Part shown: one piece after another, positions 1-64,000 of the stretch
Position numbering within the stretch: position 1 is the first letter of the stretch
Layout: each line of letters begins with the position of its first letter
Origin: a virus
Taxonomy: Duplodnaviria > Heunggongvirae > Uroviricota > Caudoviricetes
Virus record (IMG/VR): IMGVR_UViG_3300032053_000007
DNA length: 64,000 nucleotides
Direction: 5' to 3' (one strand)
The notes under the pieces: generated by a model
The model's input: only the letters and a program-made list of their open reading frames with translations
Told to the model about the DNA's origin: nothing
Database searches by the model: none
Position numbers and translations under genes: made by a program

Positions 1-43
1 CAAGAATAAGAACTACCTTCACTCTCCCTCTTTTTCCGCAAGA

Positions 44-51
44 TTTAAATA
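44..51 (+). promoter_or_regulatory. TATA box (promoter without GAGCATGG box)
   Basis: TTTAAATA about 37 nt before ATG 88. Confidence 0.35.
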
Positions 52-87
52 CTTCCTTTACTCTATGTTATCCCTTAGTGAGAAAAT

Positions 88-408
88 ATGCCTAACCCGA
101 AAATTCATGAAGATATTGATTGGAAAATTTTTGGAGAATCTTATCCCGAAGTTCATAAGTGGATAGATGGAACATATAATGGAACTAACGGACGTACTCA
201 TTGGATAGATACACACTATACAATTGCAATTTATGATAAATACAACCCAGAGGATTACCCAGATATAAAACAACGTGAAAGATTTATTGAAGTAGCAAAG
301 ATGCACGTTATGTTCGATTGGGCACTCTATTATAAGAGAATACTTCTACCAATTTCTCGTGACGATGTAATTAGAGAATTAAGGTCCGAGGGTATATTGA
401 TTGAGTGA
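88..408 (+). CDS. hypothetical protein
   Basis: track ORF; TATA upstream; no recognisable domain. Confidence 0.6.
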   Translation: MPNPKIHEDIDWKIFGESYPEVHKWIDGTYNGTNGRTHWIDTHYTIAIYDKYNPEDYPDIKQRERFIEVAKMHVMFDWALYYKRILLPISRDDVIRELRSEGILIE

Positions 409-802
409 ACGAAAGGTATATACAAAGCATGACCTATTAGGTTTCAAATTTACATGTGTTCATGAATGTAGTGAATGGAAACATGATATATGTAAACATT
501 GTCGTTCTCGACATTTATGCAATGACCATGTTCGCCCAGTTTATCTTTCCGAAACTGGGGTTTGTTTTGCAACAGAAACAGTAGAAATTGCTCCCAGATA
601 TTCTCAGGATTTAGGAACATATATTCATGAATTCACAGAAGTTGAGATTATCAAAATCCTAATAAAGTATCGCAAAGATTGGAATGCAGACTTTAACATT
701 AAAGGATATAGAGGAACTTTCATAGCTCACTTCATTTCTTTGTATGGAGTAAATGGCACTTGCCTAGAACCTGTAACAAAGAGAAATAGACCAAGATGGT
801 AA
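401..802 (+). CDS. hypothetical Cys/His-rich protein (paralog of 52399..52782)
   Basis: TTG start overlapping previous stop; YIHEFTEVEI resembles FVHEFNEVAI of 52399 gene. Confidence 0.55.
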   Translation: MSERKVYTKHDLLGFKFTCVHECSEWKHDICKHCRSRHLCNDHVRPVYLSETGVCFATETVEIAPRYSQDLGTYIHEFTEVEIIKILIKYRKDWNADFNIKGYRGTFIAHFISLYGVNGTCLEPVTKRNRPRW

Positions 803-803
803 T

Positions 804-962
804 ATGAGTTTCGAATATGATGGACTTTGGATTCATGCAACCGATAGATATAGTATAGAATGGAAAATGAAGGGCGAAAATCTTATTCCACCAGTTGAGG
901 GATTTCATCATCAATTTATTATTCTGAGACATCTTGGAAAAGAACAGAGACTCGAAAGTTGA
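804..962 (+). CDS. hypothetical small protein (52 aa)
   Basis: ATG 2 nt after previous stop; its TGA is the first 3 nt of the promoter cassette at 960; below track cutoff. Confidence 0.45.
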   Translation: MSFEYDGLWIHATDRYSIEWKMKGENLIPPVEGFHHQFIILRHLGKEQRLES

Positions 963-992
963 GCATGGTCTTTCTAGGGCAAGGTTTATATA
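960..992 (+). promoter_or_regulatory. GAGCATGG-box/TATA promoter cassette
   Basis: tGAGCATGGtctTTCT..TTTATATA; box-to-TATA offset 24; drives 1029 gene. Confidence 0.65.
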
Positions 993-1028
993 GGACGAAT
1001 GCGTGTATATATTCAAGGTAAGAAAAAA

Positions 1029-1298
1029 ATGATAAAACAAATCCGAAGTTGTATGCGGATTCCTTTAGAAAACATAAGCGAAGACGAGAAACGAAAAATC
1101 AAGGAAATGGATGGGCGAATCGTTGTAGTTAATGTTGAAGAACCGTGTCTTACTTGTGGACGACATAAACGTATGAAGTACACACAACATATTGACGGAA
1201 AGCTATTCGTTATTGAGGAATGTCTCTACTGCACAATCAACAACGGGAATGGCAAATTACATGGGATTCTCACATACGCCAATAGACAAACGAAGTAG
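1029..1298 (+). CDS. zinc-ribbon protein
   Basis: track ORF 999..1298 trimmed: ATG 999 lies 7 nt after the TATA box; ATG 1029 fits TSS; CLTC..CLYC. Confidence 0.55.
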   Translation: MIKQIRSCMRIPLENISEDEKRKIKEMDGRIVVVNVEEPCLTCGRHKRMKYTQHIDGKLFVIEECLYCTINNGNGKLHGILTYANRQTK

Positions 1299-1306
1299 AT
1301 GGTTTT

Positions 1307-1537
1307 ATGCCAGATTATATGTCAATGGTTTACATCGGAGAAAAAACTTATCTTGTTGACCGAGAAGCATACTATTTGCTTTGTAAGTTACAAGAGAAGA
1401 AGATGCCGAGAACCCCATATGAGACTATCTATCTAAAAGTTCTTAGCTGGCTAGTGGATAATAAAAAAGCCATTGAATTATCGCAGAAACCAATACAATT
1501 GGTAATACCGCATTTCAATCAATGGAGCGAAGAATAA
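1307..1537 (+). CDS. hypothetical protein
   Basis: track ORF. Confidence 0.55.
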   Translation: MPDYMSMVYIGEKTYLVDREAYYLLCKLQEKKMPRTPYETIYLKVLSWLVDNKKAIELSQKPIQLVIPHFNQWSEE

Positions 1538-1546
1538 AGGTGGTGA

Positions 1547-1933
1547 ATGAGTTTGAACCCTAGATGTCCAGAACCAAAATGTATTAGATTACTGCGAACC
1601 AGAAAACTCATAACTAACTTGGGATTATCCGAATGCCCTAACTGTAAAAGAAGTCAATCTAAGCCATTCATCTTGACCGAGAAAAAGAAAGGTATGCGTA
1701 AATGCTTGAAATGCCGCAAAGATTTCATGCCTAAATGCCGAGAAGGACTCACCAAATATTTCATATGCCAAGACCATCCGTGGCAGAAATTCAAAGTTGG
1801 TGCAGAAGTCATCTCATACAAGACTAAACCAAAGACGGCAGAAGAATTAGTTAGAGATGCTGGCGCAAAGAAACCATTCCAAGCGAAGAAGAAACAGAGG
1901 CAATCTAATGTCCAAATGCGACCACGAGCATAA
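1547..1933 (+). CDS. basic zinc-ribbon protein
   Basis: CPEPKC..CPNC, CLKC; K/R-rich. Confidence 0.6.
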   Translation: MSLNPRCPEPKCIRLLRTRKLITNLGLSECPNCKRSQSKPFILTEKKKGMRKCLKCRKDFMPKCREGLTKYFICQDHPWQKFKVGAEVISYKTKPKTAEELVRDAGAKKPFQAKKKQRQSNVQMRPRA

Positions 1934-2165
1934 GGTCTGCGAAAGTCGTTTGCGTACAGTCCTTAAAGGTGTAACCGCAAAGATGTTGGAAGTAGTATTT
2001 GACTTCATAGTTCTCGACCTTATCTTCCAACGTCCAGCGGAATCTTTAGGCGTAGCAATTGGGATAGAAGGACTTTGTTATGCTATTACCTATTTCAATG
2101 AACGTGGATGGAATAGAATACAATGGGGAAGAAAAATAATCAATGTTGCCACTAATAGAAATTGA
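1908..2165 (+). CDS. hypothetical protein, possibly membrane
   Basis: track ORF 1857..2165 trimmed to ATG 1908; hydrophobic stretches. Confidence 0.35.
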   Translation: MSKCDHEHKVCESRLRTVLKGVTAKMLEVVFDFIVLDLIFQRPAESLGVAIGIEGLCYAITYFNERGWNRIQWGRKIINVATNRN

Positions 2166-3078
2166 GGGCTTCAAAGTTTCTTTCACTCTTCTTTGGGTTA
2201 GAGATGATACCCCATTTTTAGGGAAAGTAGCTAAAGATGTAGTTCTTCTTGTGCCTATTTACAATACTACAAGACGTTGCTGGAAAGTTTTCGAACGAGC
2301 ACTTTATCGCTTAGACCCACAGCCTGAAAAAGTCATCTTCTGCGAAAACAATAGCGTAGATAATACTCTTGAACTGATTGAAAAGTTTCAGTTGCCACAC
2401 GAAGTTATTCGTATTTGGTTCAAAGAAGATGCCGCTAAGGGACAACCTTATGAGCCAATAGCTAATGTTCGTCAACTGCTTTTAACACGGGCAAGAACAT
2501 TTGGTGCAAACATAGCGATATTTCTCGATGATGACTGTATCCCACAGGATAAAGATTTTATTCAAAGGTTTTTGGATAATATTTATTACGACAATAATCT
2601 CGATATTTGTGGCGGGTCATATACTAGGGATTTTCCACAAGAAACTATGGTAGCAACCGTATGGTCTATTGATGCTCCTATTAAGGACATGCCGAAAGGG
2701 ACTGTTCCGATTATAAAACGAGGAATTGCAAAAGAGATAAGAAAAGCCAGACAACTTAATCTTAATGTTCTCGGCTTTAAATATCAAGATTATGACGAGG
2801 GAAAGATATACAAAGCGACTTGCACAAGTGCTGGTGCTTTGGCGTTAAGCAGAAAAATTCTTAATGATAAAAGATTGAATTTTGTTCCTATACGCCATGA
2901 TTTGGCTAAACAAGAAGAGGGGGCAAGCGAAGACTTTGGATTTTGTCTTTTAGCTGGTAGTTTGGGATATTCAGTTCATCTTGATTTCAGAATAAAGTTC
3001 GCTCATTTGGGTGCTATGTCTAATGAAACGGCAAAAAACCGTCCGTGGGCTACCTATGTGAAAGATTTCAAATATTGA
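2143..3078 (+). CDS. glycosyltransferase family 2-like
   Basis: VLLVPIYNT N-terminus, FLDDDC DxD motif; stop TGA inside cassette 3076. Confidence 0.65.
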   Translation: MLPLIEIEGFKVSFTLLWVRDDTPFLGKVAKDVVLLVPIYNTTRRCWKVFERALYRLDPQPEKVIFCENNSVDNTLELIEKFQLPHEVIRIWFKEDAAKGQPYEPIANVRQLLLTRARTFGANIAIFLDDDCIPQDKDFIQRFLDNIYYDNNLDICGGSYTRDFPQETMVATVWSIDAPIKDMPKGTVPIIKRGIAKEIRKARQLNLNVLGFKYQDYDEGKIYKATCTSAGALALSRKILNDKRLNFVPIRHDLAKQEEGASEDFGFCLLAGSLGYSVHLDFRIKFAHLGAMSNETAKNRPWATYVKDFKY

Positions 3079-3108
3079 GCATGGTGTTTTTTACGCAAGA
3101 TTTATATA
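3076..3108 (+). promoter_or_regulatory. GAGCATGG-box/TATA promoter cassette
   Basis: tGAGCATGGtgtTTTT..TTTATATA; offset 24. Confidence 0.65.
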
Positions 3109-3141
3109 GGACGACTGATATAATAGGATAGTGACCTAAAA

Positions 3142-3309
3142 ATGGGTAAAATAACTATAAGGGATTACGAGAGCTTGAGAAGATGGGCACAAAGAAAAAT
3201 AGGCGAATCCTATAATCTTTGGATAATGGAACAAGCTCTTAGGGAAATAAATGAAGCATTCAAAGCCTATATCGTTATGGGAGCCAAATCAGTAGAGGTT
3301 AATGAATAA
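3142..3309 (+). CDS. hypothetical small protein (55 aa)
   Basis: first ATG after cassette; TAATG overlap with next gene. Confidence 0.45.
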   Translation: MGKITIRDYESLRRWAQRKIGESYNLWIMEQALREINEAFKAYIVMGAKSVEVNE

Positions 3310-3698
3310 TGCCAGAAATACCGAAAGTACCAACAATCAAGCCAGTTCTTCCTATCAATCAAGAGAAATGTCCGAAGTGCGGCTCAATAGAAGTCAAACT
3401 TACATATGTTTCAGAAACTTATACAAAGATGGAATGTCGTAAATGTGGTTATCGGGTTGGTGACGATTGGAGACAACCAGCACCACTTAAGGAAGGATGG
3501 GTTTGGTTTCTTAATAGCAAAAAGGCACATTATGTCAAGGAACATCGTGCGCTTTGCGGACGTTGGCTATATCTAGGAAACACTTATGAGTTAGGAAATG
3601 ACGACAGCGTAGATAATTGTGCGGAATGCAAACGAAAATTGCTCAAAACGAATTGGAGAGAAGCAAAGAAATTAGCAAAGGAAGGATTGATACAATAA
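3309..3698 (+). CDS. zinc-ribbon protein
   Basis: CPKCGS..CRKCGY and CAEC. Confidence 0.6.
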   Translation: MPEIPKVPTIKPVLPINQEKCPKCGSIEVKLTYVSETYTKMECRKCGYRVGDDWRQPAPLKEGWVWFLNSKKAHYVKEHRALCGRWLYLGNTYELGNDDSVDNCAECKRKLLKTNWREAKKLAKEGLIQ

Positions 3699-4012
3699 TG
3701 CCAGTAACCATTCATTGTCCACATTGTAACGCAGAACTTCAACTCAAAGAAGAGAATAAAGGTCCAGAAGGTTTACTTGAATGTCCTAAATGTAAATGCA
3801 CATTCAGAGTTTGCTTGGCTACTTTTAATAGAGAATGTTTTGCTAAAATTTATCCAAAAACTGAGTGGAAAGCAGACAAAGACATTCAGATGGAAATTGG
3901 GGAAACTCTTGAGAAACGAAAGCGTGGGCGACCAAAGAAGGATAAAGTAGAATGGCAAGGTGGTCCTATGCAAGAAGTACCAAAAGAGAAGGAAGAAAAA
4001 AATGCCTCTTGA
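3698..4012 (+). CDS. zinc-ribbon protein
   Basis: track ORF 3617.. trimmed to ATG 3698 (TAATG overlap); CPHC..CPKCKC. Confidence 0.55.
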   Translation: MPVTIHCPHCNAELQLKEENKGPEGLLECPKCKCTFRVCLATFNRECFAKIYPKTEWKADKDIQMEIGETLEKRKRGRPKKDKVEWQGGPMQEVPKEKEEKNAS

Positions 4013-4358
4013 ATTGAATTTTCCTAATGCACCACAGATAAAGACAATACGAATAAAAGACAAGTATATATTCAAAGAACCTGATATAGATGAAGACCCC
4101 TATATTATCTGGGTCTGGAACAAAAGACTTCAATCTGGAAATACATTCTATGCAAAGCCTATTAACTTGGTGACGATGAATCTTTATATGGCTAAGAAGA
4201 TGCATGACTGTCCAGAGGATATGGTCGGAATAAGTCAATTCATGAGTGCTGTCTTGGTTGAGGAACTTTCTCATTGTGCAACTCGTTCAATGAAGAATCA
4301 TGAGAATTGGATTAGTTTCTTAGTCAAACTACAGGAGCAACTTCATTATGGCGTATAA
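4002..4358 (+). CDS. hypothetical protein
   Basis: track ORF 3960.. trimmed to ATG 4002. Confidence 0.5.
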   Translation: MPLELNFPNAPQIKTIRIKDKYIFKEPDIDEDPYIIWVWNKRLQSGNTFYAKPINLVTMNLYMAKKMHDCPEDMVGISQFMSAVLVEELSHCATRSMKNHENWISFLVKLQEQLHYGV

Positions 4359-4524
4359 GAGAAAAACTGTTGAAGAAATTCATATGATGATTGATTCTTT
4401 CAAGAAGTTGAGAGAAAAAGCTAAAGTTGACCACGAGTGGGCGATGTTCCATATTTTGAAAAGTTACATAGATTTGTTAGAATGGACTTTAGGAGAAAAA
4501 GAACTCAATGTGCCAAGTAAATGA
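4348..4524 (+). CDS. hypothetical small protein (58 aa)
   Basis: ATG overlapping the end of the previous gene; below cutoff. Confidence 0.4.
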   Translation: MAYKRKTVEEIHMMIDSFKKLREKAKVDHEWAMFHILKSYIDLLEWTLGEKELNVPSK

Positions 4525-4525
4525 A

Positions 4526-4786
4526 ATGAAACTTCACGTTCGGTGCAAGACTCTCGAAGACCCAGCCATTGTTTATATAACTTGGAAAAAGAAGGGTCAA
4601 ATAGGTGTATGTGCCAAATGCTGGGAGCGTATTGCAGATAAGGATTGGGAAACTGGTGATAGTCCCAAATCAACTATGGAAGAAATACTTTCCGATAAAG
4701 CTAGGTTCGGAGAAAATCCAGTAGAAACCGAATACAAACTTAGAGGTAAGAAACTTGAAGAGCAAAAAGACGAAGAAGATTTCTAA
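4526..4786 (+). CDS. hypothetical protein
   Basis: track ORF 4508.. trimmed to ATG 4526 just after previous stop; CAKCW. Confidence 0.5.
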   Translation: MKLHVRCKTLEDPAIVYITWKKKGQIGVCAKCWERIADKDWETGDSPKSTMEEILSDKARFGENPVETEYKLRGKKLEEQKDEEDF

Positions 4787-5030
4787 GTCCTATCGCACAT
4801 TTCTTTTTAAAGAACGCATGATAAACATAATTTCTATAATGCAAAGGTCTAATCCAACAATATGCTACTTTTGTGGTTTGCCTTTTGATGCATCCGATTT
4901 TCCGATTGATGGAAGGGACAAAGTTGATATTCACCATGTTTCTTATTCTCCTGAATATCTAGTATTGGCTCACACAAAATGTCACAAAAAGTTTCACGCC
5001 AAGCAGAAAAAAATCAGAACTAAAGTTTGA
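4755..5030 (+). CDS. HNH endonuclease-like protein
   Basis: CYFCG, DIHHVS, AHTKCHKKFH; start uncertain (alternative ATG 4818). Confidence 0.5.
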   Translation: MKSKKTKKISKSYRTFLFKERMINIISIMQRSNPTICYFCGLPFDASDFPIDGRDKVDIHHVSYSPEYLVLAHTKCHKKFHAKQKKIRTKV

Positions 5031-5096
5031 TAACTATATTATAAAGCATGTTGAAAGCATGGGAAAACGGCGGAGAAGGTTATCAAAACCAATATT

Positions 5097-5112
5097 TTAA
5101 TCAGTTGATTAA
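5097..5112. promoter_or_regulatory. TTAATCA-NN-TGATTAA palindrome (operator candidate)
   Basis: ttaatcagttgattaa, 22 nt upstream of box 5134. Confidence 0.55.
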
Positions 5113-5133
5113 CTGGCATCATAACCTTTAAAT

Positions 5134-5166
5134 TGAGCATGGTTATTCTAGCGTAAGGTTTATAAG
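5134..5166 (+). promoter_or_regulatory. GAGCATGG-box/TATA promoter cassette
   Basis: tGAGCATGGttaTTCT..TTTATAAG; offset 24. Confidence 0.65.
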
Positions 5167-5204
5167 GGACGGAGAGATTATAGTAGTTGGAGTATTGATG
5201 TATA

Positions 5205-5897
5205 ATGGCTCTTAATATAGATATGAGATTTTGGATTAACACGTTAATTTTCAATAATCTAGCTGAAATTTGTCCATTGCTAAGTCTTACTGGCGAAGAC
5301 CGAAAGGTTTATGAAATCTGCATTGAAGACTTTAAGAATTATACTGAATATCTTGACAGAAACCATATGAGTGTTGATAAACAAATATCTCAAGAGTTTC
5401 TACCTTCGCAACAAGTAATCATGGAAGAGATTATATCATTAATTGTAGAAAATTTTGGCGTAACCAAAAATTTGCAAGATATAAAAGACACAGAGGAATT
5501 TGTTCATTTTTGGGTTCAGTCGTGGTGGAAGAAATGGCAATATAGGACGAAAATTATTTTCAAAGACCAACCACATATGATTAATGTTAATTCACACTTT
5601 ACGGTGAATGATTTTACAGGAGAAGAACTTAACGAATTAACTCATGTCGTGACTGACAGACTTATACAATGTGGTGAGATATGCTGTGTCAACATTATGG
5701 CTGATGCCCTTATTAAGAAAGATATTCAAGCCGCTCAAAAATCAGAATGGACCGTTCAAGATAAACTTAATCTGATTCCAAGATTGCAAAGAGAAGTTAA
5801 GGAAATGAGTTATACCCACGGTCCACTCGTGTTCATTAAGGCAAACAAAAGTTACGGACTGAGGGAATGGCGGGATGGCTCAAACAAAATTATATAG
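5205..5897 (+). CDS. hypothetical protein
   Basis: track ORF, 230 aa, no recognisable domain. Confidence 0.6.
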   Translation: MALNIDMRFWINTLIFNNLAEICPLLSLTGEDRKVYEICIEDFKNYTEYLDRNHMSVDKQISQEFLPSQQVIMEEIISLIVENFGVTKNLQDIKDTEEFVHFWVQSWWKKWQYRTKIIFKDQPHMINVNSHFTVNDFTGEELNELTHVVTDRLIQCGEICCVNIMADALIKKDIQAAQKSEWTVQDKLNLIPRLQREVKEMSYTHGPLVFIKANKSYGLREWRDGSNKII

Positions 5898-6021
5898 GCA
5901 AATCCATAATCACAAATTTCGACTTGGAAATAACAAATGCAGAGCGGCTTTAGGATGGTACACTCGTTTTATTATGATGGCAATTAAATTTGTAGAAGAA
6001 GAAAAGGTTACGTTCACATGA
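5875..6021 (+). CDS. VxFT-tail mini-protein (48 aa)
   Basis: ends EEKVTFT, ovl ATGA; W-x-R..A..E motif shared with 6018 and 16732 ORFs. Confidence 0.4.
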   Translation: MAQTKLYRQIHNHKFRLGNNKCRAALGWYTRFIMMAIKFVEEEKVTFT

Positions 6022-6167
6022 AACCAAAAAATACATGGGGATGTATAATACCACCACCGACCACTCAATGTGGTAGTAATCATAGAGCATGTATGAGATG
6101 GTTTGTACGACTTGCTCACGAATATTACAACTATTTTCATAAAATAGAGAAGGTCCAATTCGATTGA
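6018..6167 (+). CDS. VxFT-tail mini-protein (49 aa)
   Basis: ends EKVQFD, ovl TTGA. Confidence 0.55.
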   Translation: MKPKNTWGCIIPPPTTQCGSNHRACMRWFVRLAHEYYNYFHKIEKVQFD

Positions 6168-6343
6168 AATGCCTTAATTGCGGTATCGAATTCGAATGTG
6201 ATGCCAAGTTTAAAGACTGTAGAACCAAAGAATGTTTCTGTAGAAAATGTTGGAAGAAAACTCGTTCGTATATTGAGAATCCCCATGCATTTGATGACTG
6301 TTATAAAGTTCGTGTAGAGTCTGAAAAGGTGAAGTTCGATTGA
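6164..6343 (+). CDS. ZR-F family zinc-ribbon mini-protein (59 aa)
   Basis: CLNCGIEFEC..CFCRKC; ends EKVKFD, ovl TTGA. Confidence 0.6.
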   Translation: MKCLNCGIEFECDAKFKDCRTKECFCRKCWKKTRSYIENPHAFDDCYKVRVESEKVKFD

Positions 6344-6519
6344 TAAAAGAACTTAGAATACGTCCTTCGATGGTTCAAAGAATTTATTGGACAGACCGAA
6401 AGCCTTACTTCTTTATCGAGTTGTTTCTATTTTTAGATATTCCAGAGTTTCCAAAATACCCAGATGACATTATGGTTCTCGTCAATGAATGGTTGACCCT
6501 CTCATTGATTAGAAGTTGA
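6340..6519 (+). CDS. hypothetical small protein (59 aa)
   Basis: TTG in junction; stop TGA opens cassette 6517. Confidence 0.5.
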   Translation: MIKELRIRPSMVQRIYWTDRKPYFFIELFLFLDIPEFPKYPDDIMVLVNEWLTLSLIRS

Positions 6520-6549
6520 GCATGGAGTTTCTGACGCAAAGTTTAAATA
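6517..6549 (+). promoter_or_regulatory. GAGCATGG-box/TATA promoter cassette
   Basis: tGAGCATGGagtTTCT..TTTAAATA; offset 24. Confidence 0.65.
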
Positions 6550-6584
6550 GGACGAGTGCGTAATACCTTTATAGTGATTGAAAT

Positions 6585-7298
6585 ATGAAACAAAAACAGA
6601 AATGTTCATCATGTGGACAAGATTATTTCGTAACAATGTTGAAGGTTTACGTCTTCAAGAAACATACTTGCCCTGACGACAAAACAGAATTGGCGAAGTC
6701 TATTGATGGGAATATTTTTGGTTGCCCTAAATGTAAGAAGGTATTTCGTAAAACTGTTCCAACCGAATGGAATAGTATGGGCACAAAAATTGAGGGTTCA
6801 ACTCGAAGTCTCGAAGAAAAAGGAAAAAGACTAATAAAGGAACCGAACACAGAGGTTGACAATGTTATGATTCCAGAGAAATCAATGTGCCAGAAATGTC
6901 GTAATTGGCAAATTAGAAGCGAACAAGCTACCAAGAATCGTGAACGAAAAATTGCAATGGGTGTGCCTGATGACATAAAGGTGGTTCCAGATTCGATAAG
7001 TAACGCTGATATTTACAAATATGAAATTTTCAGAAAAACCCAGACAGACTATCAGGAAACTAGAAAAGCGGAAGCATATGAACTACAGAAGAAAGAACGT
7101 GCCGCAATGGAAGCTGAACGCCAAGCAAAACTAGCCGAACAATTTAAGAAACCAGAAACTATGATACCCACAAAAGAAGAAATGATACCATTGATTGACC
7201 CCGAAACTGCAAAAATCATAGAAGAAGTAAAGAAGAAAGACGCTCACATAGCCGAACTGAAAAAGAAACTTGAGAAAGCACAAAAGGCTGAGAAGTAA
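6585..7298 (+). CDS. zinc-ribbon / coiled-coil protein
   Basis: CSSC, CPKC, CQKC; K/E-rich helical C-terminus; SD GTGATTGAA. Confidence 0.6.
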   Translation: MKQKQKCSSCGQDYFVTMLKVYVFKKHTCPDDKTELAKSIDGNIFGCPKCKKVFRKTVPTEWNSMGTKIEGSTRSLEEKGKRLIKEPNTEVDNVMIPEKSMCQKCRNWQIRSEQATKNRERKIAMGVPDDIKVVPDSISNADIYKYEIFRKTQTDYQETRKAEAYELQKKERAAMEAERQAKLAEQFKKPETMIPTKEEMIPLIDPETAKIIEEVKKKDAHIAELKKKLEKAQKAEK

Positions 7299-8416
7299 TG
7301 ACAGGCGCAGATAATCCAGACGAAATCTGGAAACCTTCCAAAGTATTCAAAAGGTTGGAGAAATTAGGAAAGAAGATGAGAAAACCACGAAAGATTCCAG
7401 AAGGATTCGAATGGGACCCTAAAGCTAAAGAATTGATTGATACTAGATGTAATAATGCAAAACTGAGAAAGTTGGTTAAGGAATCTGTTAAGGTTGATTT
7501 CGATAAACCAGCCATATGTATATCTCCATTCTTTACTGGAACAAAGAAACGCCAAAAAGAACTTCCGTGGGAACACTACCCTCATATTCCTATTTTGACA
7601 ACTAATGCCAGACTTAGAAGGTCATTGCTCGGACTTAGACTTCAATGGACAATAAAAGAAGATGGTGAAAATGTTACCATATGGAAGAGAAAGAAACCAC
7701 ATACGCGGAAACAGTTCGAGTTTGTCATATCAAGTCATAATCAAGAGATAGCCGCTAAGGATATTCAAGCCAGAGTAAGAAAAGATTGTGTAGAGGATTA
7801 TGAGAAAATCGTAGCACTAATCGAAGCTAATCCAACATTCAGAGTAATTGTAGAAGAATGTGCCAAAGGTGCAAGCGTCACAGGGATAAGAAGGTATGAA
7901 AAGCCTATCCTGTTCGTTGTTGACATCTACGATACCGCACTCAAGAATTTCCTTCCTTATACACAGGTATATCAATATTGTTATCACTCTAAAATTCCAG
8001 TTGTCCAGCTTTACGCATCAACAAGACACAGAACAATAAAGGATTTGATAAAGTTTTCTAATCACGTTCTGGAATACTGTAACACCGAAAAGGATTACGG
8101 CAAAGATGAAGGTATGGTACTGAAAACATTCGATAAAGAAGGAGAGTATATTCAAGCAAAAGTGAAACTAGATATTCCAAAGCCAATAGTCGAACGGATA
8201 CGAGAGGGACCGCCAAAGTTACCACAAATTCCAGAGAGCGAAATCATGGGTGCAATAAGCCATGTCGAAGCGGACTTTGGATTAGATGGTACACCAAAAC
8301 ATGATATGCCACTTATTGCTAAAGCCGTTTCAGAAGAATGCCGAAAACATCTCTACTCAAGTCGTGGAAACTTGTTCACATTCTATGAAGATTACATGGA
8401 GCGAAGAAAGAAATGA
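7298..8416 (+). CDS. ATP-dependent RNA/DNA ligase-like nucleotidyltransferase
   Basis: motif I KEDG (K120), motif IV EGMVLK, motif V AKVK. Confidence 0.6.
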   Translation: MTGADNPDEIWKPSKVFKRLEKLGKKMRKPRKIPEGFEWDPKAKELIDTRCNNAKLRKLVKESVKVDFDKPAICISPFFTGTKKRQKELPWEHYPHIPILTTNARLRRSLLGLRLQWTIKEDGENVTIWKRKKPHTRKQFEFVISSHNQEIAAKDIQARVRKDCVEDYEKIVALIEANPTFRVIVEECAKGASVTGIRRYEKPILFVVDIYDTALKNFLPYTQVYQYCYHSKIPVVQLYASTRHRTIKDLIKFSNHVLEYCNTEKDYGKDEGMVLKTFDKEGEYIQAKVKLDIPKPIVERIREGPPKLPQIPESEIMGAISHVEADFGLDGTPKHDMPLIAKAVSEECRKHLYSSRGNLFTFYEDYMERRKK

Positions 8417-8529
8417 GAAGGTATCCCGTTAACTTTAGACCGTATAATTGTTGTGCAACCTGTGGAAATGAAGAATGCACCCATAGATGGTGGGGAAGTT
8501 GCAGAGAATGGACGGAGAAGAAAAAATGA
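8413..8529 (+). CDS. Cys-rich mini-protein (38 aa)
   Basis: ATGA overlap at both ends; CCATCG..C..C. Confidence 0.45.
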   Translation: MRRYPVNFRPYNCCATCGNEECTHRWWGSCREWTEKKK

Positions 8530-8810
8530 AAGCTACATTTGAAGGAATATTAAATCTTTCTAATGAGGAATGGGAACAGAAAAAGAAAGAGATAGAATCC
8601 TTTCGAAATTGTACTATTTGTAATGCACGGCTTGTTATGAATCTTTGTCATCTTTACGAAGACAAATACTATTGTGAAGAACATTGCCCAGAACATAAAT
8701 GGCAAAGTGATTATGATTGGGTTACAGAATGTGCCAAATGTGGATTACATTACGAACATTATCTCCAAAAACTTCTCGAAGATAATAAAATTTCTTATTT
8801 AAAAAGATGA
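8526..8810 (+). CDS. Cys/His-rich protein
   Basis: track ORF 8487.. trimmed to ATG 8526 (ovl). Confidence 0.55.
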   Translation: MKATFEGILNLSNEEWEQKKKEIESFRNCTICNARLVMNLCHLYEDKYYCEEHCPEHKWQSDYDWVTECAKCGLHYEHYLQKLLEDNKISYLKR

Positions 8811-8839
8811 TGATAGTGATATATGGAGAGTAGAAAGAA

Positions 8840-8956
8840 ATGACCGATGAAGAATTACGAATAATTTCAGAAAGTCTTAAAGAATATTTGGAAGCAAGGC
8901 GAGAATATAACAGAGTCTATAGGTATCTTAAAGTTGTAAAGGTAATGAGAAAATGA
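8840..8956 (+). CDS. hypothetical mini-protein (38 aa)
   Basis: ATGA overlap with 8953 gene. Confidence 0.4.
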   Translation: MTDEELRIISESLKEYLEARREYNRVYRYLKVVKVMRK

Positions 8957-9174
8957 TATGTCCACATTGCAGAAAAGGAGAATTAGTAAATCCCAGACAT
9001 AACGTTCAACTAGATGCCGACCTTTATACTTGTAATGTTTGTCATCGTGGTTGGCATCAGGATAAAAAGAAGAGATGGCACAGTCACTTTGCGGCAGACG
9101 TTGAAGTATATAGTGAAAATGGGCATACTCTAATAGACTGTTCAACTTGGCACATAAATGAGGGAAGAAAATGA
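8953..9174 (+). CDS. zinc-ribbon protein
   Basis: CPHC..CNVC. Confidence 0.6.
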   Translation: MICPHCRKGELVNPRHNVQLDADLYTCNVCHRGWHQDKKKRWHSHFAADVEVYSENGHTLIDCSTWHINEGRK

Positions 9175-9596
9175 ACTGGCTTAAAAAAGCTAAAAAGAGT
9201 CTTAAAGAAAAATATAACCCCGATACACAGATAGATAAATGTGAATTGTGCGTATGTTGCTTCAAGAAATATAGAGAAGAATATGCCGTGGATTTTAACG
9301 ATGTATTTTTGAGGGCTTCTAATCTCGATAGTCGTATTAGTGGGGAATATTCACCTTATTACAACCTTATTAGGTTGAACAAAATGTATTTGAAACGTTT
9401 GTTCCAATTGAAAACCGTTGATGATGTAATTAGCCACGAGTTGGAACATGCATTAATTTATCGAATAATGCGGCGATTTGGTTTTTCAGAAGAAGTAAGC
9501 GATATTGGTTCTCTCTGTGTTTCCAAACCGTCACAATTTGATTTAAAAGATTTACGAGAGAAACTACATAAAAGGAAGCCAAAAAAATATGCCTGA
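9171..9596 (+). CDS. small HExxH metallopeptidase-like protein
   Basis: VISHELEHALIY. Confidence 0.55.
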   Translation: MNWLKKAKKSLKEKYNPDTQIDKCELCVCCFKKYREEYAVDFNDVFLRASNLDSRISGEYSPYYNLIRLNKMYLKRLFQLKTVDDVISHELEHALIYRIMRRFGFSEEVSDIGSLCVSKPSQFDLKDLREKLHKRKPKKYA

Positions 9597-10266
9597 TGAA
9601 GAGAAAAGAAAAGAAATAAGACACCCAAGTTTTGGTGTAATAAATATCTCTAGGGGCGTTTGCTCAGAGAAAATGAATTTGTTTGGAAGCAGTATCCAGC
9701 AGAGAACATTCATCAGAGTAGATATTAGCAAAGCTATTCTTATGAGGGACCTTTACAAAGATTGGATTATGTCGGACCACGGCGTACCGATAGTATCCGT
9801 TTATCTTTCGCCGTCACAGTTTGCAGATGCTATAACATCTTTGAATCAGGGTGAAGGAACCCCATGCACAATACGTTACATGGATGGACATGAAGTAAAA
9901 GAGGCACAATTTGAAAGTAAACGTGTGCAGTTCGATACCGAATTCGAAGATAAGATGAAGGAAGTCGCATCGACTACTAACCAATTTTACACCAAGATTG
10001 CTGGGATACTAGCGAAGCCGAGCATAGGAAAACATGATAGGGAAGAAATTCAAAAGCAACTCGACCAGTTAAAGATGCAGATAGAAAATAATGTTCCTTT
10101 TATAAAAAGACAATTCTCAGAACAGATGGATGAAACTGTAGTCGAAGCAAAGAATGAAGTTACCGCATTCATAGAAGACAAAATAAAGAAGTTGGGCTTA
10201 GAGGGATACAAAAAGGAACTACAGAAATCTTTAGAATTCAAGGAAGAAAAGAAGGAAGAACCATGA
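9589..10266 (+). CDS. hypothetical protein
   Basis: track ORF 225 aa; helical K/E-rich C-terminal half. Confidence 0.6.
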   Translation: MPDEEKRKEIRHPSFGVINISRGVCSEKMNLFGSSIQQRTFIRVDISKAILMRDLYKDWIMSDHGVPIVSVYLSPSQFADAITSLNQGEGTPCTIRYMDGHEVKEAQFESKRVQFDTEFEDKMKEVASTTNQFYTKIAGILAKPSIGKHDREEIQKQLDQLKMQIENNVPFIKRQFSEQMDETVVEAKNEVTAFIEDKIKKLGLEGYKKELQKSLEFKEEKKEEP

Positions 10267-10430
10267 ACTTTAACGAAGCCAGATGGAAAATTCAAGTGGA
10301 CATAATGTTTTTCCTAGATAGAAAAAATATTCCAATGGCTCTTGAAATTAGTCTATGGCTTACAACCCCGATAACTCTTTGGTACTGGATTATAGGAACA
10401 TTCGTCAAATTGGGGATTCTCGATTTATGA
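10263..10430 (+). CDS. small membrane protein (55 aa)
   Basis: ATGA overlap at both ends; W-rich TM segment. Confidence 0.4.
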   Translation: MNFNEARWKIQVDIMFFLDRKNIPMALEISLWLTTPITLWYWIIGTFVKLGILDL

Positions 10431-10615
10431 CCGAGGAAGTTAAACTTCTTAAATGCCCCAAATGTGGTGAATTGCTTATTCGGGTTAATGAAGAGAAGGA
10501 ACGTCAGCGTGTCGATTGCAAATGGATGTGTATTAACCAAGATTGTAGAAAAGGTTTAGAGTTTCCTGTCTATTATGGTTATACACAAAAAGATATTGAC
10601 AATCAGGTGAAATAA
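10427..10615 (+). CDS. zinc-ribbon protein
   Basis: track ORF 10355.. trimmed to ATG 10427; CPKCG..C..C. Confidence 0.5.
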   Translation: MTEEVKLLKCPKCGELLIRVNEEKERQRVDCKWMCINQDCRKGLEFPVYYGYTQKDIDNQVK

Positions 10616-10746
10616 TGGTTGCTATTAAATCTTGTGACCATTGTGGAAACGATGTTCTCGTTCAAGAAGTTCATCTTTACTGGAACGGCACTTCAATGTC
10701 ATGGATATGTGAAGTGTGTTGGAATAAATGTGGTAGTAAAAATTGA
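10615..10746 (+). CDS. zinc-ribbon mini-protein (43 aa)
   Basis: TAATG overlap; CDHCG..CEVCWNKC. Confidence 0.5.
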   Translation: MVAIKSCDHCGNDVLVQEVHLYWNGTSMSWICEVCWNKCGSKN

Positions 10747-10754
10747 ATGAAACA

Positions 10755-10922
10755 ATGAAACAATGGGTTAAGTCGTCTGGTAAAAAATGTAAAAGTTGTA
10801 AAAGAGAATTAACAGAAATCGAAGCGGCATATTGTGAGAATTTGCATACCTGTGCATACTATTGTATTAACTGTCTTTCAAAGAAGTATTATCTAATGCC
10901 AAAATTGCATGAGGACGATTGA
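10755..10922 (+). CDS. Cys-rich mini-protein (55 aa)
   Basis: CKSC..C..C..CINC. Confidence 0.45.
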   Translation: MKQWVKSSGKKCKSCKRELTEIEAAYCENLHTCAYYCINCLSKKYYLMPKLHEDD

Positions 10923-10936
10923 TATGTTCGAAATTT

Positions 10937-10969
10937 TGAGCATGGGCGTTCTACCACAAAGTTTATAAG
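10937..10969 (+). promoter_or_regulatory. GAGCATGG-box/TATA promoter cassette
   Basis: tGAGCATGGgcgTTCT..TTTATAAG; offset 24. Confidence 0.65.
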
Positions 10970-11008
10970 GAATGAATGCGTATTAGTGTGTAGATAGGTG
11001 AAACAGTA

Positions 11009-11404
11009 ATGTTTGAAATCTGGAAAGACCATTTGGCAACTTGTAACATCTTAGAATCTATGACTCCCGAAGGATGGATAATCGTAGATGTTAGAGATAT
11101 AAAGGATGGAACTGGCAACGATATTGAAGCTATAAAAACCAAAATACAAATCATAGCTAACCTTCTTTCTGTCGGGCAAAAAGTTGTAGTTAGATGTTGC
11201 GGCGGAATATCTCGGTCAAATACTATCGCATGTGCCGTAATGGTATTTATGCTTAATATTGACGGCAGAGATTTCGCTTATCATTGGGCAAAAGTTCGAA
11301 AAGCATGTCCACGGGCACTTATAAATATGGGATTCTTTGATGAAGTAAAGAAAGCCTTAGAAGAATTAGGCGTTGAAGAGAAACGGTTATTCTATGATAC
11401 CTAA
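11009..11404 (+). CDS. Cys-based (dual-specificity-type) protein phosphatase
   Basis: C-X5-R signature VVVRCCGGISRSNT. Confidence 0.7.
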   Translation: MFEIWKDHLATCNILESMTPEGWIIVDVRDIKDGTGNDIEAIKTKIQIIANLLSVGQKVVVRCCGGISRSNTIACAVMVFMLNIDGRDFAYHWAKVRKACPRALINMGFFDEVKKALEELGVEEKRLFYDT

Positions 11405-11651
11405 AAAGAAAGTATGGTTAGTCTGGGAATTTCAAATAGTAACTATAGAAACTGCTAAAGTTCAGTTACAGAGTCTTAGAGTTATCGCTGATACGGAAGA
11501 GAAAGGCGTTATCTATAAAGCCATATTTGAAAGAGAGAAACAATGGAAGTTTACTAAAGATGAATTATGGTTTGAACTTGAGGAAAGAGAGGTTAATCAT
11601 ATGTTCGGAATAGAAGACTTGAACAGATATGTGAGTAGAAATAGAATATGA
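11394..11651 (+). CDS. hypothetical protein
   Basis: track ORF 11373.. trimmed to ATG 11394. Confidence 0.5.
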   Translation: MIPKKKVWLVWEFQIVTIETAKVQLQSLRVIADTEEKGVIYKAIFEREKQWKFTKDELWFELEEREVNHMFGIEDLNRYVSRNRI

Positions 11652-12304
11652 ACAAACTTATTTGCTTAATGCCAGTTTACAACTCGGCTGATGTAGTTCT
11701 AGAAGCCTTAAAATCTATAGACGGCAAAGTTGATGAGATATTTTGTCTTGACGGGCGATGGATTGGTACGAGTGGTTTAGACCATTCAACTGATGAAACA
11801 CAGGAAATAATTTTGAATTTTTCTGAACATTCAAAATCTCGTGTTTGTTACACAAGATTACGACCTATGCATCAATGGGAAGCTAGGACAGAATCATTAA
11901 AATTTTGTGGTGATGGAGATTGGGCAATTTTTCTCGACTCAGATGAGATAATAATCATGTGGGGCGATAATGTTCGTAAAACGCTTGAAATATCAAATGA
12001 GAAAGTATATCGTATTTATTGGAAATTTTATAAACCTCATACGGCACTTCTAAGATATGGACTTGTTAAAAAGACAGAAACAATACATTGGTCAACAGAC
12101 CATAGGAGAATATTTGATAAAGATGGTGAATTAGATATAGTACATGCTCCAATAATCAATATTGTATTTGACCATCAAAAAATAGCCGACATAAAGAAGA
12201 TGCGTAAACGAGAGGAAGAATACAAACATTGGCTTCACGAATATGAAACTACACATTGGAATTTAGAAGATGGTCCAGACCCCAATCAAATTGATTTGGG
12301 ATAA
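11648..12304 (+). CDS. glycosyltransferase family 2-like
   Basis: LMPVYNSADVV N-terminus; FLDSDE DxD motif. Confidence 0.6.
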   Translation: MNKLICLMPVYNSADVVLEALKSIDGKVDEIFCLDGRWIGTSGLDHSTDETQEIILNFSEHSKSRVCYTRLRPMHQWEARTESLKFCGDGDWAIFLDSDEIIIMWGDNVRKTLEISNEKVYRIYWKFYKPHTALLRYGLVKKTETIHWSTDHRRIFDKDGELDIVHAPIINIVFDHQKIADIKKMRKREEEYKHWLHEYETTHWNLEDGPDPNQIDLG

Positions 12305-12555
12305 TCAAGATAGGAATTAGGTGGGTAATAAATTTTCCCATCAAAACATGGTATTTCTTTATAGTTCAATTCTTTACAACAAAAGTACCGATGATGACCA
12401 TTCAGAATTATGGCTTTTCCATCTTCACGAAACATTACTCGCAAAGGCTCTTTTAATCCATTAACTCGAATATCTTCAAGTAATACCTTCTCAACTTTGG
12501 GATTTCCTCTTGGAATTATTTTGTCTATGGGAACCATAATTATAGGGATTTTCAA
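12286..12555 (-). CDS. ParB/sulfiredoxin-like N-terminal domain protein (nuclease-type)
   Basis: PLRV..ILNGHHRYFCC..IPC; TTG start in junction. Confidence 0.65.
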   Translation of the reverse strand: MKIPIIMVPIDKIIPRGNPKVEKVLLEDIRVNGLKEPLRVMFREDGKAIILNGHHRYFCCKELNYKEIPCFDGKIYYPPNSYLDYPKSI

Positions 12556-12671
12556 GTGAACTGCACCTTAGTTTTTTCTTTTATATGTTTACAATTCTCA
12601 CAGAGCCATCGTGTCGTCTTTGGCTTCTTGTATAATACTTGAACATCTTTGCCACACCCATCGCAAATCAA
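12552..12671 (-). CDS. zinc-ribbon VxFT-tail mini-protein (39 aa)
   Basis: CDGCGK..CENC; ends TKVQFT; ovl at both ends. Confidence 0.55.
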   Translation of the reverse strand: MICDGCGKDVQVLYKKPKTTRWLCENCKHIKEKTKVQFT

Positions 12672-12850
12672 GTGAACTCGACCTTCTCTCCAAGTTCTCT
12701 ATAACCACATTCTTTAATTTGACCTTTACTTTTACAAGTGCATTTTTTACAAAGACAAACAGAAAGTCCTTTTGACACACTTTCCTCACACACTATATCA
12801 CCTTTACAGAAAAATTCTTTTCCACAATCAACACATTTCATTTTTATCAA
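12668..12850 (-). CDS. ZR-F family zinc-ribbon mini-protein
   Basis: CVDCGKEFFCKGDIVC..CLCKKC; ends EKVEFT. Confidence 0.65.
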   Translation of the reverse strand: MIKMKCVDCGKEFFCKGDIVCEESVSKGLSVCLCKKCTCKSKGQIKECGYRELGEKVEFT

Positions 12851-12960
12851 TCGAACTGCACCTTTACCCTCTCATCTTCTTTTTTCGGAAATTTAGGTTT
12901 CATTTTGTCGGCTGGAAGTAGAACAATGTTGTAATAGTCATCCCAACGATAGTTGCACAT
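12847..12960 (-). CDS. VxFT-tail mini-protein (37 aa)
   Basis: track ORF ..13089 trimmed to ATG 12960, 30 nt from TATA; ends VKVQFD. Confidence 0.45.
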   Translation of the reverse strand: MCNYRWDDYYNIVLLPADKMKPKFPKKEDERVKVQFD

Positions 12961-12985
12961 GGTAATCAATAGAACAATAACCATA

Positions 12986-13016
12986 AGACTTATATATACC
13001 TTTCTCCTTCTATATA
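12986..13016. promoter_or_regulatory. divergent promoter region (TATA boxes for minus operon and 13037 gene)
   Basis: cttatatatac plus ctatatac between divergent starts 12960(-) and 13037(+). Confidence 0.45.
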
Positions 13017-13036
13017 CAGATTGTGTAGTGATAAGC

Positions 13037-13201
13037 ATGGCAAAGCCATTTATTCCTTTGACAAAAGAGGAACAACAGGCTAGAGCCACTAGGATAGCAC
13101 AACGGGTTTGTACTTCATGCCGTTACGACTACGAAACTGGATGCAAAAAATGTATCTGGTATTTCATAATGAATGGAATGATAGGAGAGGAAGAATTTTG
13201 A
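13037..13201 (+). CDS. Cys-rich small protein
   Basis: track ORF 12953.. trimmed to ATG 13037 after SD GTGATAAGC; CTSC..CKKC. Confidence 0.5.
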   Translation: MAKPFIPLTKEEQQARATRIAQRVCTSCRYDYETGCKKCIWYFIMNGMIGEEEF

Positions 13202-13274
13202 GCGAGGAAGAATTAGAAGACGGTTCATTATTCTGGCAAGCATATCTTACTGACAATTGGGTGTTTAATCCTTC

Positions 13275-13481
13275 ATGAATCCCCTCAAGAAACTCTGGAA
13301 TCTTTTCATTACTCTACAGCTTTCTCTAATGTGGTGGCTTCTAACGGCTGTGATTCTTTTCAATTACTTTGGGTTTCTGGGATTGGTATGGGCGTTTTTT
13401 ATCATGTATTATGCCCGATACGCTAAACGAGAAGACCTCAAAAAGATGAGAGAAACCGCAAGGTTTATTAGTGACCGATAG
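13275..13481 (+). CDS. small membrane protein (2 TM)
   Basis: two hydrophobic helices. Confidence 0.55.
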   Translation: MNPLKKLWNLFITLQLSLMWWLLTAVILFNYFGFLGLVWAFFIMYYARYAKREDLKKMRETARFISDR

Positions 13482-13494
13482 ATACATTCTATAG

Positions 13495-14250
13495 ATGACT
13501 AATATGGCAAAATATATGATATGTATTTGCGGTTGGGTAAGTGAAGAATATCCAGATAATTGGATGCCTATAGGTTTAGGCGGAGTATTGGACTGTCCAA
13601 TATGTCATGCTCAACAACGAAATGCTACACTTGAAATGTGTTACGGTCACGTTTCTGTAGTTACCTTAAAGGAACTCAAAATGATTAGAGAATTTGAAGC
13701 AAGAGATATTCCGTGGGAAAAAGCAATATCGTTGTATCATGAAATAAAAATATGGGAAGGAGCTAGTGTGGAAAACTTGGCTAAAACTTATGAAAAACTT
13801 GAAACCAAATCTATTCATTGTCATCTTGCGTGGTTTGGTAGCGAGTTGGTTTGCAAAGAATGTAACCCAGTTTGCTATAAGAATCACCAGATGGGCAACC
13901 CAAATCATCTCAAATGGTGTGGCGAAGAGAAGTGTCCGATAAATCCCGAAAGATTCAAGAAACCAACATTTCCAGTAACATATAACCAAGAATTAGCTGA
14001 CTATCTAAGTTCTCCGCGAGAAGGTGTTTCTCCTAGAGAAAAAAAGGAAATAAAAAAGGGATTAGACGCATTAAAGACAGAAGAGGCTAAACCATTTGTT
14101 CCTGTAATACGTTCTCGAAGTGATGAATGCTGGGAAGAAGAGGAAGAACTGGAAGCAAAAGAGGATGCTATTCGAATGTCAAAGCGCAAGTCAATTCGCA
14201 AGGGTGGAAAATATAAAGAGCGAGGCAAGGAAAAACGGCGTGAACCATGA
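13495..14250 (+). CDS. Cys-rich protein with K/E-rich tail
   Basis: track ORF; several CxxC/CxxH pairs. Confidence 0.6.
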   Translation: MTNMAKYMICICGWVSEEYPDNWMPIGLGGVLDCPICHAQQRNATLEMCYGHVSVVTLKELKMIREFEARDIPWEKAISLYHEIKIWEGASVENLAKTYEKLETKSIHCHLAWFGSELVCKECNPVCYKNHQMGNPNHLKWCGEEKCPINPERFKKPTFPVTYNQELADYLSSPREGVSPREKKEIKKGLDALKTEEAKPFVPVIRSRSDECWEEEEELEAKEDAIRMSKRKSIRKGGKYKERGKEKRREP

Positions 14251-14411
14251 GTGATTGTAATAGATGTCCATATTGTGGTTCTGTTCCTATTCATGACCCA
14301 ATAATGTGTATAAATAAGTGCCCCCATTGTGGACGAATATGGTCTGATATTTACGCTGAGAATTATCTTTCAGATTTTTGGAACCGACCAGTAAAGGTAC
14401 AATTCGACTAA
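14247..14411 (+). CDS. zinc-ribbon VxFT-tail mini-protein (54 aa)
   Basis: CNRCPYCG..CPHCG; ends VKVQFD; stop TAA. Confidence 0.55.
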   Translation: MSDCNRCPYCGSVPIHDPIMCINKCPHCGRIWSDIYAENYLSDFWNRPVKVQFD

Positions 14412-14449
14412 CCGTAAAGTTTATATACTTCTTTTAATACAGTATCTCT

Positions 14450-14735
14450 TAGACACGGGTAATTGTTCACAACTTACATAGATGGACATGCCCCATGTTA
14501 GGACCTTTCGGGTACACGATTGGCGACAACATGATTGGTCGGACAACGAACAAGACCTATAGGAGTTGGGTGAACCCGCCAGCAATGCATTGGGGGTGGC
14601 GAAACCCTGACAAAACCGTGTCATGACCGAAGACCCACGGTGGGAGCGAAACGTACACTATGATATACGGATTGGCAGAACGGCTCGCCGTGATAGCTAT
14701 GGGGTCGGGTGTACTTTACCCGTCCCCACATTCTA
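14450..14735 (+). ncRNA. candidate structured ncRNA, class unknown
   Basis: own TATA (14420-14427); GC-richer than flanks; no + ORF; ends pair (acgggtaa 14455 / ttacccgt 14718); internal hairpins and GATTGG..ACAAC repeats. Confidence 0.45.
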
Positions 14736-14785
14736 TTTCCATAACCTTTAAATACCCGTTTTTCTTCTCATTCTAATGGATAGCA

Positions 14786-15229
14786 ATGGCTAGAATAAAG
14801 AAAAACATCAAAGGTATTCCGTTATTTTTATACGACTTTTTACAAATTTCCTTGTCAGCCTTCAAAGATTATTATCTAAAATTGAAGGTTTCTATAACAG
14901 GAGAAAATTATATTGGTCGTTATGTGGGAATCATTAGTTCATCTGAAAGACGACTTAGTTTTGAGAAATGCATAGCTGGTGGCTATACGGGGTATGTTCA
15001 GATAAAACTTTTCTCAAATCCAGATTGTGATGATTATGAAGAATGTGCAGAAGAAATTCTCAATCATGAAATACTTCATCAAGTGCTTGACAAAGTTGTG
15101 GGGCATGAAGCCAAAATGGGATTAGATAATATTCACAAGTCTTTCTATGTTCTCGATTGCAATGATAATAAGTGGCGGTTTGTGATAAAATTCATTAGCA
15201 AGAAAAAAGGGAATGTAGCCATTATCTGA
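14786..15229 (+). CDS. small HExxH metallopeptidase-like protein
   Basis: ILNHEILHQV; TATA TTTAAATA at 14747. Confidence 0.55.
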   Translation: MARIKKNIKGIPLFLYDFLQISLSAFKDYYLKLKVSITGENYIGRYVGIISSSERRLSFEKCIAGGYTGYVQIKLFSNPDCDDYEECAEEILNHEILHQVLDKVVGHEAKMGLDNIHKSFYVLDCNDNKWRFVIKFISKKKGNVAII

Positions 15230-15301
15230 GGTAAACAAAAACCTATAAGATGAACCGAAAGATTTATATATTAGTTAGAAGTATATAAGTTTGTGATTTC
15301 A

Positions 15302-15679
15302 ATGTCATTAAAAGATAGAAAACAAAAAAGACAATATATGAAAGATTATTGGATAACTCATCCAGAGAAATATGCGGACCAAAAGAAATCCATGACAAAA
15401 TTTCATAGAAAACAAAGACAATCGTTGAGAGTTGAGATTATTCAACTGCTCGGTAGCAAGTGTTCTAATACAGATTGTCCTATTCCACCTGAAAAGATGG
15501 ATATTAGATGTTTGCAAATAGACCATATAAATGGAAACGGAAATAAAGAACGAAGTCAATTTAGCAATTATAACCAATGGTTGAAATTTATCTTACCAAA
15601 AATACAAGTTGGTTCTAAAGATTATCAACTTCTTTGTGCATATTGTAATTGGATAAAACGTTATACTGAAAAATCCTAG
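15302..15679 (+). CDS. HNH endonuclease
   Basis: CLQIDHINGNGN..LLCAYCNWIK; trimmed to ATG 15302; TATA 15263. Confidence 0.65.
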   Translation: MSLKDRKQKRQYMKDYWITHPEKYADQKKSMTKFHRKQRQSLRVEIIQLLGSKCSNTDCPIPPEKMDIRCLQIDHINGNGNKERSQFSNYNQWLKFILPKIQVGSKDYQLLCAYCNWIKRYTEKS

Positions 15680-15727
15680 TATAAAAACCTATCGCAAGAT
15701 GTAAATAGGCGTTATACGTGAATTCTT

Positions 15728-15743
15728 TTAATCATATGATTAA
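15728..15743. promoter_or_regulatory. TTAATCA-NN-TGATTAA palindrome
   Basis: ttaatcatatgattaa. Confidence 0.5.
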
Positions 15744-15845
15744 ACTTTCAAAATGTGCGATTGGGCAAAAAGCGATTTCAAATCTTAACACCGTGGCTCT
15801 GCTCCGCACCATATGTTCAAACCGACTTATAAATGTTGCGGAAAT

Positions 15846-15878
15846 TGAGTATGGAGTTTCTAGCGCAAGGTTTATAAG
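15846..15878 (+). promoter_or_regulatory. GAGCATGG-box/TATA promoter cassette
   Basis: tGAGTATGGagtTTCT..TTTATAAG; offset 24; heads array 1. Confidence 0.65.
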
Positions 15879-15910
15879 GGACGAAAGACATTATTATTCC
15901 CAGATGGAAA

Positions 15911-16153
15911 ATGAGCGACAATCGTAAAACCCCATTCGGAAAACTCAACAGACGAGCAGAGCAAATTGCTGGTGATATTGATACAAAGAAGTTGGAAGAC
16001 GAGATTGGTGAGGCATTAGCAGATGCATGGCAAGCTGGCTATGACGAAGGATGCGGTACAGCACATGATGAGGGTTATCAGGAAGGAAAGGCAGAGGGCA
16101 TAAGGGAAGCCGAAGAGAAGTTTAAAGCCAAAGAGAAAGTGACGTTCACATGA
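15911..16153 (+). CDS. acidic VxFT-tail mini-protein
   Basis: ends EKVTFT, ovl ATGA. Confidence 0.6.
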   Translation: MSDNRKTPFGKLNRRAEQIAGDIDTKKLEDEIGEALADAWQAGYDEGCGTAHDEGYQEGKAEGIREAEEKFKAKEKVTFT

Positions 16154-16287
16154 TGAAGCCACCGAAAGAATGTTTTGTTTGTAGAGGAATTGGTTACGTG
16201 ATAGAAAGAAATCCAGACCCAAAAGGAGATAGATGGATTAGAGTTATGTGTAGAAGATGTAAAGGAGCGGGGTTTCTGAGAGAATGA
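16150..16287 (+). CDS. DnaJ-type CxxCxGxG zinc-finger mini-protein (45 aa)
   Basis: CFVCRGIG and CRRCKGAG; ATGA overlap at both ends. Confidence 0.55.
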   Translation: MMKPPKECFVCRGIGYVIERNPDPKGDRWIRVMCRRCKGAGFLRE

Positions 16288-16502
16288 TTCATTGTGAATG
16301 GAGAGGGTGTTCTAAGAAATCGGAATATGTTATCAATTGGAAAAACGAGCCTAGACCAATAATCATTGAACCTTTTGCGGACCATAACTTTCTTTGTGGA
16401 ACACACTTCAAAAAATTACAGCATGATTTTCCTGAGACAAAACAGAAACCTATAGAAATCTATGAACTTACAGACCCAGTTATAAAGGTGACATTTACTT
16501 GA
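16284..16502 (+). CDS. VxFT-tail mini-protein
   Basis: ends IKVTFT, ovl TTGA. Confidence 0.6.
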   Translation: MIHCEWRGCSKKSEYVINWKNEPRPIIIEPFADHNFLCGTHFKKLQHDFPETKQKPIEIYELTDPVIKVTFT

Positions 16503-16735
16503 ACTTTGACAAAATAAGGGCTGGCGACATTGTAATGTTCGAGCGAGAAGGAAAAATGCTTCATGGCAGAGTGTCAGCTAAAGGTTATCGTTATGTTGTT
16601 AGACCATTTGTGAATACTGATGAGCCAATTCTTTTCATTAGAGTGATTGAACATCCAGAATGGAAGGAAATAACTTTGTCTAGTAAAGAAGTAAAAAATA
16701 TTATCACAATAGGAGAAGTAGTGCATTTCACATGA
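16499..16735 (+). CDS. VxFT-tail mini-protein
   Basis: TTG start; ends EVVHFT. Confidence 0.6.
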   Translation: MNFDKIRAGDIVMFEREGKMLHGRVSAKGYRYVVRPFVNTDEPILFIRVIEHPEWKEITLSSKEVKNIITIGEVVHFT

Positions 16736-16833
16736 ACAGAAAAGATATAGACTATCCTCTCATCTTTAGACGACTTCGCTGGTTTAAACGACTTGCTAAA
16801 GAATATCAGAAAGAAAAGGTGCAGTTCACATGA
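16732..16833 (+). CDS. VxFT-tail mini-protein (33 aa)
   Basis: ends EKVQFT; ovl at both ends. Confidence 0.5.
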   Translation: MNRKDIDYPLIFRRLRWFKRLAKEYQKEKVQFT

Positions 16834-17102
16834 CAATCATACTTAAAAAGAACTTCAAGAAATGTCCTATGTGCGGCTCACGAAATTTAGCCCCTCATCT
16901 TCATAGCCAACATACTGAAAAGGAAGTACCGTGGGTTCGTTGCGAAGATTGTACGGCAATGTTTGTTAGAAGTTGTTCAAGTAATTCCCCAACAGAATCT
17001 ATTGTTATTTGGAATCGTAGAGGAAATGGCACTAAAATTGAGCCTGAAAGCACTAGCGTCTTTGTAACGCCAGAAGACCCAGAGGTTGTGCATTTTACAT
17101 GA
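16830..17102 (+). CDS. Lar-like (restriction-alleviation family) zinc-ribbon protein
   Basis: KCPMCGS..VRCEDC..IVIWNRR pattern; ends EVVHFT. Confidence 0.5.
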   Translation: MTIILKKNFKKCPMCGSRNLAPHLHSQHTEKEVPWVRCEDCTAMFVRSCSSNSPTESIVIWNRRGNGTKIEPESTSVFVTPEDPEVVHFT

Positions 17103-17347
17103 TTGGGTCAACTATTGCTAATATAAGAAAAGACGGACACACTAGATGTGTAGCAATGCATGGTCGGAGTGACCAATGCCCAAAAGAGGCAGAATTCTTA
17201 CTTTACTATAAAATACAAGGAAGAGTTAATGTTGAACCGTTTTGCGAAGATGACGCATATGAATTCTCAATGTATTTCTCGAATTATCTAGGGCTAAAAG
17301 TAATAATCGAAGAGATGAGACTTAAAGAGAGGGTACAATTTACATGA
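17099..17347 (+). CDS. Cys-rich VxFT-tail protein (paralog of 18682)
   Basis: AYEFSMYFSNYLGLKV shared; ends ERVQFT. Confidence 0.6.
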   Translation: MIGSTIANIRKDGHTRCVAMHGRSDQCPKEAEFLLYYKIQGRVNVEPFCEDDAYEFSMYFSNYLGLKVIIEEMRLKERVQFT

Positions 17348-17595
17348 TGAAGAGACCATGTGACAAGTGCAATAATATGTCTGATGCGTTAGTAAGAGTA
17401 CATCCAATTGATAAAAATGGACAAAATTTGGAAACTGTTTATCTTTGCCCAAATTGTCGTGCGGCGTGGGGAAAAGTTTATGATAAGGAAGTAAAGAATG
17501 TTGATTCTATTAAATTCCAAAGTGCGTGGACTAATTCTTGGGAAAACTTTATGAGTGGGAAATATGAAGAACGAGAAGTGGTGCAGTTTACATGA
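17344..17595 (+). CDS. ZR-W family zinc-ribbon mini-protein
   Basis: CDKC..CPNCRAAW; ends EVVQFT. Confidence 0.65.
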   Translation: MMKRPCDKCNNMSDALVRVHPIDKNGQNLETVYLCPNCRAAWGKVYDKEVKNVDSIKFQSAWTNSWENFMSGKYEEREVVQFT

Positions 17596-17774
17596 GTGCT
17601 GAACCAGTTCTTTTAACGCATCCTTCTAAACTGAACGTTAAATGGAGTATTTCGGGATGCACAGTACATAATTCGCTTAACAAAGAATATTGCATAAAAT
17701 CTTGCAGAATAAGAGAACATTGTACGGTTTATGTGTCAATTATGAATGAACGGGAGAAGGTTCAATTCACATGA
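17592..17774 (+). CDS. VxFT-tail mini-protein
   Basis: ends EKVQFT. Confidence 0.55.
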   Translation: MSAEPVLLTHPSKLNVKWSISGCTVHNSLNKEYCIKSCRIREHCTVYVSIMNEREKVQFT

Positions 17775-17998
17775 AACAACTCAAAGTTTTGCATTATGAT
17801 AAAGATTGTGGTTTGGTTCGTTTGACTACGCGAGAACATAGGTCTATACATTCTAATATTTGTTTCGGTTGTGGATATAATGGAGCAATAAAATGGAATT
17901 CTTATAACAAAGTTGTTCAATGTCACAATTGCGGACAGATAATAGCTAAACCAGAAAGTCATCCAGAATTAGAACGAGAGGTAGTGCAATTTACATGA
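17771..17998 (+). CDS. zinc-ribbon VxFT-tail mini-protein
   Basis: CFGCG..CHNCG; ends EVVQFT. Confidence 0.6.
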   Translation: MKQLKVLHYDKDCGLVRLTTREHRSIHSNICFGCGYNGAIKWNSYNKVVQCHNCGQIIAKPESHPELEREVVQFT

Positions 17999-18210
17999 CT
18001 GAACTACTAATTATTGGAATGATAAGTACAATTTGTGGTCTAATTATTGCAATGGTATTAGAGGCAAAAAGACAAAAACGCAAAATGATAAAAAGAGTAA
18101 GAATATATATCAAAGACCGTAATAAAACTTTACGTCTTTCAAAATGGAAAAGAATTGCTACTGAATGGAGAGAAGAATTAAAGAGACCTGTAAAGGTGAA
18201 GTTTACATGA
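17995..18210 (+). CDS. N-terminal-TM VxFT-tail mini-protein
   Basis: hydrophobic N-terminus; ends VKVKFT. Confidence 0.6.
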   Translation: MTELLIIGMISTICGLIIAMVLEAKRQKRKMIKRVRIYIKDRNKTLRLSKWKRIATEWREELKRPVKVKFT

Positions 18211-18560
18211 GCAAATTTTTACGGGCATATCTAGTTCAGGGTAACAAGAAATATGAGGGGATTTCATCAGTCGATATGACAGTAAAAGTGAATGGTGGCG
18301 ACATTTGGGAAATCGAACTTAAAATAGATAACGCACAGAAATTATGTAAAGATTGTGATAATAACAAAATGTTCAGGCTTCATATAGAAAGTACATCAAT
18401 GAAGGATTCAAAACCAATGATTGAAACTACTACAGGGGAAATACTAATAACTGAGATTGAATTTTTATCACAAACTCAATGTCGTGTAAATGGAATCGCA
18501 TCTAATATACGTTGGGCTTCCAGAGAAGGAATCACTAGAGAAAAGGTGCAATTTACGTGA
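18207..18560 (+). CDS. VxFT-tail protein
   Basis: track ORF 18165.. trimmed to junction ATG 18207; ends EKVQFT. Confidence 0.55.
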   Translation: MSKFLRAYLVQGNKKYEGISSVDMTVKVNGGDIWEIELKIDNAQKLCKDCDNNKMFRLHIESTSMKDSKPMIETTTGEILITEIEFLSQTQCRVNGIASNIRWASREGITREKVQFT

Positions 18561-18685
18561 AGTCAAAGTTATTTGATAATTGGGATACAGAAATTCAATA
18601 CAAAGCTAGAGTAATAGATTGGATGCTTGTTGTTGCAATTTGGAGACAGAACAAACACAGAAGGGAAAAGGTGCAGTTTACTTGA
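18557..18685 (+). CDS. VxFT-tail mini-protein (42 aa)
   Basis: GTG in junction ACGTGA; ends EKVQFT. Confidence 0.45.
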   Translation: MKSKLFDNWDTEIQYKARVIDWMLVVAIWRQNKHRREKVQFT

Positions 18686-18930
18686 ATGGTCGTGTTTTAA
18701 CCTGTTGTCTCGCGGTTGATTGTAGAAAAGAATCAGAGATTATTTTGTCATACAAAATGGTGCGAAGCGAAGGGAGCACTCGTGAATTTGCTACAAAAAT
18801 AACACATATATGCCACGATGAATTTTGTGAAGAACATGCTTATGAGTTCGGTATGTATTTTTCAAATTACTTAGGACTAAAAGTAAGAACAAAGAGAATA
18901 AATAGACCAGTAAAGGTGCAGTTTACATGA
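18682..18930 (+). CDS. Cys-rich VxFT-tail protein (paralog of 17099)
   Basis: track ORF 18619.. trimmed to junction TTG; ends VKVQFT. Confidence 0.6.
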   Translation: MNGRVLTCCLAVDCRKESEIILSYKMVRSEGSTREFATKITHICHDEFCEEHAYEFGMYFSNYLGLKVRTKRINRPVKVQFT

Positions 18931-19157
18931 AACGATGGTATCATAAAAAGTGTTGTTATTGCCATTGCAGTTTTATGTGTCACGGAGAATGTGGAATAGA
19001 ACTTAAAGCTAAACAAGAAACTGCTTGCTATTGTGGGGCTTGCATTCAAGAATTTGAGAGAGAGAAGGGTGGCAGAGAAATTGTCTCTGGAAAAGAGCGT
19101 TGTAGAAGTAGAATGGATTTTGGAATTGATGCAAAGGAGAAGGTGGAATTCACATAG
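18927..19157 (+). CDS. Cys-rich VxFT-tail mini-protein
   Basis: ends EKVEFT but stop is TAG (ACATAG), junction start lost. Confidence 0.6.
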   Translation: MKRWYHKKCCYCHCSFMCHGECGIELKAKQETACYCGACIQEFEREKGGREIVSGKERCRSRMDFGIDAKEKVEFT

Positions 19158-19201
19158 CTCTCAATACTTTTGGTTTAAAATTCAACTTCACTAAATGCCC
19201 T

Positions 19202-19405
19202 ATGTGCCATTCACGAAATATAGAAAAGAAAGAAGTATGTATGGAATGTAAAGATTGTCATGCTCAGTTTGTTCGAAGAGTACATCTTTTCGACAAAGAA
19301 TCATTGACGTGTATTTGGAATAGAAAAACAGATGGGACATATTTTGAGCATAGCAACAAAGTTTTTATAGTACCAGAGGACCCAGAGGTAGTGCAGTTCA
19401 CATGA
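19202..19405 (+). CDS. Lar-like zinc-ribbon protein, N-terminally compromised paralog of 16830
   Basis: homology continues upstream (FNFTKCPMC) to ATA 19154; first ATG removes first Cys; ends EVVQFT. Confidence 0.45.
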   Translation: MCHSRNIEKKEVCMECKDCHAQFVRRVHLFDKESLTCIWNRKTDGTYFEHSNKVFIVPEDPEVVQFT

Positions 19406-19692
19406 CTGTTTGGATTTGTCCGTTCTGTAAAAGTGAACTGATATTTACTGGAAAACGAAATGGCATAGGTTGGTTTGGAGATTTAGGCGCGAGTTTCTAT
19501 GCTTGTGAGTGCGGGCACAATATTATTAGCGAGGCATTCAAAAATGAAGATGGGACTCCAAAGATTTTCTATGATAATAAATGGGAACATCTTCTTAATG
19601 ACAAATGGAGATTTTATGATGAAAGGGATATGTGGGGAACGCCTAAAGATGTGCCGAAAGAATTAAAGAGAATAAAGGTGCAGTTTACTTGA
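19402..19692 (+). CDS. zinc-ribbon VxFT-tail protein
   Basis: CPFC..CECG; ends IKVQFT. Confidence 0.6.
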   Translation: MTVWICPFCKSELIFTGKRNGIGWFGDLGASFYACECGHNIISEAFKNEDGTPKIFYDNKWEHLLNDKWRFYDERDMWGTPKDVPKELKRIKVQFT

Positions 19693-19868
19693 CTGAATAT
19701 AAATGTACTTGTTGCACACTTACCAAAGGATGCATATTACGGACTAACAAACATGGAGAAATTTTTTGCACTCATGGTGGTAAAAGTATCAAAATTCCAA
19801 TTGAAAGGGAAATAAAACGTGGGGATTTAAAAGTGATAATACCGAGAGAGGTAGTGCAATTCACATGA
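19689..19868 (+). CDS. Cys-rich VxFT-tail mini-protein (59 aa)
   Basis: TTG junction start; ends EVVQFT. Confidence 0.5.
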   Translation: MTEYKCTCCTLTKGCILRTNKHGEIFCTHGGKSIKIPIEREIKRGDLKVIIPREVVQFT

Positions 19869-20104
19869 GAGCTAATTGGCTTAAAGGTAGAAAATGTGAC
19901 CGTTGTGGAAAAGAATCTGAATTGGTTTTAGGCAAATTTGAACATTTTCTTTGCAGAGAATGTAGTACAGAATGGGGTAATTTTATACAACCATTTCTTT
20001 CCAAACTTCATGATGTAGCGAGAACTCCTAAATGGTCTGAATTATGGGAAAAAATTTACGCCAAGTTTTTGGCTGAATGGATAGAGAAGGTACAATTCAC
20101 TTGA
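19865..20104 (+). CDS. ZR-W family zinc-ribbon mini-protein
   Basis: CDRCGK..CRECSTEW; ends EKVQFT. Confidence 0.65.
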   Translation: MRANWLKGRKCDRCGKESELVLGKFEHFLCRECSTEWGNFIQPFLSKLHDVARTPKWSELWEKIYAKFLAEWIEKVQFT

Positions 20105-20385
20105 CCGAAGAAATAAATCTTGAAAACCTCATTATTAAGGTGCGAAAAAGTACGCCTAAAAATCATAGACGAGCAAAAATTTGGGTTAAAAAAGGTTCGG
20201 CTAAAGTGGAGATTACTGACCAAGAAAAGTGGCTTAATGTAGAAGATATGTGTTGCGTTCTTAATCACGAGTTTCTTCATTGGATAATTACAAATATGAC
20301 AAAAACAAGACCTAAACAATATGACAAATACTTAGAGAGTCTTGGATTGTACTACCACGAAATATTAAGGGAAATATGGCAATAA
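20101..20385 (+). CDS. small HExxH metallopeptidase-like protein
   Basis: track ORF 20077.. trimmed to junction TTG; VLNHEFLHWI. Confidence 0.55.
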   Translation: MTEEINLENLIIKVRKSTPKNHRRAKIWVKKGSAKVEITDQEKWLNVEDMCCVLNHEFLHWIITNMTKTRPKQYDKYLESLGLYYHEILREIWQ

Positions 20386-20564
20386 GGGTAGTGAATAAGA
20401 TACCATTTGAAGAGATAAAGGAACGTGCAAAATGTAAGGAATGTTTAAGGGAAGAATACTGCAAGCGTATTCCAGTAAACGACCTTATCGTTCAGGCAAT
20501 AAAGGAGAATGGCAAGTGCCCAGACTTTATTACAACAGCTTCCCCGCCACCCGCTTCCTTCTGA
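20376..20564 (+). CDS. Cys-rich small protein
   Basis: CKEC..C..C; last gene of array 1. Confidence 0.5.
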   Translation: MAIRVVNKIPFEEIKERAKCKECLREEYCKRIPVNDLIVQAIKENGKCPDFITTASPPPASF

Positions 20565-20978
20565 GCATATACCAACTTTCTCTGGGATAGTCCCCTACCC
20601 CTAGCTCCCCTAGACGTTCAAAACTCCCTGAAAAAAAGACGTTTTCAGTTATTTTCTTTTCTCGAATCCTTAGTAAATCTAAATCGAAATGCTCAGGAAA
20701 TAGGAAATAAAAATAATACCAAAATAACAATCATAACAGAAATCACAAAGTTCGCCGACCAAAATCAAATTTTCGCCTGCGCGCCGCCTATGTGTGGGTA
20801 TGTGGTTTCAAAAAGTGTGACCGATGGTTTTTTCCTAAAGGTTTTTCTGCGTTACCCTTTTCCGTGTTTCCGTCTGGGTCACTTTCGAGGTTACGGTTAG
20901 TGTAACTTTCTGTGTCATTGAAAGTTCAACTCTTCCTTATATAATACGAGTTGCACCATATAAACCTTTCGGTAGTTA

Positions 20979-20994
20979 TTAATCAACTGATTAA
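20979..20994. promoter_or_regulatory. TTAATCA-NN-TGATTAA palindrome
   Basis: ttaatcaactgattaa. Confidence 0.55.
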
Positions 20995-21042
20995 AAGTTT
21001 GGGGCATGGAGCCGAGGGGGTGGAAAAAAGCCATCTGACCCC

Positions 21043-21174
21043 CGAACTGAATCGAACTCGGCAATACGAGCAAATTTCGGGGCGATTTGGCTCCCGCCCT
21101 TTCCCACCGAGAAAATTTCCCATAGGGTGAGTTTCGAACTGAGTCGAATTTCCGAAAACGAGCAAATTTCGAGG
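21043..21174 (+). repeat. two 40-nt imperfect direct repeats (period 92)
   Basis: cgaactgaRtcgaa..acgagcaaatttcgRgg at 21043-21082 and 21135-21174. Confidence 0.6.
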
Positions 21175-21311
21175 CAGATAATTTTTACAGGTCTCGCAAA
21201 TGACCATCACTTTTTTGCTGGTTGGGGATGTTTGTATGGAGAGAATGGCTTTCGAAATTTTTCGAAGTGCCAAAAAAGCTCCCAACCCTGCTGGTCATGG
21301 AAACCGAATGT

Positions 21312-21327
21312 TTAATCAACTGATTAA
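21312..21327. promoter_or_regulatory. TTAATCA-NN-TGATTAA palindrome
   Basis: ttaatcaactgattaa. Confidence 0.55.
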
Positions 21328-21392
21328 AATAGTTCCTTTTATGACCTTCGGCATGGAGAAGTCCATGCAAACCAGCGATACTCATAGGGTTT

Positions 21393-21425
21393 TGAGCATG
21401 GGAGTTCTTACTAAACCTTTATATA
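21393..21425 (+). promoter_or_regulatory. GAGCATGG-box/TATA promoter cassette
   Basis: tGAGCATGGgagTTCT..TTTATATA; offset 24. Confidence 0.65.
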
Positions 21426-21459
21426 GGGGAAAGCTATATCTCTAGGTAGTGACCGATTA

Positions 21460-21681
21460 ATGGGAAAAGTTAGAGATACAATGAAGCAGATAGGAATCAG
21501 GAACAGACCGAAAACCAATCTCGATAATGCTCAATGTCTCATTCAATGGGTTGCAAAGAAACACCCAAAAGTCTTAACTGAATATCTTGACTCCGAATTT
21601 TTCAAGATTCTAACGAGAACAAACCAATACGTTAGCGTCATGGAAGCAATGCACTTTCTTGATACAGGGAAGGATGAATAA
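21460..21681 (+). CDS. hypothetical protein
   Basis: track ORF. Confidence 0.55.
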   Translation: MGKVRDTMKQIGIRNRPKTNLDNAQCLIQWVAKKHPKVLTEYLDSEFFKILTRTNQYVSVMEAMHFLDTGKDE

Positions 21682-22337
21682 TGATTGAGGAAAAGAGAAA
21701 GAAAATTATAGTTACAATGGAACGGTTGCAAGACCTTCACCATTTAGCTATTCGACACCCGTTTCGTGTGAGTAGAAAAGGTACAACAGATGAATATTAT
21801 GACGTTCTTGATGAACTCGGTGAAGTTTTTCTAGCGTTAGTAAAGAAGTCTTTCGAGAACTCGGACATACCTTATCCGTGGTATCCGACAGGTAGATGGA
21901 TTTGGTCACACCAATATTGGTCATGCCTTCTTTCTCTCAGAGGGGAGATTGACGCTCAAACACCCGAATACATGGAAACTGTCGAACATTACCTAAATAC
22001 AATTCATCAATTCATGGAAAGAGAAAAACTCGAATCTTTCTATATGCACTCTGGTTATTCAACTTATGACAAGAAACAGCATGAAGAAAATCCCATGCGA
22101 AGTATGTTGTATGTCTATTATCCGAAAAGTAAAAGATGGGATTTGACAAAGTTCTGGGCTGAACGGGAATTGGAATATTGGAAGAAAGAACTAGCCGATG
22201 ATTTGGAACAAGTCAGGAAAGCAAAAAAAGATAAGGGACAATTCGTAAAAGTAAACGTCAACTATTATGAACGAAACACATATTACGATAGAAGAAGAAT
22301 AAAGGAATTGAAGGAGATAATAAATGGTGAAGCATAG
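21681..22337 (+). CDS. hypothetical protein
   Basis: track ORF 218 aa; TAATG overlap with previous. Confidence 0.6.
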   Translation: MIEEKRKKIIVTMERLQDLHHLAIRHPFRVSRKGTTDEYYDVLDELGEVFLALVKKSFENSDIPYPWYPTGRWIWSHQYWSCLLSLRGEIDAQTPEYMETVEHYLNTIHQFMEREKLESFYMHSGYSTYDKKQHEENPMRSMLYVYYPKSKRWDLTKFWAERELEYWKKELADDLEQVRKAKKDKGQFVKVNVNYYERNTYYDRRRIKELKEIINGEA

Positions 22338-22428
22338 ATTCATTCCGCGTCCTTTCATTGAGGACGATGAACGCCCGACTAGACCGATGCCTCACGGGAA
22401 TCCATTCGACTTAGGAGAACTTGATTAA
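22324..22428 (+). CDS. hypothetical mini-protein (34 aa)
   Basis: TAATG overlap with 22428 gene. Confidence 0.35.
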   Translation: MVKHRFIPRPFIEDDERPTRPMPHGNPFDLGELD

Positions 22429-22661
22429 TGCCTAAGAAATTCTACGCGCGTTGTGGTTTGTGCAAGAAAAACTTTGCAACAAAGAGAGGCGTTGATACTC
22501 ATTTTAAAAGTGAAGAACATCTCAGACGACTTGCAAGATGGTATGAACTTTGTACGGAAGGTAAAGAAAAAGGATTCACTTATATTTTAGGAAACATGGA
22601 AGGAAGTGCAAAGGAAGTTCTTGCAGAAGAGGAACGTCCAGAAGTTGTTAGCTTTGACTAA
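22428..22661 (+). CDS. C2H2 zinc-finger protein with VxFD tail
   Basis: C-x2-C-x12-H-x5-H (CGLCKKNF..HFKSEEH); ends EVVSFD. Confidence 0.55.
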   Translation: MPKKFYARCGLCKKNFATKRGVDTHFKSEEHLRRLARWYELCTEGKEKGFTYILGNMEGSAKEVLAEEERPEVVSFD

Positions 22662-22893
22662 AAGAAACTGTGAGAAATGTGGACGAGTTTTCACGGTGAC
22701 AGAAGATAAACTAAAATATCCTCATTCTATAGACGCTATTCTTTGTGGTTCTTGTCTAAGAAAATGGCTAGAGTTTTTTGCTGACCATAATACATTTTTT
22801 GTTGCTAAATATCCTAAGAAAATAAACCCAACTTGGGAAGTATTTAAGGGGAAAATTGCAGACTATACTAGAGAGAAGGTTGTGTTCACTTGA
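22654..22893 (+). CDS. ZR-W family zinc-ribbon mini-protein
   Basis: track ORF 22606.. trimmed to TTG 22654; CEKCG..CGSCLRKW; ends EKVVFT. Confidence 0.6.
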   Translation: MTKRNCEKCGRVFTVTEDKLKYPHSIDAILCGSCLRKWLEFFADHNTFFVAKYPKKINPTWEVFKGKIADYTREKVVFT

Positions 22894-23078
22894 CGACTTG
22901 GCAAATTGTTAAGTGTGACGTTTGCGGACGGTCTTATGAACAATACGGGGACGCTCACGATATTGGTGAACAAAACTTCTGCTGTGAACATTGCCTCTGG
23001 ACAGCAGTTAGTAATAGTGGAGAACCACAACCTAGACATACTTGCATAGAGGTAAAGGAAAAGGTGAACTTTACTTGA
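22890..23078 (+). CDS. zinc-ribbon VxFT-tail mini-protein
   Basis: CDVCG..CCEHC; ends EKVNFT. Confidence 0.6.
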   Translation: MTTWQIVKCDVCGRSYEQYGDAHDIGEQNFCCEHCLWTAVSNSGEPQPRHTCIEVKEKVNFT

Positions 23079-23263
23079 GTGGTTTATCAATTAATCGTGG
23101 TTGCTTCAACTGTAAGAAATACAAAAATTGTCGTGGTTCCATAGATAGTGAAAAAGGAATAGACCCAAAAGAAATTCAGAAAGGTAGAAATAATATACCT
23201 TATCGTGCTGGCTGTTGTTGCCAAAATTACGAGTTTGTCAAAGAAAAGGTGCTGTTCACATGA
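23075..23263 (+). CDS. GCFNC family mini-protein
   Basis: trimmed to junction TTG; RGCFNCKKYKNC..YRAGCCC; ends EKVLFT. Confidence 0.6.
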   Translation: MSGLSINRGCFNCKKYKNCRGSIDSEKGIDPKEIQKGRNNIPYRAGCCCQNYEFVKEKVLFT

Positions 23264-23535
23264 TTTGTGCTAAATGCGGAAAGGAAAACGGAAAAGCCAC
23301 GATGTTTAGGGAAACGGGGACAACCAACATTCTTAAACTAAATCCTGTATTTTATATTGGTGCTGATTGTGGTTGTTTTTGGAAGTGGTTGAAATTTCTT
23401 AAAGAGAAAGACCCAAATATCAAAATTGAAAAGAAAAGATGGGGCGCGTCTATAATATTTTCAAAGGGAATAGGTGAAGCAAACGAATTAGCCAAAGAGT
23501 TCGCGGACGATTTTGTGAAGGTGCAATTCACTTGA
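23260..23535 (+). CDS. zinc-ribbon VxFT-tail protein
   Basis: trimmed to junction ATG; ICAKCGK..CGCFWKW; ends VKVQFT. Confidence 0.6.
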   Translation: MICAKCGKENGKATMFRETGTTNILKLNPVFYIGADCGCFWKWLKFLKEKDPNIKIEKKRWGASIIFSKGIGEANELAKEFADDFVKVQFT

Positions 23536-23735
23536 AATGCCAAATTCCGATGTGCAATAAAGAAGCTGTAAAAGAAGTTCACGTTTACAAAAAGGTGAAC
23601 AGAGTAGAAATAATTTTTCTTTGTGAAGAACATTTTAAACAAGAAAATAAATGGCTCAGATATAAGAATATACAGCGAGAGATTTTCGACTTGAAACCTA
23701 AAGTGGATGATAGAATAAGGGTGCAATTTACTTGA
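23532..23735 (+). CDS. VxFT-tail mini-protein
   Basis: CQIPMC..CEEH; ends IRVQFT. Confidence 0.6.
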   Translation: MKCQIPMCNKEAVKEVHVYKKVNRVEIIFLCEEHFKQENKWLRYKNIQREIFDLKPKVDDRIRVQFT

Positions 23736-23968
23736 AACCGAAAAATAGACAAAACGTAAAATGTCCTAAATGTGGAAACGGATGGAATGAATGGGGATTT
23801 GCTTTTGAGCAAAAAGACATAAAATGGGTTCCGAACGGACATAAATTCTTAATGGGATATAAAGTTGTTGAAGGACACGACCCTTATCCTCTTAAAGTAA
23901 CTTGCAAGAAATGTGGTAAAGTTTTCAGAATAGAGTATGTTGATAAGGAAAAGGTCGAGTTCACTTGA
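23732..23968 (+). CDS. zinc-ribbon VxFT-tail mini-protein
   Basis: CPKCG..CKKCG; ends EKVEFT. Confidence 0.6.
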   Translation: MKPKNRQNVKCPKCGNGWNEWGFAFEQKDIKWVPNGHKFLMGYKVVEGHDPYPLKVTCKKCGKVFRIEYVDKEKVEFT

Positions 23969-24288
23969 CTTACTATTGTCCCTTCTGCAAACAAAAAATG
24001 TTTCATCAACCGAACAACCAAAGCGTAACTCAAGACGAAAAACTGAAAGCCAAAGTTGGAGACACTTTCAAATGTAGTTGCAGTATTTTTCAAGAAGATT
24101 CAGACGGGCAAGTTTACCAACTAAATTCGTGGAAACTTGAAAATGATGGATGGTATCATTTCGGCTCAACAAACGGCAAACCAATTAGAGAACATTTTCA
24201 CATGCACAACGAAAATGAGTGGGTAAAAATTTGTGGCAGAACTAGCGAACCATTTGATACACTTCCAGAGGTTGTGAGTTTTACTTGA
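23965..24288 (+). CDS. zinc-ribbon VxFT-tail protein
   Basis: CPFC..CSC; ends EVVSFT. Confidence 0.6.
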   Translation: MTYYCPFCKQKMFHQPNNQSVTQDEKLKAKVGDTFKCSCSIFQEDSDGQVYQLNSWKLENDGWYHFGSTNGKPIREHFHMHNENEWVKICGRTSEPFDTLPEVVSFT

Positions 24289-24443
24289 GCAAAAGAATCA
24301 CTATGAGTATAGACTACGCTGACATTCAGAAAGCCATAGAAATAATGGAGAAAGACGGGTTCTTGGTTGCTATTAGAGGAGATAAAATGATTGTCATGGG
24401 AAAACCAATAAAGGATACAAAGGAGAAGGTACAGTTTACATGA
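24285..24443 (+). CDS. VxFT-tail mini-protein (52 aa)
   Basis: junction TTG; ends EKVQFT. Confidence 0.5.
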   Translation: MSKRITMSIDYADIQKAIEIMEKDGFLVAIRGDKMIVMGKPIKDTKEKVQFT

Positions 24444-24580
24444 CCGAACTTCCAGAACATAAGTGCAAAGGTTGTCAAATGGATTGTTGGGGCAAAGAAT
24501 GGGACGATGAGAAGAAACAATATTTCTGTATAGCTGACGGATTTTATATTCAACAGAAAGAAAGAGTTGAGTTTACTTGA
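24440..24580 (+). CDS. Cys-rich VxFT-tail mini-protein (46 aa)
   Basis: CKGCQMDC; ends ERVEFT. Confidence 0.5.
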   Translation: MTELPEHKCKGCQMDCWGKEWDDEKKQYFCIADGFYIQQKERVEFT

Positions 24581-24870
24581 CAGACCTGAAAATTTGTTCT
24601 GTTTGTAATGAGGAAAAGACATGCCATTCTATTGCCCCATATACTATATGTAAAGATTGTTTTTCAAAATGGACACACTTTCTTGACAAAGGAAGTAGAA
24701 TACAAAGATTAAATGATGCTCGTAAAAATTATAACAATAGTGCAAAATTTGGAAATGATAACGATGAGGGTGAAAAAGCGTGGAAAGAATTCAGCGAAAT
24801 TTGGAACAAATATTTTGAAGAGTTTTTGAAAAACATAGAAACCAGAAAAGAGAAGGTTGCATTTACATGA
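24577..24870 (+). CDS. ZR-W family zinc-ribbon mini-protein
   Basis: CSVC..CKDCFSKW; ends EKVAFT. Confidence 0.65.
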   Translation: MTDLKICSVCNEEKTCHSIAPYTICKDCFSKWTHFLDKGSRIQRLNDARKNYNNSAKFGNDNDEGEKAWKEFSEIWNKYFEEFLKNIETRKEKVAFT

Positions 24871-25013
24871 ATGCCAAAATCACTATGGCTTATACAGGAT
24901 TAACGTGTGACGGATGCGGAAGAAAACAGATTGTGGTAGTTCTTAAAGGAAGAAAGTGGCTTTGTTATGACTGTATGCACAAAATGGACGTGGAGAAAGT
25001 AACCTTTACTTGA
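24867..25013 (+). CDS. zinc-ribbon VxFT-tail mini-protein (48 aa)
   Basis: CDGCG..CYDC; ends EKVTFT; TGA opens cassette 25011. Confidence 0.55.
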   Translation: MNAKITMAYTGLTCDGCGRKQIVVVLKGRKWLCYDCMHKMDVEKVTFT

Positions 25014-25043
25014 GCATGGTTCTTCTACCACAACCTTTATATA
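25011..25043 (+). promoter_or_regulatory. GAGCATGG-box/TATA promoter cassette
   Basis: offset 24; downstream only a 31-aa ORF (25071..25166) or noncoding RNA. Confidence 0.55.
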
Positions 25044-25369
25044 GTAGTTTGCACATACTACTTCTCAGCTATGGGTGATAGCATGGAAAACTACACCACA
25101 ACGAATCGTCTGAATGCTAGAATAGGACTTGAAACAACGATTACTGTTTCCATTATATATATTTAATGAATTGGTATATAGAATTAAAATGCGTGTAGAA
25201 AGAAACACGTACTTCTAGCCTAATCGTGCCCGTCCCGTTCAAGTGGACGAAGCGAAACCCCCTAACGGCTGTTCCGTTTTGGATGTTTCATTTTCAATTT
25301 TTCTACGTTAGTTTTTTTTCGAATGCTCAAAATTTTGCGCGAGCGCGACTCACCCGATTTTTCGAATTT

Positions 25370-25385
25370 TTAATCAGTTGATTAA
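25370..25385. promoter_or_regulatory. TTAATCA-NN-TGATTAA palindrome
   Basis: ttaatcagttgattaa. Confidence 0.55.
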
Positions 25386-25420
25386 TTATCCTATATTGTC
25401 CATGCAATATACGACCACGG

Positions 25421-25436
25421 TTAATCACCTGATTAA
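25421..25436. promoter_or_regulatory. TTAATCA-NN-TGATTAA palindrome
   Basis: ttaatcacctgattaa. Confidence 0.55.
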
Positions 25437-25439
25437 AAT

Positions 25440-25762
25440 TCTAAAATATAATTTTAATATTTTTTATATCTATGTCCTTTTGTCAAACGGGGCATTCTTA
25501 TGGCTTCTCTGGGCAATCGGATAGTTATTTTAATCCATAAAATCCTAAATAATTATATTTTCTTTTCGAAAATTGTTCGAATAGTCTATGGTAAAAGTAT
25601 GGACTTTTTGATGTTTCGAACTAACTCCGAAATCTATCAAGGATTATATTTAGGATTTATGGAATAGTTTATAACCTATGGGAAAAGACCATGAAAAATT
25701 ATATAACAGTCCCATTAAATCTTAAATTTAATTCATATACTTTTTCGAACTAACTTCGAAAC
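25440..25762. other. AT-rich noncoding block with inverted and direct repeats (origin-like)
   Basis: IR arms 25534-25558 / 25643-25663; tttcgaactaacYYcgaaa at 25614 and 25743. Confidence 0.35.
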
Positions 25763-25795
25763 TGAGCATGGCAATTCTTAGGGAAAGTTTATAAG
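25763..25795 (+). promoter_or_regulatory. GAGCATGG-box/TATA promoter cassette
   Basis: tGAGCATGGcaaTTCT..TTTATAAG; offset 24. Confidence 0.65.
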
Positions 25796-25827
25796 GGACA
25801 TTGCTATCTTAGTGTGTAGTGATTGAA

Positions 25828-26235
25828 ATGAACGACAAGAAATCAACTCAAGTCGTAGTAAAAACCTATGGAACTTCGTGGATAACTTCGCTGATTATCG
25901 CACTCATAGTCGGTGCTGTCGGCTTTCTAATTACGTCAAGCATACAAGGATTCATAGTCGGCTTCGTTATGGTTTTCCTGACTGAACTCATAATGCTGGC
26001 TTCGCTTATTCCCTACGTTGGCATATATCTCTATTGGGTCTGGGCGATACAACTAAATCAATTACTGATTAGTCTGGGAAACTTTACAACTGCACAAACA
26101 GCAACCTTCACAAACTTGCTAATCTATGCCCCATTGATTTACTGCCTGATTATCGGAATAATTCTTTTTGCCGTTTCAACACTCGTAGTCACGGTGTTCA
26201 TAGGAGCTTTGATAGGAGCATTGCTATCTCGATGA
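25828..26235 (+). CDS. polytopic membrane protein
   Basis: ATG after SD GTGATTGAA; about 4 TM helices. Confidence 0.6.
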   Translation: MNDKKSTQVVVKTYGTSWITSLIIALIVGAVGFLITSSIQGFIVGFVMVFLTELIMLASLIPYVGIYLYWVWAIQLNQLLISLGNFTTAQTATFTNLLIYAPLIYCLIIGIILFAVSTLVVTVFIGALIGALLSR

Positions 26236-26429
26236 ACACGATAAAAACCAAAAAACTTCACCTTTTTTTAGAAGGAAAGAAAATAAAACAAACGTCCGAA
26301 GAAAAAGAATGGGAAGCACATGAAGCTGGATTTTCAGAGGGTTATGACGCTGGCGCGGACGATTTTGAAGAGGTTGCAAGACGTAAAGCAAAACTTAGAG
26401 CAAAAGGAATCCCCGTGATGCACGATTAA
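26232..26429 (+). CDS. hypothetical acidic small protein
   Basis: track ORF; ATGA overlap. Confidence 0.5.
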   Translation: MNTIKTKKLHLFLEGKKIKQTSEEKEWEAHEAGFSEGYDAGADDFEEVARRKAKLRAKGIPVMHD

Positions 26430-26430
26430 T

Positions 26431-26463
26431 CGAGCATGGACGTTCTAACGCAAAGTTTATAAG
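26431..26463 (+). promoter_or_regulatory. GAGCATGG-box/TATA promoter cassette
   Basis: cGAGCATGGacgTTCT..TTTATAAG; offset 24. Confidence 0.65.
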
Positions 26464-26498
26464 TCACATTGAGATAGTATAGAAGTAAAGTGATTGAA

Positions 26499-26657
26499 AT
26501 GGTTGACAGAGATACGAAAAAGATAGATACCAAGTCCGAGAAGATTTGGATAACACAAATTCAACAAAGACATGGCTACGATACGTTAGTCACGATGCTT
26601 GTTCCAAACCCGAATTTGGGTGGAAAAAAGAACAAACGAAAACGTAGAGAAGATTAG
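26499..26657 (+). CDS. hypothetical small protein (52 aa), basic C-terminus
   Basis: ATG after SD GTGATTGAA. Confidence 0.45.
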   Translation: MVDRDTKKIDTKSEKIWITQIQQRHGYDTLVTMLVPNPNLGGKKNKRKRRED

Positions 26658-26658
26658 A

Positions 26659-26928
26659 ATGCAAGTAGAAAAACACGACAAATGGAATGCAAAAATAGGT
26701 TTCATAGTTCCAGAAGAGAAGCAACGGGGAGCAGAGTATCATTATACTGCTTATGCAGAAGGGAAAACTCCTAAAGAGTTGCGAAAAGCGATACGCGAGA
26801 AGATAAAATATCTTGAAAACAACGGAAGAGTAGTGAAAACGATTGAATTAGTTCACGATGTTAGTTTGGCTCTTATTTTTTCAAAAGAAGAATATCTAAG
26901 CGGAAAGGCAAAGGGGAAAAGAGAATGA
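26659..26928 (+). CDS. hypothetical protein
   Basis: track ORF 26599.. trimmed to ATG 26659. Confidence 0.5.
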   Translation: MQVEKHDKWNAKIGFIVPEEKQRGAEYHYTAYAEGKTPKELRKAIREKIKYLENNGRVVKTIELVHDVSLALIFSKEEYLSGKAKGKRE

Positions 26929-27242
26929 TAGACCCCTCAATGCTTTTCAACATTTCTAACATTCTCTTTCTGCTTGGCACATCTGCGCTGATTAGGGCAG
27001 TATTGAAGAACCGAAACATCTTGAAAGGCTACGATTGGCTAGGGGCATTGCTAACTTTGTCGGCGATGGCTTGCGTTCAGGGAGCGTATATTGTCTTTAT
27101 CGGACAGGGTTTGGGAAATTATTGGGTTTCATTTTTCTTCGCTCTTCCAACAGTTGCATATTGGGTTCTAGTCACAGTTTACTCGGTAAAGAACAAAATA
27201 CAAAAAGGCAAAATCGAAATCAAAGAAATAGAGGACGATTGA
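26925..27242 (+). CDS. small 3-TM membrane protein
   Basis: three hydrophobic helices; ATGA overlap. Confidence 0.55.
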   Translation: MIDPSMLFNISNILFLLGTSALIRAVLKNRNILKGYDWLGALLTLSAMACVQGAYIVFIGQGLGNYWVSFFFALPTVAYWVLVTVYSVKNKIQKGKIEIKEIEDD

Positions 27243-27243
27243 A

Positions 27244-27477
27244 ATGTTCGGATGGGGAAAGAAAGATAAATGCGATAGTTGTCCAACAGCGAAAATTTTA
27301 GAGGACGCAATGAGATTAGAGAGCGAAACGATTCGTACTTACCGCGACAGAATGGAAACACTTACGAATTATCTTCACCATTTCGAATTACGATACTTAG
27401 ACTTGAAAGAGGAAAACGAAGGTTTAAGAAAAGAGTTAAAGAAGTTGACGGGAAAAGAAAAGGTTCAATTCACTTGA
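27244..27477 (+). CDS. coiled-coil VxFT-tail protein
   Basis: heptad-like LKEENEGLRKELKKL; ends EKVQFT. Confidence 0.6.
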   Translation: MFGWGKKDKCDSCPTAKILEDAMRLESETIRTYRDRMETLTNYLHHFELRYLDLKEENEGLRKELKKLTGKEKVQFT

Positions 27478-27487
27478 GTTGATTGAA

Positions 27488-27679
27488 ATGTCCGAAATAA
27501 AATTCGTAGGTACTTTCCATTTAGGCGAAAGATTCTACGCGATGCTTTCTAATCTAGCTTTCTATTTCCAGATAGGCATAGTTCCAAACCCAAAGATAGA
27601 ACATTTTATCTATTTGCAGATAGACTTTGAGGACAAGAAGATTCATTGGAGATTCTTTAAATTCACTAATTTAAGGTGA
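27488..27679 (+). CDS. hypothetical protein
   Basis: ATG after GTTGATTGAA. Confidence 0.5.
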   Translation: MSEIKFVGTFHLGERFYAMLSNLAFYFQIGIVPNPKIEHFIYLQIDFEDKKIHWRFFKFTNLR

Positions 27680-27684
27680 TTGAA

Positions 27685-27894
27685 ATGTCTGAAAAACAAA
27701 AAGCACAAGCACAGGGAATACTAGACGCGCTGAAAGAATTAGGTTACTTGTCGATTGAATATGATTGTGGACATAGAGTAACCGTTTCTATAAGTGCTGG
27801 CGATGCACAGCGTTCAAGACCGAAAGCAACTGCGCTGGCTGTTGTAAAACTTCGAGAAATTATCCTTCAAGCGATAGTAAAGACAGAGGAATAA
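27685..27894 (+). CDS. hypothetical protein
   Basis: ATG after GGTGATTGAA. Confidence 0.5.
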   Translation: MSEKQKAQAQGILDALKELGYLSIEYDCGHRVTVSISAGDAQRSRPKATALAVVKLREIILQAIVKTEE

Positions 27895-27896
27895 AA

Positions 27897-28841
27897 ATGA
27901 GCGAAGAACAAAGTAAAAAAGAACTAGAGGAAAGAGCTAAATCTGTAATGGAGAGAATGGAAGAGATAATCGCTAAGGCTCAGAATGATGGAACGCTAGA
28001 GAGTTTTAACAAACCAATTCAACTTACTAAAGACTTTCTGACCACTAGACCGAACGATGCAAAGATAAAGACACAAATAGCATTATTCAAAAGCAGAACC
28101 TTCCTAGACAATTTCTTCTTAGACAAAGACGATAAACCTATGGGGGGCATTCCGAAAGTTGCACAGATAGGTGTGGTCGGAAACCCAGATGTCGGCAAGT
28201 CTTTAATCGCTCAGGAAGTTGCGCTCAGATTAGCTAGTGACGGAAACAAAGTTATTTTCACAACTAGCGAAGATATTTTCCAAGCTGACAACGACAGATT
28301 TGATTTGCAGAGTCGAATGAAACAGATGGCAACTTTTCTGGGACTGAGTTGGGAAAACATAAAGCAGAATCTTTTTGTGCTGGACGTTATTGCACACGGC
28401 GAACTTAGAGAATGGAATACACTTGTTTCAACTTATCGCGTACTCGTAGAACAGGAAAAGGCTGAGTTTCTAATTGTCGATTCGTTAACTCTCCTAGATG
28501 ATTATCGTGCTGGACTGAAATTCCACTTAGGCGAATTTGTCCGCTATAATCAGAAGAAAGGCGTGACAGGAATCTTTATCTCACAGAAAGCAAATGAGGA
28601 ATCAGTTGACCAACACGGACTTGCAGGGGGCATTGCATTAAGCCATTTGCTAGACGTGGAGTTTGAAATCAACTTTAAGAAACTCTCAAGTTGGGACGCT
28701 CAAATGAAAATCGACACCGAAGCAAAACAAGGCGAACTTCTACACTTCATACGGGTTCTCAAGTGTCGGCTAGGCAAGGCTGATATGCGATACCACAAAC
28801 TCCAAATAAGTAAAGATGGGATACTTCAATTAATCAAGTGA
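27897..28841 (+). CDS. KaiC/RadA-like RecA-superfamily ATPase
   Basis: Walker A GNPDVGKS, Walker B FLIVDSLT. Confidence 0.7.
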   Translation: MSEEQSKKELEERAKSVMERMEEIIAKAQNDGTLESFNKPIQLTKDFLTTRPNDAKIKTQIALFKSRTFLDNFFLDKDDKPMGGIPKVAQIGVVGNPDVGKSLIAQEVALRLASDGNKVIFTTSEDIFQADNDRFDLQSRMKQMATFLGLSWENIKQNLFVLDVIAHGELREWNTLVSTYRVLVEQEKAEFLIVDSLTLLDDYRAGLKFHLGEFVRYNQKKGVTGIFISQKANEESVDQHGLAGGIALSHLLDVEFEINFKKLSSWDAQMKIDTEAKQGELLHFIRVLKCRLGKADMRYHKLQISKDGILQLIK

Positions 28842-28846
28842 TTAAT

Positions 28847-28963
28847 ATGTTGACCGAACTTCAATTCTACGGCTTGATGGCTCTCTACTTTCTCGGTGTG
28901 GTTATATTCGCTCACTTGAAGTATGAGAAGCACAAACCCCCAGAACCGTTCAAACGTGATTGA
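28847..28963 (+). CDS. small TM protein (38 aa)
   Basis: hydrophobic core; TGA opens cassette 28961. Confidence 0.45.
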   Translation: MLTELQFYGLMALYFLGVVIFAHLKYEKHKPPEPFKRD

Positions 28964-28993
28964 GTATGGTCTTTCTAGGGAAACCTTTATTAG
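28961..28993 (+). promoter_or_regulatory. GAGCATGG-box/TATA promoter cassette
   Basis: tGAGTATGGtctTTCT..TTTATTAG; offset 24. Confidence 0.6.
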
Positions 28994-29028
28994 TTACGCT
29001 GTTATAACATAAGTATAAAGTGGTTGAA

Positions 29029-29136
29029 ATGACAAAGAAGATATTGGGCTACACAACTCAATTCGGAAAAGTTTGCGAAATCGTTGAGAAGGATAAAGAA
29101 ATAGTTGTCGAAGAAACAAACATAGATAGTGACTGA
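29029..29136 (+). CDS. hypothetical mini-protein (35 aa)
   Basis: ATG after GTGGTTGAA. Confidence 0.4.
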   Translation: MTKKILGYTTQFGKVCEIVEKDKEIVVEETNIDSD

Positions 29137-29138
29137 AG

Positions 29139-29408
29139 ATGGAAACAAGAAAACGAAAACTCGAAAGCGAATTGACGAAGATTGCAGAGATGGAAAAAGA
29201 ATCAAAACAACTCAGAACTTTTGAATCTTTTACAGACAAAGAAAAGATAGAATATTTCCGTAAAGTTTACGCATTCGCCAAAAAAATCATGGACGAAAAA
29301 CTCGGCGAAGATTGGTGTGAAGATAACGATAATGACCACTATGCTTTCGAGTTAGTTATGGAAATCTTCGGCAAAGACATTTGGAAACTCTACAATGGAA
29401 GCGATTAA
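29139..29408 (+). CDS. hypothetical protein
   Basis: track ORF. Confidence 0.55.
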   Translation: METRKRKLESELTKIAEMEKESKQLRTFESFTDKEKIEYFRKVYAFAKKIMDEKLGEDWCEDNDNDHYAFELVMEIFGKDIWKLYNGSD

Positions 29409-29409
29409 A

Positions 29410-29586
29410 ATGAAGTGTCCTAATTGCGGAAGTTCAAAAATCGCATACGATGTGAATCGTTCAAAGTTATCGAAGAAAGCAAAGGCAGAAGCGTACAGGC
29501 ATATTGAGGGAATAGTAAAGTCAGAGGGTCGGACAGATTTTCACGCAACATGTAAAAAGTGTGGCTATAAAGGAGAAATAAGATAA
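29410..29586 (+). CDS. zinc-ribbon protein
   Basis: CPNCGS..CKKCGY; alternative start 29395. Confidence 0.55.
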   Translation: MKCPNCGSSKIAYDVNRSKLSKKAKAEAYRHIEGIVKSEGRTDFHATCKKCGYKGEIR

Positions 29587-29843
29587 TGGCACACGTTAGA
29601 CTTAGAAATCGGGAAACTCCAAAGAGTGAAATAGAATGTCAAATAGGGGAAACGGTTAACCCAAAAAAGGTTTGTCCGAAATGTGCTTATGCAACGGGAT
29701 GCTCTGATTATGAGAATTATCTAAGCGAAAGGCATAGACGACATCAGGTATTAACAAAAATCAAACTAGAATTACAATATCGGTATTGGCAACTTAGAGT
29801 TTGGCTTGACAACTACAAACTGAGGTATTGGAACTATGAATAG
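29586..29843 (+). CDS. hypothetical protein
   Basis: track ORF; CPKC. Confidence 0.5.
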   Translation: MAHVRLRNRETPKSEIECQIGETVNPKKVCPKCAYATGCSDYENYLSERHRRHQVLTKIKLELQYRYWQLRVWLDNYKLRYWNYE

Positions 29844-30057
29844 CGGTTGTAACTGTCACGAGTGCAACGGTTGTCGTGAAGTTCCCCGTAAAATGCTCAA
29901 AGAAAGACTGAAAATAATTCGAACACAAGATAAACGAATCGAAAGGGATTTAGAAAAAATGATTGCTCAAGAAACCATTCGAATACTGATAATGAATATA
30001 GGTGAACTAATAGAATATTCAGACCTATACCTAGAAAGCAAAGGTGTTTTCAGATGA
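29836..30057 (+). CDS. hypothetical protein
   Basis: track ORF. Confidence 0.5.
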   Translation: MNSGCNCHECNGCREVPRKMLKERLKIIRTQDKRIERDLEKMIAQETIRILIMNIGELIEYSDLYLESKGVFR

Positions 30058-30317
30058 GCGAATGTCGAGAACATCATTGGGGTTCTAACGGGCGATGCTC
30101 AGTTTGCAGTATGCAAGCTAGATATTACGGTGAAGGTATGGGAAATTTGAGGGCTTGGTCGAAAAGAGAAATTGTTGGCGATAAGGCTCATTATGAAAGT
30201 TGTCTTGAATCTATGAAGTGTCATCCTCACGTTCATTGGTTACACACATCTCACATAATGTTGCCAACTGAGAAATCTCCACTAGCACAACTTTACAATA
30301 TGGAAGGGAACCAATAA
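30054..30317 (+). CDS. hypothetical Cys/His-rich protein
   Basis: track ORF; ATGA overlap. Confidence 0.5.
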   Translation: MSECREHHWGSNGRCSVCSMQARYYGEGMGNLRAWSKREIVGDKAHYESCLESMKCHPHVHWLHTSHIMLPTEKSPLAQLYNMEGNQ

Positions 30318-30469
30318 TGAACAAAATAAATTGGAAGAAAGAAATCCGAGATTGGCGAAATTGGGTGTGGATTGGTATGTCTAGCTTTGGAACTTGGATA
30401 TGGTTTCTTAGTTGGGTTACTTCACCACAGGGACAGCAATTCATTCAACATCTGGGGCGTTTAGCATGA
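30317..30469 (+). CDS. Trp-rich small membrane protein (50 aa)
   Basis: TAATG and ATGA overlaps. Confidence 0.4.
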   Translation: MNKINWKKEIRDWRNWVWIGMSSFGTWIWFLSWVTSPQGQQFIQHLGRLA

Positions 30470-30678
30470 ACGTAAGATGTATGAATAGGGGACAATTACG
30501 AAAACATCTTGCCATTTGGGATTATCTGGGAATATCCGAAGAGGAATTTCGAAAACGTGCGCTATATGGGTCGTGTGTCAAATGCGGTCAAACAGCAAGA
30601 GTACCAGATTCTTGTTTGTGTTTAGCGCACACGAGAGGATACCACAAATGGAGAAACACTAGAGAGCGAAAACTATGA
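30466..30678 (+). CDS. hypothetical protein
   Basis: track ORF 30412.. trimmed to ATG 30466; CVKCG. Confidence 0.5.
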   Translation: MNVRCMNRGQLRKHLAIWDYLGISEEEFRKRALYGSCVKCGQTARVPDSCLCLAHTRGYHKWRNTRERKL

Positions 30679-30839
30679 ATCAAGACGAACGCCGAGCATT
30701 GAAACTTCTTCGTGAACGATGCTTCTTAGTTGACGAAATGGAATTTAGAAAGTGGTGCGATAGCAGAGTAAAAGGCGAACGTGAAGGGCAATTACAAATA
30801 TCAGAACTTTGGTTAGCAAGGAATAGGTTGAATCAATGA
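30675..30839 (+). CDS. hypothetical small protein (54 aa)
   Basis: ATGA overlap at both ends. Confidence 0.45.
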   Translation: MNQDERRALKLLRERCFLVDEMEFRKWCDSRVKGEREGQLQISELWLARNRLNQ

Positions 30840-31060
30840 CTAAAGAAAGACATTGTATTCGATGCGGACGGAGAATCTTTAATCCTTCGGACACTTGTTT
30901 TGAATGCAATAAAGAATGGCAGACGTATATGAAAACTCATCCTTTGAAAACTAACATAGATTATTCCAGAGATAACGTAGAACAAAAACTTAGAGAAATG
31001 AGAGAGGAATCAAACAAACGCTGGAAAGGCTTTATTAGCGAAAAGGTGATGTTCACTTGA
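30836..31060 (+). CDS. ZR-W family zinc-ribbon mini-protein
   Basis: CIRCG..CFECNKEW; ends EKVMFT. Confidence 0.6.
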   Translation: MTKERHCIRCGRRIFNPSDTCFECNKEWQTYMKTHPLKTNIDYSRDNVEQKLREMREESNKRWKGFISEKVMFT

Positions 31061-31197
31061 AGTGGACAGTTGTAACTAGCAAACGTAAATTTGAAGTTAA
31101 GGCTAAAAGAAAAGCAGACGCGGAGCGAGAGGCGTGGAAACTAGCCGAGAAAGGCGAAGAAATTCTTTTTGTCGTTCCTAAATTTCCCTCTGACTAA
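31057..31197 (+). CDS. hypothetical mini-protein (46 aa), paralog of 37318
   Basis: VTSKR..EILF shared with 37318..37482. Confidence 0.45.
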   Translation: MKWTVVTSKRKFEVKAKRKADAEREAWKLAEKGEEILFVVPKFPSD

Positions 31198-31213
31198 TTA
31201 ATCAGGTGTTTAA
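31198..31213. promoter_or_regulatory. degenerate TTAATCA-NN-TGATTAA palindrome
   Basis: ttaatcaggtgtttaa. Confidence 0.4.
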
Positions 31214-31215
31214 CC

Positions 31216-31485
31216 GTGAGTGAAAAAGTAAAACAATATCTGCAATGTGGATGCAAAACAAAATTTATTCTTCTTGCTAGAGAGGAACACGAGAAACTTC
31301 ACAGAGATGCGTTTATACATTCTCTTGCACTATATAATGGTGCGATTGTTCACAACAACGTGGCACTACTTCATAGCGGAGAATCTTATTATCCTTCTAT
31401 TTCACTTAATTTAGGGGTTCGCCGTTTAGCTTGGCAAAGACGAGTTGAAATCTGGAACGAACCCGAACGTGTTCAATTTACTTGA
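31216..31485 (+). CDS. VxFT-tail protein
   Basis: GTG start; ends ERVQFT; TGA opens cassette 31483. Confidence 0.55.
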   Translation: MSEKVKQYLQCGCKTKFILLAREEHEKLHRDAFIHSLALYNGAIVHNNVALLHSGESYYPSISLNLGVRRLAWQRRVEIWNEPERVQFT

Positions 31486-31515
31486 ACATGGACTTTCTTA
31501 GCGAAGGTTTATAAG
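31483..31515 (+). promoter_or_regulatory. GAGCATGG-box/TATA promoter cassette
   Basis: tGAACATGGactTTCT..TTTATAAG; offset 24. Confidence 0.6.
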
Positions 31516-31553
31516 TGACGCTGATAACTTACTTTCAGTAAGGTCGAGAATAA

Positions 31554-32450
31554 ATGAGAAATATACTAAAGAATAAAAACGGCGAATGGAGCATTATTCG
31601 AATTGCTATTGTTGTCATCATTTCCGCATTTCTAGTGTTGACAGGCGTTCTAGGAATCAGGACTGTTCCAAGCGGTTACATAGGCGTTTCTACTCAATTC
31701 GGGCAAATTACAGGCACAACGGGTGAAGGCATTCATTGGGTCAACATTTGGTTTGGACAAGACATAGTGAACATTGACTTGCAGATTCATAAAGCAGAAC
31801 TAGCAAACATGTCTTGTGGAACTAACGACATGCAAGAAGTCACAACCACAGTTGCAATAAACTATCGAATTGAGTCTGGATTTGCAGAGGATATTTACAG
31901 AACACTCCGCACAGATTGGGAATCACGGGTTATAATCAACAACATGCAAGAAAGTCTAAAAGGTTCAATCTCTACTTTCAAAGCAGAAGAACTTCTCCAA
32001 AAACGAGATGCAGTAAAAGTTCTCTTTTTAGACACACTTCGCTCACGAATAAAGGATTATCACATAACAGTCGTTGACGTTCAGCTAGAGAACTTCGCAT
32101 TCTCAACAAAGTTCAACGAAGCCATTGAGAACAAAGTAACAGCCGAACAGCAAGCAATCACAGAAAAGAACAACTTAGAAATAGTTCGCTATCAACAGGA
32201 ACAGGAAATTCTCAAGCAACAAGCACAAGCAAACATGACAAGAATTGAAGCAGACGCATACGCATACGCAACTTTGGCAAAAGCCAATGCAGACGCGGAA
32301 GCATTGCAATTAATCGCACAGAAACTAAATGTTAGCCCAGAATATCTTCAATATCTCTATCTGCAACAATGGGACGGCAAACTGCCGACCTATTACGGAA
32401 GCGGTATAATTCCGTTCTTCCAACTGCCAACCAATTCGACAACTCCATAA
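31554..32450 (+). CDS. SPFH/band-7 (prohibitin-like) membrane protein
   Basis: N-terminal TM, RTVPSGYIGVSTQFGQ SPFH core, A/Q/E-rich coiled C-terminus. Confidence 0.75.
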   Translation: MRNILKNKNGEWSIIRIAIVVIISAFLVLTGVLGIRTVPSGYIGVSTQFGQITGTTGEGIHWVNIWFGQDIVNIDLQIHKAELANMSCGTNDMQEVTTTVAINYRIESGFAEDIYRTLRTDWESRVIINNMQESLKGSISTFKAEELLQKRDAVKVLFLDTLRSRIKDYHITVVDVQLENFAFSTKFNEAIENKVTAEQQAITEKNNLEIVRYQQEQEILKQQAQANMTRIEADAYAYATLAKANADAEALQLIAQKLNVSPEYLQYLYLQQWDGKLPTYYGSGIIPFFQLPTNSTTP

Positions 32451-32451
32451 A

Positions 32452-32470
32452 ATCTTCCTTTCTTTTTTTG
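32452..32470 (+). terminator. oligo-T terminator
   Basis: cttcctttctttttttg directly after stop. Confidence 0.5.
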
Positions 32471-32501
32471 TATATGGGTTTTCTTAGTAAACATTTATAT
32501 A
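32470..32501 (+). promoter_or_regulatory. degenerate box/TATA promoter cassette
   Basis: gtatATGGgttTTCT..TTTATATA; offset 24. Confidence 0.5.
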
Positions 32502-32537
32502 GAGGATTGTTATAGTATTCTAGTAAGGTCGAGAAAA

Positions 32538-33218
32538 ATGAAAAAAAGAAATTTGATAATAATCGCGCTTTTGATTGCGTTAGTGATACCAATAGTGATA
32601 GTTCCAGCATTTGCTTCTGACGACAATGATAAGCCAAATTGCAATGACGGTGACGATGGCAACTCTTGTAACAACAAGACCAAAATAATCTACGTGGACA
32701 GAATTGTTTACGTCAACCAAACGGTTGAAGTTCCTGTTTACGTGGACAGAATAGTGTACGTTGACAGAGTTGTTGAGAAAATCGTTTACAAAGACAGAAT
32801 AGTGGAAAAGACTGTTTACATTGACAGAATAGTTGAAAAGATTGTCTATGTTGACAAAGTTGTTGAAACAGTCGTTTACGTTGAAGTGCCAATAGAGGTC
32901 ATCAAAGAAGTCATTAAGGAAGTGCCTGTCGAAGTCATCAAGGAAGTCGAAATAATCAAATACTGCAACAACACGGTCTATATCGAAGTGCCAAAAGAAG
33001 TCATCAAGTACATCGAGAAAGTCCTTTACGTGAACAGAGTTGTTTACGTTGACAAGCCATTCTACGTCTATATCACCGACAACAAGAAAGACTGTAACCC
33101 ATGTTGGCTCTTGATAATCATACTGACTTTCATACTAGGACTGATAATTGGGGCATTGCTCAACAATCGAAAGTGTGTTTGCGTCAAAGAAACCAAAAAC
33201 AAAAATACCAAACAATAG
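32538..33218 (+). CDS. secreted/anchored repeat protein (x-V-Y-x-D-R-I-V-E-K decapeptide repeats)
   Basis: N-terminal signal/TM, Cys/Asp/Asn-rich stretch, about 10 repeats, then (E)VIKEV repeats, C-terminal TM. Confidence 0.65.
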   Translation: MKKRNLIIIALLIALVIPIVIVPAFASDDNDKPNCNDGDDGNSCNNKTKIIYVDRIVYVNQTVEVPVYVDRIVYVDRVVEKIVYKDRIVEKTVYIDRIVEKIVYVDKVVETVVYVEVPIEVIKEVIKEVPVEVIKEVEIIKYCNNTVYIEVPKEVIKYIEKVLYVNRVVYVDKPFYVYITDNKKDCNPCWLLIIILTFILGLIIGALLNNRKCVCVKETKNKNTKQ

Positions 33219-33256
33219 AGCATTTTTTTAATTGCTCTCTATATTTCTCTTTTTTA
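33217..33256 (+). terminator. hairpin plus T-run terminator
   Basis: agagca-tttttttaat-tgctct then tttctctttttt. Confidence 0.55.
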
Positions 33257-33388
33257 ATCTAGTTATCCATTTTAGGGCATACTGCTTTAATTTTCTGTAA
33301 CTTTAAAACATAACAAACTCTTCTGGTTTTATATATGAACCCTTCTTAAACACTACTACTGTGGGCGGAACGGCAAATTTGAGAAATT

Positions 33389-33404
33389 TTAATCAGTTGA
33401 TTAA
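33389..33404. promoter_or_regulatory. TTAATCA-NN-TGATTAA palindrome
   Basis: ttaatcagttgattaa. Confidence 0.55.
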
Positions 33405-33446
33405 TTAATTTATTGGAAAGACCGTGGAATTTTTTCCAAAGTCGAG

Positions 33447-33462
33447 TTAATCAACTGTTTAA
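33447..33462. promoter_or_regulatory. degenerate palindrome
   Basis: ttaatcaactgtttaa. Confidence 0.45.
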
Positions 33463-33506
33463 AAAAGTGGCTTTTGATGGCACAAGGGCTTGGACAGACG
33501 GTTATA

Positions 33507-33539
33507 TTGGCATGGATGTTCTAGGCAAAAGTTTATAAG
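33507..33539 (+). promoter_or_regulatory. GAGCATGG-box/TATA promoter cassette
   Basis: ttGGCATGGatgTTCT..TTTATAAG; offset 24; leaderless ATG 33563. Confidence 0.6.
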
Positions 33540-33562
33540 GGACGCTGATAATATATCCTAAT

Positions 33563-33853
33563 ATGACAACAAGAGAAGATGCAATAAAGCACATTCAGAA
33601 TTATAACAAGCCAAACGAACATATCTGTCTAATAATTTGGAATGTTGAGGACGTTCTGGGACGGGCAAAAGACAGGGGTATGAAAATTACCAAAAATGAA
33701 GCAGAGGAAATTATTGACATAATGGAACATAGACATGACGCAACAATAGGTGTAACTTGGGATACTATTGACTGTTATCTAGGAGATTTAGATGACAAAC
33801 GCCAAGAAGAGGAAAAGGCAAAGAATGGGGCAGAAAAGGTGTCCTTCACTTGA
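33563..33853 (+). CDS. VxFT-tail protein
   Basis: ends EKVSFT; TGA opens cassette 33851. Confidence 0.6.
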   Translation: MTTREDAIKHIQNYNKPNEHICLIIWNVEDVLGRAKDRGMKITKNEAEEIIDIMEHRHDATIGVTWDTIDCYLGDLDDKRQEEEKAKNGAEKVSFT

Positions 33854-33883
33854 GTATGGGGTTTTAGGGCAAAGGTTTATAAG
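33851..33883 (+). promoter_or_regulatory. GAGCATGG-box/TATA promoter cassette
   Basis: tGAGTATGGggtTTTA..TTTATAAG; offset 24. Confidence 0.6.
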
Positions 33884-33916
33884 GGTCGATGCTATTAATA
33901 ATTCAGGGTAGATTAG

Positions 33917-34174
33917 ATGACAAAGAAAAAAGAAACATTAATGCGTGATTTGAGTGTTAATCCAGAAAACGAAATGGATATTGAAACGGCAGTTCAAAAG
34001 CTAAAAGAAAGACAACGTAGAGCAATGCTTGTTCGAGATAAACGTATGGAAGAGTTTTCAATGTTCCGTTCGAAGAAACTTGCGTGTTTTTGGATTTTCG
34101 GGGGTTTGTTGTTAGCTTTGGCATTCATAGAGTTTATGAATGTACTATTAAGCAGTATGGCAACACCACTTTAG
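33917..34174 (+). CDS. C-terminal-TM small protein
   Basis: track ORF; hydrophobic C-terminus. Confidence 0.55.
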   Translation: MTKKKETLMRDLSVNPENEMDIETAVQKLKERQRRAMLVRDKRMEEFSMFRSKKLACFWIFGGLLLALAFIEFMNVLLSSMATPL

Positions 34175-34183
34175 GTGAATGGA

Positions 34184-35041
34184 ATGACCGAAACAGAAAA
34201 TAAAATCGCGGTTGAAATATCTGAACCCGATAAGGTTCAAGAAATGAGCGATGCAATACTTGAAATGATAGTGAAGAACCTAGTCGATAACGGAAGATTG
34301 CTTGTTATTGGGCTAGGGGGAACGGGCAAGACAAACGCCGTGAAGCACATAGTAAGATACATTCGAAACTCACAAAGATATAAAGAGGGAAAAATAGTAA
34401 TTCGAATAGGCGATAGTGCTAATACATGGAAACTCACATTTGATGAAATACCCTACGTTGACATAACAAAGAAACCGAGCATTCCAGAGGACGAGAAAAC
34501 AGTTTTGCTTGATTTGGGATTCTTATCAACTGCAAAAAATGTTAGCCTAGTCGAAAACTTAGTCGGACAAGACTATTACATTCAGAGAGAATCAATGAAC
34601 AAGAACAACGGGACGGCAGAAATCCAGAGAATCTACGTTCTGGAAGAGATTCAGAACTTGTTTGGTTCTTACAAGAAATCTGACTTCTGGTTGAAGATTT
34701 GGAGCGAATCAAGAAATTATAGTCAATTCTTCATAGGAATAGGTCAACGTCTGAGTGACATTTCTACTCAGATAGTTGAGCGCACAAAATATCTACTGAT
34801 AGGTTCTCTCGCTGGCGATAACGACATCTCGAAATTGAAAAGGGCATTTGGTTCAGAGAAGGGACAGAGAATAGCAAATGTAGTTATGAGTTTGCGAAAA
34901 GGCGAATTTCTCTGGGTTGACAGAGAGGGCGAAAACTCTATGAAAATTTCGTTTCCAAAGTTCGAACAGAACGGTAAACCTTATGAATTTAACGACAAAA
35001 CCATTAACACAAGGATTCATGCCGAGAGAGTTTTCCTATGA
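34184..35041 (+). CDS. P-loop NTPase (FtsK/HerA/A32-type candidate)
   Basis: Walker A GLGGTGKT, Walker B-like RIYVLEE; ATG 34184 after SD AGGTGA (track used GTG 34175). Confidence 0.6.
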   Translation: MTETENKIAVEISEPDKVQEMSDAILEMIVKNLVDNGRLLVIGLGGTGKTNAVKHIVRYIRNSQRYKEGKIVIRIGDSANTWKLTFDEIPYVDITKKPSIPEDEKTVLLDLGFLSTAKNVSLVENLVGQDYYIQRESMNKNNGTAEIQRIYVLEEIQNLFGSYKKSDFWLKIWSESRNYSQFFIGIGQRLSDISTQIVERTKYLLIGSLAGDNDISKLKRAFGSEKGQRIANVVMSLRKGEFLWVDREGENSMKISFPKFEQNGKPYEFNDKTINTRIHAERVFL

Positions 35042-35187
35042 ATTTCTGGAAAGTTTATCAGAAATGGGTTTTGGTTACGGGCAATATTATTGCCTATTAC
35101 ACCCATTCTGAATTTCTTCTTTTCCTTTTTTTCCTTCTCAATGACCCATTAATAGTTTTAGCATTGAAAGGGAGAACAACAGAATGA
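35038..35187 (+). CDS. small hydrophobic protein (49 aa)
   Basis: ATGA overlap at both ends. Confidence 0.4.
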   Translation: MNFWKVYQKWVLVTGNIIAYYTHSEFLLFLFFLLNDPLIVLALKGRTTE

Positions 35188-35405
35188 TTAAGGTCAGATG
35201 TGCGAATTGCAAAAAAGAATTTTACTGTAATGGTAATGATATGTGTTCTGTCGGCATTCGAGTTTCACAATTTCACAAAAAGATACATGAATGTTATTGT
35301 GAAGAATGTACGAGAAAACAACGCTTAGATACCGCGAAAGGAATTAAAAAATGCGGTTACAGAAAAGTTGAGGACGTAGAACCAGAAATGGTGAAATTCA
35401 CATGA
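35184..35405 (+). CDS. ZR-F family zinc-ribbon mini-protein
   Basis: CANCKKEFYCNGNDMC..CYCEEC; ends EMVKFT. Confidence 0.65.
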   Translation: MIKVRCANCKKEFYCNGNDMCSVGIRVSQFHKKIHECYCEECTRKQRLDTAKGIKKCGYRKVEDVEPEMVKFT

Positions 35406-35725
35406 TTGTCGGATTAAAAATCTTAGATGATTTTCAAGTTGGGGACGCGGAAGAGTTAGTCGAACAACTGAGAAAACGCGGTTTGCTAGATTTGACTCTT
35501 GAACAAGTGAAAGAGAAAGTTAAGAAAGAATATAATGGCACAGATTTTGAGGACGTAGTTTGTAACGATGATTGTATAGACTATATTCTCAAAGATTTAG
35601 CTGACGGTTGTTTTTATTGGGAATACCACAATAGTTCAGAACAATTTACGATAAACATAATTGACCCTAATAAACCATTCACTAAAGACGGTAAAGAACC
35701 AAAGGTTAAGGTGCAATTCAGTTGA
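35402..35725 (+). CDS. acidic VxFS-tail protein
   Basis: ends VKVQFS (AGTTGA junction). Confidence 0.6.
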   Translation: MIVGLKILDDFQVGDAEELVEQLRKRGLLDLTLEQVKEKVKKEYNGTDFEDVVCNDDCIDYILKDLADGCFYWEYHNSSEQFTINIIDPNKPFTKDGKEPKVKVQFS

Positions 35726-35949
35726 GTTTACCAACACAGGGCTGTTTCAACTGTTTGTTTAACAACCGAAAAAAAGGATATTGTGATACGAAAGGAGAAC
35801 AATATGGAACGAGATATGAGAATATAGGAAAACACAGCGAAAAATCCATTAAGACGACAGGAAGCAGTTGTATAACTTGGAAACAAGGAATAGACCTTTT
35901 CGCAAAATGGGATAAAGAGAAAGTAAAGGAAAGGGTGAAGTTTACTTGA
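35722..35949 (+). CDS. GCFNC family mini-protein
   Basis: QGCFNC..GSSC; ends ERVKFT. Confidence 0.6.
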   Translation: MSLPTQGCFNCLFNNRKKGYCDTKGEQYGTRYENIGKHSEKSIKTTGSSCITWKQGIDLFAKWDKEKVKERVKFT

Positions 35950-36119
35950 AGTGTAAAAATTGTAAAAAAGAGTTTAATTGCAAGCAATCATGTGATGCGA
36001 AAAATAGAAAGATGAACCAATGTTTATGTCCTGATTGTTGGGTGAAAAAGAAAGAAAGACTTGTAGAATGTCTTAAAGTCAAGCAACCAAATGAAAGGGA
36101 AATAGTGATGTTCACTTGA
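35946..36119 (+). CDS. ZR-F family zinc-ribbon mini-protein (57 aa)
   Basis: CKNCKKEFNCKQSC..CLCPDC; ends EIVMFT. Confidence 0.6.
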   Translation: MKCKNCKKEFNCKQSCDAKNRKMNQCLCPDCWVKKKERLVECLKVKQPNEREIVMFT

Positions 36120-36265
36120 ACAAAATAATACCCAGAGGACAAGCCAACAGAGAAGAGTTGAAAGTTGGAGATGTCTTTCACAAAAACGGTTATCGTTATC
36201 TGGTTCAAAAAATAGTTCATGGGATTCCATATTTAGAAGAACAAGAGGAAGTGCAATTCACTTGA
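36116..36265 (+). CDS. VxFT-tail mini-protein (49 aa)
   Basis: ends EEVQFT. Confidence 0.5.
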   Translation: MNKIIPRGQANREELKVGDVFHKNGYRYLVQKIVHGIPYLEEQEEVQFT

Positions 36266-36390
36266 ATCGAGAACAGATAATCAAAAATCTAAAATCTGTT
36301 CCAACAGGAAATGTCCAACAGAATCAGCAAATAATTGCTCAGGCATTAATTTACATCTTGGAGAATAAAGAAAAGGTGTCCTTCACTTGA
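36262..36390 (+). CDS. VxFT-tail mini-protein (42 aa)
   Basis: ends EKVSFT. Confidence 0.5.
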   Translation: MNREQIIKNLKSVPTGNVQQNQQIIAQALIYILENKEKVSFT

Positions 36391-36551
36391 GAAGAATGCA
36401 ACTGCAAGCTAACATAAAAACGGGCGTAACTACTCTGAAAGTTTTGATATGCACAAACTATTTACAAGACAGATGCCAAAAGTGTGACATGTATTCTGTG
36501 TGCGATGTTAGTGGCAAAAAGCCTAAAAAGGAAGTTGTGTGTTTCACTTGA
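36387..36551 (+). CDS. Cys-rich VxFT-tail mini-protein (54 aa)
   Basis: CQKCDMYSVC; ends EVVCFT. Confidence 0.5.
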   Translation: MRRMQLQANIKTGVTTLKVLICTNYLQDRCQKCDMYSVCDVSGKKPKKEVVCFT

Positions 36552-36763
36552 CCGAAAAAATTCCGCTAGAAGAAGATTATGACCCCCCAGATTATAGAGA
36601 GAAACTTACTTGTTATAATTGTGAGAAGTTCGCAAGTAGTATTAGAGAAATAGGCAATGGGGGAAGAGTAAAATTTGCTCACAAGTTTTGGTGGCTTTGT
36701 CCCGAATGTTTCAAAAAGCTAATTTTGAAAGAAAAAAGAAAAGAGAGGGTTGAGTTCACATGA
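36548..36763 (+). CDS. zinc-ribbon VxFT-tail mini-protein
   Basis: trimmed to junction TTG; CYNC..CPEC; ends ERVEFT. Confidence 0.6.
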   Translation: MTEKIPLEEDYDPPDYREKLTCYNCEKFASSIREIGNGGRVKFAHKFWWLCPECFKKLILKEKRKERVEFT

Positions 36764-37047
36764 CACGTAAAGTTAGTTTAAGATGGCTTGCGTATTCTAA
36801 TGACCCTCTTGCAGTAAAATTTAGAGGGGGTATAAGTGGGGGTTCAGAGGAATGTGCTCTTTGCTCTATGTTTTTTGAAGATGACTACGATGACGGAGAA
36901 CATATATCTAAATGTTCATTTGAAGAGATACACGAAAGCGAGATAGAACACTTTCAACAGATGGCAGATGAGATGATTTTGGATATTAAAATTACTTCAC
37001 TAGGCGATATAAGGAACGCTATAAAAGAAGTAGTTCAGTTCACTTGA
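36760..37047 (+). CDS. VxFT-tail protein
   Basis: ends EVVQFT; TGA opens cassette 37045. Confidence 0.6.
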   Translation: MTRKVSLRWLAYSNDPLAVKFRGGISGGSEECALCSMFFEDDYDDGEHISKCSFEEIHESEIEHFQQMADEMILDIKITSLGDIRNAIKEVVQFT

Positions 37048-37077
37048 GTATGGTAGTTCTGGGCTAAGGTTTATATA
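37045..37077 (+). promoter_or_regulatory. GAGCATGG-box/TATA promoter cassette
   Basis: tGAGTATGGtagTTCT..TTTATATA; offset 24. Confidence 0.6.
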
Positions 37078-37108
37078 GGACGATGCTAATATACTCTTGT
37101 TGATAAAA

Positions 37109-37318
37109 ATGGACTCCGAAGTTGATTTGATTATCGCCTACGAATCAGGCGAACTAGACGAACAGAAAACTCTGGAACTTTTCTCGATGCTAGTGAAAAA
37201 CGGACACGCTTGGAGTTTACAGGGAACCTACGGACGCATGGCTCACCAATTAATCGAAGCTGGCTACCTAGATAAACAGGGAAATATAACTCGAACATTC
37301 GAAGAGGACGAAGGTTAA
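37109..37318 (+). CDS. hypothetical protein
   Basis: trimmed to ATG 37109. Confidence 0.5.
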   Translation: MDSEVDLIIAYESGELDEQKTLELFSMLVKNGHAWSLQGTYGRMAHQLIEAGYLDKQGNITRTFEEDEG

Positions 37319-37482
37319 TGCCTGAACCGAAATTCAAAATAGTTACGAGTAAACGCAATTGGGTTGAGAAAGCGAAGGACAAGCAAACAGCCTACATACA
37401 GGCAGAGAAAAAGTTGGACAGGGACGAAAAGATTCTCTTCAACTTAGCATGGAATCAGGAAGCAAAACTTAGCGGTGAATGA
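37318..37482 (+). CDS. hypothetical small protein (54 aa), paralog of 31057
   Basis: TAATG overlap. Confidence 0.45.
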   Translation: MPEPKFKIVTSKRNWVEKAKDKQTAYIQAEKKLDRDEKILFNLAWNQEAKLSGE

Positions 37483-37483
37483 A

Positions 37484-37618
37484 ATGCCAAAAACCCTTTA
37501 TGATGTTGTCTTAAAGGAATTGGACAAACAATTGAAATACTACGGAGAAGATGTCGATTCAGAAATAGTTGCTTCGGAGATTGTAAAAAAAGTTGAGAAG
37601 TTTCTAGGAGAAAAGTAA
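37484..37618 (+). CDS. hypothetical mini-protein (44 aa)
   Basis: ATG 1 nt after previous stop. Confidence 0.4.
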   Translation: MPKTLYDVVLKELDKQLKYYGEDVDSEIVASEIVKKVEKFLGEK

Positions 37619-37619
37619 A

Positions 37620-37790
37620 ATGCCAAAACAAGCAACAGATGAACAAGTAAAAGACCTAGTTCGAAAGATAGACTTTCGGTCAAGAGTTTACGAAAGACTC
37701 AGAGTTCTAGGCTATTCAAAAGAAGATGCAACAGAAATAGTTATCGAATTAAGAAAAGCAATGGAGAAAATAGACGATGCCAACGCTTGA
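37620..37790 (+). CDS. hypothetical small helical protein (56 aa)
   Basis: ATG 1 nt after previous stop. Confidence 0.4.
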   Translation: MPKQATDEQVKDLVRKIDFRSRVYERLRVLGYSKEDATEIVIELRKAMEKIDDANA

Positions 37791-38013
37791 ATCTTCGATT
37801 TACATTGAAGCCCAAAAGAAAAAGAAAGACCCGAATGCAGAACTTAGACGAATGAAGGGAACGGCGATTCTTTTCATCTGCGATAATCCGACCCCGATAT
37901 TCACACGACAATTTAATGCGGAGAAACAAGCCGTTTCCGAGTTGGCGTTTTCGGAAGAAATGGTTGAGAACCCCGAAAAAAGGAAGGAAAGACTTAGAGG
38001 TTACGTTTGCTGA
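37777..38013 (+). CDS. hypothetical protein
   Basis: track ORF; TGA opens cassette 38011. Confidence 0.5.
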   Translation: MPTLESSIYIEAQKKKKDPNAELRRMKGTAILFICDNPTPIFTRQFNAEKQAVSELAFSEEMVENPEKRKERLRGYVC

Positions 38014-38043
38014 GTACGTTCGTTCTAGGCATACATTTATATA
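38011..38043 (+). promoter_or_regulatory. GAGCATGG-box/TATA promoter cassette (variant box)
   Basis: tGAGTACGTtcgTTCT..TTTATATA; offset 24; heads 17-gene array. Confidence 0.6.
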
Positions 38044-38076
38044 GGACGAACACATAGACATAACTGAGTGTCTGCA

Positions 38077-38343
38077 ATGGAAGGAAGTAAAGCGTTTCGC
38101 GCTCAGATAGACAAACTTGTTAAGCAACGAACAAAACTTAAACTAGACGATGACGTAAAAATATTGAGGGGGGAAAACAAAGGCAAGATAGGGTTCATTG
38201 ACAAAATAGGCTCTATAACAGACATTAAAGACGTAAATTCTACACACGTTCAATATCTTGTTCGTGTTGGCAAAGACCTTCTTGCATACGATGATTTTGA
38301 ATTACAGGTAACAATGAAACCTGAGAAAGTGGACTTCACATGA
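38077..38343 (+). CDS. VxFT-tail protein
   Basis: trimmed to ATG 38077; ends EKVDFT. Confidence 0.6.
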   Translation: MEGSKAFRAQIDKLVKQRTKLKLDDDVKILRGENKGKIGFIDKIGSITDIKDVNSTHVQYLVRVGKDLLAYDDFELQVTMKPEKVDFT

Positions 38344-38606
38344 TGTTGAAAACGGATTGTCTAAAATGTGGTGCATGGGTTCCTGAATATAATCGGGACG
38401 ATGATATGATAGACGTTTCTTTGTGCAAAGATTGTCTTGCGATGTGGCACAAATTTCATCACAAATATGGAAGGGATATTGAAAGAAAATATACTCAGGG
38501 CATAAATGGACATCACGCAAGTTGGGCTGTTTTTCTAGGCGAACTTCCTAACTTCTGGGATAAGAGTATAGACAAACCTAAAAAAGAACGAGTGCAATTT
38601 ACATGA
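38340..38606 (+). CDS. ZR-W family zinc-ribbon mini-protein
   Basis: CLKCG..CKDCLAMW; ends ERVQFT. Confidence 0.65.
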   Translation: MMLKTDCLKCGAWVPEYNRDDDMIDVSLCKDCLAMWHKFHHKYGRDIERKYTQGINGHHASWAVFLGELPNFWDKSIDKPKKERVQFT

Positions 38607-38761
38607 ATAACCCCGATTGTGAAAAGTGTCATTGCAACGGTTGTGCTAACTTCTGCTATAAAACTTGTAAAAGTCATTCATGTGGTGCTGACAGAGAAAA
38701 TTATCCTTACAAAATTTTGTGCAGAGAAATCAAAATCAGAGAGAAGGTATTGTTCACTTGA
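38603..38761 (+). CDS. Cys-rich VxFT-tail mini-protein (52 aa)
   Basis: 9 Cys; ends EKVLFT. Confidence 0.5.
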   Translation: MNNPDCEKCHCNGCANFCYKTCKSHSCGADRENYPYKILCREIKIREKVLFT

Positions 38762-38985
38762 AGTGCGCTAAATGTCACAAAGAAATTCAGGGACGAGAAG
38801 TTAAGATAGGAGAATCTAAAGAAACTATGAGAATTATTTGTATGGGGTGCAGAACAGTTTGGATAAAAATTTATGAGAAAAAGATTCAGATATTAGAAGG
38901 TTTCCAACTTCAAAATAAAGTTTGGAAAGAAGAGTATCACAAGTTCATAGGAATTATAGACAAAGAACAGGTAGAATTTACATGA
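38758..38985 (+). CDS. ZR-W family zinc-ribbon mini-protein
   Basis: trimmed to junction TTG; CAKC..CMGCRTVW; ends EQVEFT. Confidence 0.6.
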   Translation: MKCAKCHKEIQGREVKIGESKETMRIICMGCRTVWIKIYEKKIQILEGFQLQNKVWKEEYHKFIGIIDKEQVEFT

Positions 38986-39128
38986 ATCGAAACGAACAAC
39001 CTGATTATTGCAAAAAGTGTGAGTTGGATTGTGAGGGAAGAGTATGGGATTCAAAAAGAGGATTGTGGTATTGCACAAGTTGGACTTGCTTTATTCCAGA
39101 TAACAGAGAGCGAGTTGAGTTTACTTGA
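38982..39128 (+). CDS. Cys-rich VxFT-tail mini-protein (48 aa)
   Basis: trimmed to junction ATG; CKKCELDC; ends ERVEFT. Confidence 0.55.
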   Translation: MNRNEQPDYCKKCELDCEGRVWDSKRGLWYCTSWTCFIPDNRERVEFT

Positions 39129-39505
39129 GTGGCACTTTTTCGAATTGGACTTTACGCAAAGAACCTGAGTTTGAAACCGAACTAACAGATATTATGGAAG
39201 AATATTCAGATGACACGATAGAGAAAAATATCCTTATCATTTTGAAACGGGAGAAATTATGGGATAAGGGGTTTGAACTGATTTTTCCTATTGGAGCTTT
39301 CAAAGAGATAGATAAAGAAAATGATAGCTACCAATTTGACTATGAGATTTGGAAGGGCGATAAGGTAATTGCTAGTGGAACTTGTTACGGGACTGTCACA
39401 ACCGACTTGGCATATTCAGAAATTTTAGATATGACACTAGAAATAAATGAGGGATATAGCGAACTTGTACGTTTACATTCAAAAGAAAAGGTTGAGTTTA
39501 CATGA
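39125..39505 (+). CDS. acidic VxFT-tail protein
   Basis: ends EKVEFT. Confidence 0.6.
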   Translation: MSGTFSNWTLRKEPEFETELTDIMEEYSDDTIEKNILIILKREKLWDKGFELIFPIGAFKEIDKENDSYQFDYEIWKGDKVIASGTCYGTVTTDLAYSEILDMTLEINEGYSELVRLHSKEKVEFT

Positions 39506-39717
39506 TAGTCCCCGAACTTTTCAAAAGAACTTGTAGAACGTGTGGACGAATTTTTTACTGTGATAATGATTGTGGAAAACTTGAAAAGAGCAAACATAGT
39601 AATGGTTGTGAATGTGGATTATGCCACGCAAAAACAGTAAGGGAAAATGGTCGTTCTTGCGAAGAACGAATGGAGCGAAACAAATATCGTTATCAAGAGG
39701 TTGTACAATTTACATGA
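39502..39717 (+). CDS. ZR-F family zinc-ribbon mini-protein
   Basis: CRTCGRIFYCDNDC..CECGLC; ends EVVQFT. Confidence 0.65.
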   Translation: MIVPELFKRTCRTCGRIFYCDNDCGKLEKSKHSNGCECGLCHAKTVRENGRSCEERMERNKYRYQEVVQFT

Positions 39718-39815
39718 ACCATCTACAACATATTTTTACAAAATATAGAAGTCTCAAAAAATGGTATGACCGTTTTGAAATTGAGAAAGAACCCGTGAGA
39801 GTGCAATTCACATGA
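39714..39815 (+). CDS. VxFT-tail mini-protein (33 aa)
   Basis: trimmed to junction ATG; ends VRVQFT. Confidence 0.5.
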   Translation: MNHLQHIFTKYRSLKKWYDRFEIEKEPVRVQFT

Positions 39816-40027
39816 CACAAAAATCCTATAATCGTATTTGTGAAAAATGCGGTGAATCTTTTCAAACGAATAACGATATTCTTTGTCAAAAATGCAGAGA
39901 AAAATGGTATAATTTTTACGAACTTCACAAAAACGATGCCGACATTCCAGAATCCGAAGCAAAAGCAACCTTTCTCTGGGACAAGTTTATTAAAAGGGTA
40001 GATAAAGAGGTAGTGCAATTTACATGA
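39812..40027 (+). CDS. ZR-W family zinc-ribbon mini-protein
   Basis: CEKCG..CQKCREKW; ends EVVQFT. Confidence 0.65.
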   Translation: MTQKSYNRICEKCGESFQTNNDILCQKCREKWYNFYELHKNDADIPESEAKATFLWDKFIKRVDKEVVQFT

Positions 40028-40233
40028 AGAAATATCCATTAGCTCTAACAAAGAAGTGCGGTAATTGTGGTAGAACTTTCACTTGTAAAGGGAGAGGATG
40101 GACTAAATCTTCAATAACGGGAAAATGTCCTCACGAATATAGCGTTTGTTGGTGTGAAAAATGCAATCATGGGTCGGGTCGTCCAGAAGGTTGCGAAGAG
40201 GTTGACTTAAAAGAAGTGGTGCAATTCACATGA
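40024..40233 (+). CDS. ZR-F family zinc-ribbon mini-protein
   Basis: CGNCGRTFTCKG..CWCEKC; ends EVVQFT. Confidence 0.65.
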   Translation: MKKYPLALTKKCGNCGRTFTCKGRGWTKSSITGKCPHEYSVCWCEKCNHGSGRPEGCEEVDLKEVVQFT

Positions 40234-40373
40234 CGGAAATATACTGCGCTGGAAAAATAATTTACTGCGATGTCGGGGAGATAAATCATTATGACGATTT
40301 TTGTCAAAAGAGTTGCAGACAACGTTCGATTTGTGAAGTGAGAAAACAAAAAGAAGAGGTTCAATTCACTTGA
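40230..40373 (+). CDS. Cys-rich VxFT-tail mini-protein (47 aa)
   Basis: ends EEVQFT. Confidence 0.5.
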   Translation: MTEIYCAGKIIYCDVGEINHYDDFCQKSCRQRSICEVRKQKEEVQFT

Positions 40374-40567
40374 AAGAAATGACGTGCCAAGTTTGCGGAA
40401 AAAAGTTCTTCTGTAATTGTGACGAAGAATGTTCCCCAGACGCTACATTATGCTATTGTAAAGAATGTTCAATCAAAAAATGGGGAACAAAATTTACTGA
40501 AGATATAGGGTCACTTGAATTGTGCTATGGGGGAATACCCGAAAAAGAGAAGGTGTTATTCACTTGA
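40370..40567 (+). CDS. ZR-F family zinc-ribbon mini-protein
   Basis: CQVCGKKFFCNC..CYCKEC; ends EKVLFT. Confidence 0.65.
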   Translation: MKEMTCQVCGKKFFCNCDEECSPDATLCYCKECSIKKWGTKFTEDIGSLELCYGGIPEKEKVLFT

Positions 40568-40773
40568 CAAACAAACTCGTTGATAAAGAAGAACTTCCAG
40601 ATTTTTGTCCCGTGTGCGGAGAAAAGAATAACGGAAAATGGGCGTTTCTTTGTATAAAATGTTGGATGGTTTTTGTCAAGTGGAGTCATGAAAAATATCC
40701 GAATGACATAATAATTTCAGACCATATTCCAGAATATTTAGCCAAACTCAAAGAGAAGGTAGAGTTCACTTGA
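40564..40773 (+). CDS. ZR-W family zinc-ribbon mini-protein
   Basis: trimmed to junction TTG; CPVCG..CIKCWMVF; ends EKVEFT. Confidence 0.6.
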   Translation: MTNKLVDKEELPDFCPVCGEKNNGKWAFLCIKCWMVFVKWSHEKYPNDIIISDHIPEYLAKLKEKVEFT

Positions 40774-41048
40774 AATGTTCGAAATGTGGAAAACCAATAA
40801 CTGTAACTCTTCCAAAAAAGAAATGGTTCCACGTAAGCAATTCTAATAATTTTGAACATAAAGACGAAGATACCAAAACGATAGATGCGGTTTTAATCTT
40901 TTTAGTAAATAGCGGATTTAAACATAACATCTGGATTTGTAGAGGATGTTATGACGAATGGGGCATCTTTCATGGGAAACATTTTGGAAGATGGGAATAT
41001 TGCTGGAATCTCTGGTTTAATATGAGAGAGGTTGTTCGATTCACATGA
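40770..41048 (+). CDS. ZR-W family zinc-ribbon mini-protein
   Basis: CSKCGK..CRGCYDEW; ends EVVRFT. Confidence 0.65.
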   Translation: MKCSKCGKPITVTLPKKKWFHVSNSNNFEHKDEDTKTIDAVLIFLVNSGFKHNIWICRGCYDEWGIFHGKHFGRWEYCWNLWFNMREVVRFT

Positions 41049-41260
41049 ACAAAATTTGTGGAAAATGCGGAAAACATTTCGTGTGCAATAATGGGTGCGC
41101 TAGATTAGGTCTTAGTCATGGCAAAGTGCAATACGGGGGTTGTTATTGCTCCGATTGTGCGCGAAAGTTTGAGAAATCCGAAGTTGGGGAATACCCAAAA
41201 GATTTGAAAGAAGTTTGTTCACGATTCTGTAAAGCTAAAGAAACGGTGTCATTCACATGA
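41045..41260 (+). CDS. ZR-F family zinc-ribbon mini-protein
   Basis: CGKCGKHFVCNNGC..CYCSDC; ends ETVSFT. Confidence 0.65.
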   Translation: MNKICGKCGKHFVCNNGCARLGLSHGKVQYGGCYCSDCARKFEKSEVGEYPKDLKEVCSRFCKAKETVSFT

Positions 41261-41487
41261 CCCATAAATCTCCGCTTGCACAATGGAAAAAGAAACCACT
41301 TGTCGAATTGAAAAGTGAAATTCATACTTTACAAGCATTGAGCAACCGATTAACTAGGTCTGCGGAACTACATAAAAAAGAGAGAAATTTTCCAATGCAA
41401 ATGGTTTGTCTGATAAAGAAGAGAAAAGTCGATATTAGAATTTCTGAACTTATGTTTCGGATTCCAGAAAAGGTGAGTTTCGATTGA
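41257..41487 (+). CDS. VxFD-tail protein
   Basis: ends EKVSFD. Confidence 0.6.
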   Translation: MTHKSPLAQWKKKPLVELKSEIHTLQALSNRLTRSAELHKKERNFPMQMVCLIKKRKVDIRISELMFRIPEKVSFD

Positions 41488-41624
41488 CAGAAGAGAAAAT
41501 GATAGAATGTTTTAGATGTGGAAAACTTTGGTTCTGCAAACCCTTCGCTGGAAGTCGTGCACTTTTTTGTCCCGAATGTCTAAAACTATTGTATAAACAA
41601 AAAGAGAAAGTTCGGTTCGATTAG
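41484..41624 (+). CDS. zinc-ribbon VxFD-tail mini-protein (46 aa)
   Basis: CFRCGKLWFC..CPEC; ends EKVRFD; stop TAG, last gene of array. Confidence 0.55.
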   Translation: MTEEKMIECFRCGKLWFCKPFAGSRALFCPECLKLLYKQKEKVRFD

Positions 41625-41729
41625 TCCCCTACCCCTAGCTACATTTGACAGGTAAATAGACTAGGGAAAAAGACGTTCTGGATGCTAGGGCGAAGCCAAT
41701 GGGAACTGAAGCCTGAAGTCGGTGCTTTT

Positions 41730-41745
41730 TTAATCAGTTGATTAA
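41730..41745. promoter_or_regulatory. TTAATCA-NN-TGATTAA palindrome
   Basis: ttaatcagttgattaa. Confidence 0.55.
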
Positions 41746-41899
41746 AAGTCTGGGGAATACGTTGGGGGCTGGCAGAGGGCTTCACCATAAACCGAAATCT
41801 AATTGGGAAGAAAAAACGCCTATGTGCGTTATGTGACACTCAGGATTCTACTAAAAATTTAATTTTCGAGGGGACGGAAAGTTACACCGAAAGTGTGAC

Positions 41900-42031
41900 C
41901 TAGCCTTCGTCCTCTAGTGCTTCCTCAAGTTCTGACGGGTCGGGACAACCAACGGGTCGCCTGAAAGTTTTAACTACTTTTGCAAGAACAATTAAACCTA
42001 TTATGAAACCCAGAGTATCAAACGGAAACAT
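41900..42031 (-). CDS. small membrane protein (43 aa)
   Basis: MFPFDTLGFIIGLIVLAKVV..; ATG about 12 nt after TSS predicted from minus-strand cassette 42067-42099. Confidence 0.4.
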   Translation of the reverse strand: MFPFDTLGFIIGLIVLAKVVKTFRRPVGCPDPSELEEALEDEG

Positions 42032-42066
42032 ATTTGTGCCTCTTTGTGAATACTACAACACGGTAG

Positions 42067-42099
42067 CTTATAAATCTTTCCCTAAAAACGCCATGCTCA
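42067..42099 (-). promoter_or_regulatory. GAGCATGG-box/TATA promoter cassette (minus strand)
   Basis: reverse complement reads tGAGCATGGcgtTTTT..TTTATAAG; offset 24. Confidence 0.55.
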
Positions 42100-42164
42100 A
42101 TTTCCAGCACAGCTTTCACAATGGTCGCTTTTGCCAAACGGGACGCGGTGCGAGGCGCATTTAA

Positions 42165-42180
42165 TTAATCAGGTGATTAA
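42165..42180. promoter_or_regulatory. TTAATCA-NN-TGATTAA palindrome
   Basis: ttaatcaggtgattaa. Confidence 0.55.
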
Positions 42181-42230
42181 CTGCTTCACGCCCCTTCACG
42201 CCGAGGCACGATGCGAACTGTTGAGCTTAT

Positions 42231-42246
42231 TTAATCAAATGATTAA
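42231..42246. promoter_or_regulatory. TTAATCA-NN-TGATTAA palindrome
   Basis: ttaatcaaatgattaa. Confidence 0.5.
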
Positions 42247-42340
42247 TTTCAAAACTCGAAGCCTTTACATTCGAAGTCTGCGCGTTGCCGTTTTCCAAGA
42301 CTGATTTTCCAAAACGAACCCGAACGAAACCCAGATTCCA

Positions 42341-42520
42341 TAGGACTGATGGTCTTTTTAACATCGTTTCCATTGGTCGAAAAGCATTATTTGAGCCTCT
42401 TCGAACAAAAGAAGGACACTCGTTCAATATCGTTTATATATGTTCGAAATTATTGAACGATTTGCCCCGAAGAGAACGCTCAGGGGATGAAATTGAGAGT
42501 CGGGCATTATCCACAGTCCT
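42341..42520 (+). repeat. conserved 180-nt noncoding element, copy 1 (candidate structured RNA)
   Basis: collinear with 56347-56526: taggactgatg .. hairpin cgttcaat/attgaacg .. cgggcattatccacagtcct. Confidence 0.5.
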
Positions 42521-42629
42521 TTGGGGGACACTACTTCGGGGCACAGTTAAACTCTAGGTGTAATAAAAGTTTCGACCATGCCTTTGACCATCAACATTTA
42601 AGTCACTCAGAGTGCAACCTTTCACTTTT

Positions 42630-42645
42630 TTAAACAGTTGATTAA
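42630..42645. promoter_or_regulatory. palindrome (one mismatch)
   Basis: ttaaacagttgattaa, 7 nt upstream of box. Confidence 0.5.
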
Positions 42646-42651
42646 CTAAAA

Positions 42652-42684
42652 CGAGCATGGTCGTTCTGGGGAAACCTTTATAAG
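42652..42684 (+). promoter_or_regulatory. GAGCATGG-box/TATA promoter cassette
   Basis: cGAGCATGGtcgTTCT..TTTATAAG; offset 24; leader cgctggcatctata shared with 44919 cassette. Confidence 0.65.
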
Positions 42685-42714
42685 CTACGCTGGCATCTAT
42701 AAAGGTGTGGAAAA

Positions 42715-44442
42715 ATGACAAAGCAGAAACAAGCAAAGACGAACAACTTCTCTAAGATACTTGACGAGATGAGGAATCTTGCCATAGCAATTACGAAGGA
42801 CAAACGGATTCGTATCAAGTATATTCCAGAACAACCAACTTCTGCTTTCAATATGGAAAACTTTGAGATTTCTTTGAGTTTACAGAGTTATCCCGATTTC
42901 GTGAAAACATCGCCCCGTCTATTCCGAAAAATCCTAGACGGTGACATGGTTCACGAGTGCGGTCATCTGATTCTAACAAAACCGAATTGGGAATTTTTCA
43001 ACAATTGGACAACAAAAATCAAACGACAGAGAGGATTTTACAAGCTGGCTCACGAAGTTTGCAACATAGTTGAAGATAAGCGCGTGAATCATTTCATAAT
43101 TCTCAGATACAGGTTTGATGTCGGCAAGAGGCTACTTTTGGCGAATTTGATACTAAAAGACATGATAGACAACACAATTGAAAAGCCACAAATAGCCATG
43201 TCAACCATCTTACCGAAGGGCGAAAACTTAGGCGAAAACGAAATTCCAAACATGACAATTCAAGCTGGACAACAAGACGGGGTTTACATGGTTGCAATTT
43301 TGTGCAATGAAGGTCTATATGAGGCTAAATGCACAGAGTTATGGAACAAACTAAGCCCAGATGCTAGAAAGGACTGTGAAACAGCCCTTAAAGTGCTAGA
43401 GGGGACGAAATATCAACGTGTCAAACTCGACATAATAAGGTCTTGCCAAACGATTTATGAATTGGTAGCTAAACACTTGAACGCTGACTATACGACAAAG
43501 GAATATGTCGTTTCTAGAAGAGGGGGCAACGTAAAGGGCAAAATATCGGACAGACTTAGGCAATTACTAGAAAAAGAGGAAGAGCAAGAAAAGGCAGAAG
43601 AGGACAAGAAGAAACACCTAGAAGATTTGCAGAAAGGTTCGGGTGCTGGCGAAGGCACAGGCGAAGAGATTCCAGCCCCAGACCCAGATTTTGAGGCGTA
43701 TTCGAAACTTCTGGACGAATGCAAGCCTGAAATTTCCGAGCTATTGAATCAACTAAAGAAGAAAATGAAACCGAGAGTTCAACGGGACATTTTCCAGAAA
43801 CGCGGAAAAATGATGAGTCCAATTGTTCCACGCATCTACACAAACAGCTTTAGGGGAACCGTTCGCAATGTGTATCTGCGTACAACAACAAAATTTGAGA
43901 AGGAACAAGTCGCAATTCAATTTTGGTTCGATTTCTCAGGGTCAGTTAGTCGAATAGAGGCTGAAAAGATAACCACTATACTGAATGAGGTCTTTGGACA
44001 TTACGTTGACGATTACGGGTTCAGTATTGGGTGCTTTGGGGCAGATACCCAGAAAGTAAAGACTTTCTTTGAAACCTTCGAAAACACACGGGCAAGAATT
44101 GGAGCTATTTCGGTGAATGCTGGCGGTACTGAGGTTTCCGTTGGATTAGAGGCAAGCCTGAGAATGTTCAATACGATTAAAGGCGAACGCCGAAAGATTC
44201 TGGTCATTGCGTCCGATTTCTGCTTCTGTGGTGATGAAGAAACGAAAGCAGAGGAATTAATCGACCAATATGCGAAAGCTGGAATTGAATGTATCTTCAT
44301 AGGTTTCTGTGACTGTGAGAATGTAGAAACCTTCGCAAGCAAAGTGAAAAACTTGAAGTGCTCACGAACACGGATAAACCAAATATCCGAATTACCTCAG
44401 AGATTCCTAAACGTGTATCTAAACGTAGAAACCCAGAAGTGA
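42715..44442 (+). CDS. vWA-domain protein with N-terminal HExxH putative metallopeptidase domain
   Basis: MVHECGHLI; MIDAS-like FDFSGSVS; E/K-rich linker; architecture as in metallopeptidase-plus-VWA proteins partnered with MoxR ATPases. Confidence 0.65.
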   Translation: MTKQKQAKTNNFSKILDEMRNLAIAITKDKRIRIKYIPEQPTSAFNMENFEISLSLQSYPDFVKTSPRLFRKILDGDMVHECGHLILTKPNWEFFNNWTTKIKRQRGFYKLAHEVCNIVEDKRVNHFIILRYRFDVGKRLLLANLILKDMIDNTIEKPQIAMSTILPKGENLGENEIPNMTIQAGQQDGVYMVAILCNEGLYEAKCTELWNKLSPDARKDCETALKVLEGTKYQRVKLDIIRSCQTIYELVAKHLNADYTTKEYVVSRRGGNVKGKISDRLRQLLEKEEEQEKAEEDKKKHLEDLQKGSGAGEGTGEEIPAPDPDFEAYSKLLDECKPEISELLNQLKKKMKPRVQRDIFQKRGKMMSPIVPRIYTNSFRGTVRNVYLRTTTKFEKEQVAIQFWFDFSGSVSRIEAEKITTILNEVFGHYVDDYGFSIGCFGADTQKVKTFFETFENTRARIGAISVNAGGTEVSVGLEASLRMFNTIKGERRKILVIASDFCFCGDEETKAEELIDQYAKAGIECIFIGFCDCENVETFASKVKNLKCSRTRINQISELPQRFLNVYLNVETQK

Positions 44443-44448
44443 GTAAAA

Positions 44449-44613
44449 ATGGTTTGCATAATTGACGATAAAGAATGTAGAAAATTGGCAGACGAAATTT
44501 CTAAAGACCTCTTCGAATACAATAAACACAAGATAAAGCTAACCAAAAAATTCTTGTGGACTATGCTTTATTGCGAATTGAAACGAAGTAAACTTAACAA
44601 AACTCGAATGTGA
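44449..44613 (+). CDS. hypothetical small protein (54 aa)
   Basis: ATG 6 nt after vWA stop. Confidence 0.4.
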   Translation: MVCIIDDKECRKLADEISKDLFEYNKHKIKLTKKFLWTMLYCELKRSKLNKTRM

Positions 44614-44619
44614 TAACTT

Positions 44620-44847
44620 GTGAAATATAAAAGACATTGCACACATTGTAAGAACAATTTTTTCTGCAACGGAAAATGCAAAAGTGATAGACTTAAAAAT
44701 CCGAATGACTGTTATTGTCTTGAGTGTGTAAAAAAAGTTTCGGAAGAGTTTTCAAAGTTGTCTGGGGCAGACTCTACTTATGAATCTTTTAACGTTGTTC
44801 AATTTCATTGCCAAGAATCGGGCAGAGAAGAAGTGCAATTTACTTAA
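44620..44847 (+). CDS. ZR-F family zinc-ribbon mini-protein
   Basis: CTHCKNNFFCNGKC..CYCLEC; ends EEVQFT with TAA and no downstream gene. Confidence 0.65.
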   Translation: MKYKRHCTHCKNNFFCNGKCKSDRLKNPNDCYCLECVKKVSEEFSKLSGADSTYESFNVVQFHCQESGREEVQFT

Positions 44848-44896
44848 ACTTTTGGTGCAACCTTTGGTTCGGGCGGGAGAGGGGTTTTGAGAAATT

Positions 44897-44912
44897 TTAA
44901 TCAGTTGATTAA
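44897..44912. promoter_or_regulatory. TTAATCA-NN-TGATTAA palindrome
   Basis: ttaatcagttgattaa, 7 nt upstream of box. Confidence 0.55.
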
Positions 44913-44918
44913 CTAAAA

Positions 44919-44951
44919 TGAACATGGTCTTTCTAAGCAAACATTTAAATA
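44919..44951 (+). promoter_or_regulatory. GAGCATGG-box/TATA promoter cassette
   Basis: tGAACATGGtctTTCT..TTTAAATA; offset 24. Confidence 0.65.
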
Positions 44952-44985
44952 GGACGCTGGCATCTATACTCGTAAGGTAATAAAG

Positions 44986-45873
44986 ATGAACTCAGAATTT
45001 GAAAAGATTCATGCAAAGGTCGAATCAGCACTTGAAGGTGCTGGCATCTACGTCAAAGGCATCGAGTTCGTGGACGAACATGGCTACATTGAAAAGTCAA
45101 GAGCGATTCTTGAAATTGTCGGCAACCTTAGATTAGTCGGCGAAACGGGGACGGGCAAAACAACTCTTGTTCACAAGTTGGCTGAATTGTTAGAGGTTCC
45201 GCTTTTTGAAATTGTCTTAACACGGGACGTGACAAAGTGGGATTTGCTGGCATGTGATACTCTGAAAGCTGGAAGCACAGAAACAAGAGATGGAATCATA
45301 ATTCAATGGTTGAACAGCGAGAAAGGTCTGCTTTACATAGACGGGTTCAACTATGCAGAACCATCGATAATTTCACTTCTGGAATCATTGGCAGACTTTA
45401 GGGGAAACGTGTATATTCCAGAATACAAGAAGCAATTCACACGGACAGCACAGCACTATCTCGTTATCAGCTATAACCCCTCAGAAAAATCGGGTTACTC
45501 TGGGACATTCATCGAGAACATTGCAACCATTAGACGATTTGAAGGTCTGATAATCGAATACCTTAGCCCCCAGAAAGAACGCGAATTGGTAAAGAAGTTC
45601 TCTGGAAACTATGACTTTTCTGCGAAGTTCGTAGAAATTGCCAAAAAGACGCGAACCGAATACGAGAACGGAAAACTTAGAACGCCCCTCACGACAGGCA
45701 ACCTAATAAACTACGGCAAACTCTACAAAGCGAAGATGTCCGAAGAGGACATAATCGATATAGCAAGTTCGCTTTACACCGCAAGAGAAGAGCGCAATTT
45801 ATTTAGGTCGTTCTTCGAAGATAGCTCTGAGATAGACGTAGAAAAGTTGAAAAAGAAAGAAGAGGATACCTAA
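44986..45873 (+). CDS. AAA+ ATPase, MoxR/CbbQ/CobS-like (AAA_5 type)
   Basis: Walker A GETGTGKTT; LLYIDGFNYA Walker B region (Gly where Glu is expected); IRRFEG like the MoxR DRF motif. Confidence 0.7.
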   Translation: MNSEFEKIHAKVESALEGAGIYVKGIEFVDEHGYIEKSRAILEIVGNLRLVGETGTGKTTLVHKLAELLEVPLFEIVLTRDVTKWDLLACDTLKAGSTETRDGIIIQWLNSEKGLLYIDGFNYAEPSIISLLESLADFRGNVYIPEYKKQFTRTAQHYLVISYNPSEKSGYSGTFIENIATIRRFEGLIIEYLSPQKERELVKKFSGNYDFSAKFVEIAKKTRTEYENGKLRTPLTTGNLINYGKLYKAKMSEEDIIDIASSLYTAREERNLFRSFFEDSSEIDVEKLKKKEEDT

Positions 45874-46200
45874 ATGAATAGATTCTTTTGCAATAGAAAA
45901 ATTATAGTAGCGAACCCTGCTGGCGAAGAACCCCCAACACCACAACCGACACGAAAAACTTTGCAGAAACCGTTTGACCCCAAAAACCCCCCGAAAGGTA
46001 TCTGTGAAATTTGCCTAGACCCGAAACACAAAACTGCACATTGCGAAGCACACGGACGGATTCACTATATTCACAAAAAATGCCACAAAATTGCAGATGG
46101 AAAACTTCTCGAATTCATACGTCATTTCTACTGTAAAGAATTCGAAGAGTTACCAATTGAACAACGTGCAATTTGGCTATGGCTACACGATAAATGGTAA
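45874..46200 (+). CDS. Cys/His-rich (zinc-binding?) protein
   Basis: CEIC..HC..H..C..H; starts right after AAA+ stop. Confidence 0.5.
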   Translation: MNRFFCNRKIIVANPAGEEPPTPQPTRKTLQKPFDPKNPPKGICEICLDPKHKTAHCEAHGRIHYIHKKCHKIADGKLLEFIRHFYCKEFEELPIEQRAIWLWLHDKW

Positions 46201-46233
46201 ACCCAAAATTCCACTTTTTTGAGGAAAACCAAA

Positions 46234-46386
46234 ATGACTGATTATATTGAAGAGGCGTTAGCGCGAAGAGAAATGCAAGAATTTCTAATCGAGAGAAGAA
46301 AAGACTATCAGAAAAAATACGCTCAAACTCACAAACGAAAATCGAAACCGAAAAAGAAAGTTGAACGGGAAATTTTCCATTGGTGA
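46234..46386 (+). CDS. basic small protein (50 aa)
   Basis: below cutoff; K/R-rich. Confidence 0.4.
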   Translation: MTDYIEEALARREMQEFLIERRKDYQKKYAQTHKRKSKPKKKVEREIFHW

Positions 46387-46390
46387 AAAA

Positions 46391-46606
46391 ATGACATATA
46401 TCGGGCAAGACGAAGAATTAACGATAGAGCGTGGTTGTTTTAATTGCGCTCGATTCAAAAAATGTCATCTTATTGAGGGACAAAGAAGAAATGGAATTAA
46501 TTTTATGGAGATTTTGAAGGACGGTGCGGAAGATTATCGTTATGGTTGTTGTTGCACAACTTATCTAGCAGAATCCGAAGCTAGAGAACAGGTGCAATTT
46601 ACTTGA
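46391..46606 (+). CDS. GCFNC family mini-protein
   Basis: trimmed to ATG 46391; RGCFNCARFKKC..YRYGCCC; ends EQVQFT. Confidence 0.6.
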   Translation: MTYIGQDEELTIERGCFNCARFKKCHLIEGQRRNGINFMEILKDGAEDYRYGCCCTTYLAESEAREQVQFT

Positions 46607-46890
46607 TTCAAAATTGTCCGTCTTGCGGTTCAATTCGCTTGACTCGAAAATGTCCGTCTTGTGGTTCTATTCTGGAAGAACAAAGTGGAACACTTTTTTT
46701 CACAGATAGTTTTTCACAACACGATAGACAAAAAATAAGGGAAACTCACTTTTTGCATTATTTTTGCGAAGTTTGTCGTAAAAATGATTTGCCTTTTGAC
46801 TTTTTATTTTTCAAAGGAAAACAATTCATTTATGATAAGGGCAGATGGAACCTCTTAGCTCCTGAGAGAGAATGTGTTCAATTCACCTAA
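46603..46890 (+). CDS. zinc-ribbon VxFT-tail protein
   Basis: CPSCGS..CPSCGS; ends ECVQFT encoded GAATGTGTTCAATTCACCTAA (no SD, TAA stop). Confidence 0.6.
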   Translation: MIQNCPSCGSIRLTRKCPSCGSILEEQSGTLFFTDSFSQHDRQKIRETHFLHYFCEVCRKNDLPFDFLFFKGKQFIYDKGRWNLLAPERECVQFT

Positions 46891-46946
46891 TTAATCAACC
46901 ATAAGACTTAAATACTTAATTAACCATCTATTAATTAGTGTTTCAA

Positions 46947-47300
46947 ATGAAATGTCAAGACTGTGAAAAAGAAACAAATACAAAATCTCAAAGATGTCCT
47001 GAATGCCAAAAGATATATCACCAAAAATGGCTAGAAGAATTAAAACTCTGGGCGATTCAAAAGTTAGGCGATAAGTGTTTTCATTGCGATAAACATTTTG
47101 ATTCTTGTGTTTATGATTTTCACCATGAAGGAAACGATACATGGCTTCGTTGCAATGAACAACAAAAAAATGCGAATCGAAGAGTAAAAGAATTGGTTCG
47201 TTGGAGAAGGGCAGAGAAAATTCCAGAGGACGTTCGATTAGTCTGCGCGAATTGTCACAGAATTATTAGTCATAAATCGTTTAATCACCTGATTAAGTAA
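46947..47300 (+). CDS. HNH endonuclease
   Basis: CFHCDK..DFHHEGN..LVCANCHRIISH; 3-prime end encodes palindrome 47281 (FNHLIK). Confidence 0.65.
   Translation: MKCQDCEKETNTKSQRCPECQKIYHQKWLEELKLWAIQKLGDKCFHCDKHFDSCVYDFHHEGNDTWLRCNEQQKNANRRVKELVRWRRAEKIPEDVRLVCANCHRIISHKSFNHLIK
47281..47296. promoter_or_regulatory. TTAATCA-NN-TGATTAA palindrome
   Basis: ttaatcacctgattaa inside end of HNH CDS, 7 nt upstream of box. Confidence 0.55.
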
Positions 47301-47302
47301 AA

Positions 47303-47335
47303 TGAGAATGGAGATTCCTAGCAAACGTTTATATA
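47303..47335 (+). promoter_or_regulatory. GAGCATGG-box/TATA promoter cassette
   Basis: tGAGAATGGagaTTCC..TTTATATA; offset 24. Confidence 0.6.
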
Positions 47336-47352
47336 GGACGCTGTATTTATAG

Positions 47353-47368
47353 TTAATCAAGTGATTAA
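47353..47368. promoter_or_regulatory. TTAATCA-NN-TGATTAA palindrome on predicted TSS
   Basis: ttaatcaagtgattaa centred about 27 nt after TATA centre. Confidence 0.55.
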
Positions 47369-47369
47369 A

Positions 47370-48059
47370 ATGGCTGACCAAAAAACGACAAACAAACTCA
47401 TCATAGACGAAAAGGCTCTTGAATCGTTAGGACTACACGGCGAAACGATTTATACAATAGAGTATGACCTTTACAGCGAGAAATATCTGACGGACGCGGA
47501 AAAGAAAAAGTTGACAAAAGAACAACGGGACGCAAACACGCGATTCAACAAACTTGCGCGAATTTTCAGAAACGCAATTGTGTTCGCTCTGAAATTCAAG
47601 CTGGACGCTGTGAAACATCTCGAAAGCAGTTGGCTTCTGGACGGCGATAAGCTGGACTTAGCTGTTGCAGAAATTGAAGAGATAAAGGCAAAGGCAAAGA
47701 GCAAAGGATTTGAGGACATCGACAGACGCATAAAAATCATTCCGATTTTCACGACCCCAGAAGGATTCGAAAACTACAAAGACAAGAAAGCAGAGTTCAT
47801 TCTTAACTTCATAATGGAACACGTCAAGATGGCAGAGGACGGGTTAAAAGACAAACGCATGGCTCAGAGCACACTTTGGAGATGTCGAAAAGCAGTTGAG
47901 ATTTGCAATTCACACATCGAAAGCATGAAGGGACACGAGCGATATAACGAAATGTTAGACACCGTGAATATGCTGGACGAATTGAACGGGCAATGCGAAA
48001 GTTTTCTCTGTGACCAAAAGGCAGAAAAGGCAAAGAAGAACAAGAAAGAAGAGGACTGA
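47370..48059 (+). CDS. hypothetical helical protein
   Basis: trimmed to ATG 47370; K/E-rich. Confidence 0.55.
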   Translation: MADQKTTNKLIIDEKALESLGLHGETIYTIEYDLYSEKYLTDAEKKKLTKEQRDANTRFNKLARIFRNAIVFALKFKLDAVKHLESSWLLDGDKLDLAVAEIEEIKAKAKSKGFEDIDRRIKIIPIFTTPEGFENYKDKKAEFILNFIMEHVKMAEDGLKDKRMAQSTLWRCRKAVEICNSHIESMKGHERYNEMLDTVNMLDELNGQCESFLCDQKAEKAKKNKKEED

Positions 48060-48091
48060 AAACTTAGACAAAAATTCGAGCGTGAAAGAAA

Positions 48092-48370
48092 ATGTTTCAA
48101 TTCAATATAATTTCAACCAAAGAAATAGAAGAGGACGCTAAACTGTTCTCAAACCTTAAAGTACCATGTTCTCTGTTGCTCATTAGAAAAGACGGTTTCG
48201 ACATAGAAGAACAGGAAGATATTGACCTTATATGCAACCTTCTTTCTCAATTTGAATATGAGGTTAGTACCGAGTCCACTTTTTATGTTTCGACAAAAGA
48301 CATAGGCAAAATTAAAGAAGTCTTAGTTGCCTACGGAATTGCATTAAATCCACACATTAAGGAAGATTAA
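48092..48370 (+). CDS. hypothetical acidic protein
   Basis: track ORF. Confidence 0.5.
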   Translation: MFQFNIISTKEIEEDAKLFSNLKVPCSLLLIRKDGFDIEEQEDIDLICNLLSQFEYEVSTESTFYVSTKDIGKIKEVLVAYGIALNPHIKED

Positions 48371-48373
48371 AAA

Positions 48374-48490
48374 ATGAGTAAAGAACTAACGGGCTACGAA
48401 ATATTTCGTAAAATCTTTAGTGAAACTGAGGGTGGCAAAAAGTTTTCAGAACACCCGTTAGCGAAAAAAATCTTTAAGGAACGGACGTGA
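48374..48490 (+). CDS. hypothetical mini-protein (38 aa)
   Basis: GTGA overlap with next. Confidence 0.35.
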   Translation: MSKELTGYEIFRKIFSETEGGKKFSEHPLAKKIFKERT

Positions 48491-48648
48491 AAACTTTGAC
48501 AAAACAACCTTCGTGGACGGATAACCGAATTTTGACACGCAACGAAGTTAGACGGGGATTAGTAGAAAATTGGCTGAACGGTTGTGAATTTTCCGAAGCG
48601 TTTCTTAATTCAGACCTTTACAAACTAGAGAACAAGAGCGTGAAATAA
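48487..48648 (+). CDS. hypothetical small protein (53 aa)
   Basis: GTG start; TAATG overlap with next. Confidence 0.4.
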   Translation: MKTLTKQPSWTDNRILTRNEVRRGLVENWLNGCEFSEAFLNSDLYKLENKSVK

Positions 48649-48803
48649 TGTCTAAAAAGAAATTCTTAGTTACATACGAAGGGGACGACCCCCCGACATT
48701 GCTCGACATGAAAGACTGTCTGTTATCAAACGGAATGGACGAAGGGGGCATTCTCACAGTCGTAGAGGTCAAACGGACGAAGGAAAAGGTTGCATTTACA
48801 TGA
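48648..48803 (+). CDS. VxFT-tail mini-protein (51 aa)
   Basis: ends EKVAFT. Confidence 0.5.
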   Translation: MSKKKFLVTYEGDDPPTLLDMKDCLLSNGMDEGGILTVVEVKRTKEKVAFT

Positions 48804-49021
48804 ATCAAATAATAAAAGCTGGCGATTTTGTACGGTTGCTTAAATCAAATAATCCTTACGTTCCCGTAGGCACGATACTAGAAGTTGAATCAATTACAAA
48901 AAAAACCCCACTTGTTTTTACCGTGTGTGTGGTAAAACGAAAATGGTCAAAGTATTTCGTTCACGGTGACATAATTCGAAAGGTGAAATTCATGGTTCCT
49001 GAGAGGGTTGAATTTACATGA
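48800..49021 (+). CDS. VxFT-tail mini-protein
   Basis: ends ERVEFT. Confidence 0.6.
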   Translation: MNQIIKAGDFVRLLKSNNPYVPVGTILEVESITKKTPLVFTVCVVKRKWSKYFVHGDIIRKVKFMVPERVEFT

Positions 49022-49266
49022 CTGATTTGAAGAACGTAGCTCGAAAACTTGGGCATATTGGATTTGGAGTTCGAATTGAGGGGGACAAACTAATCGTTTA
49101 TGAGGGATGGATGAAAGATTGTCTGCTCATTCTGGGCGTTAAATCCTATAAGGACGGGCTGGCGAAGAGGGCGAAGCAATTAGAGGCTGAATATGGGCTT
49201 AAACTCGAAAGTTGTAAGATACGGAACAGTATTTCGAGAATGGTCTTTCTGGAACAACCTTTATAA
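49018..49266 (+). CDS. hypothetical protein
   Basis: track ORF; reads through cassette 49235 and stops in its TATA (tttaTAAg). Confidence 0.5.
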   Translation: MTDLKNVARKLGHIGFGVRIEGDKLIVYEGWMKDCLLILGVKSYKDGLAKRAKQLEAEYGLKLESCKIRNSISRMVFLEQPL

Positions 49267-49267
49267 G
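49235..49267 (+). promoter_or_regulatory. GAGCATGG-box/TATA promoter cassette
   Basis: cGAGAATGGtctTTCT..TTTATAAG; offset 24. Confidence 0.6.
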
Positions 49268-49284
49268 TCACGGTGTTGTTCTAG

Positions 49285-49300
49285 TTAATCAGGTGATTAA
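49285..49300. promoter_or_regulatory. TTAATCA-NN-TGATTAA palindrome on predicted TSS
   Basis: ttaatcaggtgattaa. Confidence 0.55.
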
Positions 49301-49464
49301 TACGGGAAAACTTCATAGGATAAAGCGCAAACTCGCAAAACGCAAAGTCACGGGGGTCTGCCGTTGAACGTCCGAAAACTTAGACGTTTCTATTCAAGTC
49401 TGCCGACAGGCTCACATCACGGTCAACCGTTCGCACATGGCAAGTTTAGAGAGGGGTTGAAAGC

Positions 49465-49662
49465 GTGACGGATTTAAACTTAAAGGCTCTTCTGAAAAAT
49501 CACGATGTCCCTATTTGCATTGATGAGGCAGAATGTCCTCATAAGGTTCACAGAAAGAACCCCTATAAACCTCTATGCTTATTGCCTTTTCTTAACTATA
49601 AACATAAAGAATGCAAAGCGCAAAGATACCCAGACGCAAAGGAAAAGGTGAACTTTACATGA
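49465..49662 (+). CDS. VxFT-tail mini-protein
   Basis: GTG start; ends EKVNFT. Confidence 0.55.
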   Translation: MTDLNLKALLKNHDVPICIDEAECPHKVHRKNPYKPLCLLPFLNYKHKECKAQRYPDAKEKVNFT

Positions 49663-49952
49663 CGGGTAAATGGGTCTGGGATGGAACTAATTCGTGGAGA
49701 ATAGGAACCGAATTTCTTAGTTTAGACGTTTATGAAGATTGTGAAACTCATACTCCCAATGAATGTGAGTGCACAGAGATTTGGCTCAGAGATGATAAAA
49801 CAGGAAAATACGATACTGAGGGAATCTTTAACACTTATGAAGAGGCAAAAAGTCATGCTGAACAATTTATGAGAGAAAATCCGAATGGATGGCTTTTAAA
49901 GGACAGTTTAAAAACAGAATACGACAAAAGGGAAAAGGTGACGTTTACATGA
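49659..49952 (+). CDS. VxFT-tail protein
   Basis: trimmed to junction ATG; ends EKVTFT. Confidence 0.6.
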   Translation: MTGKWVWDGTNSWRIGTEFLSLDVYEDCETHTPNECECTEIWLRDDKTGKYDTEGIFNTYEEAKSHAEQFMRENPNGWLLKDSLKTEYDKREKVTFT

Positions 49953-50068
49953 CTGACTGTGCTATAATAGTGTTCGACAAAGATACAGGAAAACTTAGAT
50001 GTTTCATTCATACGGCAGAGTTTAATCGCTGGCTAGACAGAAGAAAAGAACGGGTGATTTTCTCGTGA
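49949..50068 (+). CDS. VxFS-tail mini-protein (39 aa)
   Basis: ends ERVIFS, GTGA junction. Confidence 0.45.
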   Translation: MTDCAIIVFDKDTGKLRCFIHTAEFNRWLDRRKERVIFS

Positions 50069-50259
50069 CGTTTCAAGTTGGCGATAAGGCAAAGCTAAAA
50101 TACGCTGGCTTTAGGCATTGCCCCAAAGGTTCATTTGTTAAAATTACAAGAATTATGTCAAACAGAACCATTGATATAAGATATAAAACCGAAAGGTATG
50201 TTGTATCTGATACAGATTTAATCGAATTACAACAAAAGGAGAAGGTATGTTTCACATGA
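50065..50259 (+). CDS. VxFT-tail mini-protein
   Basis: ends EKVCFT. Confidence 0.6.
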   Translation: MTFQVGDKAKLKYAGFRHCPKGSFVKITRIMSNRTIDIRYKTERYVVSDTDLIELQQKEKVCFT

Positions 50260-50462
50260 CAACAATAGACGATAACGGTTATATCGAGTACGATTATGAG
50301 GATTTGTGTACGGAATGCAAGATGCACGATAAATGTCACGAAAACAGTATTGATTATGATGAAATTGATAAATGTTGTCAAGAACTTAATTCTCAAATGA
50401 AAGCGCGAGGAACCAAACTATATAAAACCCCAGAGCCAAAAGAGAAGGTGTTATTCACATGA
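50256..50462 (+). CDS. acidic Cys-rich VxFT-tail mini-protein
   Basis: trimmed to junction ATG; CTECKMHDKC; ends EKVLFT. Confidence 0.6.
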   Translation: MTTIDDNGYIEYDYEDLCTECKMHDKCHENSIDYDEIDKCCQELNSQMKARGTKLYKTPEPKEKVLFT

Positions 50463-50605
50463 CGGGCGTTCTCGTTATACCGTGTTCAAAATGTGGCAGA
50501 CCTCTCAATATTCCCGTTAAAAACTATGCGGATGCAAAGAAGATAGGTTCAAGAATGTGTAAGCAATGCAACAACAAAGGAAGAGAAAAGGTCTGTTTCA
50601 CATGA
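50459..50605 (+). CDS. zinc-ribbon VxFT-tail mini-protein (48 aa)
   Basis: CSKCG..CKQC; ends EKVCFT. Confidence 0.55.
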   Translation: MTGVLVIPCSKCGRPLNIPVKNYADAKKIGSRMCKQCNNKGREKVCFT

Positions 50606-50820
50606 TTTGTTCTAAATGTGGAAACGAGTTCAAACAACGAATTAACGAGAAATTATGCTTTAATTGTATGATGTACGAGCTAGACAGGCTCAGAGAGCAA
50701 GGCGAACGCATAGACAAGTTACTTTCCGATAACCCAGAGATAATGGAACTCTTAGACAAAATGAAGGCGCGAGAGATTATTAACCGTCTAAAGGGACGGG
50801 AAACGGTGACGTTCACATGA
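50602..50820 (+). CDS. zinc-ribbon VxFT-tail mini-protein
   Basis: trimmed to junction ATG; CSKCG..CFNC; ends ETVTFT. Confidence 0.6.
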   Translation: MICSKCGNEFKQRINEKLCFNCMMYELDRLREQGERIDKLLSDNPEIMELLDKMKAREIINRLKGRETVTFT

Positions 50821-50996
50821 TTTGTAAAGTTTGTGGAAAGAGATTCACTTGCAATAATATATGTGATAGTTTGCATAAATTGAGCGCGAACGTGTGTTAT
50901 TGCAAACCATGTTCAATAGAAAGAGGATTCAAAGGCAATACCCTAAATGTTTGTTATAAAAAGGCTAACGAAAAAGAACAGGTCGAGTTCACATGA
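50817..50996 (+). CDS. ZR-F family zinc-ribbon mini-protein (59 aa)
   Basis: CKVCGKRFTCNNIC..CYCKPC; ends EQVEFT. Confidence 0.6.
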   Translation: MICKVCGKRFTCNNICDSLHKLSANVCYCKPCSIERGFKGNTLNVCYKKANEKEQVEFT

Positions 50997-51232
50997 TAAA
51001 TTCAAACCGTAAAAAGTGTTGTATTTGCGGTAAAAAAGGTTATGCAAATTATCACGATATACAGACTGAGGAAAAACTTTATCTTTGCGACTCACATGGT
51101 ATTTTGTGGGAAAAATCACAAGAACGACATGACTTCTTTCACGATAGAAGAGATAATACTTGGGAGTCTTTTTTCAAAAAGTGGCTATTAAAACGCAAAG
51201 TAACAACAAAAGAGAAGGTCAATTTCACTTGA
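50993..51232 (+). CDS. zinc-ribbon VxFT-tail mini-protein (ZR-W-like)
   Basis: CCICGK..CDSHGILW; ends EKVNFT. Confidence 0.6.
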   Translation: MINSNRKKCCICGKKGYANYHDIQTEEKLYLCDSHGILWEKSQERHDFFHDRRDNTWESFFKKWLLKRKVTTKEKVNFT

Positions 51233-51456
51233 AAGAGAAAGGTTGCTTTAACTGTTCGAACAAGAGGAATCTCGACAAGATTTATTATAAATGCACAGAG
51301 ATGCGCTCACAACCTAACTTAACTGAACCGAACGGGAAAGCTACAGGATTTTTAAGGGACGTGAAAACTCCGTTAGGTAGTCCTAGACATTCTTATCGTT
51401 TAGGTTGTTCATGTGAGTATTGGAAGAGTGAACGGGAAACGGTTGAATTTACATGA
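51229..51456 (+). CDS. GCFNC family mini-protein
   Basis: trimmed to junction TTG; KGCFNC..YRLGCSC; ends ETVEFT. Confidence 0.6.
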   Translation: MKEKGCFNCSNKRNLDKIYYKCTEMRSQPNLTEPNGKATGFLRDVKTPLGSPRHSYRLGCSCEYWKSERETVEFT

Positions 51457-51695
51457 CAAAATTTAAAGGACGTTGTAGAAAATGCAAAAGAATAGTTAGC
51501 GGTCAATTTCCAATTAAACTATTATTGGCTGTTCTCTGCGAAAGTTGTAACGAAGAATGGAAGAGATATTTTTCAAAAAGGTTTGACAAAGAACATGGGA
51601 CGCTTTTAGGTTTTCATACGCCCATTGAAGAATGGGAAAAGGAAAAGTGGTTTAAGGATTTTCTCAACAGCAAAGAGAAGGTAGAGTTTACATGA
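51453..51695 (+). CDS. ZR-W family zinc-ribbon mini-protein
   Basis: CRKCK..CESCNEEW; ends EKVEFT. Confidence 0.65.
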   Translation: MTKFKGRCRKCKRIVSGQFPIKLLLAVLCESCNEEWKRYFSKRFDKEHGTLLGFHTPIEEWEKEKWFKDFLNSKEKVEFT

Positions 51696-51907
51696 TTCAA
51701 CTAACAAAAACCGATTATAATATTTGTATTTCATCAATAAGCTATTATAGTTGCACTAATTGTTGGAAAAACAGCCTAAAAGTTTATCGTTTGAAAGGAA
51801 AAGTACAAGAAAGAGGAAAAATTGGCATAACTTTAACGTGGCTCTGCCCTGACTGTTTCGAAAAAATCATCAAAAAGAAAGACATAGAACAGGTTCAATT
51901 TACATAA
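51692..51907 (+). CDS. zinc-ribbon VxFT-tail mini-protein
   Basis: CTNC..CPDC; ends EQVQFT with ACATAA (no start formed). Confidence 0.6.
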   Translation: MIQLTKTDYNICISSISYYSCTNCWKNSLKVYRLKGKVQERGKIGITLTWLCPDCFEKIIKKKDIEQVQFT

Positions 51908-51948
51908 ACCATAACCTTTATAAGCAACTTCTACTATTTTATCTTTAG

Positions 51949-52275
51949 ATGATTCAGATGCGATTAAAGTCTATTGGAAATTTTGACGTTGAAATAAAAG
52001 AGAAAACTGAATCACAAAAAAAGAGACAACGAGAACAAATAAAAATGTGGGGAAAAAAACACCCAGAGCGAACTAAAATGAAGAATGCAAAACGGCGAGA
52101 ATTAGGGTTTGACCCTTTTAATGGGAGATTTATTGGCTCTGTTGCTCATCATATAGATTTTGAATGTGTTATCTATATTCCCAGAGAACTTCATATTTCT
52201 ATTCATCATTGCGTTTGGACAGGTCAGGGTATGGCAGAAATAAATGATAAAGTTTTCGAATGGCTTACCACATAA
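51949..52275 (+). CDS. HNH-like protein (weak)
   Basis: VAHHIDFE..LHISIHH; TATA 51917; alternative ATG 51958. Confidence 0.4.
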   Translation: MIQMRLKSIGNFDVEIKEKTESQKKRQREQIKMWGKKHPERTKMKNAKRRELGFDPFNGRFIGSVAHHIDFECVIYIPRELHISIHHCVWTGQGMAEINDKVFEWLTT

Positions 52276-52305
52276 ACGTGGCGACAAGTGGTTTTTAGCG
52301 AATTT

Positions 52306-52321
52306 TTAATCAGTTGATTAA
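52306..52321. promoter_or_regulatory. TTAATCA-NN-TGATTAA palindrome
   Basis: ttaatcagttgattaa, 3 nt upstream of box. Confidence 0.55.
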
Positions 52322-52323
52322 CT

Positions 52324-52356
52324 CGAACATGGACGTTCTAGGCGAAACTTTATATA
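52324..52356 (+). promoter_or_regulatory. GAGCATGG-box/TATA promoter cassette
   Basis: cGAACATGGacgTTCT..TTTATATA; offset 24. Confidence 0.6.
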
Positions 52357-52370
52357 GCGCGCTGTACTGA

Positions 52371-52386
52371 TTAATCAGTTGATTAA
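52371..52386. promoter_or_regulatory. TTAATCA-NN-TGATTAA palindrome on predicted TSS
   Basis: ttaatcagttgattaa. Confidence 0.55.
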
Positions 52387-52398
52387 TTGGTGAACGCG

Positions 52399-52782
52399 AT
52401 GAACACGGAGAAAATTTACTTCGATAACGCTGAACTCGATGGAACAGCTTTGGCTTCTGGGACTATTTCAAGATATGATACTAAAATTACCAAAGTTATC
52501 TATTCCATTGACGGTATAATCGCTGATGATATTGGTGCTGAGTTGTTCGTTCACGAATTCAATGAAGTTGCAATTTATGAAGTATTGAATCGAATTCTTC
52601 CATACGAAAGTTTATCAGCTATTTCTCACAACTTGAACGCTGAAAGCGATAACGAGTATGTAGAAGAGAGAAACCTTTTACATGGTTATGTAAAGAGCGA
52701 TAGACTTCCAGCTATTGACAAAGTTTTCACACAACAAGAAACAGACGAGTTTAGGGCAAGAGCAAACAAACCTAGACGATAA
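52399..52782 (+). CDS. hypothetical protein (paralog of 401..802)
   Basis: trimmed to ATG 52399 after SD TGGTGA; FVHEFNEVAIYEVL. Confidence 0.55.
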   Translation: MNTEKIYFDNAELDGTALASGTISRYDTKITKVIYSIDGIIADDIGAELFVHEFNEVAIYEVLNRILPYESLSAISHNLNAESDNEYVEERNLLHGYVKSDRLPAIDKVFTQQETDEFRARANKPRR

Positions 52783-52783
52783 A

Positions 52784-52816
52784 CGAGCATGGACTTTTTC
52801 CCGAAACATTTATATA
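52784..52816 (+). promoter_or_regulatory. GAGCATGG-box/TATA promoter cassette
   Basis: cGAGCATGGactTTTT..TTTATATA; offset 24. Confidence 0.6.
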
Positions 52817-52837
52817 CTTGATTGACATCTGTAATAA

Positions 52838-53090
52838 CATGACGCACTCGCGTCTAACTAAAGGGCGCGTAAGACCGAAGGACGCACAACGTCCAAAAAC
52901 TTACCGACCCTTCAAAGTCGCTAGGGTTACGTTCGAAATAAGCGACAAGAACGGAACCGCACAAGACCGAAGGTTTGTCTCGCGGTAAAACGGGGCATTC
53001 CACCAACTTGTGCTTCAACTGACAAAAAAACCACAAACCACGTCCGAAAACGGGGCATGGCACACTCTCCATGCCCCCTCTCTCCTTTTT
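52838..53090 (+). other. promoter-to-terminator unit: GC-rich RNA or leaderless 49-aa basic ORF (52838..52987)
   Basis: ATG at predicted TSS; atypically GC-rich; repeats aagaccgaagg x2 and aaacggggcat x2; ends in hairpin plus T5. Confidence 0.35.
53052..53090 (+). terminator. hairpin plus T-run terminator
   Basis: ggggcatgg-cacactct-ccatgcccc ..ccttttt. Confidence 0.55.
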
Positions 53091-53122
53091 AAGTATGGTC
53101 TTTCTATGACAAGGTTTATATA
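53091..53122 (+). promoter_or_regulatory. GAGCATGG-box/TATA promoter cassette (variant box)
   Basis: aAGTATGGtctTTCT..TTTATATA; offset 24. Confidence 0.55.
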
Positions 53123-53144
53123 GGACGCAGACATATTACTTTTG

Positions 53145-53262
53145 GGTTCGTGCGGAACACTCTCAGATAGTCGGCGAGTTAATGAGCCATGAAAAACCGC
53201 TAGGGTATGGGAGTTAGGCGTGGGTAATGGCACTCACGGTGTATCAGCCACACGAACTCACT
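53145..53262 (+). ncRNA. candidate small RNA (about 120 nt)
   Basis: cassette-driven; no ORF over 11 aa; terminal 10-bp stem gttcgtgcgg / ccacacgaac. Confidence 0.4.
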
Positions 53263-53265
53263 AAT

Positions 53266-53298
53266 TGAATATGGTCTTTCTTAGCGAAAGTTTATATA
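53266..53298 (+). promoter_or_regulatory. GAGCATGG-box/TATA promoter cassette (variant box)
   Basis: tGAATATGGtctTTCT..TTTATATA; offset 24. Confidence 0.55.
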
Positions 53299-53319
53299 GT
53301 TGGGTGTGTATTATACTCT

Positions 53320-53436
53320 TCCGCACGTTGAAAAATCCTTATGCGGTGCGATACGACATAGGGCAAATTTCAACCTCTACATTAAATAAAACTAGGGTCA
53401 CGGCGAAACGCACTAGCCAAGACCCCCCTAAAATTT
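53320..53436 (+). ncRNA. candidate small RNA (about 115 nt)
   Basis: cassette-driven; no ORF over 6 aa before next cassette. Confidence 0.4.
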
Positions 53437-53469
53437 TGAGCACGTTCTTTCTTAGCAAACCTTTATATA
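53437..53469 (+). promoter_or_regulatory. GAGCATGG-box/TATA promoter cassette (variant box)
   Basis: tGAGCACGTtctTTCT..TTTATATA; offset 24. Confidence 0.6.
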
Positions 53470-53503
53470 GGACGGCGAACACTACATCTCAAAGGTTGAA
53501 ACT

Positions 53504-53893
53504 ATGAAATTGCAAGAACTTAGGGAAAAGTTGACATCGAAGGACGTTAAACCCTCAGAGTCATGGCTAGAAAATCAATATCCAGCACAACCATCTGAAC
53601 GATACTCTAAGCTAACATATTTGAACCTAGCGAACATTGAGGACAATTTCGGCAAAGAGGCAAAAGAACAACTAGAAAAATATCTTCTAAAGAACCCAGA
53701 AAAACGTGTCGTTGTTCTCGCGGAACTCACAGAGAAGGGCAATGTCAAAAAGCGACCCAGAATCTTCGTAGATTCAGGTGTTGGTTATGACAACTTTGCG
53801 TCATACTACGGAATCTATGAGCTATTCGCGTGTTCCGTTCACATGCACGGATTCATTGAAGTTTTCCAGAATATCAAAGACGGACAACAATAG
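53504..53893 (+). CDS. hypothetical protein
   Basis: track ORF. Confidence 0.6.
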   Translation: MKLQELREKLTSKDVKPSESWLENQYPAQPSERYSKLTYLNLANIEDNFGKEAKEQLEKYLLKNPEKRVVVLAELTEKGNVKKRPRIFVDSGVGYDNFASYYGIYELFACSVHMHGFIEVFQNIKDGQQ

Positions 53894-53904
53894 GTGACTG
53901 AGCA

Positions 53905-54252
53905 ATGAAGAACTTCCTAACATCAAAAGACAAATTCCCACCCGTCCATTGCAATGTTTTCCAAGACTATGACAGATTAGACGCGCTGGCAAAGAAACGG
54001 GGCTACCACGCTATTGAACTAGGAAATGACGACAAAATTACGACCCGTTCAGGCACAGGGCTTCAAAATGAACACCTTCATTCTGGATGGATAACAACTA
54101 TGGGTGAATCTGGAACAGACCCGAAAGCAATGACCGAATTGCTGAAAGACAAGATAAAAGAGTGCGAAACGCGCGGAGAAACCGTTATTATTGGCTTCTG
54201 CCAAACGGGATGGTTCTCAGTCGGATATACGCTTTACTTGAAGGACGCTTAA
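53905..54252 (+). CDS. hypothetical protein
   Basis: track ORF. Confidence 0.6.
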   Translation: MKNFLTSKDKFPPVHCNVFQDYDRLDALAKKRGYHAIELGNDDKITTRSGTGLQNEHLHSGWITTMGESGTDPKAMTELLKDKIKECETRGETVIIGFCQTGWFSVGYTLYLKDA

Positions 54253-54255
54253 GCC

Positions 54256-54435
54256 ATGATGGACAAAGAGTTTAAGGTCAAAATAACCCCTAAACAAGCT
54301 CGATACGTCATAAAGCTCTTGAAAGATGCCGTAAAGACGAAAAGACGCAAAAAACAGCAAAACATCGACAGCATTGAAATACTCGTCACGGACATCGACA
54401 TTCAGGTATCAACCGAGAACACACGATTTCTCTAA
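54256..54435 (+). CDS. small basic protein (59 aa), possible DNA binder
   Basis: below cutoff; KVKITPKQARYVIKLLKD strand-helix pattern (weak). Confidence 0.4.
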   Translation: MMDKEFKVKITPKQARYVIKLLKDAVKTKRRKKQQNIDSIEILVTDIDIQVSTENTRFL

Positions 54436-54450
54436 CCTTCTCTTTTTTTG
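54436..54450 (+). terminator. oligo-T terminator
   Basis: ccttctctttttttg. Confidence 0.5.
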
Positions 54451-54481
54451 TGCATGGACGTTCTACCACAATCTTTATATA
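54449..54481 (+). promoter_or_regulatory. GAGCATGG-box/TATA promoter cassette (variant box)
   Basis: tGTGCATGGacgTTCT..TTTATATA; offset 24; about 105-nt leader. Confidence 0.55.
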
Positions 54482-54608
54482 GCTGTTTGATTATTGTATT
54501 ACTCGTATGAGCACGGGAACAAGGTTTCCAAACTACGTCCTTAGCTGACGAGTGATGGACGCTTATTGGAGAATCGTCCGTGTTCCGCGCTAATCTAAGT
54601 GGTCTAAA

Positions 54609-54746
54609 ATGATAACACTAAAAACCGTGATTAAGAAAGTAAAAGAGAACGCTGGCATAATCATGGCATTTGCCCCGATAGCCTTTTTCGTAGTTGTAAT
54701 AGCTCTAATACTTTCTGGAATACTCAAAGTTCACATTGAATTTTGA
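54609..54746 (+). CDS. small TM protein (45 aa)
   Basis: hydrophobic core; TGA opens cassette 54744. Confidence 0.45.
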   Translation: MITLKTVIKKVKENAGIIMAFAPIAFFVVVIALILSGILKVHIEF

Positions 54747-54776
54747 GCATGGACGTTCTTAGGAAACCTTTATATA
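54744..54776 (+). promoter_or_regulatory. GAGCATGG-box/TATA promoter cassette
   Basis: tGAGCATGGacgTTCT..TTTATATA; offset 24. Confidence 0.65.
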
Positions 54777-54809
54777 GCTCGGTGTTGTTGTTATTATCAA
54801 GTGAACAAG

Positions 54810-55028
54810 ATGGTCAAGCAAAAAATAGGATTCTTTAAGTGGCTCTACACAAGAACCATCGAAGTCATACGTGACCCTCTAACCCAAAGTATAGGGGCAA
54901 TTCTGGGTGGAATTTTCATTTTCGCTTTTTCTGCTACTTTTGGTGCGCTATTCTCGCCTCTTCTATTTTTGGGTGTCCCTGTTGGAATATTGGTACTACT
55001 CTACGGAGTCTATAAAGTCGAACACTAG
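54810..55028 (+). CDS. small 2-TM membrane protein
   Basis: trimmed to ATG 54810. Confidence 0.55.
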   Translation: MVKQKIGFFKWLYTRTIEVIRDPLTQSIGAILGGIFIFAFSATFGALFSPLLFLGVPVGILVLLYGVYKVEH

Positions 55029-55031
55029 ATT

Positions 55032-55064
55032 CGAGCATGGTCTTTCTACCACAACCTTTATATA
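55032..55064 (+). promoter_or_regulatory. GAGCATGG-box/TATA promoter cassette
   Basis: cGAGCATGGtctTTCT..TTTATATA; offset 24; no CDS downstream. Confidence 0.6.
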
Positions 55065-55089
55065 CCCGTTTGACATACTACTCTATCAA

Positions 55090-55147
55090 GGGCGAAGGGA
55101 TATTGTTCCATTTTTTCACCGTCCTTTCTCGCGCTTTCCCTTCGCCC
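55090..55147 (+). other. 11-bp perfect hairpin at 5-prime end of a noncoding transcript
   Basis: gggcgaaggga (55090) / tcccttcgccc (55137), followed by C/T-rich tract to about 55330. Confidence 0.4.
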
Positions 55148-55335
55148 GTTCTACTCATTCCTTCTAACCTCTCTAACCCTCTACAAACTTAGACGATTTC
55201 ACTAACACTTTTTGTTAAAGACCTCAGAACCCCCGACCCAGAGAGCCTTTACACTTTTTGATTTCACCACGTCAACCGAAACTGACCCAAGTTCTGCCCA
55301 AGCCGTCTTGAGCCTCTCTCACGAAACCCAGATTT

Positions 55336-55351
55336 TTAATCAACTGATTAA
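55336..55351. promoter_or_regulatory. TTAATCA-NN-TGATTAA palindrome
   Basis: ttaatcaactgattaa. Confidence 0.55.
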
Positions 55352-55672
55352 CGAATCGTAGCTCGTAACGAGGCTGTGCACCCTTTACCCCGACCTCTAA
55401 CCATATAACACAAATTGTTAAGCAAATTCCCGAACCCCAGAGAACCCACGTCCGACCCCTAACCCAGACCCTCTAACGACCTCTAATCACTAACCCCCCC
55501 AAGAGAGCCATATACCCCCAAAAGTGGAGTCCATGCTTAAAAGAAATGCTCGATAAAAGATACTGATGACCTTTACATACGTAAAGGAAAGGGTTGTCAT
55601 ACGTAAAGGGTCTATGGAGTGGAATGTTGGCATACGACAACGGCGTGATTGACATAGTGCTGTAGCTCTATT

Positions 55673-55688
55673 TTAAACAGGTGATTAA
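55673..55688. promoter_or_regulatory. palindrome (one mismatch)
   Basis: ttaaacaggtgattaa. Confidence 0.5.
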
Positions 55689-55813
55689 CGACCCCATTAT
55701 AAAGAAGTCCCCCCCCTCTAGCTCCCCTGAATGCCAAAACAAGCCTAGAAAAAAGACGTTTTGGCAAACGGTGACTTTATTATCCGAAAGGCTCGCGGAA
55801 CTGTGGAGAATTT

Positions 55814-55829
55814 TTAATCAGGTGATTAA
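55814..55829. promoter_or_regulatory. TTAATCA-NN-TGATTAA palindrome
   Basis: ttaatcaggtgattaa. Confidence 0.55.
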
Positions 55830-56192
55830 GCAGGGCGAACCGACAGGTAGAAGGGACGGCGTGAACTCTCTGACCAGAAAATAATTGGAACCAAAAAAAC
55901 GCCTATGTGCGCTTATGTGATATTCTCAGTTGCATTCTATGGACAATTTCCTGTTAACCGAGGCGTTACCCCAAAAGTTGCACTTTTTGTTACACTAGAA
56001 GTTGTGCTAGACCAAAACGTTTATATACCCCCTATTTAAGCGTATCGCCGATAGCCTTATATAGTAGCTATTTAAACCTATCGGTTGCTTATATATGTGC
56101 AAACTTAGCAAAATTCGAACCATAAAGTACAACTCTCTATTATCACGTCCTTCGAACCATATACCGCAACTCTTATATAGATGCCATACTTA

Positions 56193-56225
56193 CTTATAAA
56201 CGTTTGCCCAGAACGACCATGCTCG
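56193..56225 (-). promoter_or_regulatory. GAGCATGG-box/TATA promoter cassette (minus strand)
   Basis: reverse complement reads cGAGCATGGtcgTTCT..TTTATAAG; offset 24; no convincing CDS downstream. Confidence 0.5.
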
Positions 56226-56346
56226 ATTTAGAGGCTGATTCAGGGCGGAAACAACTAACGGAGCACACTTACAGATTCGAACTCGCGCCGATGACTAGCT
56301 CTGAGACTGATTAACTAAAACGAACGTCATCGAACGGTGAATTCAT

Positions 56347-56526
56347 TAGGACTGATGACAATTTTGACGTTCTAACATTACCCCGAACTCCACGATTTAG
56401 CCTTATTCGACTAAACGGGGCGTACTCGCTCAATATCGTTGAGCAAATATAAAGGGAATTGAGCGTATTGCTCCGAACGACCCGCTCACAGGTTGATTTT
56501 AGAAAACGGGCATTATCCACAGTCCT
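56347..56526 (+). repeat. conserved 180-nt noncoding element, copy 2
   Basis: same landmarks and spacing as 42341-42520; hairpin cgctcaat/attgagcg shows a compensatory T-A to C-G change. Confidence 0.5.
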
Positions 56527-56792
56527 ACCCGCCATTGCTGGCGCGAACGGGCTTCGAACTTGGTTGTACTTTGAGTTACATTGAATATACATCATGCGTT
56601 ACTATGTAATATACGCTTAACGCGAACAACTCCAACTCTCTCAAACATACGTTCTCAGCGCACTATATATACGTTTGCTTTTTCCTGTACGACACATCTA
56701 CAAGTCAATGGTCGAACTGTTGGTTTAAGCTACACTTTAATGGAAACGTTTATAAGAGAGGGTGCGAACGTTATTCTAAGGACGTGAAACAC

Positions 56793-57287
56793 TTGAACGA
56801 TAAGGACGAATTGACACGACTTGAAAACTTAGCGCAAAAACTAGGTTTTACCGTGATATATAATTTAACCCTTAGCTGGAATCATTCGAAGGTTTCCTTT
56901 TATCCATGTCGAAGAATCCTTATCGGAACTAAGAACTATTCACCAAATTCAAATATCGGTTATGGAACCATACCTGATAAGGTTAAAGCGTTAATTCTGA
57001 ATCACGAGCTAGGGCATATTGTCGTATATGAAACGCTTTACCCTAACATGGATTTAGCTGATTTTTGTCTCTCAAATGATTCAAAATTCTTGGTACAACA
57101 AGAGATGTACGCATGGAAAACCGCAATAAATGAATCGCTCGATGATAATTCTGACCCTCTAGTGTTGGAATTGATACAAGAATCGATAAACCAATACATT
57201 TATTGTGAGTATATCGGAACATGCACAATAGAATCTCAGCAAGAACTACAGCAAAAAATAATTACTAAGTTTACACGTACAAAATAG
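56793..57287 (+). CDS. small HExxH metallopeptidase-like protein
   Basis: LNHELGHIVVYE; TTG 56793 six nt after AAGGACGTG (track used GTG 56784). Confidence 0.55.
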   Translation: MNDKDELTRLENLAQKLGFTVIYNLTLSWNHSKVSFYPCRRILIGTKNYSPNSNIGYGTIPDKVKALILNHELGHIVVYETLYPNMDLADFCLSNDSKFLVQQEMYAWKTAINESLDDNSDPLVLELIQESINQYIYCEYIGTCTIESQQELQQKIITKFTRTK

Positions 57288-57340
57288 TACACAAAGGTTT
57301 ATTAAGGACGGTGCTATTATACTCTTAAGGACGTGGAAAG

Positions 57341-57634
57341 ATGGTCGAAATAAAAATCTATGTCGTAACAACGGAAAACCCAGATAAGACAAAACTAGAT
57401 TCTGTGAAAGTTCAACTATGCGGTGCATTCGGCGGTTTAACCGTCATTAATAACTGTGAGGGTCTATGGCTAGATAACGGAAAATTATACGCGGACAACG
57501 TACAGATTTGGCTCATAGAAAGTTCAACTGTGGTTTCTCCTGAACAAATAATGAAATATGGTGAAGACTTAAAGGCAATATGCAAACAAAAATCTCAAAT
57601 GATAAGCATAAACGGACACCCATATTTTGTTTGA
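57341..57634 (+). CDS. hypothetical protein
   Basis: own TATA, tatact initiator region, AAGGACGTG SD. Confidence 0.6.
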   Translation: MVEIKIYVVTTENPDKTKLDSVKVQLCGAFGGLTVINNCEGLWLDNGKLYADNVQIWLIESSTVVSPEQIMKYGEDLKAICKQKSQMISINGHPYFV

Positions 57635-57645
57635 AACAATTTCCC

Positions 57646-57655
57646 TCTTTTTTTG
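57646..57655 (+). terminator. oligo-T terminator
   Basis: ctctttttttg after stop 57634. Confidence 0.45.
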
Positions 57656-57708
57656 ATATAAACCTTTATATAGAACGCTGACATTATACTATTGAAGGAC
57701 GTGTGAAC

Positions 57709-58302
57709 GTGGAACACTTACAACTTAGCGCAATATGCGAACACTTAACACAACTAGAGGACACGGACGCGGAAGGACTCTTCGATTTAAGCCTAGAATC
57801 ACAAGTGCAGTTCTTAGAATTCTTTAAACACTATAAGGACTGTGAAAAAGGCAAGGCTAAAGGAAAGGGCTTTGGAAATTGCTGGAAATTGAATTCTAAG
57901 CGTAATCCTAACGTATTTACCCATTTAGAGGCACAATTTAAGAGATTAGTGGACGACTTTAACCTAGAGTTGAACCATGAGGTACGCATAAAAGTTAAGG
58001 ATAGGTGCAACCGCTGGCACATTTTCAAATTAGACTTCTTTGACCCTAAGACCCAAATTGACATAGAAATAAGCCCAAATTGGCACAAGAATTACCTTTT
58101 AGTCGTAAGACGTGACGCATTGCGTAGAAGGCTCTTAAAACGGGTCGGGATTCGAAGTCTAACGGTTCCTGTAGTATATAAGGGCAAACACGGACACATA
58201 GATTATATAAGAGCGAAACGAATAATAAAGATAATCAAAAGTGCAACCGTCAGCCCTAACTCACTAGACTACTATACAACTAATAAAGAGGTGAATGAAT
58301 AA
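57709..58302 (+). CDS. endonuclease-fold protein (DUF559/Vsr-like, weak)
   Basis: KLDFFDPKTQIDIEISPNWH resembles DF..(h)IE.DG..H core; GTG 57709 after AAGGACGTG. Confidence 0.4.
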   Translation: MEHLQLSAICEHLTQLEDTDAEGLFDLSLESQVQFLEFFKHYKDCEKGKAKGKGFGNCWKLNSKRNPNVFTHLEAQFKRLVDDFNLELNHEVRIKVKDRCNRWHIFKLDFFDPKTQIDIEISPNWHKNYLLVVRRDALRRRLLKRVGIRSLTVPVVYKGKHGHIDYIRAKRIIKIIKSATVSPNSLDYYTTNKEVNE

Positions 58303-58535
58303 TGGAATATTTCGGAAATTGTCCCAAATGCAGACACCACACGATAGTTAAATCCGTGAAGGCTATAAAAAGTGCAACTGCGAGACTACCACAGCGTACA
58401 AGCGAATGTATCAACTGCGGAACAACTGCAAGAATAACCATAATCGGCGAAATAGTTAAACTTGCAGGGATAACTAACGTGGTCAACCCAGAGTTTGCAA
58501 CGGTAAACAGACTTGTGGTGCGCCTGTGGAGTTAA
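58302..58535 (+). CDS. zinc-ribbon protein
   Basis: CPKCRHH..CINCGT; TAATG overlap. Confidence 0.55.
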   Translation: MEYFGNCPKCRHHTIVKSVKAIKSATARLPQRTSECINCGTTARITIIGEIVKLAGITNVVNPEFATVNRLVVRLWS

Positions 58536-58537
58536 AC

Positions 58538-58577
58538 CACCGTGACATGCACGGTGCAACTTTCCCTTCTTTTTTTA
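58538..58577 (+). terminator. hairpin plus T-run terminator
   Basis: caccgtg-acatg-cacggtg ..cttcttttttt. Confidence 0.55.
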
Positions 58578-58642
58578 GTACAACTTTCTATTAACTGAAA
58601 ACTTAGCGAATTTTTAATTTTCTTCCCTGTTCGAATATTGTC

Positions 58643-58762
58643 TTCGATTCACCACAATGACGTGCTATTGAACCATACTCTCCATTGTGATGAATTTGTG
58701 TCCCACTTCGAGGTATGGTCTTTTCCCATGCTTTTCTTCGAATGTTGACTTCGATTCATCAC
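58643..58762. repeat. TTCGATTCAYCAC iteron-like repeats with hairpin
   Basis: ttcgattcaccac 58643, gtgatgaat 58687 (inverted), ttcgattcatcac 58750; related set at 59592-59780. Confidence 0.5.
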
Positions 58763-58830
58763 GAATTTTGGAAACATTGTTGGCATGGATGGAACGGTAC
58801 GGCGGAGCCGTGCGGCGAACTTAGCATTTT

Positions 58831-58846
58831 TTAATCAACTGATTAA
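58831..58846. promoter_or_regulatory. TTAATCA-NN-TGATTAA palindrome
   Basis: ttaatcaactgattaa, 20 nt upstream of TATA 58867. Confidence 0.55.
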
Positions 58847-58909
58847 CTCAGGACTGAGTAGGAATGTTTATAAGACTCGATGCTATTATACTCTTAAGGA
58901 CGTGGAATA

Positions 58910-59170
58910 ATGGCAAGAATCTTTAAAGTGAATGAAACCACAGAAATACTCTGTGAATTTGTGAGCACAAGAAGCGGTTTTAGACATGATGCAAGGCTGT
59001 TCAAAAATGGCAATGAATACGAAAAGGCTAAAGTATGCTACGTAAACAGAACATGGGAGAAATTTGACTTCGAAACCGTCATACATAAACTGCTAGAAAA
59101 GACGGACGCTTTGACCGAAACAGAAAAAGAGCAATTCAGAACCGAATTAAACAACAAATACGGCTATTAA
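58910..59170 (+). CDS. hypothetical protein
   Basis: TATA 58867, AAGGACGTG SD. Confidence 0.6.
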   Translation: MARIFKVNETTEILCEFVSTRSGFRHDARLFKNGNEYEKAKVCYVNRTWEKFDFETVIHKLLEKTDALTETEKEQFRTELNNKYGY

Positions 59171-59206
59171 CCCCCCTACCCCCTTTTTGTTTTTTTGGTG
59201 ATAATC

Positions 59207-59308
59207 ATGGAACAAAAAAGACGAATTCGGACACAACCGAAATTAAAAGGAAATCTCGGCAAACTGTTTAATAAGCGATTTTTTGAACTGCTCGAACAGA
59301 ACCGATAA
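59207..59308 (+). CDS. basic mini-protein (33 aa)
   Basis: SD TGGTGATAATC-ATG; flanked by T-run terminators. Confidence 0.4.
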   Translation: MEQKRRIRTQPKLKGNLGKLFNKRFFELLEQNR

Positions 59309-59445
59309 AACTCCCTCTTTTTTTGACTTGCAAACTTAGCGGAAAAACAAATTTTAACTTAATATATACCTATGTGCGTTACACCCCAGACAGTTACCCC
59401 CAGAAGTTCAACTTTCGGTTGACCACAACCTTTATATAGGTCGCC

Positions 59446-59497
59446 ATACCGAAACGTTTATATACTACCCTATACCGAAACCCTTATATACTACCTA
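59446..59497 (+). repeat. two 26-bp tandem repeats each carrying a TATA box
   Basis: ataccgaaacSYttatatactaccYt x2. Confidence 0.55.
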
Positions 59498-59591
59498 TTT
59501 GACTTCATAGTTCCTGTTCTAACCATACAACACCGTCACTTATAAACCTTCCTATTTAACTGTTCAACAATAATACAGTTAGTACATTGTG

Positions 59592-59780
59592 TTCGATTCA
59601 TCACAACGATGAGAGCGAAAATTTCGTTCGAGAAAATATACATGAAAACACCATAGTACGAGTAACCACTTCGAAAACACACATATGGGGCAATAAAAAG
59701 ACCATTGTGGTGAATCGTAGCCAATTTCGAAGCATGGGAAAAGCATGGTAAATTCTCGAATCGTGACTTCGATTCACCAC
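59592..59780. repeat. TTCGATTCAYCAC iteron-like repeats (second set)
   Basis: 59592 (+), 59707 (inverted), 59768 (+); central ttcgaagcatgggaaaagcatgg resembles reverse complement of 58716-58752. Confidence 0.5.
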
Positions 59781-60024
59781 GCATAGGAACAAAAGTTCAC
59801 CGTGAGTTCAACTGTGGGTGACATTCAATTCAAGTGATGCGTGTCCATGTAATATACGCTTAACGCGAGGCTCTGGTTATGAACGTGGGCACGGGACTAT
59901 TTAAACGTTTGCTTTTAACTGTTTAACGTGACTACACATGACCATATAAACTGTATATTTGACCTACACTTTAAAGCCAACCTTTAAATACTACGTTCGA
60001 CACGTTACCTAATGGTGAACAAGG

Positions 60025-60498
60025 ATGCCAATAAAAACCGTGGAATTTGTCTTATATCTCTCGGACGTTGTAAACTTAGGCTTTTCAGAATTGACGATTC
60101 AAAAAATTAAGCAGAGATTGATAGACCACTTTTCATTTGGTACGAATTTACCAGAGAATTACGTTGTAATTTATCCTCATATTGTAGCGTTTGAGATGCA
60201 CAACGAGGATAAAATTGTTCGCAAATTTAACTATACAGTTCTGCATGAATTGATACACGGATTACTTGAAGAGAGTGAACTTAATACAGAAGAGATGTGC
60301 CACGCTTGGAGTATGATACTAACCGATGACCGTGAATCAAATGTAAGCGGTCAAGGACACCACTATTATCAAATGTTAAAAGGACGAACAGAAATCGTTG
60401 TAAACGAAGAACCCAAATTCGAGGCGGAAAAGCTAAACGCGGCGCGGAATTTGTCCAGAATGCGATTAGTGAAACACCATGAGCTAACAGGACTTTAA
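60025..60498 (+). CDS. small HExxH metallopeptidase-like protein
   Basis: VLHELIHGLLEE. Confidence 0.55.
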   Translation: MPIKTVEFVLYLSDVVNLGFSELTIQKIKQRLIDHFSFGTNLPENYVVIYPHIVAFEMHNEDKIVRKFNYTVLHELIHGLLEESELNTEEMCHAWSMILTDDRESNVSGQGHHYYQMLKGRTEIVVNEEPKFEAEKLNAARNLSRMRLVKHHELTGL

Positions 60499-60581
60499 AC
60501 CGCGAAGTATATAAACCTTCTGGTTTTACCCAAACCTTTATTAATGACCGTGCTATATTATATCTCAAGGATGTTGAAAAA

Positions 60582-60884
60582 ATGGCAAACGTATTTAGTG
60601 TTAAACACTACGTAAAAATTGCCGAGCTAATAGGCAAGGCAAAAGACTTAGACGAATTTTACAGATTTTTCGTAAAGTTCGCACAAGCCGAAAACCCAAA
60701 ATTCTCTATTGAGAAGTTCTATAAAGCGGTTCAGAAAAGCCACCAATTCGGCGGAATCGGGTGCGGTGCGCCCGAATTAGCCGAGAAACCCCAAAAAGAG
60801 TGGGAATTTCCTCAAGAGGCTATAGAATCGGACGGTCAACCTGACGAAGCCCAAGAATGGCACGATTTCGACCCTGACGCTTAA
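60582..60884 (+). CDS. hypothetical protein
   Basis: own TATA (tttattaa); track ORF. Confidence 0.6.
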   Translation: MANVFSVKHYVKIAELIGKAKDLDEFYRFFVKFAQAENPKFSIEKFYKAVQKSHQFGGIGCGAPELAEKPQKEWEFPQEAIESDGQPDEAQEWHDFDPDA

Positions 60885-60901
60885 AGCGTCCCTCTTTTTT
60901 T
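60876..60901 (+). terminator. hairpin plus T-run terminator
   Basis: gacgc-ttaaa-gcgtc cctcttttttt (overlaps stop). Confidence 0.55.
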
Positions 60902-60992
60902 ATCCATAACATGTAACATAACATGTTTTCCATGCTTTGACCATGCCTGACATGACATAAAGGTTTATATAAGTCGGTTGATATAGTAGTAC

Positions 60993-61166
60993 ATGGCGAG
61001 AAAAATGAACACACACAACAACACACAAGTAAAAACTCATGTCGGGACTTTTCAAGTGAAATACCACCGTGACGGCGGAAAAGTCGGCAGTACGAGCGTG
61101 ATTATCCGAAAGAAGCTCGTTTATGAACCCTATGACATTTTAGCCTATAAATTCGGAGCAAAATAA
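60993..61166 (+). CDS. hypothetical small protein (57 aa), leaderless
   Basis: ATG 22 nt after TATA 60964-60971. Confidence 0.45.
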   Translation: MARKMNTHNNTQVKTHVGTFQVKYHRDGGKVGSTSVIIRKKLVYEPYDILAYKFGAK

Positions 61167-61168
61167 AA

Positions 61169-61291
61169 ATGCCAAAAACTTGTTTAGGAAATTTGACTCG
61201 TGACTGTTCTGGGACATGTCCAGATTATCAGGAATGCCTTAAAAAATACATGGACATGGAAATAAGAACGTCAGAACATAACAGAGATTAA
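61169..61291 (+). CDS. Cys-rich mini-protein (40 aa)
   Basis: C..C..C..C; ATG 2 nt after previous stop. Confidence 0.4.
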   Translation: MPKTCLGNLTRDCSGTCPDYQECLKKYMDMEIRTSEHNRD

Positions 61292-61522
61292 TGCAACCGA
61301 GGCGGTTCACGGGAAGTTTAACTTTAAGTTGGTTTCTAATCATGGTATCCGTGTCCATGTAATATCCCGTTTTTTCTCGCGCTGAGGTTGTCGCCCTCAA
61401 TAGTAACGTGTGCATCGAGGTATATAAACGTTTGCTTTCAAGTGTAGAACAGGACTACAGTTTAGCTACACAACAACGTTTATAAGTCACGGTGATATAA
61501 TATAGTTAAGGACGTGTGTGAC

Positions 61523-62035
61523 ATGGACGCATTAAAAAAAGCTCTTGCGGTTAAGCGTAAAATGATTCACCCAGAACGACAAAATTTTTGTCTAAACAAA
61601 CTTAGTGAATTCTCGAAACGCTTAATATTAGGAATTCAAGACACACCTTATATTTTGCTTCCTGACCAAAAACAAACCTATTCTATCGATTTGAACCTTA
61701 AGCAATGCCGAAAAGCTAAACGGGACGGTTTACAGAACGTAATTCGTGCATCATGGTCAAATCTGCCTTTTAGAAATAAAAGCGAATTTGATATTATTTA
61801 TGCTGATAATTTCGGCGATAGAAAAGACATTAACGAAATAGCGCACGAAGTAAATCGACTGAAAACCAAAAAGCTCATCGTTTTAGGTGCGGCTAGAGCA
61901 TTCAGGAAGCCAGCGAAGCGTAAATGGAAATATCTGCTCAAAACGAGGTTCCCTAAGCTAAAGCTCCAAGAATTACGGAAGGACGGCGGTTATTGTTCCA
62001 CGGTGCAATGGACAGCAATACTGTATAAGCGTTGA
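61523..62035 (+). CDS. hypothetical protein
   Basis: trimmed to ATG 61523 after AAGGACGTG; NLPFRNKSEFDIIYAD only weakly methyltransferase-like. Confidence 0.55.
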   Translation: MDALKKALAVKRKMIHPERQNFCLNKLSEFSKRLILGIQDTPYILLPDQKQTYSIDLNLKQCRKAKRDGLQNVIRASWSNLPFRNKSEFDIIYADNFGDRKDINEIAHEVNRLKTKKLIVLGAARAFRKPAKRKWKYLLKTRFPKLKLQELRKDGGYCSTVQWTAILYKR

Positions 62036-62091
62036 ACACTTAAATAGGAACGTTTATATAGCTCGCCGCATACGTTACTATTGGTGAAAAA

Positions 62092-62223
62092 ATGACCAAC
62101 AACAAAAAGCCCAAAAAGTTGAGCACGGAAGACTTTAACGCGATATTTGACGCGATAAGGAACACGGAAAAACACCCAAAAATAAAATTCTCATGTCGAA
62201 CGTTCAGAGGAGTCAGGGACTAA
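62092..62223 (+). CDS. hypothetical mini-protein (43 aa)
   Basis: TATA 62053, SD TGGTGA, T-run after stop. Confidence 0.45.
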   Translation: MTNNKKPKKLSTEDFNAIFDAIRNTEKHPKIKFSCRTFRGVRD

Positions 62224-62310
62224 AACCCTTTTTCTTTTGTAGTTCTGTTGTACACTTGAATCGAAAGGTATATAAGGAACGGTGTACACATACTATTGAG
62301 GGAAAAACTC

Positions 62311-62538
62311 ATGGCAAGGACAATAAGGGTTAACGTGGTTGTGTGCTACAGAAATAGGCTTACAAGAATGTTTAAAAACGTTGAACTTGACATAACACAC
62401 ATAAACGAACTTAATAACCGTAACATGTCAAGAGCGTTCGAAGAACAATACCCTAAACTCGTGGCAAAAATCCCAACGTGGACGGACAACCGAGGGTTTA
62501 CTTTTAGGGCTAACTTCGAATGTGAACCGCTCTACTAA
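62311..62538 (+). CDS. hypothetical protein
   Basis: trimmed to ATG 62311; TATA 62266; T-run after stop. Confidence 0.55.
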   Translation: MARTIRVNVVVCYRNRLTRMFKNVELDITHINELNNRNMSRAFEEQYPKLVAKIPTWTDNRGFTFRANFECEPLY

Positions 62539-62758
62539 AACCCCAATTTTTTGTGTATTTCTGTTCTACAGTTAAAAGCGAAGGTTTAAATAGGTCGGCG
62601 ATATACTATATTTGTCGAGCGCGGGACTCGGCGGCGCGAGCTATCGGATATTACATGGGCACGGACGGCAAGAATCCACCGAAACGTTTATAAGCAACCG
62701 CCTCACCAGAACCTTTATAAGTCTCTGTGCTATACTATTCTATAAGGACTGTGAAAAC

Positions 62759-63052
62759 ATGATAGACATGAATAAGGTCAGTATGGCGTTAACTCTAACA
62801 AACGCGAAGTTAAACGCTCTCTCAACAGAAAAATACAACACACTAAAAGCCTCTGTTGACGTACCACTTGAACCGCTGGAAATAGTGAAATATCAGAATC
62901 TAAAAGCTATCGCCCAAATAGAACAGAAAATTTCACTCGAAGTTGCACTCTGGATATACACGGCAATTGAGCATTGGGCAAAAACGACACTAGGAGAAAA
63001 AATTCTGATAACTCAAATGATAGCTGGCTGGGCTGGGATTCTTCGCAAATAA
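62759..63052 (+). CDS. hypothetical protein
   Basis: track ORF 62612.. trimmed: its 5-prime part covers two TATA boxes and a GC-rich hairpin. Confidence 0.55.
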   Translation: MIDMNKVSMALTLTNAKLNALSTEKYNTLKASVDVPLEPLEIVKYQNLKAIAQIEQKISLEVALWIYTAIEHWAKTTLGEKILITQMIAGWAGILRK

Positions 63053-63141
63053 ACCCTTTCTTTTCTGTATTATTGTTCTACAGTCAAAAGCAAACGTTTA
63101 AATACCTCTCTGAACATATACTATTATTGGTGAAAAGCGCA

Positions 63142-63288
63142 ATGAGAAACCGAAAAAGAGAATTTAGTTATGAAGAGCAACCTAGACAAATAGCTCTAGC
63201 ATTTGAACGTGAGCTATTGATAATCTGCGCTCAAGTAGAACAAGCCGAAAAAATCGAAGCACAAAAAAGACGAGGTTATCAAGTATGA
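63142..63288 (+). CDS. hypothetical mini-protein (48 aa)
   Basis: track ORF 62974.. trimmed to ATG 63142 after TATA 63097 and SD TGGTGA. Confidence 0.45.
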   Translation: MRNRKREFSYEEQPRQIALAFERELLIICAQVEQAEKIEAQKRRGYQV

Positions 63289-63377
63289 GCGAATTACTAA
63301 TAGCTCTCTTAGGCATCTTTTCAGCGTGGTTTATCTCTGACCAACTGATACAGAACGTAGGCAAAAAGAAAAAGTAA
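63285..63377 (+). CDS. TM mini-protein (30 aa)
   Basis: ATGA overlap; LLIALLGIFSAWFI. Confidence 0.4.
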   Translation: MSELLIALLGIFSAWFISDQLIQNVGKKKK

Positions 63378-63393
63378 GAGGGCTTCAATACAG

Positions 63394-63412
63394 CACGGGC
63401 TAATTGCCCGTG
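63394..63412 (+). terminator. terminator-like hairpin
   Basis: cacgggc-taatt-gcccgtg. Confidence 0.4.
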
Positions 63413-63573
63413 TTCCTAGTGATTAGCCTCTAGGTAGAATATAGCTAACTGATGAACCTTATAGGCTATGGTTTATAGGGTCAAGGTTGTTGCACTACAC
63501 TTGCAAGCTAGAGGCTATCACACAATAATACTTTTAGTACAACTAATTAGTTACACTTTTAGTTATACCAAAT

Positions 63574-63751
63574 CCTTATATACTAGCCTGTTTCACTTGT
63601 GCACAACACTACTATATAAACCTTTCACAACCCTTATATACTAGAGCCTCACTCACGAGCACAGCACTACTATATAAGGCTTACGCAACCCTTATATACT
63701 ACACCCTACCCCCTACCCCTATTTAAACTTATCGCAACGCTTATATACTAG
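63574..63751. repeat. 58-bp tandem repeats carrying inverted pairs of TATA boxes
   Basis: ccttatatactag at 63574, 63632, 63690 (and 63739); ctactatataa at 63610, 63668. Confidence 0.6.
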
Positions 63752-64000
63752 ACCCGCCCCTCTACCCCCTTATAAAGCTATCGGACAATTCTCAGTTGCA
63801 CTTTCGGTTGCACCCACAAGAGCACTAACAATTATCACAAAAAGTACAACTTTCAGTTACATCAACAAGTCCCCCGCCAGTTCCACCCACAGGCGAATCA
63901 GAGGTAATATAGTCCCCCCCTAAACACAGGAATTCGATTTTGGTGGATGGGACTAAGCTGGGTAAATTGCCCTATGTTTCAACTGGGTCATGATGTTTCA

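What the first reader, a model, noticed from the sequence alone, without database searches (positions are those of the whole stretch)
14420..14735. Promoter-driven ~285-nt GC-rich structured RNA candidate between protein genes
A TATA box at 14420-14427 predicts a transcription start near 14450.

The following ~285 nt have these properties:
- They are visibly GC-richer than the surroundings.
- They have no plus-strand ORF.
- They start and end with complementary 8-mers (acgggtaa at 14455, ttacccgt at 14718).
- They contain several local hairpins, for example ccgtg..cacgg at 14617-14640 and gggtgaaccc.
- They contain three copies of GATTGG(N)C(G)ACAAC-like repeats and two GCGAAAC motifs.

The next gene has its own TATA at 14747. 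I saw no RNase P, SRP or tRNA signature motifs. The only ORF here (14421..14624, minus strand) has atypical composition.
Basis: seen in the sequence. Interest (0 to 1): 0.7.

Follow-up and report, generated by a model that had tools for sequence, protein, structure and literature searches.

The report
New structured RNA in archaeal viruses
Between two protein genes of an uncultivated archaeal-type virus lies a separate gene, with its own promoter, for a roughly 280-base folded RNA that matches no known RNA family, keeps its fold through compensating mutations in related viruses, and has an unknown job.

Summary
The finding holds up. Window 14452-14727 (+ strand) is a GC-rich island (0.53 against 0.33-0.40 nearby). 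A BRE/TATA promoter (TATA 14420-14427) precedes it, and a second promoter (TATA 14747-14754) for the next gene follows it.

I found seven distinct full-length copies plus one half copy on related metagenomic contigs, at 76-99% identity. No reading frame is conserved on either strand.

A ten-helix fold is kept in 98% of cells. Twenty of 67 pairs carry changes on both sides, against 8.5±2.0 in shuffles and 1-4 in shifted registers. G·U pairs outnumber A·C mismatches 39 to 4, which places the RNA on the + strand.

Rfam 15 and ARAGORN give no match.

The RNA is an accessory cassette (promoter, RNA, promoter). Nine more distant, syntenic relatives lack it at the same site.

Function is unknown. My best inference, at low confidence, is a trans-acting protein-binding or decoy RNA whose invariant ~40-nt core is the recognition surface. 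That core resembles a CRISPR repeat only weakly and not significantly.

The parts
14410..14427 (+). Promoter of the RNA gene: BRE-like AACCGTAAAG followed by the TATA box TTTATATA (14420-14427).
   Evidence: Read directly in the sequence. It matches the window-wide motif, 35 on + and 8 on -. It is conserved in all seven full-length copies, 24-26 nt upstream of the first helix.
14450..14452 (+). Predicted transcription start, about 23-25 nt after the TATA box. The RNA would begin at or 1-2 nt before helix P1.
   Evidence: Inferred from standard archaeal promoter geometry and the conserved spacing. No transcript data.
14452..14727 (+). Body of the structured RNA (276 nt from P1 to the end of P8), GC about 0.51.
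   Evidence: Homologues at 76-99% identity. Covariance-model hits of 302-342 bits, one per locus. Structure statistics. SCI 0.73.
14452..14456 (+). P1 5' strand GACAC. It pairs with GUGUC at 14618-14622 and closes the 5' domain.
   Evidence: Pair 2 is A-U in 5 copies, G-C in 1 and G-U in 1; the other pairs are invariant. Coordinates.
14457..14493 (+). P2 hairpin: GGGUAAUUGUUCA (14457-14469) pairs with UGGACAUGCCC (14483-14493).
   Evidence: Eleven pairs, 4 with changes on both sides, 98.7% of cells paired. Three sequence types occur.
14494..14533 (+). P3/P3a arm: CAUGUUA (14494-14500) with CAACAUG (14527-14533), and inner CCUUUCG (14504-14510) with CGAUUGG (14517-14523). It holds the first GATTGGCGACAAC 'repeat'.
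   Evidence: Seven of 12 pairs have double changes. L023 replaces the whole arm with an unrelated hairpin of the same shape.
14534..14564 (+). Junction with no supported pairing. Its 3' part belongs to the invariant block AAGACCUAUAGGAGUUG (14552-14568), which contains the palindrome CCUAUAGG.
   Evidence: Invariant in 7 of 7 copies. No supported partner was found.
14565..14611 (+). P5/P6 arm: GUUGGGU (14565-14571) with ACCCUGAC (14604-14611), and P6 14576-14585 with 14590-14599. The apical sequence CAAUGCAUUG is self-complementary.
   Evidence: Fifteen pairs, 4 with double changes, 98-100% of cells paired. Two sequence types occur.
14612..14652 (+). Near-invariant core AAAACCGUGUCAUGACCGAAGACCCACGGUGGGAGCGAAAC. 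It spans the P1 3' strand, a 13-nt single strand and the P7 5' strand.
   Evidence: Invariant runs at 14612-14620 and 14625-14646 across 8 copies. The best Rfam hit is CRISPR-DR56, at only 13.4-15.9 bits against a threshold of 35.
14636..14692 (+). P7: CACGGUGGGAGCG (14636-14648) with CGGCUCGCCGUG (14681-14692). It encloses the most variable stretch (14653-14680).
   Evidence: Eleven pairs, 100% of cells paired, only U-A/U-G and C-G/U-G changes and no double change. The loop diverges gradually and has no protospacer-like match.
14701..14727 (+). P8 3'-terminal GC-clamped hairpin: GGGGUCGGGUG (14701-14711) with UACCCGUCCCC (14717-14727).
   Evidence: Nine pairs, 4 with double changes, 100% of cells paired.
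14728..14741 (+). T-containing tail ACATTCTATTTCCA; the likely 3' end region. The T-tract is weak.
   Evidence: Read directly in the sequence. The consensus scan calls no bacterial-type terminator. Termination is inferred, not shown.
14739..14754 (+). Second promoter (CCATAACC plus TTTAAATA at 14747-14754), serving the 147-aa HExxH gene (14786-15229). It is not part of the RNA.
   Evidence: Kept intact in every copy, and it is the only promoter at 'empty' sites.
14421..14624 (-).
   Evidence: Stops and frame shifts in L014, L002 and L023; no third-position excess. No Pfam or PHROG match.

Best explanation
Window 14452-14727 (+) is an independent gene for a non-coding, highly structured RNA of about 280-290 nt.

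Anatomy. An archaeal-type BRE/TATA promoter drives it, and it ends at a GC-clamped hairpin (P8) with a short T-containing tail. A second promoter for the next gene follows directly. The fold has two parts. The 5' domain is closed by P1 and carries three arms (P2, P3/P3a, P5/P6). The 3' part has a 13-nt conserved single strand, helix P7 with a variable loop, and P8.

Distribution. It behaves as an accessory cassette (promoter, RNA, promoter), an RNA 'moron', inserted between a zinc-ribbon gene and a 147-aa gene in one subgroup of related viruses. Its helices are reshuffled by recombination between variants.

Proposed mechanism (inferred, low confidence). The RNA acts in trans as a stable protein-binding RNA, either a scaffold or a decoy for a host or viral factor. 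The arms may change sequence as long as they stay paired. The ~40-nt core at 14612-14652 and the block at 14552-14568 are invariant, which fits a recognition surface.

Shown: conservation, non-coding nature, fold, strand, promoter motif, accessory distribution. Inferred: the transcript ends, action in trans, protein binding.
For: - GC island.
- Promoter motif, its genome-wide strand bias and its conserved spacing.
- Seven full-length copies and one partial copy on contigs from independent samples.
- 97.8-98.4% of cells paired, with 17-20 doubly changed pairs against 6.5-8.5 in shuffles and 1-4 in shifted registers.
- SCI 0.73 and folding z-scores of -1.4 to -5.4.
- 39 G·U cells against 4 A·C cells, counted from the pair tables, which puts the structure on the + strand.
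- No conserved ORF on either strand.
- One copy per locus.
- Empty sites keep a single promoter. The RNA is absent from L005, L006, L017, L019, L020, L022 and L025-27.
- In L001 an AAA ATPase gene with its own promoter follows the RNA, so the RNA is not tied to one downstream gene.
- L013 shares 98.9% of the RNA but only 58% of the downstream protein.
- Invariant core.
Against: - No expression data, so transcript existence and ends are inferred.
- The T-tract after P8 is weak, so read-through into the next gene cannot be excluded.
- Only seven distinct full-length sequences exist, and they are mosaic, so independent compensatory events are fewer than the cell counts suggest.
- P7 and much of P1 never vary, so those helices rest on complementarity and energy alone.
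- Nothing identifies a binding partner. No neighbouring protein gene co-occurs strictly with the RNA.
- The window copy's own folding z-score is weak.
Confidence: 0.5

Rival explanations
1. CRISPR-repeat mimic or crRNA-like RNA (a special case of a decoy). The invariant stretch GUCAUGACCGAAGACCCACGGUGGGAGCGAAAC (14620-14652) would imitate a host CRISPR repeat: a GUC start, a small CCCA-CGG-UGGG hairpin and an 8-nt ...GAAAC handle. It would titrate Cas6 or Cascade-type proteins like the RNA anti-CRISPRs (Racrs) of phages, or yield a crRNA-like product whose 'spacer' is the variable P7 loop.
For: - When only the core is searched, the top Rfam hit is a full-length alignment to CRISPR-DR56. It scores 13.4 bits (E = 2) in the window and 15.9 bits (E = 0.41) in L016, where the 5' end reads GUCGAGAC as in the model.
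- The most variable segment starts right after GAAAC.
- Racrs are solitary repeat units carried in viral genomes (PMC10651486).
Against: - The scores are far below the gathering score of 35.
- Smith-Waterman comparison with 15 reference repeats gives p≈0.15 for Haloferax I-B and p≈0.03 uncorrected for the DR56 consensus (repeats from PMC3737339).
- No array carrying the 19- or 20-mer turned up in 185,579 species genomes or in the JGI metagenome contigs.
- There is no second repeat.
- The 'spacer' diverges gradually like a loop and matches nothing in the window or the loci.
- The repeat-like segment is sequestered in P1 and P7.
- A 280-nt multi-helix RNA is far larger than a Racr.
Confidence: 0.1
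2. Cis-acting leader or riboswitch-like element that controls the downstream 147-aa gene through alternative pairings. CACGG and CCGUG each occur twice, so two nested folds are possible.
For: - The RNA usually lies directly upstream of the 147-aa gene.
- The alternative conformer lies within 3-6 kcal/mol of P1+P7.
- All four 5-mers are invariant.
- The T-tract after P8 is weak.
Against: - A complete promoter lies between the RNA and the gene in every copy, and it is the sole promoter at empty sites.
- In L001 a different gene follows the RNA.
- Nine relatives express the gene without the RNA.
- There is no match to any riboswitch family.
Confidence: 0.1
3. A new ribozyme, self-cleaving or otherwise catalytic, whose active site is the invariant core and junctions.
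For: A ~40-nt invariant core surrounded by helices that vary freely while staying paired is the conservation pattern typical of catalytic RNAs. Small ribozymes are common in viral genomes (general knowledge).
Against: - No hit to any ribozyme family even at E ≤ 10.
- No hammerhead, HDV or twister core motif was seen on inspection.
- There is no obvious need for processing in a transcript with a single promoter and one RNA.
Confidence: 0.08
4. An assembly or packaging RNA that forms oligomers, as phi29 pRNA does, through its self-complementary elements (CCUAUAGG and the P6 apex CAAUGCAUUG).
For: Both palindromes are invariant in 7 of 7 copies.
Against: - About one 8-nt palindrome is expected by chance in 280 nt (my estimate).
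- Any even-looped hairpin is palindromic.
- The RNA is dispensable, since syntenic relatives lack it. That does not fit an essential morphogenetic part.
Confidence: 0.05
5. A DNA-level element, such as a replication origin, a single-strand initiation signal or a recombination or attachment site, rather than an RNA.
For: It contains palindromes and short direct repeats. It lies at a mosaic boundary between related genomes.
Against: - The 39:4 excess of G·U over A·C gives a strand-specific fold downstream of a conserved promoter.
- There is no GC-skew turn at this position.
- It is absent from close relatives, which does not fit an origin.
- No integrase lies nearby and there is no tRNA fragment.
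Confidence: 0.05
6. Protein-coding: the 67-aa minus-strand ORF (14421-14624) or the small plus-strand ORFs (14495-14626, 14623-14751).
For: Open frames of 59-100 codons occur on the minus strand of every copy. Substitutions in the + ORF 14495-14626 show a third-position excess, 27/23/45 on positions 1/2/3.
Against: - Each candidate frame is broken by stops in several copies. The + ORF is broken in L001, L014 and L023, and the - ORF in L014, L002 and L023.
- Indels of 1, 2 and 4 nt occur.
- The ATG at 14623 is lost in L001 and L002.
- No family match.
- Gene callers left the gap empty in L001-L003, L023 and L030.
Confidence: 0.02

Closest known systems
Phage 'morons' (independent promoter-gene-terminator cassettes inserted between two genes)
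   Same: It has its own promoter and a terminal hairpin. It sits between two genes that are adjacent in relatives. It shows presence/absence polymorphism, and recombination occurs at its edges.
   Different: The cargo is a structured RNA, not a protein, and the setting is an archaeal-type BRE/TATA transcription system.
RNA anti-CRISPRs (Racrs) and solitary repeat units in viruses (PMC10651486)
   Same: It is a virus-encoded non-coding RNA with its own promoter. A 33-nt invariant segment has the general outline of a CRISPR repeat, and its best, non-significant Rfam hit is CRISPR-DR56.
   Different: The similarity is not significant. No matching array was found. The RNA is about 280 nt with ten helices, and the repeat-like part is base-paired inside P1 and P7.
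Abundant stand-alone viral ncRNAs that bind host proteins (adenovirus VA RNAs, EBV EBERs; review PMC4378190)
   Same: A separate transcription unit, strongly structured, a few hundred nt at most, non-coding, and non-essential or accessory. This is the functional analogy behind my best guess.
   Different: Those are eukaryotic Pol III transcripts with known partners such as PKR, La and L22. There is no sequence or structural relationship here, and no partner is known.
phi29 packaging RNA (pRNA)
   Same: A virus-encoded structured RNA with its own promoter and self-complementary loop elements.
   Different: pRNA is essential and present in all relatives. This RNA is absent from syntenic relatives. 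No Rfam match.
Large structured RNAs linked to phages and mobile elements in Rfam (ROOL, GOLLD, HEARO/ωRNA, raiA)
   Same: An orphan, complex-fold ncRNA on a mobile element, recognised by GC content and covariation.
   Different: No covariance-model match to any of them. It is smaller. No IscB/TnpB-type gene lies next to it. The context is archaeal rather than bacterial.

Membership tests
Any Rfam 15 family (4227 models, including SRP, RNase P, riboswitches, ribozymes, CRISPR-DR, ROOL/GOLLD/HEARO) | Covariance-model score at or above the family's gathering score. | tested here: not met
   No match over the whole window. At E ≤ 10 there are only chance-level hits: icd-II and Phe_leader at 17.8 bits, CRISPR-DR56 at 13.4-15.9 bits against 35, and sR43 at 7.9 bits.
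tRNA / tmRNA | Cloverleaf or tmRNA architecture found by ARAGORN. | tested here: not met
   No genes in the window.
Structured non-coding RNA gene (generic) | Secondary structure conserved through compensatory substitutions. | tested here: met
   98.4% of cells paired; 20 of 67 pairs doubly changed against 8.5±2.0 in shuffles (0 of 500 reach the observed value) and 1-4 in shifted registers. The MAFFT-only alignment gives 17 against 6.5±1.9.
Structured non-coding RNA gene (generic) | No conserved reading frame. | tested here: met
   Stops and frame-shifting indels in every candidate frame in several copies.
Structured non-coding RNA gene (generic) | A discrete transcript with defined ends. | not testable with these tools
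   Only the promoter motif and its conserved spacing are available. No RNA-seq data.
Racr / solitary CRISPR repeat unit | Significant sequence similarity to a CRISPR repeat family. | tested here: inconclusive
   The top Rfam hit is CRISPR-DR56, but at 13.4-15.9 bits against a threshold of 35. Alignment p≈0.03-0.15, uncorrected for 15 comparisons.
Racr / solitary CRISPR repeat unit | A cognate CRISPR array with the same repeat in a host genome. | tested here: not met
   Exact 19- and 20-mer scans of GTDB species genomes and JGI metagenome contigs returned only the viral copies and single chance hits in unrelated, mostly coding, sequence, and no arrays. Diverged repeats would escape an exact scan.
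Virus-borne mini-CRISPR array | At least two repeats flanking a spacer that matches a competitor. | tested here: not met
   No second repeat. The variable segment has no protospacer-like match in the window or the 32 loci.
Riboswitch / cis-regulatory leader | Lies in the 5' UTR of the regulated gene, in the same transcription unit. | tested here: not met
   A complete BRE/TATA promoter separates the RNA from the next gene in all copies. The downstream gene differs in L001.
ωRNA / HEARO (IscB, IsrB, TnpB guide RNAs) | Directly adjacent to, or overlapping, an IscB/TnpB-type nuclease gene. | tested here: not met
   The neighbours are a 54-aa zinc ribbon, an unassigned 251-aa protein, a 147-aa HExxH protein and a 128-aa HNH protein. 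The HNH gene is window-specific.
Retron msr/msd | An adjacent reverse transcriptase gene. | tested here: not met
   No RT domain in the flanking proteins scanned. The rest of the window was only partly scanned.
phi29-type pRNA | An essential component present in all related viruses; intermolecular loop-loop pairing. | tested here: not met
   Absent from nine syntenic relatives. Oligomerisation is not testable here.

The most novel reading that the evidence does not exclude
This would be the first conserved, complex-fold non-coding RNA class encoded by archaeal viruses. It would act as an RNA-based counter-defence or host-takeover factor, for example a decoy whose invariant CRISPR-repeat-like core captures Cas6 or crRNP proteins. 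Alternatively it would be a new ribozyme whose core is the invariant 40 nt.
Probability: 0.2. Interest if true: 0.85.

Novelty: categorically new. Interest (0 to 1): 0.68.

Why it matters
To my knowledge, and on the evidence of these searches, no curated RNA family describes a large structured non-coding RNA specific to archaeal viruses.

Here a ~280-nt RNA has a well-supported ten-helix fold, its own promoter and an invariant core. It behaves as an accessory cassette in a little-known group of environmental viruses. In phages, that combination is typical of anti-defence or host-manipulation genes.

The RNA gives a concrete object for experiments on RNA-based virus-host conflict in archaea. 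It can be synthesised and probed, and used as bait. It also provides a covariance model for finding more members.

The label 'categorically new' means only that the RNA fits no described family. The general idea of a stand-alone viral ncRNA is well known in bacteria and eukaryotes, and the function here remains unproven.

Tried and rejected
- Rfam at gathering and permissive thresholds, on the window, the region, the core and L016: nothing significant.
- ARAGORN: nothing.
- BLAST of the region and of window proteins against 50,697 phage records: only a 27%-identity hit of the RNA ligase to a Methanofastidiosa virus.
- IMG/VR scans, two by flanking protein and four by DNA pattern: nothing, or chance hits in coding sequence (L015, L029).
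- Genome scan: one chance hit in a Nannocystaceae MAG.
- The metagenome 20-mer scan also returned five unrelated hits, mostly in coding sequence (L007, L008, L010-L012).
- Targets complementary to the conserved single strands: none in the window.
- Pseudoknot or extra-helix search over all column pairs: no covarying helix beyond the model.
- CRISPR-repeat hypothesis: not significant, no array, no protospacers, no second repeat.
- By inspection only: K-turn, C/D-box, H/ACA, hammerhead and group II domain V motifs. None fits; no tool was used for these.
- Partner-gene search by presence/absence: no protein gene tracks the RNA. The only co-occurring feature is a second non-coding block at about 15693-15875.
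- PHROG and Pfam scans of 30 window proteins did not identify the virus family or host.
Full report
**Context**

The window is AT-rich (GC 0.33-0.43 per kb), and nearly all long ORFs lie on the + strand. The octamer TTTAWATA occurs 35 times on the + strand and 8 times on the - strand. It usually follows a BRE-like A-rich stretch and sits 35-45 nt before a start codon. That is archaeal-type promoter architecture.

Protein content:
- RNA ligase, dual-specificity phosphatase and glycosyltransferases;
- a KaiC-like ATPase, an SPFH protein and a MoxR-type AAA ATPase;
- HNH endonucleases and a weak terminase-like hit.

The only phage-database hit is to a Methanofastidiosa virus. Together these point to a poorly known virus-like element of an archaeon. 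The host was not identified.

**Checking the observation**

- The TATA box at 14420-14427, the second TATA at 14747-14754 and the GC peak (0.535 against 0.33-0.40) are as described.
- The 8-mers, the CCGTG/CACGG words and the two GCGAAAC motifs exist, with coordinate slips of 1-2 nt.
- Small + strand ORFs of 43 and 42 aa exist, contrary to 'no plus-strand ORF'.
- Rfam 15 and ARAGORN find nothing.
- Folding energy of the window copy alone is not unusual: z = -0.87 on +, -0.07 on -.

**Homologues**

The flanking proteins have no close relatives in IMG/VR. The large protein collection does hold relatives of the 147-aa and 251-aa neighbours. Fetching their contigs, plus one 20-mer scan of the JGI metagenomes, gave seven distinct full-length copies and one 3' half:

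| Copy | Coordinates | Strand | Identity to window |
|---|---|---|---|
| window | 14452-14727 | + | - |
| L013 | 1498-1771 | - | 98.9% |
| L001 | 2245-2532 | + | 88% |
| L030 (= L031) | within 5003-5307 | + | not computed (332.5 bits to R1) |
| L014 | 9722-10006 | - | 83% |
| L002 (= L003 = L009) | 3671-3941 | + | 81% |
| L023 (= L024) | within 5522-5827 | + | 76% |
| L016 (contig end, 3' half only) | 1-130 | + | 72% |

They come from different sequencing projects (Logan, ENA, JGI). nhmmer and covariance model R1 find exactly one copy per locus and none elsewhere in the window.

**Not coding**

- The alignments contain indels of 1, 2 and 4 nt.
- The window's + ORF (14495-14626) is cut by stops in L001, L014 and L023.
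- The minus-strand ORF (14421-14624) is cut in L014, L002 and L023.
- The ATG at 14623 is missing in L001 and L002.
- Substitutions in the minus ORF fall 49/58/42 on codon positions 1/2/3.
- Gene callers left the gap empty in L001-L003, L023 and L030.

**Structure**

RNAalifold on a plain MAFFT alignment of six copies gives 67 pairs in ten to eleven helices, 17 of them with compensatory double changes.

| Control | MAFFT alignment | R1-guided alignment, 8 copies |
|---|---|---|
| Cells paired | 97.8% (shuffles 92.2±0.7) | 98.4% |
| Doubly changed pairs | 17 (shuffles 6.5±1.9, 0/500 reach it) | 20 (shuffles 8.5±2.0, 0/500 reach it) |
| Same measure in shifted registers | 1-2 | 1-4 |

- Covariation is concentrated in P2 (4 pairs), P3/P3a (7), P5/P6 (4) and P8 (4).
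- P1 has one covarying pair (A-U, G-C, G-U).
- P7 (11 bp) never breaks but changes only U-A to U-G and C-G to U-G.
- In L023 the whole P3 arm is replaced by an unrelated hairpin of the same shape.
- SCI is 0.73, and folding z-scores of the seven copies run from -1.4 to -5.4.
- The pair tables hold 39 G·U cells and 4 A·C cells, so the fold belongs to the + strand, downstream of the promoter.
- Window coordinates of the helices come and are listed under 'parts'.

- The terminal 8-mer pairing (14455-14462 with 14716-14723) keeps 84% of cells paired but has no compensatory change. When the 3' arm changed, the compensating change is in the 5' arm of P8.
- The CCGTG/CACGG hairpin is a possible alternative conformer. 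All four CACGG/CCGUG words are invariant, so comparison cannot decide. P1+P7 is 3-6 kcal/mol more stable in six of seven copies, and P1 has the one covarying pair.
- The GATTGG...ACAAC repeats and the first GCGAAAC are not conserved.

**Conserved core**

Invariant runs of 8 nt or more:
- CACGGGUAAU (14454-14463)
- AAGACCUAUAGGAGUUG (14552-14568)
- AUGCAUUG (14585-14592)
- AAAACCGUG (14612-14620)
- GACCGAAGACCCACGGUGGGAG (14625-14646)

The helices tolerate change as long as pairing is kept, but this core does not change at all. That suggests a specific recognition or catalytic surface.

**Genomic behaviour**

- Nine syntenic relatives have the same flanking genes separated by 40-160 nt that hold a single promoter. 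Filled sites read promoter, RNA, promoter.
- L001 carries a 454-aa AAA ATPase gene with its own promoter between the RNA and the 147-aa gene.
- L013 shares 98.9% of the RNA but only 58% of the downstream protein.
- Helix types are reassorted. L030 combines the window's P2, L002's P6 and L001's P8.

The RNA is therefore an accessory, recombining cassette. It is not an essential part such as an origin or a packaging RNA, and it is not tied to one downstream gene.

**Function**

Nothing here shows function directly.

- I tested a CRISPR-repeat idea, because the best Rfam hit for the core is CRISPR-DR56 at full model length and the most variable segment begins right after ...GAAAC. The scores are far below threshold. 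Similarity to reference repeats (PMC3737339) is not significant. No matching array exists in the scanned genomes or metagenomes. There is no second repeat. The variable loop diverges gradually and matches no protospacer. It remains a lead only.
- No complementary target exists in the window.
- No protein gene co-occurs strictly with the RNA.
- By elimination, and by analogy with accessory early-region cassettes in phages and with protein-binding viral ncRNAs (PMC4378190; Racrs, PMC10651486), the most likely role is a trans-acting protein-binding or decoy RNA.

I put about 0.9 on 'a real, independent structured ncRNA gene' and about 0.3 on this specific mechanism. The stated confidence of 0.5 covers the combined statement.

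**Novelty and verdict**

The RNA fits no family in Rfam 15. Two literature searches turned up no described structured ncRNA of archaeal viruses. Interest is 0.68: a solid, new, experimentally tractable RNA whose function is still open.

Noticed in passing
window 15693-15875 (homologues e.g. L030 5808-6046, L001 4470-4709, L002 4448-4679): A second conserved non-coding block lies downstream of the 147-aa gene. It has a promoter-like GCAAGATGTAAATAGGCG, a perfect palindrome TTAATCA-TA-TGATTAA, about 45 variable nt, and then a ~55-nt invariant stretch (TTAACACCGTGGCTCTGCTCCGCACC...GGTTGCGG). The overlapping ORF 15718-15927 is not conserved: its ATG is lost in three loci and there are 1-2-nt indels. 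The block is present in all six full loci that carry the RNA and absent from five informative loci without it. alifold finds hairpins but no covariation, so it could be a small RNA or a DNA regulatory site.
   Followed up: partly
window 15293-15679 and 46938-47300: Small HNH endonuclease genes (PHROG E = 2e-8 and 1e-8). The first interrupts the otherwise conserved order of 147-aa gene then second block, and has no close counterpart in most related loci, so it looks like a mobile insertion.
   Followed up: partly
L001 2640-4004: A 454-aa AAA ATPase gene with its own promoter is inserted between the RNA and the 147-aa gene in one relative only.
   Followed up: no
window 12286-13090: A stretch with negative GC skew in a genome otherwise transcribed from the + strand. 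The minus-strand ORFs there are better conserved than the overlapping plus-strand ones (88% aa identity to L006 against about 70%), which suggests a small leftward gene cluster.
   Followed up: no
window 59446-59495 and 63574-63783: Tandem units that each carry a promoter-like CCTTATATAC motif: 26 nt x 1.9 copies, and 49-58 nt x 2.2 copies. Further promoter motifs with no start codon within the ~40 nt shown downstream lie at 52809, 53115, 54474, 55057 and 56020. GC-richer gaps occur at 49267-49464, 52989-53264 and 55193-55680. These may be further non-coding transcripts or a terminal or regulatory region.
   Followed up: no
window 7298-12304 (also L030, L023, L002): A conserved gene set of RNA ligase (PF09414), dual-specificity phosphatase (DSPc) and a family-2 glycosyltransferase lies upstream of the RNA locus. 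It may be an RNA repair or end-modification module. It is also present in L005, which lacks the RNA.
   Followed up: no
L030 (JGI 3300053059): This JGI contig contains the exact 20-mer used for the metagenome scan but was not returned by that scan. The scanned collection is therefore incomplete, and the true number of copies is underestimated.
   Followed up: yes
window 46591-46672 and 32750-32884: Head-to-tail repeats of 36 nt (2.3 copies) and 30 nt (4.5 copies; this one lies inside ORF 32538-33218). They have no spacers, so they are not CRISPR arrays.
   Followed up: no

What the first reader, a model, noticed from the sequence alone, without database searches (positions are those of the whole stretch)
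16830..17102. Lar-like anti-restriction candidates embedded in the mini-gene array
16830..17102 and its paralog 19202..19405 show the pattern CP(M/F)CG..(V)xC.DC..F......(I)WN(R/K)(R/K). I associate this pattern with the Lar family of restriction-alleviation proteins.

Both end FxxPEDPEVV(H/Q)FT. If the assignment is correct, at least part of the mini-gene arsenal may be anti-defence. That would fit the rapid paralog turnover.
Basis: established knowledge. Interest (0 to 1): 0.5.

Follow-up and report, generated by a model that had tools for sequence, protein, structure and literature searches.

The report
Two Lar-family zinc-ribbon mini-genes
Two small paralogous genes in a long run of tiny coupled genes do belong to the Lar/RalR zinc-ribbon family known from phages, but nothing here shows that they or their neighbours block host restriction, and one copy has lost its normal start codon.

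Summary
The pattern is real. A Cys4...WN[RK][RK] regex matches only these two loci in six frames and matched none of 200 shuffled windows. The two proteins are paralogs (46% identity, E 4e-23).

ORF 16830..17102 (lar1, 90 aa) passes Pfam's curated threshold for Lar_restr_allev (31.8 vs 28.6 bits). Profiles of its clade match classical Lar/RalR proteins (hhalign 97.8%; lar2 subclade 96.8%). All family-invariant residues are present except F->M.

The second copy really begins at 19154, not 19202. There the usual ATGA junction reads ATAG, so ATG has become ATA. The stated ATG would remove the first zinc ligand. Orthologs elsewhere start with ATG (dN/dS 0.09).

The shared VV(H/Q)FT ending is not a Lar feature. 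71 ORFs in the window end E-[KV]-V-x-F-[TDS].

Function remains inference. The only tested family member, Rac Lar, is now annotated as the DNase toxin RalR. None of the other 69 tagged mini-proteins matches a family with an annotated function, anti-defence or otherwise.

The two genes are cistrons 6 and 16 of a 21-cistron coupled operon. The operon follows a conserved TATA-type promoter, in an uncultivated element of at least 151 kb that may be archaeal.

Verdict: a new, divergent member of a known family, of modest interest.

The parts
16830..17102 (+). lar1: a 90-aa CDS for a Lar/RalR-family zinc-ribbon protein. It is the 6th cistron of the operon.
   Evidence: It is an intact ORF with an ATG start. 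It scores 31.8 bits on Pfam PF14354 against a gathering score of 28.6. It is identical or nearly so in 11 metagenome contigs.
16851..17021 (+). The Lar domain of lar1 (residues 8-64). It contains the KCPMCG knuckle, the CEDC knuckle and the WNRR motif.
   Evidence: The Pfam match covers residues 8-64, profile positions 2-57 of 58. C12, P13, C15, C38, C41 and N62 are invariant in a 61-sequence family alignment, and K10, W61 and R64 are nearly invariant. AlphaFold2 models a three-stranded core with block-mean pLDDT 66-83.
17022..17099 (+). A clade-specific 26-aa C-terminal extension (GNGTKIEPESTSVFVTPEDPEVVHFT). Its last six residues (17082..17099) are the array-wide E-V-V-x-F-T tag.
   Evidence: The extension is conserved in nine of the ten clade members as ..DGT..VF(I/V)..E..E(V/K/M)VxFT; the tenth, P0004, lacks the WNR-DGT stretch. 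It is absent from classical Lar proteins. Residues 74-90 have pLDDT below 50.
16813..16833 (+). The coupling junction upstream of lar1, GAAAAGGTGCAGTTCACATGA. An SD-like AAGGTG lies 8 nt before the ATG, and the ATG overlaps the upstream TGA stop.
   Evidence: The sequence is shown. The same junction recurs about 70 times on the + strand. Codon bias at tag positions -5 and -4 favours AAG and GTG.
19154..19405 (+). lar2: an 83-codon paralog of lar1 whose ancestral start codon now reads ATA. The first canonical in-frame ATG is at 19202 and would remove Cys1 of the zinc site. It is the 16th cistron.
   Evidence: The sequence and alignments are. Orthologs P0002 and P0021 start with ATG at the homologous position. 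dN/dS against the L012 ortholog is 0.09 over the full 83 codons. The ATA is identical in the five strain contigs that hold lar2.
19137..19157 (+). The altered junction upstream of lar2, GAGAAGGTGGAATTCACATAG. The SD-like box is intact, but TGA has become TAG, which destroys the overlapping ATG.
   Evidence: For comparison, L012 has ..GTACAATTCACATGAGTTTG at the same place.
15842..15880 (+). A promoter-like composite element in front of the operon. It contains the conserved box GAGTATGGAGTTTCT, a purine-rich stretch and TTTATAAG. The TATA starts at 15871, 40 nt before the first ATG at 15911.
   Evidence: It is one of 26 matches to GARCATGGNNNTTCT (one mismatch allowed; 24 on the + strand), where 0.52 are expected by chance. 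The next copy is at 21394.
15911..20564 (+). A 21-cistron operon of mini-genes (33-117 aa). It is joined almost throughout by 4-nt ATGA, TTGA or GTGA overlaps, and it contains lar1 and lar2.
   Evidence: The ORF list and junctions are. There is no internal copy of the promoter box between 15847 and 21394. Gene calls on strain contigs agree.

Best explanation
**What is shown.**
- lar1 (16830..17102) encodes a genuine but divergent member of the Lar/RalR family (Pfam PF14354).
- It has a four-cysteine zinc ribbon (KCPMCG...CEDC) followed by the family's WNRR motif. A clade-specific, probably disordered 26-residue tail follows.
- lar1 is the sixth cistron of a 21-cistron operon of mini-genes. Each cistron's start overlaps the previous stop (ATGA/TTGA) behind an SD-like AAGGTG.
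- lar2 (19154..19405) is a paralog of a more divergent subtype. In this lineage its ATG has become ATA.

**What is inferred.**
- The operon is transcribed as one unit from a conserved TATA-type promoter. It belongs to the early, host-directed gene set of an uncultivated virus-like element of at least 151 kb.
- The most likely mechanism, by analogy with Rac Lar, is that the small zinc ribbon binds a host DNA-modifying or DNA-cutting complex, classically a Type I restriction-modification enzyme. Binding would tip the enzyme from cutting towards methylating incoming DNA.
- lar2 is at best weakly translated, by reinitiation at ATA, and may be on its way to loss.

**How likely.** I put family membership at about 0.9. 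I put the anti-restriction mechanism at about 0.35-0.4.
For: **Family membership.**
- Pfam PF14354 scores 31.8 bits against a gathering score of 28.6, with near full-length profile coverage. PHROG 599 Lar-like gives E 1.3e-5.
- hhalign of the clade against classical Lar gives 97.8%, E 7e-13. The lar2 subclade gives 96.8%, E 2.8e-10.
- Direct BLASTP to E. coli RalR/Lar gives 27% identity, E 1e-4, and aligns both Cys pairs and WN(K/R)R.
- Of 154 database relatives found with the profile, nearly all carry PF14354. The named ones are 'Lar family restriction alleviation protein' or 'RalR'.
- The family-invariant residues C, P, C, C, C and N are all present, as are the nearly invariant K, W and R.

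**Evidence that both are real genes.**
- lar1 is 98-100% identical in 11 contigs from JGI, ENA and Logan samples.
- lar2 compared with its ortholog has dN/dS 0.09.

**Operon context.**

**Function of the type member.**
- A Lar homolog in phage Bas63 is conditionally important on some hosts (PMC11482910).
Against: - No experiment bears on these proteins.
- Only one family member has been tested, and it has two conflicting functional descriptions.
- lar1 is below NCBIfam's Lar cutoff (26.8 vs 39.6 bits).
- Of the six RalR positions where mutation reduced toxicity, only the WN(K/R) pair is conserved.
- The AlphaFold2 model is mediocre (mean pLDDT 58.5). No solved structure of the family exists for comparison.
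- The host and its restriction systems are unknown.
- Neighbouring genes give no guilt-by-association signal.
- Early expression is inferred from gene architecture only.
Confidence: 0.4

Rival explanations
1. **RalR-like nuclease.** lar1 would be a small Mg2+/Ca2+-dependent non-specific DNase, like Rac RalR. The element would use it to damage host DNA, or as a toxin, rather than to modulate a restriction enzyme.
For: - RefSeq annotates the type member b1348 as 'endodeoxyribonuclease toxin RalR'.
- Purified RalR cleaved methylated and unmethylated DNA, and the K52Q mutant was inactive (PMC4041452).
- N51 and K52 of RalR align with N62 and R63 of lar1, in the conserved WNRR motif.
Against: - RalR positions 14, 37, 39 and 49, which also matter for toxicity, are not conserved in lar1.
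- RalR is a stand-alone gene controlled by an sRNA antitoxin. lar1 is an internal cistron of a 21-gene operon, and no Rfam family matches in the window.
- A domain of about 57 residues built around a zinc ribbon has no recognisable nuclease fold. Structural matches are only non-significant TFIIS/Rpb9-type ribbons.
Confidence: 0.2
2. **Homologous scaffold, different job.** lar1 and lar2 would descend from the Lar family, but the zinc ribbon serves here as a small binding module for another target. The target could be a different defence system, a transcription or replication factor, or a partner that recognises the shared C-terminal tag. If so, 'restriction alleviation' does not describe it.
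For: - The array holds dozens of unrelated Cys4 mini-proteins. 33 of the 71 tagged ORFs have at least two CxxC motifs.
- The clade has a conserved 26-aa tail that classical Lar proteins lack.
- The Lar domain occurs in many architectures, including tandem copies and fusions to DUF551. This suggests a versatile module.
- In Bas63, the authors suggest that the Lar homolog may help evade Type IV restriction systems rather than Type I.
Against: The family-specific WNRR motif and the K-x-CP-x-CG knuckle are kept under strong purifying selection. That argues the ancestral interaction surface is still in use.
Confidence: 0.3
3. **lar2 is a recently disabled gene.** It would be a pseudogene in the making rather than a second working copy.
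For: - ATG has become ATA at the ancestral start. There is no other in-frame ATG, GTG or TTG before 19202, and that start would delete Cys1 of the zinc site.
- One strain variant (L005) lacks lar2 altogether.
Against: - The 83-codon frame is intact, and its SD-like box is unchanged.
- The ATA allele is identical in the five strain contigs from different samples that hold lar2.
- By inference, a ribosome terminating at the overlapping TAG could reinitiate at ATA at low efficiency.
- dN/dS of 0.09 reflects mostly the older history and cannot date the loss.
Confidence: 0.5

Closest known systems
Lar / RalR of the E. coli K-12 Rac prophage (b1348, 64 aa; Pfam PF14354, NCBIfam TIGR03655)
   Same: It has the same domain: K-P-CPFCG knuckle, second CxxC, then a segment ending WNKR. 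BLASTP to lar1 gives E 1e-4. Profile-level homology is 97.8%. Like lar1, it is a small protein carried by a mobile element.
   Different: Identity is only 27%. lar1 has M for the near-invariant F, a 9-residue insert between the two knuckles, and a 26-aa C-terminal tail. It scores below the TIGR03655 cutoff. It sits inside a long coupled operon and is not a stand-alone gene with an sRNA antitoxin.
Phage Lar-like proteins (PHROG 599), e.g. Bas63 gene 32, and Lar-DUF551 fusions such as P0016 and P0025
   Same: lar1 matches PHROG 599 at E 1.3e-5. The stretch NL(A/T)PHL...WVRCE(D/E)C.A is shared almost verbatim with P0016 and P0025, at 44% identity over the domain.
   Different: Those proteins continue into a DUF551 domain or stop after WNRR. 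lar1 and lar2 continue into the clade-specific tail that ends in the array tag.
Ral of phage lambda
   Same: By established knowledge, Ral is a functional analog of Lar. [quoted passage not shown]
   Different: By established knowledge, it has no sequence relationship to Lar. It is a model for the mechanism only.
Early anti-defence gene clusters of archaeal viruses under a shared strong BRE/TATA promoter (Bhoobalan-Chitty et al. 2024, PMC11065993)
   Same: These are many small, mostly unannotated genes preceded by a highly conserved regulatory sequence with a purine-rich BRE and TTTAWATA. The window has about 22 such elements, one of them in front of the lar operon.
   Different: There the genes are mostly single units. 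Here up to 21 cistrons are coupled behind one promoter and carry a common C-terminal peptide. An archaeal host is only suggested here, not shown.

Membership tests
Lar family (Pfam PF14354 Lar_restr_allev) | Profile score at or above the curated gathering score (28.6 bits) | tested here: met
   lar1 scores 31.8 bits, E 1.7e-7, over profile positions 2-57 of 58. lar2 from 19154 scores only 14.4 bits, and from 19202 gives no match. lar2's membership therefore rests on paralogy and on profile-profile comparison.
Lar family (Pfam PF14354 Lar_restr_allev) | Two zinc knuckles: K-x-C-P-F-C-G near the N-terminus and C-x-x-C about 20-25 residues later | tested here: met
   lar1 has KCPMCG and CEDC. lar2 has KCPMCH and CKDC. 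C, P, C, C and C are invariant in the 61-sequence alignment. The near-invariant F is M in both copies.
Lar family (Pfam PF14354 Lar_restr_allev) | C-terminal W-N-[RK]-R motif | tested here: met
   lar1 has WNRR. lar2 has WNRK. N is invariant and W and R are nearly invariant in the family alignments. One clade member (P0004) has lost the motif.
Lar family (Pfam PF14354 Lar_restr_allev) | Profile-profile homology to classical members when the query clade is excluded from the target profile | tested here: met
   hhalign of A5 against A6 gives 97.8%, E 7.2e-13. A8 (lar2 type) against A6 gives 96.8%, E 2.8e-10.
Lar family, strict NCBIfam subfamily TIGR03655 anti_R_Lar | Score at or above the curated cutoff (39.6 bits) | tested here: not met
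   lar1 scores 26.8 bits and lar2 scores 9.9 bits. PGAP would not name either protein Lar.
Lar family (function) | Alleviates restriction and enhances modification by a Type I (EcoKI-like) R-M system | not testable with these tools
   This needs plating or methylation assays. Only Rac Lar has been tested (King & Murray 1995, cited).
RalR/RalA type I toxin-antitoxin system | Residues whose mutation lowers RalR toxicity (positions 14, 37, 39, 49, 51, 52) | tested here: inconclusive
   In alignment A3, only N51 (N62 in lar1) and K52 (R63 in lar1) are conserved. C14, T37, Y39 and R49 are not.
RalR/RalA type I toxin-antitoxin system | Stand-alone toxin gene paired with a small antitoxin RNA | tested here: not met
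   lar1 and lar2 are internal cistrons of a 21-gene coupled operon. No Rfam family reaches its threshold anywhere in the window. I did not check whether RalA has an Rfam model.
RalR/RalA type I toxin-antitoxin system | Non-specific DNase activity and toxicity on overexpression | not testable with these tools
   This needs biochemical and growth assays, as in PMC4041452.
Generic CPxCG zinc finger (PF19769) or other zinc-ribbon families | Score above the family's gathering threshold | tested here: not met
   CPxCG_zf scores 19.7 against 27.2. All other zinc-ribbon models are below threshold.
FdhE (the name JGI gave this protein) | Score above the TIGR01562 or PF24859 cutoff | tested here: not met
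   TIGR01562 scores 17.2 against 187.65. FdhE_central scores 15.8 against 27. The JGI name reflects a zinc-ribbon cross-match.

The most novel reading that the evidence does not exclude
The Lar-like proteins may be two 'warheads' in a tagged arsenal. In this reading, an uncultivated element of at least 151 kb, possibly an archaeal (Bathyarchaeia?) virus, expresses more than 70 otherwise unrelated zinc-ribbon mini-proteins from conserved early promoters. All of them carry the same C-terminal peptide, E-[KV]-V-x-F-T-COOH. The peptide would be a functional address, for example for docking to one common host or viral machine, for co-packaging, or for timed degradation. The same nucleotides double as the ribosome-binding site of the next cistron and as a recombination joint for cassette exchange. 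If so, the Lar family would be shown to operate in archaeal virus-host conflict.
Probability: 0.12. Interest if true: 0.75.

Novelty: new member of a known kind. Interest (0 to 1): 0.35.

Why it matters
On its own this adds a divergent subclade to a widespread but barely characterised family. The subclade has nine relatives in public data, all with the same tail. The type member of the family has two conflicting functional assignments, anti-restriction and DNase toxin.

The value lies in the setting. lar1 is the only gene in a run of about 70 orphan mini-genes that matches a family with an annotated function. That makes it the natural first gene to test when asking what these coupled, C-terminally tagged operons do.

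All named relatives are bacterial.

Tried and rejected
- **Phage DNA and protein searches.** Megablast of 14000-22000 and tblastn of the 575-aa ORF against 50,697 phage records found nothing.
- **First word-indexed protein search with lar1.** It returned only lar1 itself. The full HMMER scan and a profile search were needed.
- **PDB sequence search.** Only chance zinc-ribbon matches came back, all with E above 0.2.
- **AlphaFold2 with 61 sequences.** Mean pLDDT was only 58.5. Foldseek against the PDB gave no match with E below 1; the top hits were TFIIS/Rpb9 ribbons. I did not use the model for functional inference.
- **hhalign of A2 against A4.** This was circular, because the target contained the query. 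I discarded it and replaced it.
- **Two scans of GTDB species genomes (KaiC-like ATPase; Lar clade profile).** Neither found a relative. IMG/VR gave only classical Lar proteins at about 32% identity and none of this clade. Host assignment by that route therefore failed.
- **tRNA and Rfam scans.** Neither found anything.
- **Sigma-70 promoter and terminator scan of 14000-22000.** Counts were not convincingly above shuffles: 33 vs 25.1 +/- 4.4, and 5 vs 4.8.
- **Pfam scan of 43 larger ORFs.** It gave no marker diagnostic of domain of life.
- **Ideas considered and dropped.**
  - I dropped the idea that the junction is a frameshift site making a polyprotein. There is no slippery sequence, and every junction has its own SD-like box and start codon.
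  - I dropped a simple tandem segmental duplication of lar1 plus its neighbour. The order of the paralog pairs is inverted.

Full report

The + strand ORF 16830..17102 encodes a 90-aa protein. It carries KCPMCG, then CEDC 22 residues further on, then IWNRR, and it ends FVTPEDPEVVHFT. The second locus reads ..KCPMCHSRN..CKDC..IWNRK..FIVPEDPEVVQFT.

A regex for two CxxC pairs followed by WN[RK][RK], run on all six frames, matches only these two places. It matched none of 200 shuffled windows. The two proteins align at 46% identity, E 4e-23. No third copy exists among 393 + strand ORFs.

**2. One correction: lar2 starts at 19154, not 19202.**

- The ATG at 19202 is the M inside CPMC, so an ORF starting there would lack the first zinc ligand.
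- The homologous frame continues upstream to 19154. At that point every other gene of the array has the overlap TTCAC-ATGA, but here the sequence is TTCAC-ATAG. The upstream gene now stops at TAG, and the lar2 start reads ATA.
- Orthologs in other metagenomes begin with ATG at exactly this position: P0002 (MSQHTFSLEFNFKKCPMC..) and P0021 (MSLNTFSLKFNFAKCPMC..).
- Against the P0021 locus, the whole 83-codon frame, including the 16 codons upstream of 19202, has dN/dS 0.09.
- The ATA allele is identical in the five strain contigs that hold lar2. A sixth strain variant lacks lar2 altogether.
- lar2 is therefore either weakly translated from ATA, by inference through reinitiation, or recently disabled.

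**3. What the genes are.**

*Profile evidence.*
- lar1 passes Pfam's curated threshold for Lar_restr_allev: 31.8 vs 28.6 bits, E 1.7e-7, profile positions 2-57 of 58.
- lar1 matches PHROG 599 'Lar-like restriction alleviation protein'.
- lar1 is below the stricter NCBIfam TIGR03655 cutoff, 26.8 vs 39.6 bits.

*Relatives in public data.*
- An exhaustive HMMER scan of 1.84 billion representatives found 19 hits.
- The closest hits form a small clade of 82-98-aa proteins that share the C-terminal tail.
- Most of the more distant hits whose sequences were retrieved are classical Lar proteins (LKPCPFCG...C..C...AWNRR), often tandem two-domain forms.
- A profile search returned 154 proteins, nearly all carrying PF14354. 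Where they are named, the names are 'Lar family restriction alleviation protein' or 'RalR'.

*Independent tests of homology.*
- With the clade removed from the target profile, hhalign gives 97.8% (E 7e-13) for the whole clade and 96.8% (E 2.8e-10) for the lar2 subtype.
- Direct BLASTP to E. coli Lar/RalR gives E 1e-4 and aligns both Cys pairs and WN(K/R)R.
- All family-invariant residues are present. The only departure is M for the near-invariant F.

*Structure.*
- AlphaFold2 models a three-stranded core for residues ~10-50 (pLDDT block means 66-83). The C-terminal tail has low confidence, with residues 74-90 below pLDDT 50.
- No solved homolog exists. Fold matches are non-significant TFIIS/Rpb9 zinc ribbons.

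**4. What family membership does and does not tell us.**

- The only tested member is the Rac prophage gene b1348. It was described as alleviating EcoKI restriction and enhancing modification (King & Murray 1995, cited).
- RefSeq now annotates the same gene as 'endodeoxyribonuclease toxin RalR'. This follows the report that the purified protein cleaves DNA non-specifically, and that changes at positions 14, 37, 39, 49, 51 and 52 reduce toxicity (PMC4041452).
- In lar1, only the N51 and K52 equivalents (N62, R63) are conserved.
- A Lar homolog in phage Bas63 is conditionally important on some hosts, possibly against Type IV systems.
- 'Lar family' is therefore a sound assignment. 'Anti-restriction' is only the leading hypothesis (about 0.35-0.4), ahead of a RalR-like nuclease role (about 0.2) and a repurposed binding module (about 0.3).

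**5. Context.**

*The operon.*
- lar1 and lar2 are cistrons 6 and 16 of a run of 21 small genes, 15911..20564 (33-117 aa).
- The genes are joined by 4-nt ATGA, TTGA or GTGA overlaps, each preceded by an SD-like AAGGTG or GAGGT.
- The run is preceded at 15847-15878 by a composite element: GAGTATGGAGTTTCT, then a purine-rich stretch, then TTTATAAG. The TATA starts 40 nt before the first ATG.
- The box GARCATGGNNNTTCT has 26 matches in the window with one mismatch allowed (24 on the + strand), against 0.5 expected. About 22 copies have a fixed spacing to a TTTAWAWR box and usually lie about 30-47 nt before an ORF start.
- The next copy after the operon is at 21394.

*Possible host.*
- This architecture resembles archaeal BRE/TATA promoters. 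It also resembles the shared regulatory sequences that precede early anti-defence genes in archaeal viruses (PMC11065993).
- The closest named cellular homolog of the window's SPFH gene lies in a genuine Bathyarchaeia chromosome, at 45% identity.
- On the other side, one ORF has homologs of about 30% identity in many bacteriophages. A promoter for a virus-encoded polymerase could also be this conserved.
- I rate an archaeal host at roughly even odds.
- The element is uncultivated. Its longest contig is 151,787 bp. It is absent from the phage, GTDB and IMG/VR collections searched.

**6. The shared C-terminus.**

- 71 of 223 + strand ORFs end V-x-F-[TDS], mostly E-[KV]-V-x-F-T.
- Codon statistics show selection at the nucleotide level for the SD. 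At position -5, AAG occurs 33 times and AAA 4 times, although AAA makes up 69% of Lys codons genome-wide. At position -4, GTG is 54% against 14% genome-wide.
- There also seems to be constraint on the peptide itself. Tagged genes that end in TAA or TAG, with no overlapping downstream start, keep E..V.F[TD] but lose the AAG/GTG bias. They use any Thr codon (ACC, ACT, ACA here; ACG and ACC in the related element L012).
- After trimming the tag, only 4 small paralog groups remain. The tag therefore sits on otherwise unrelated bodies.
- Strain variants differ by whole cassettes, with breakpoints at or near these junctions.
- This is the most unusual feature of the window, but it lies outside the finding I was given.

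**7. Does the rest of the array look anti-defence?**

Among the 71 tagged proteins, only lar1 matches Lar at the scan thresholds (E ≤ 0.01 in Pfam, ≤ 0.001 in PHROGs). Most of the other Pfam matches are generic zinc-ribbon or zinc-finger models and DUFs, none with an anti-defence annotation, and the other PHROG families matched carry no functional description.

**8. Verdict.**

- The pattern is real and non-random.
- The Lar-family assignment is supported for lar1 directly, and for lar2 by paralogy and profile comparison.
- The lar2 coordinates and its status as an intact gene need correcting.
- The functional reading is unproven.
- This is a new, divergent member of a known family. Interest is modest (0.35). 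The surrounding tagged-operon system is of considerably higher interest.

Noticed in passing
window 5875..51907, + strand; clusters at 15911-20104, 22606-25013, 35184-41624 and 48648-51907: 71 of 223 + strand ORFs end V-x-F-[TDS], mostly E-[KV]-V-x-F-T. The last codons double as the SD-like box and overlapping start (ATGA/TTGA) of the next gene. Codon bias shows selection for the SD (AAG, GTG). Terminal genes with TAA or TAG stops keep the peptide but relax those codons, which suggests the peptide itself is also constrained. Apart from the tag, the protein bodies are mostly unrelated (only 4 paralog groups).
   Followed up: partly
window 961, 3077, 5135, 6518, 10938, 15847, 21394, 25012, 25764, 26432, 28962, 31484, 37046, 42653, 44920, 49236, 52325, 52785, 53267, 54450, 54745, 55033 (+ strand): A composite element of about 45 nt recurs: TTGAGCATGG-NNN-TTCT, then a purine-rich stretch, then TTTATAWRG, with fixed spacing. 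It usually lies about 30-47 nt upstream of an ORF start. The box has 26 matches with one mismatch allowed, where 0.5 are expected. It looks like an archaeal BRE/TATA promoter with an added upstream operator-like box. A promoter for a virus-encoded polymerase is an alternative.
   Followed up: partly
window 31554..32450; loci L022 and L023: The closest named cellular homolog of the SPFH/prohibitin gene (45% identity) lies in a genuine chromosome of a Bathyarchaeia MAG (GCA_030153525.1), next to eRF1 and beta-CASP genes. Together with the TATA-type promoters and the GGTGA/GTGAT-type ribosome-binding sites, this hints at an archaeal host. SPFH homologs at 48-86% identity sit on further contigs of 112-141 kb, and more distant ones (about 30%) on contigs up to 194 kb; these may belong to related elements.
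   Followed up: partly
window 17998..20083 compared with locus L005 2174..3115; also upstream of lar1, L005 837..1001: Strains that are nearly identical elsewhere differ by whole mini-gene cassettes. L005 lacks lar2 and several neighbours, and it has an extra mini-gene in front of lar1. The breakpoints fall at or within about 13 nt of the conserved TTYACWTGA junctions. This is consistent with recombination at the junctions.
   Followed up: partly
window 17099..17347 and 18682..18930; 17344..17595 and 38719..38985; 22606..22893, 38340..38606 and 39812..40027: These are the other paralog groups among the mini-genes. The pair 17099 and 18682 shares ..C(E/E)(D/E)xAYEF(S/G)MYFSNYLGLKV. Several ORFs in the mechanical list start too early. 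The true starts are the junction codons, for example TTG 18682, ATG 18207 and TTG 20101.
   Followed up: partly
window 20565..21393: This stretch of about 830 nt follows the operon and has no convincing ORF. GC in the surrounding 20001-22000 window is somewhat raised (0.398). Strain contig L001 carries a 316-nt deletion here (20996..21312). A strong sigma-70-like match lies at 20918-20945. No Rfam family matches.
   Followed up: no
window about 52000..64000: Composition changes here. GC rises to 0.39-0.43, GC skew turns to near zero or negative, intergenic gaps are longer, and stops are mostly TAA rather than overlapping TGA. The tagged mini-genes end at 51907. This may be a different functional module, for example late or structural genes.
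   Followed up: no
window 16830..17102 (protein P0001): JGI names this protein 'formate dehydrogenase maturation protein FdhE'. That is a zinc-ribbon cross-match: TIGR01562 scores 17 bits against a cutoff of 188.
   Followed up: yes
window 9589..10266: This 225-aa ORF matches PHROG 6452 (unknown function) strongly, at E 2.7e-40. It has homologs at about 30% identity in 53 phage records, all with bacterial hosts among those listed (Microbacterium, Mesorhizobium, Microcystis, Yersinia phiR1-37 and others). It is the clearest link between this element and known viruses.
   Followed up: partly
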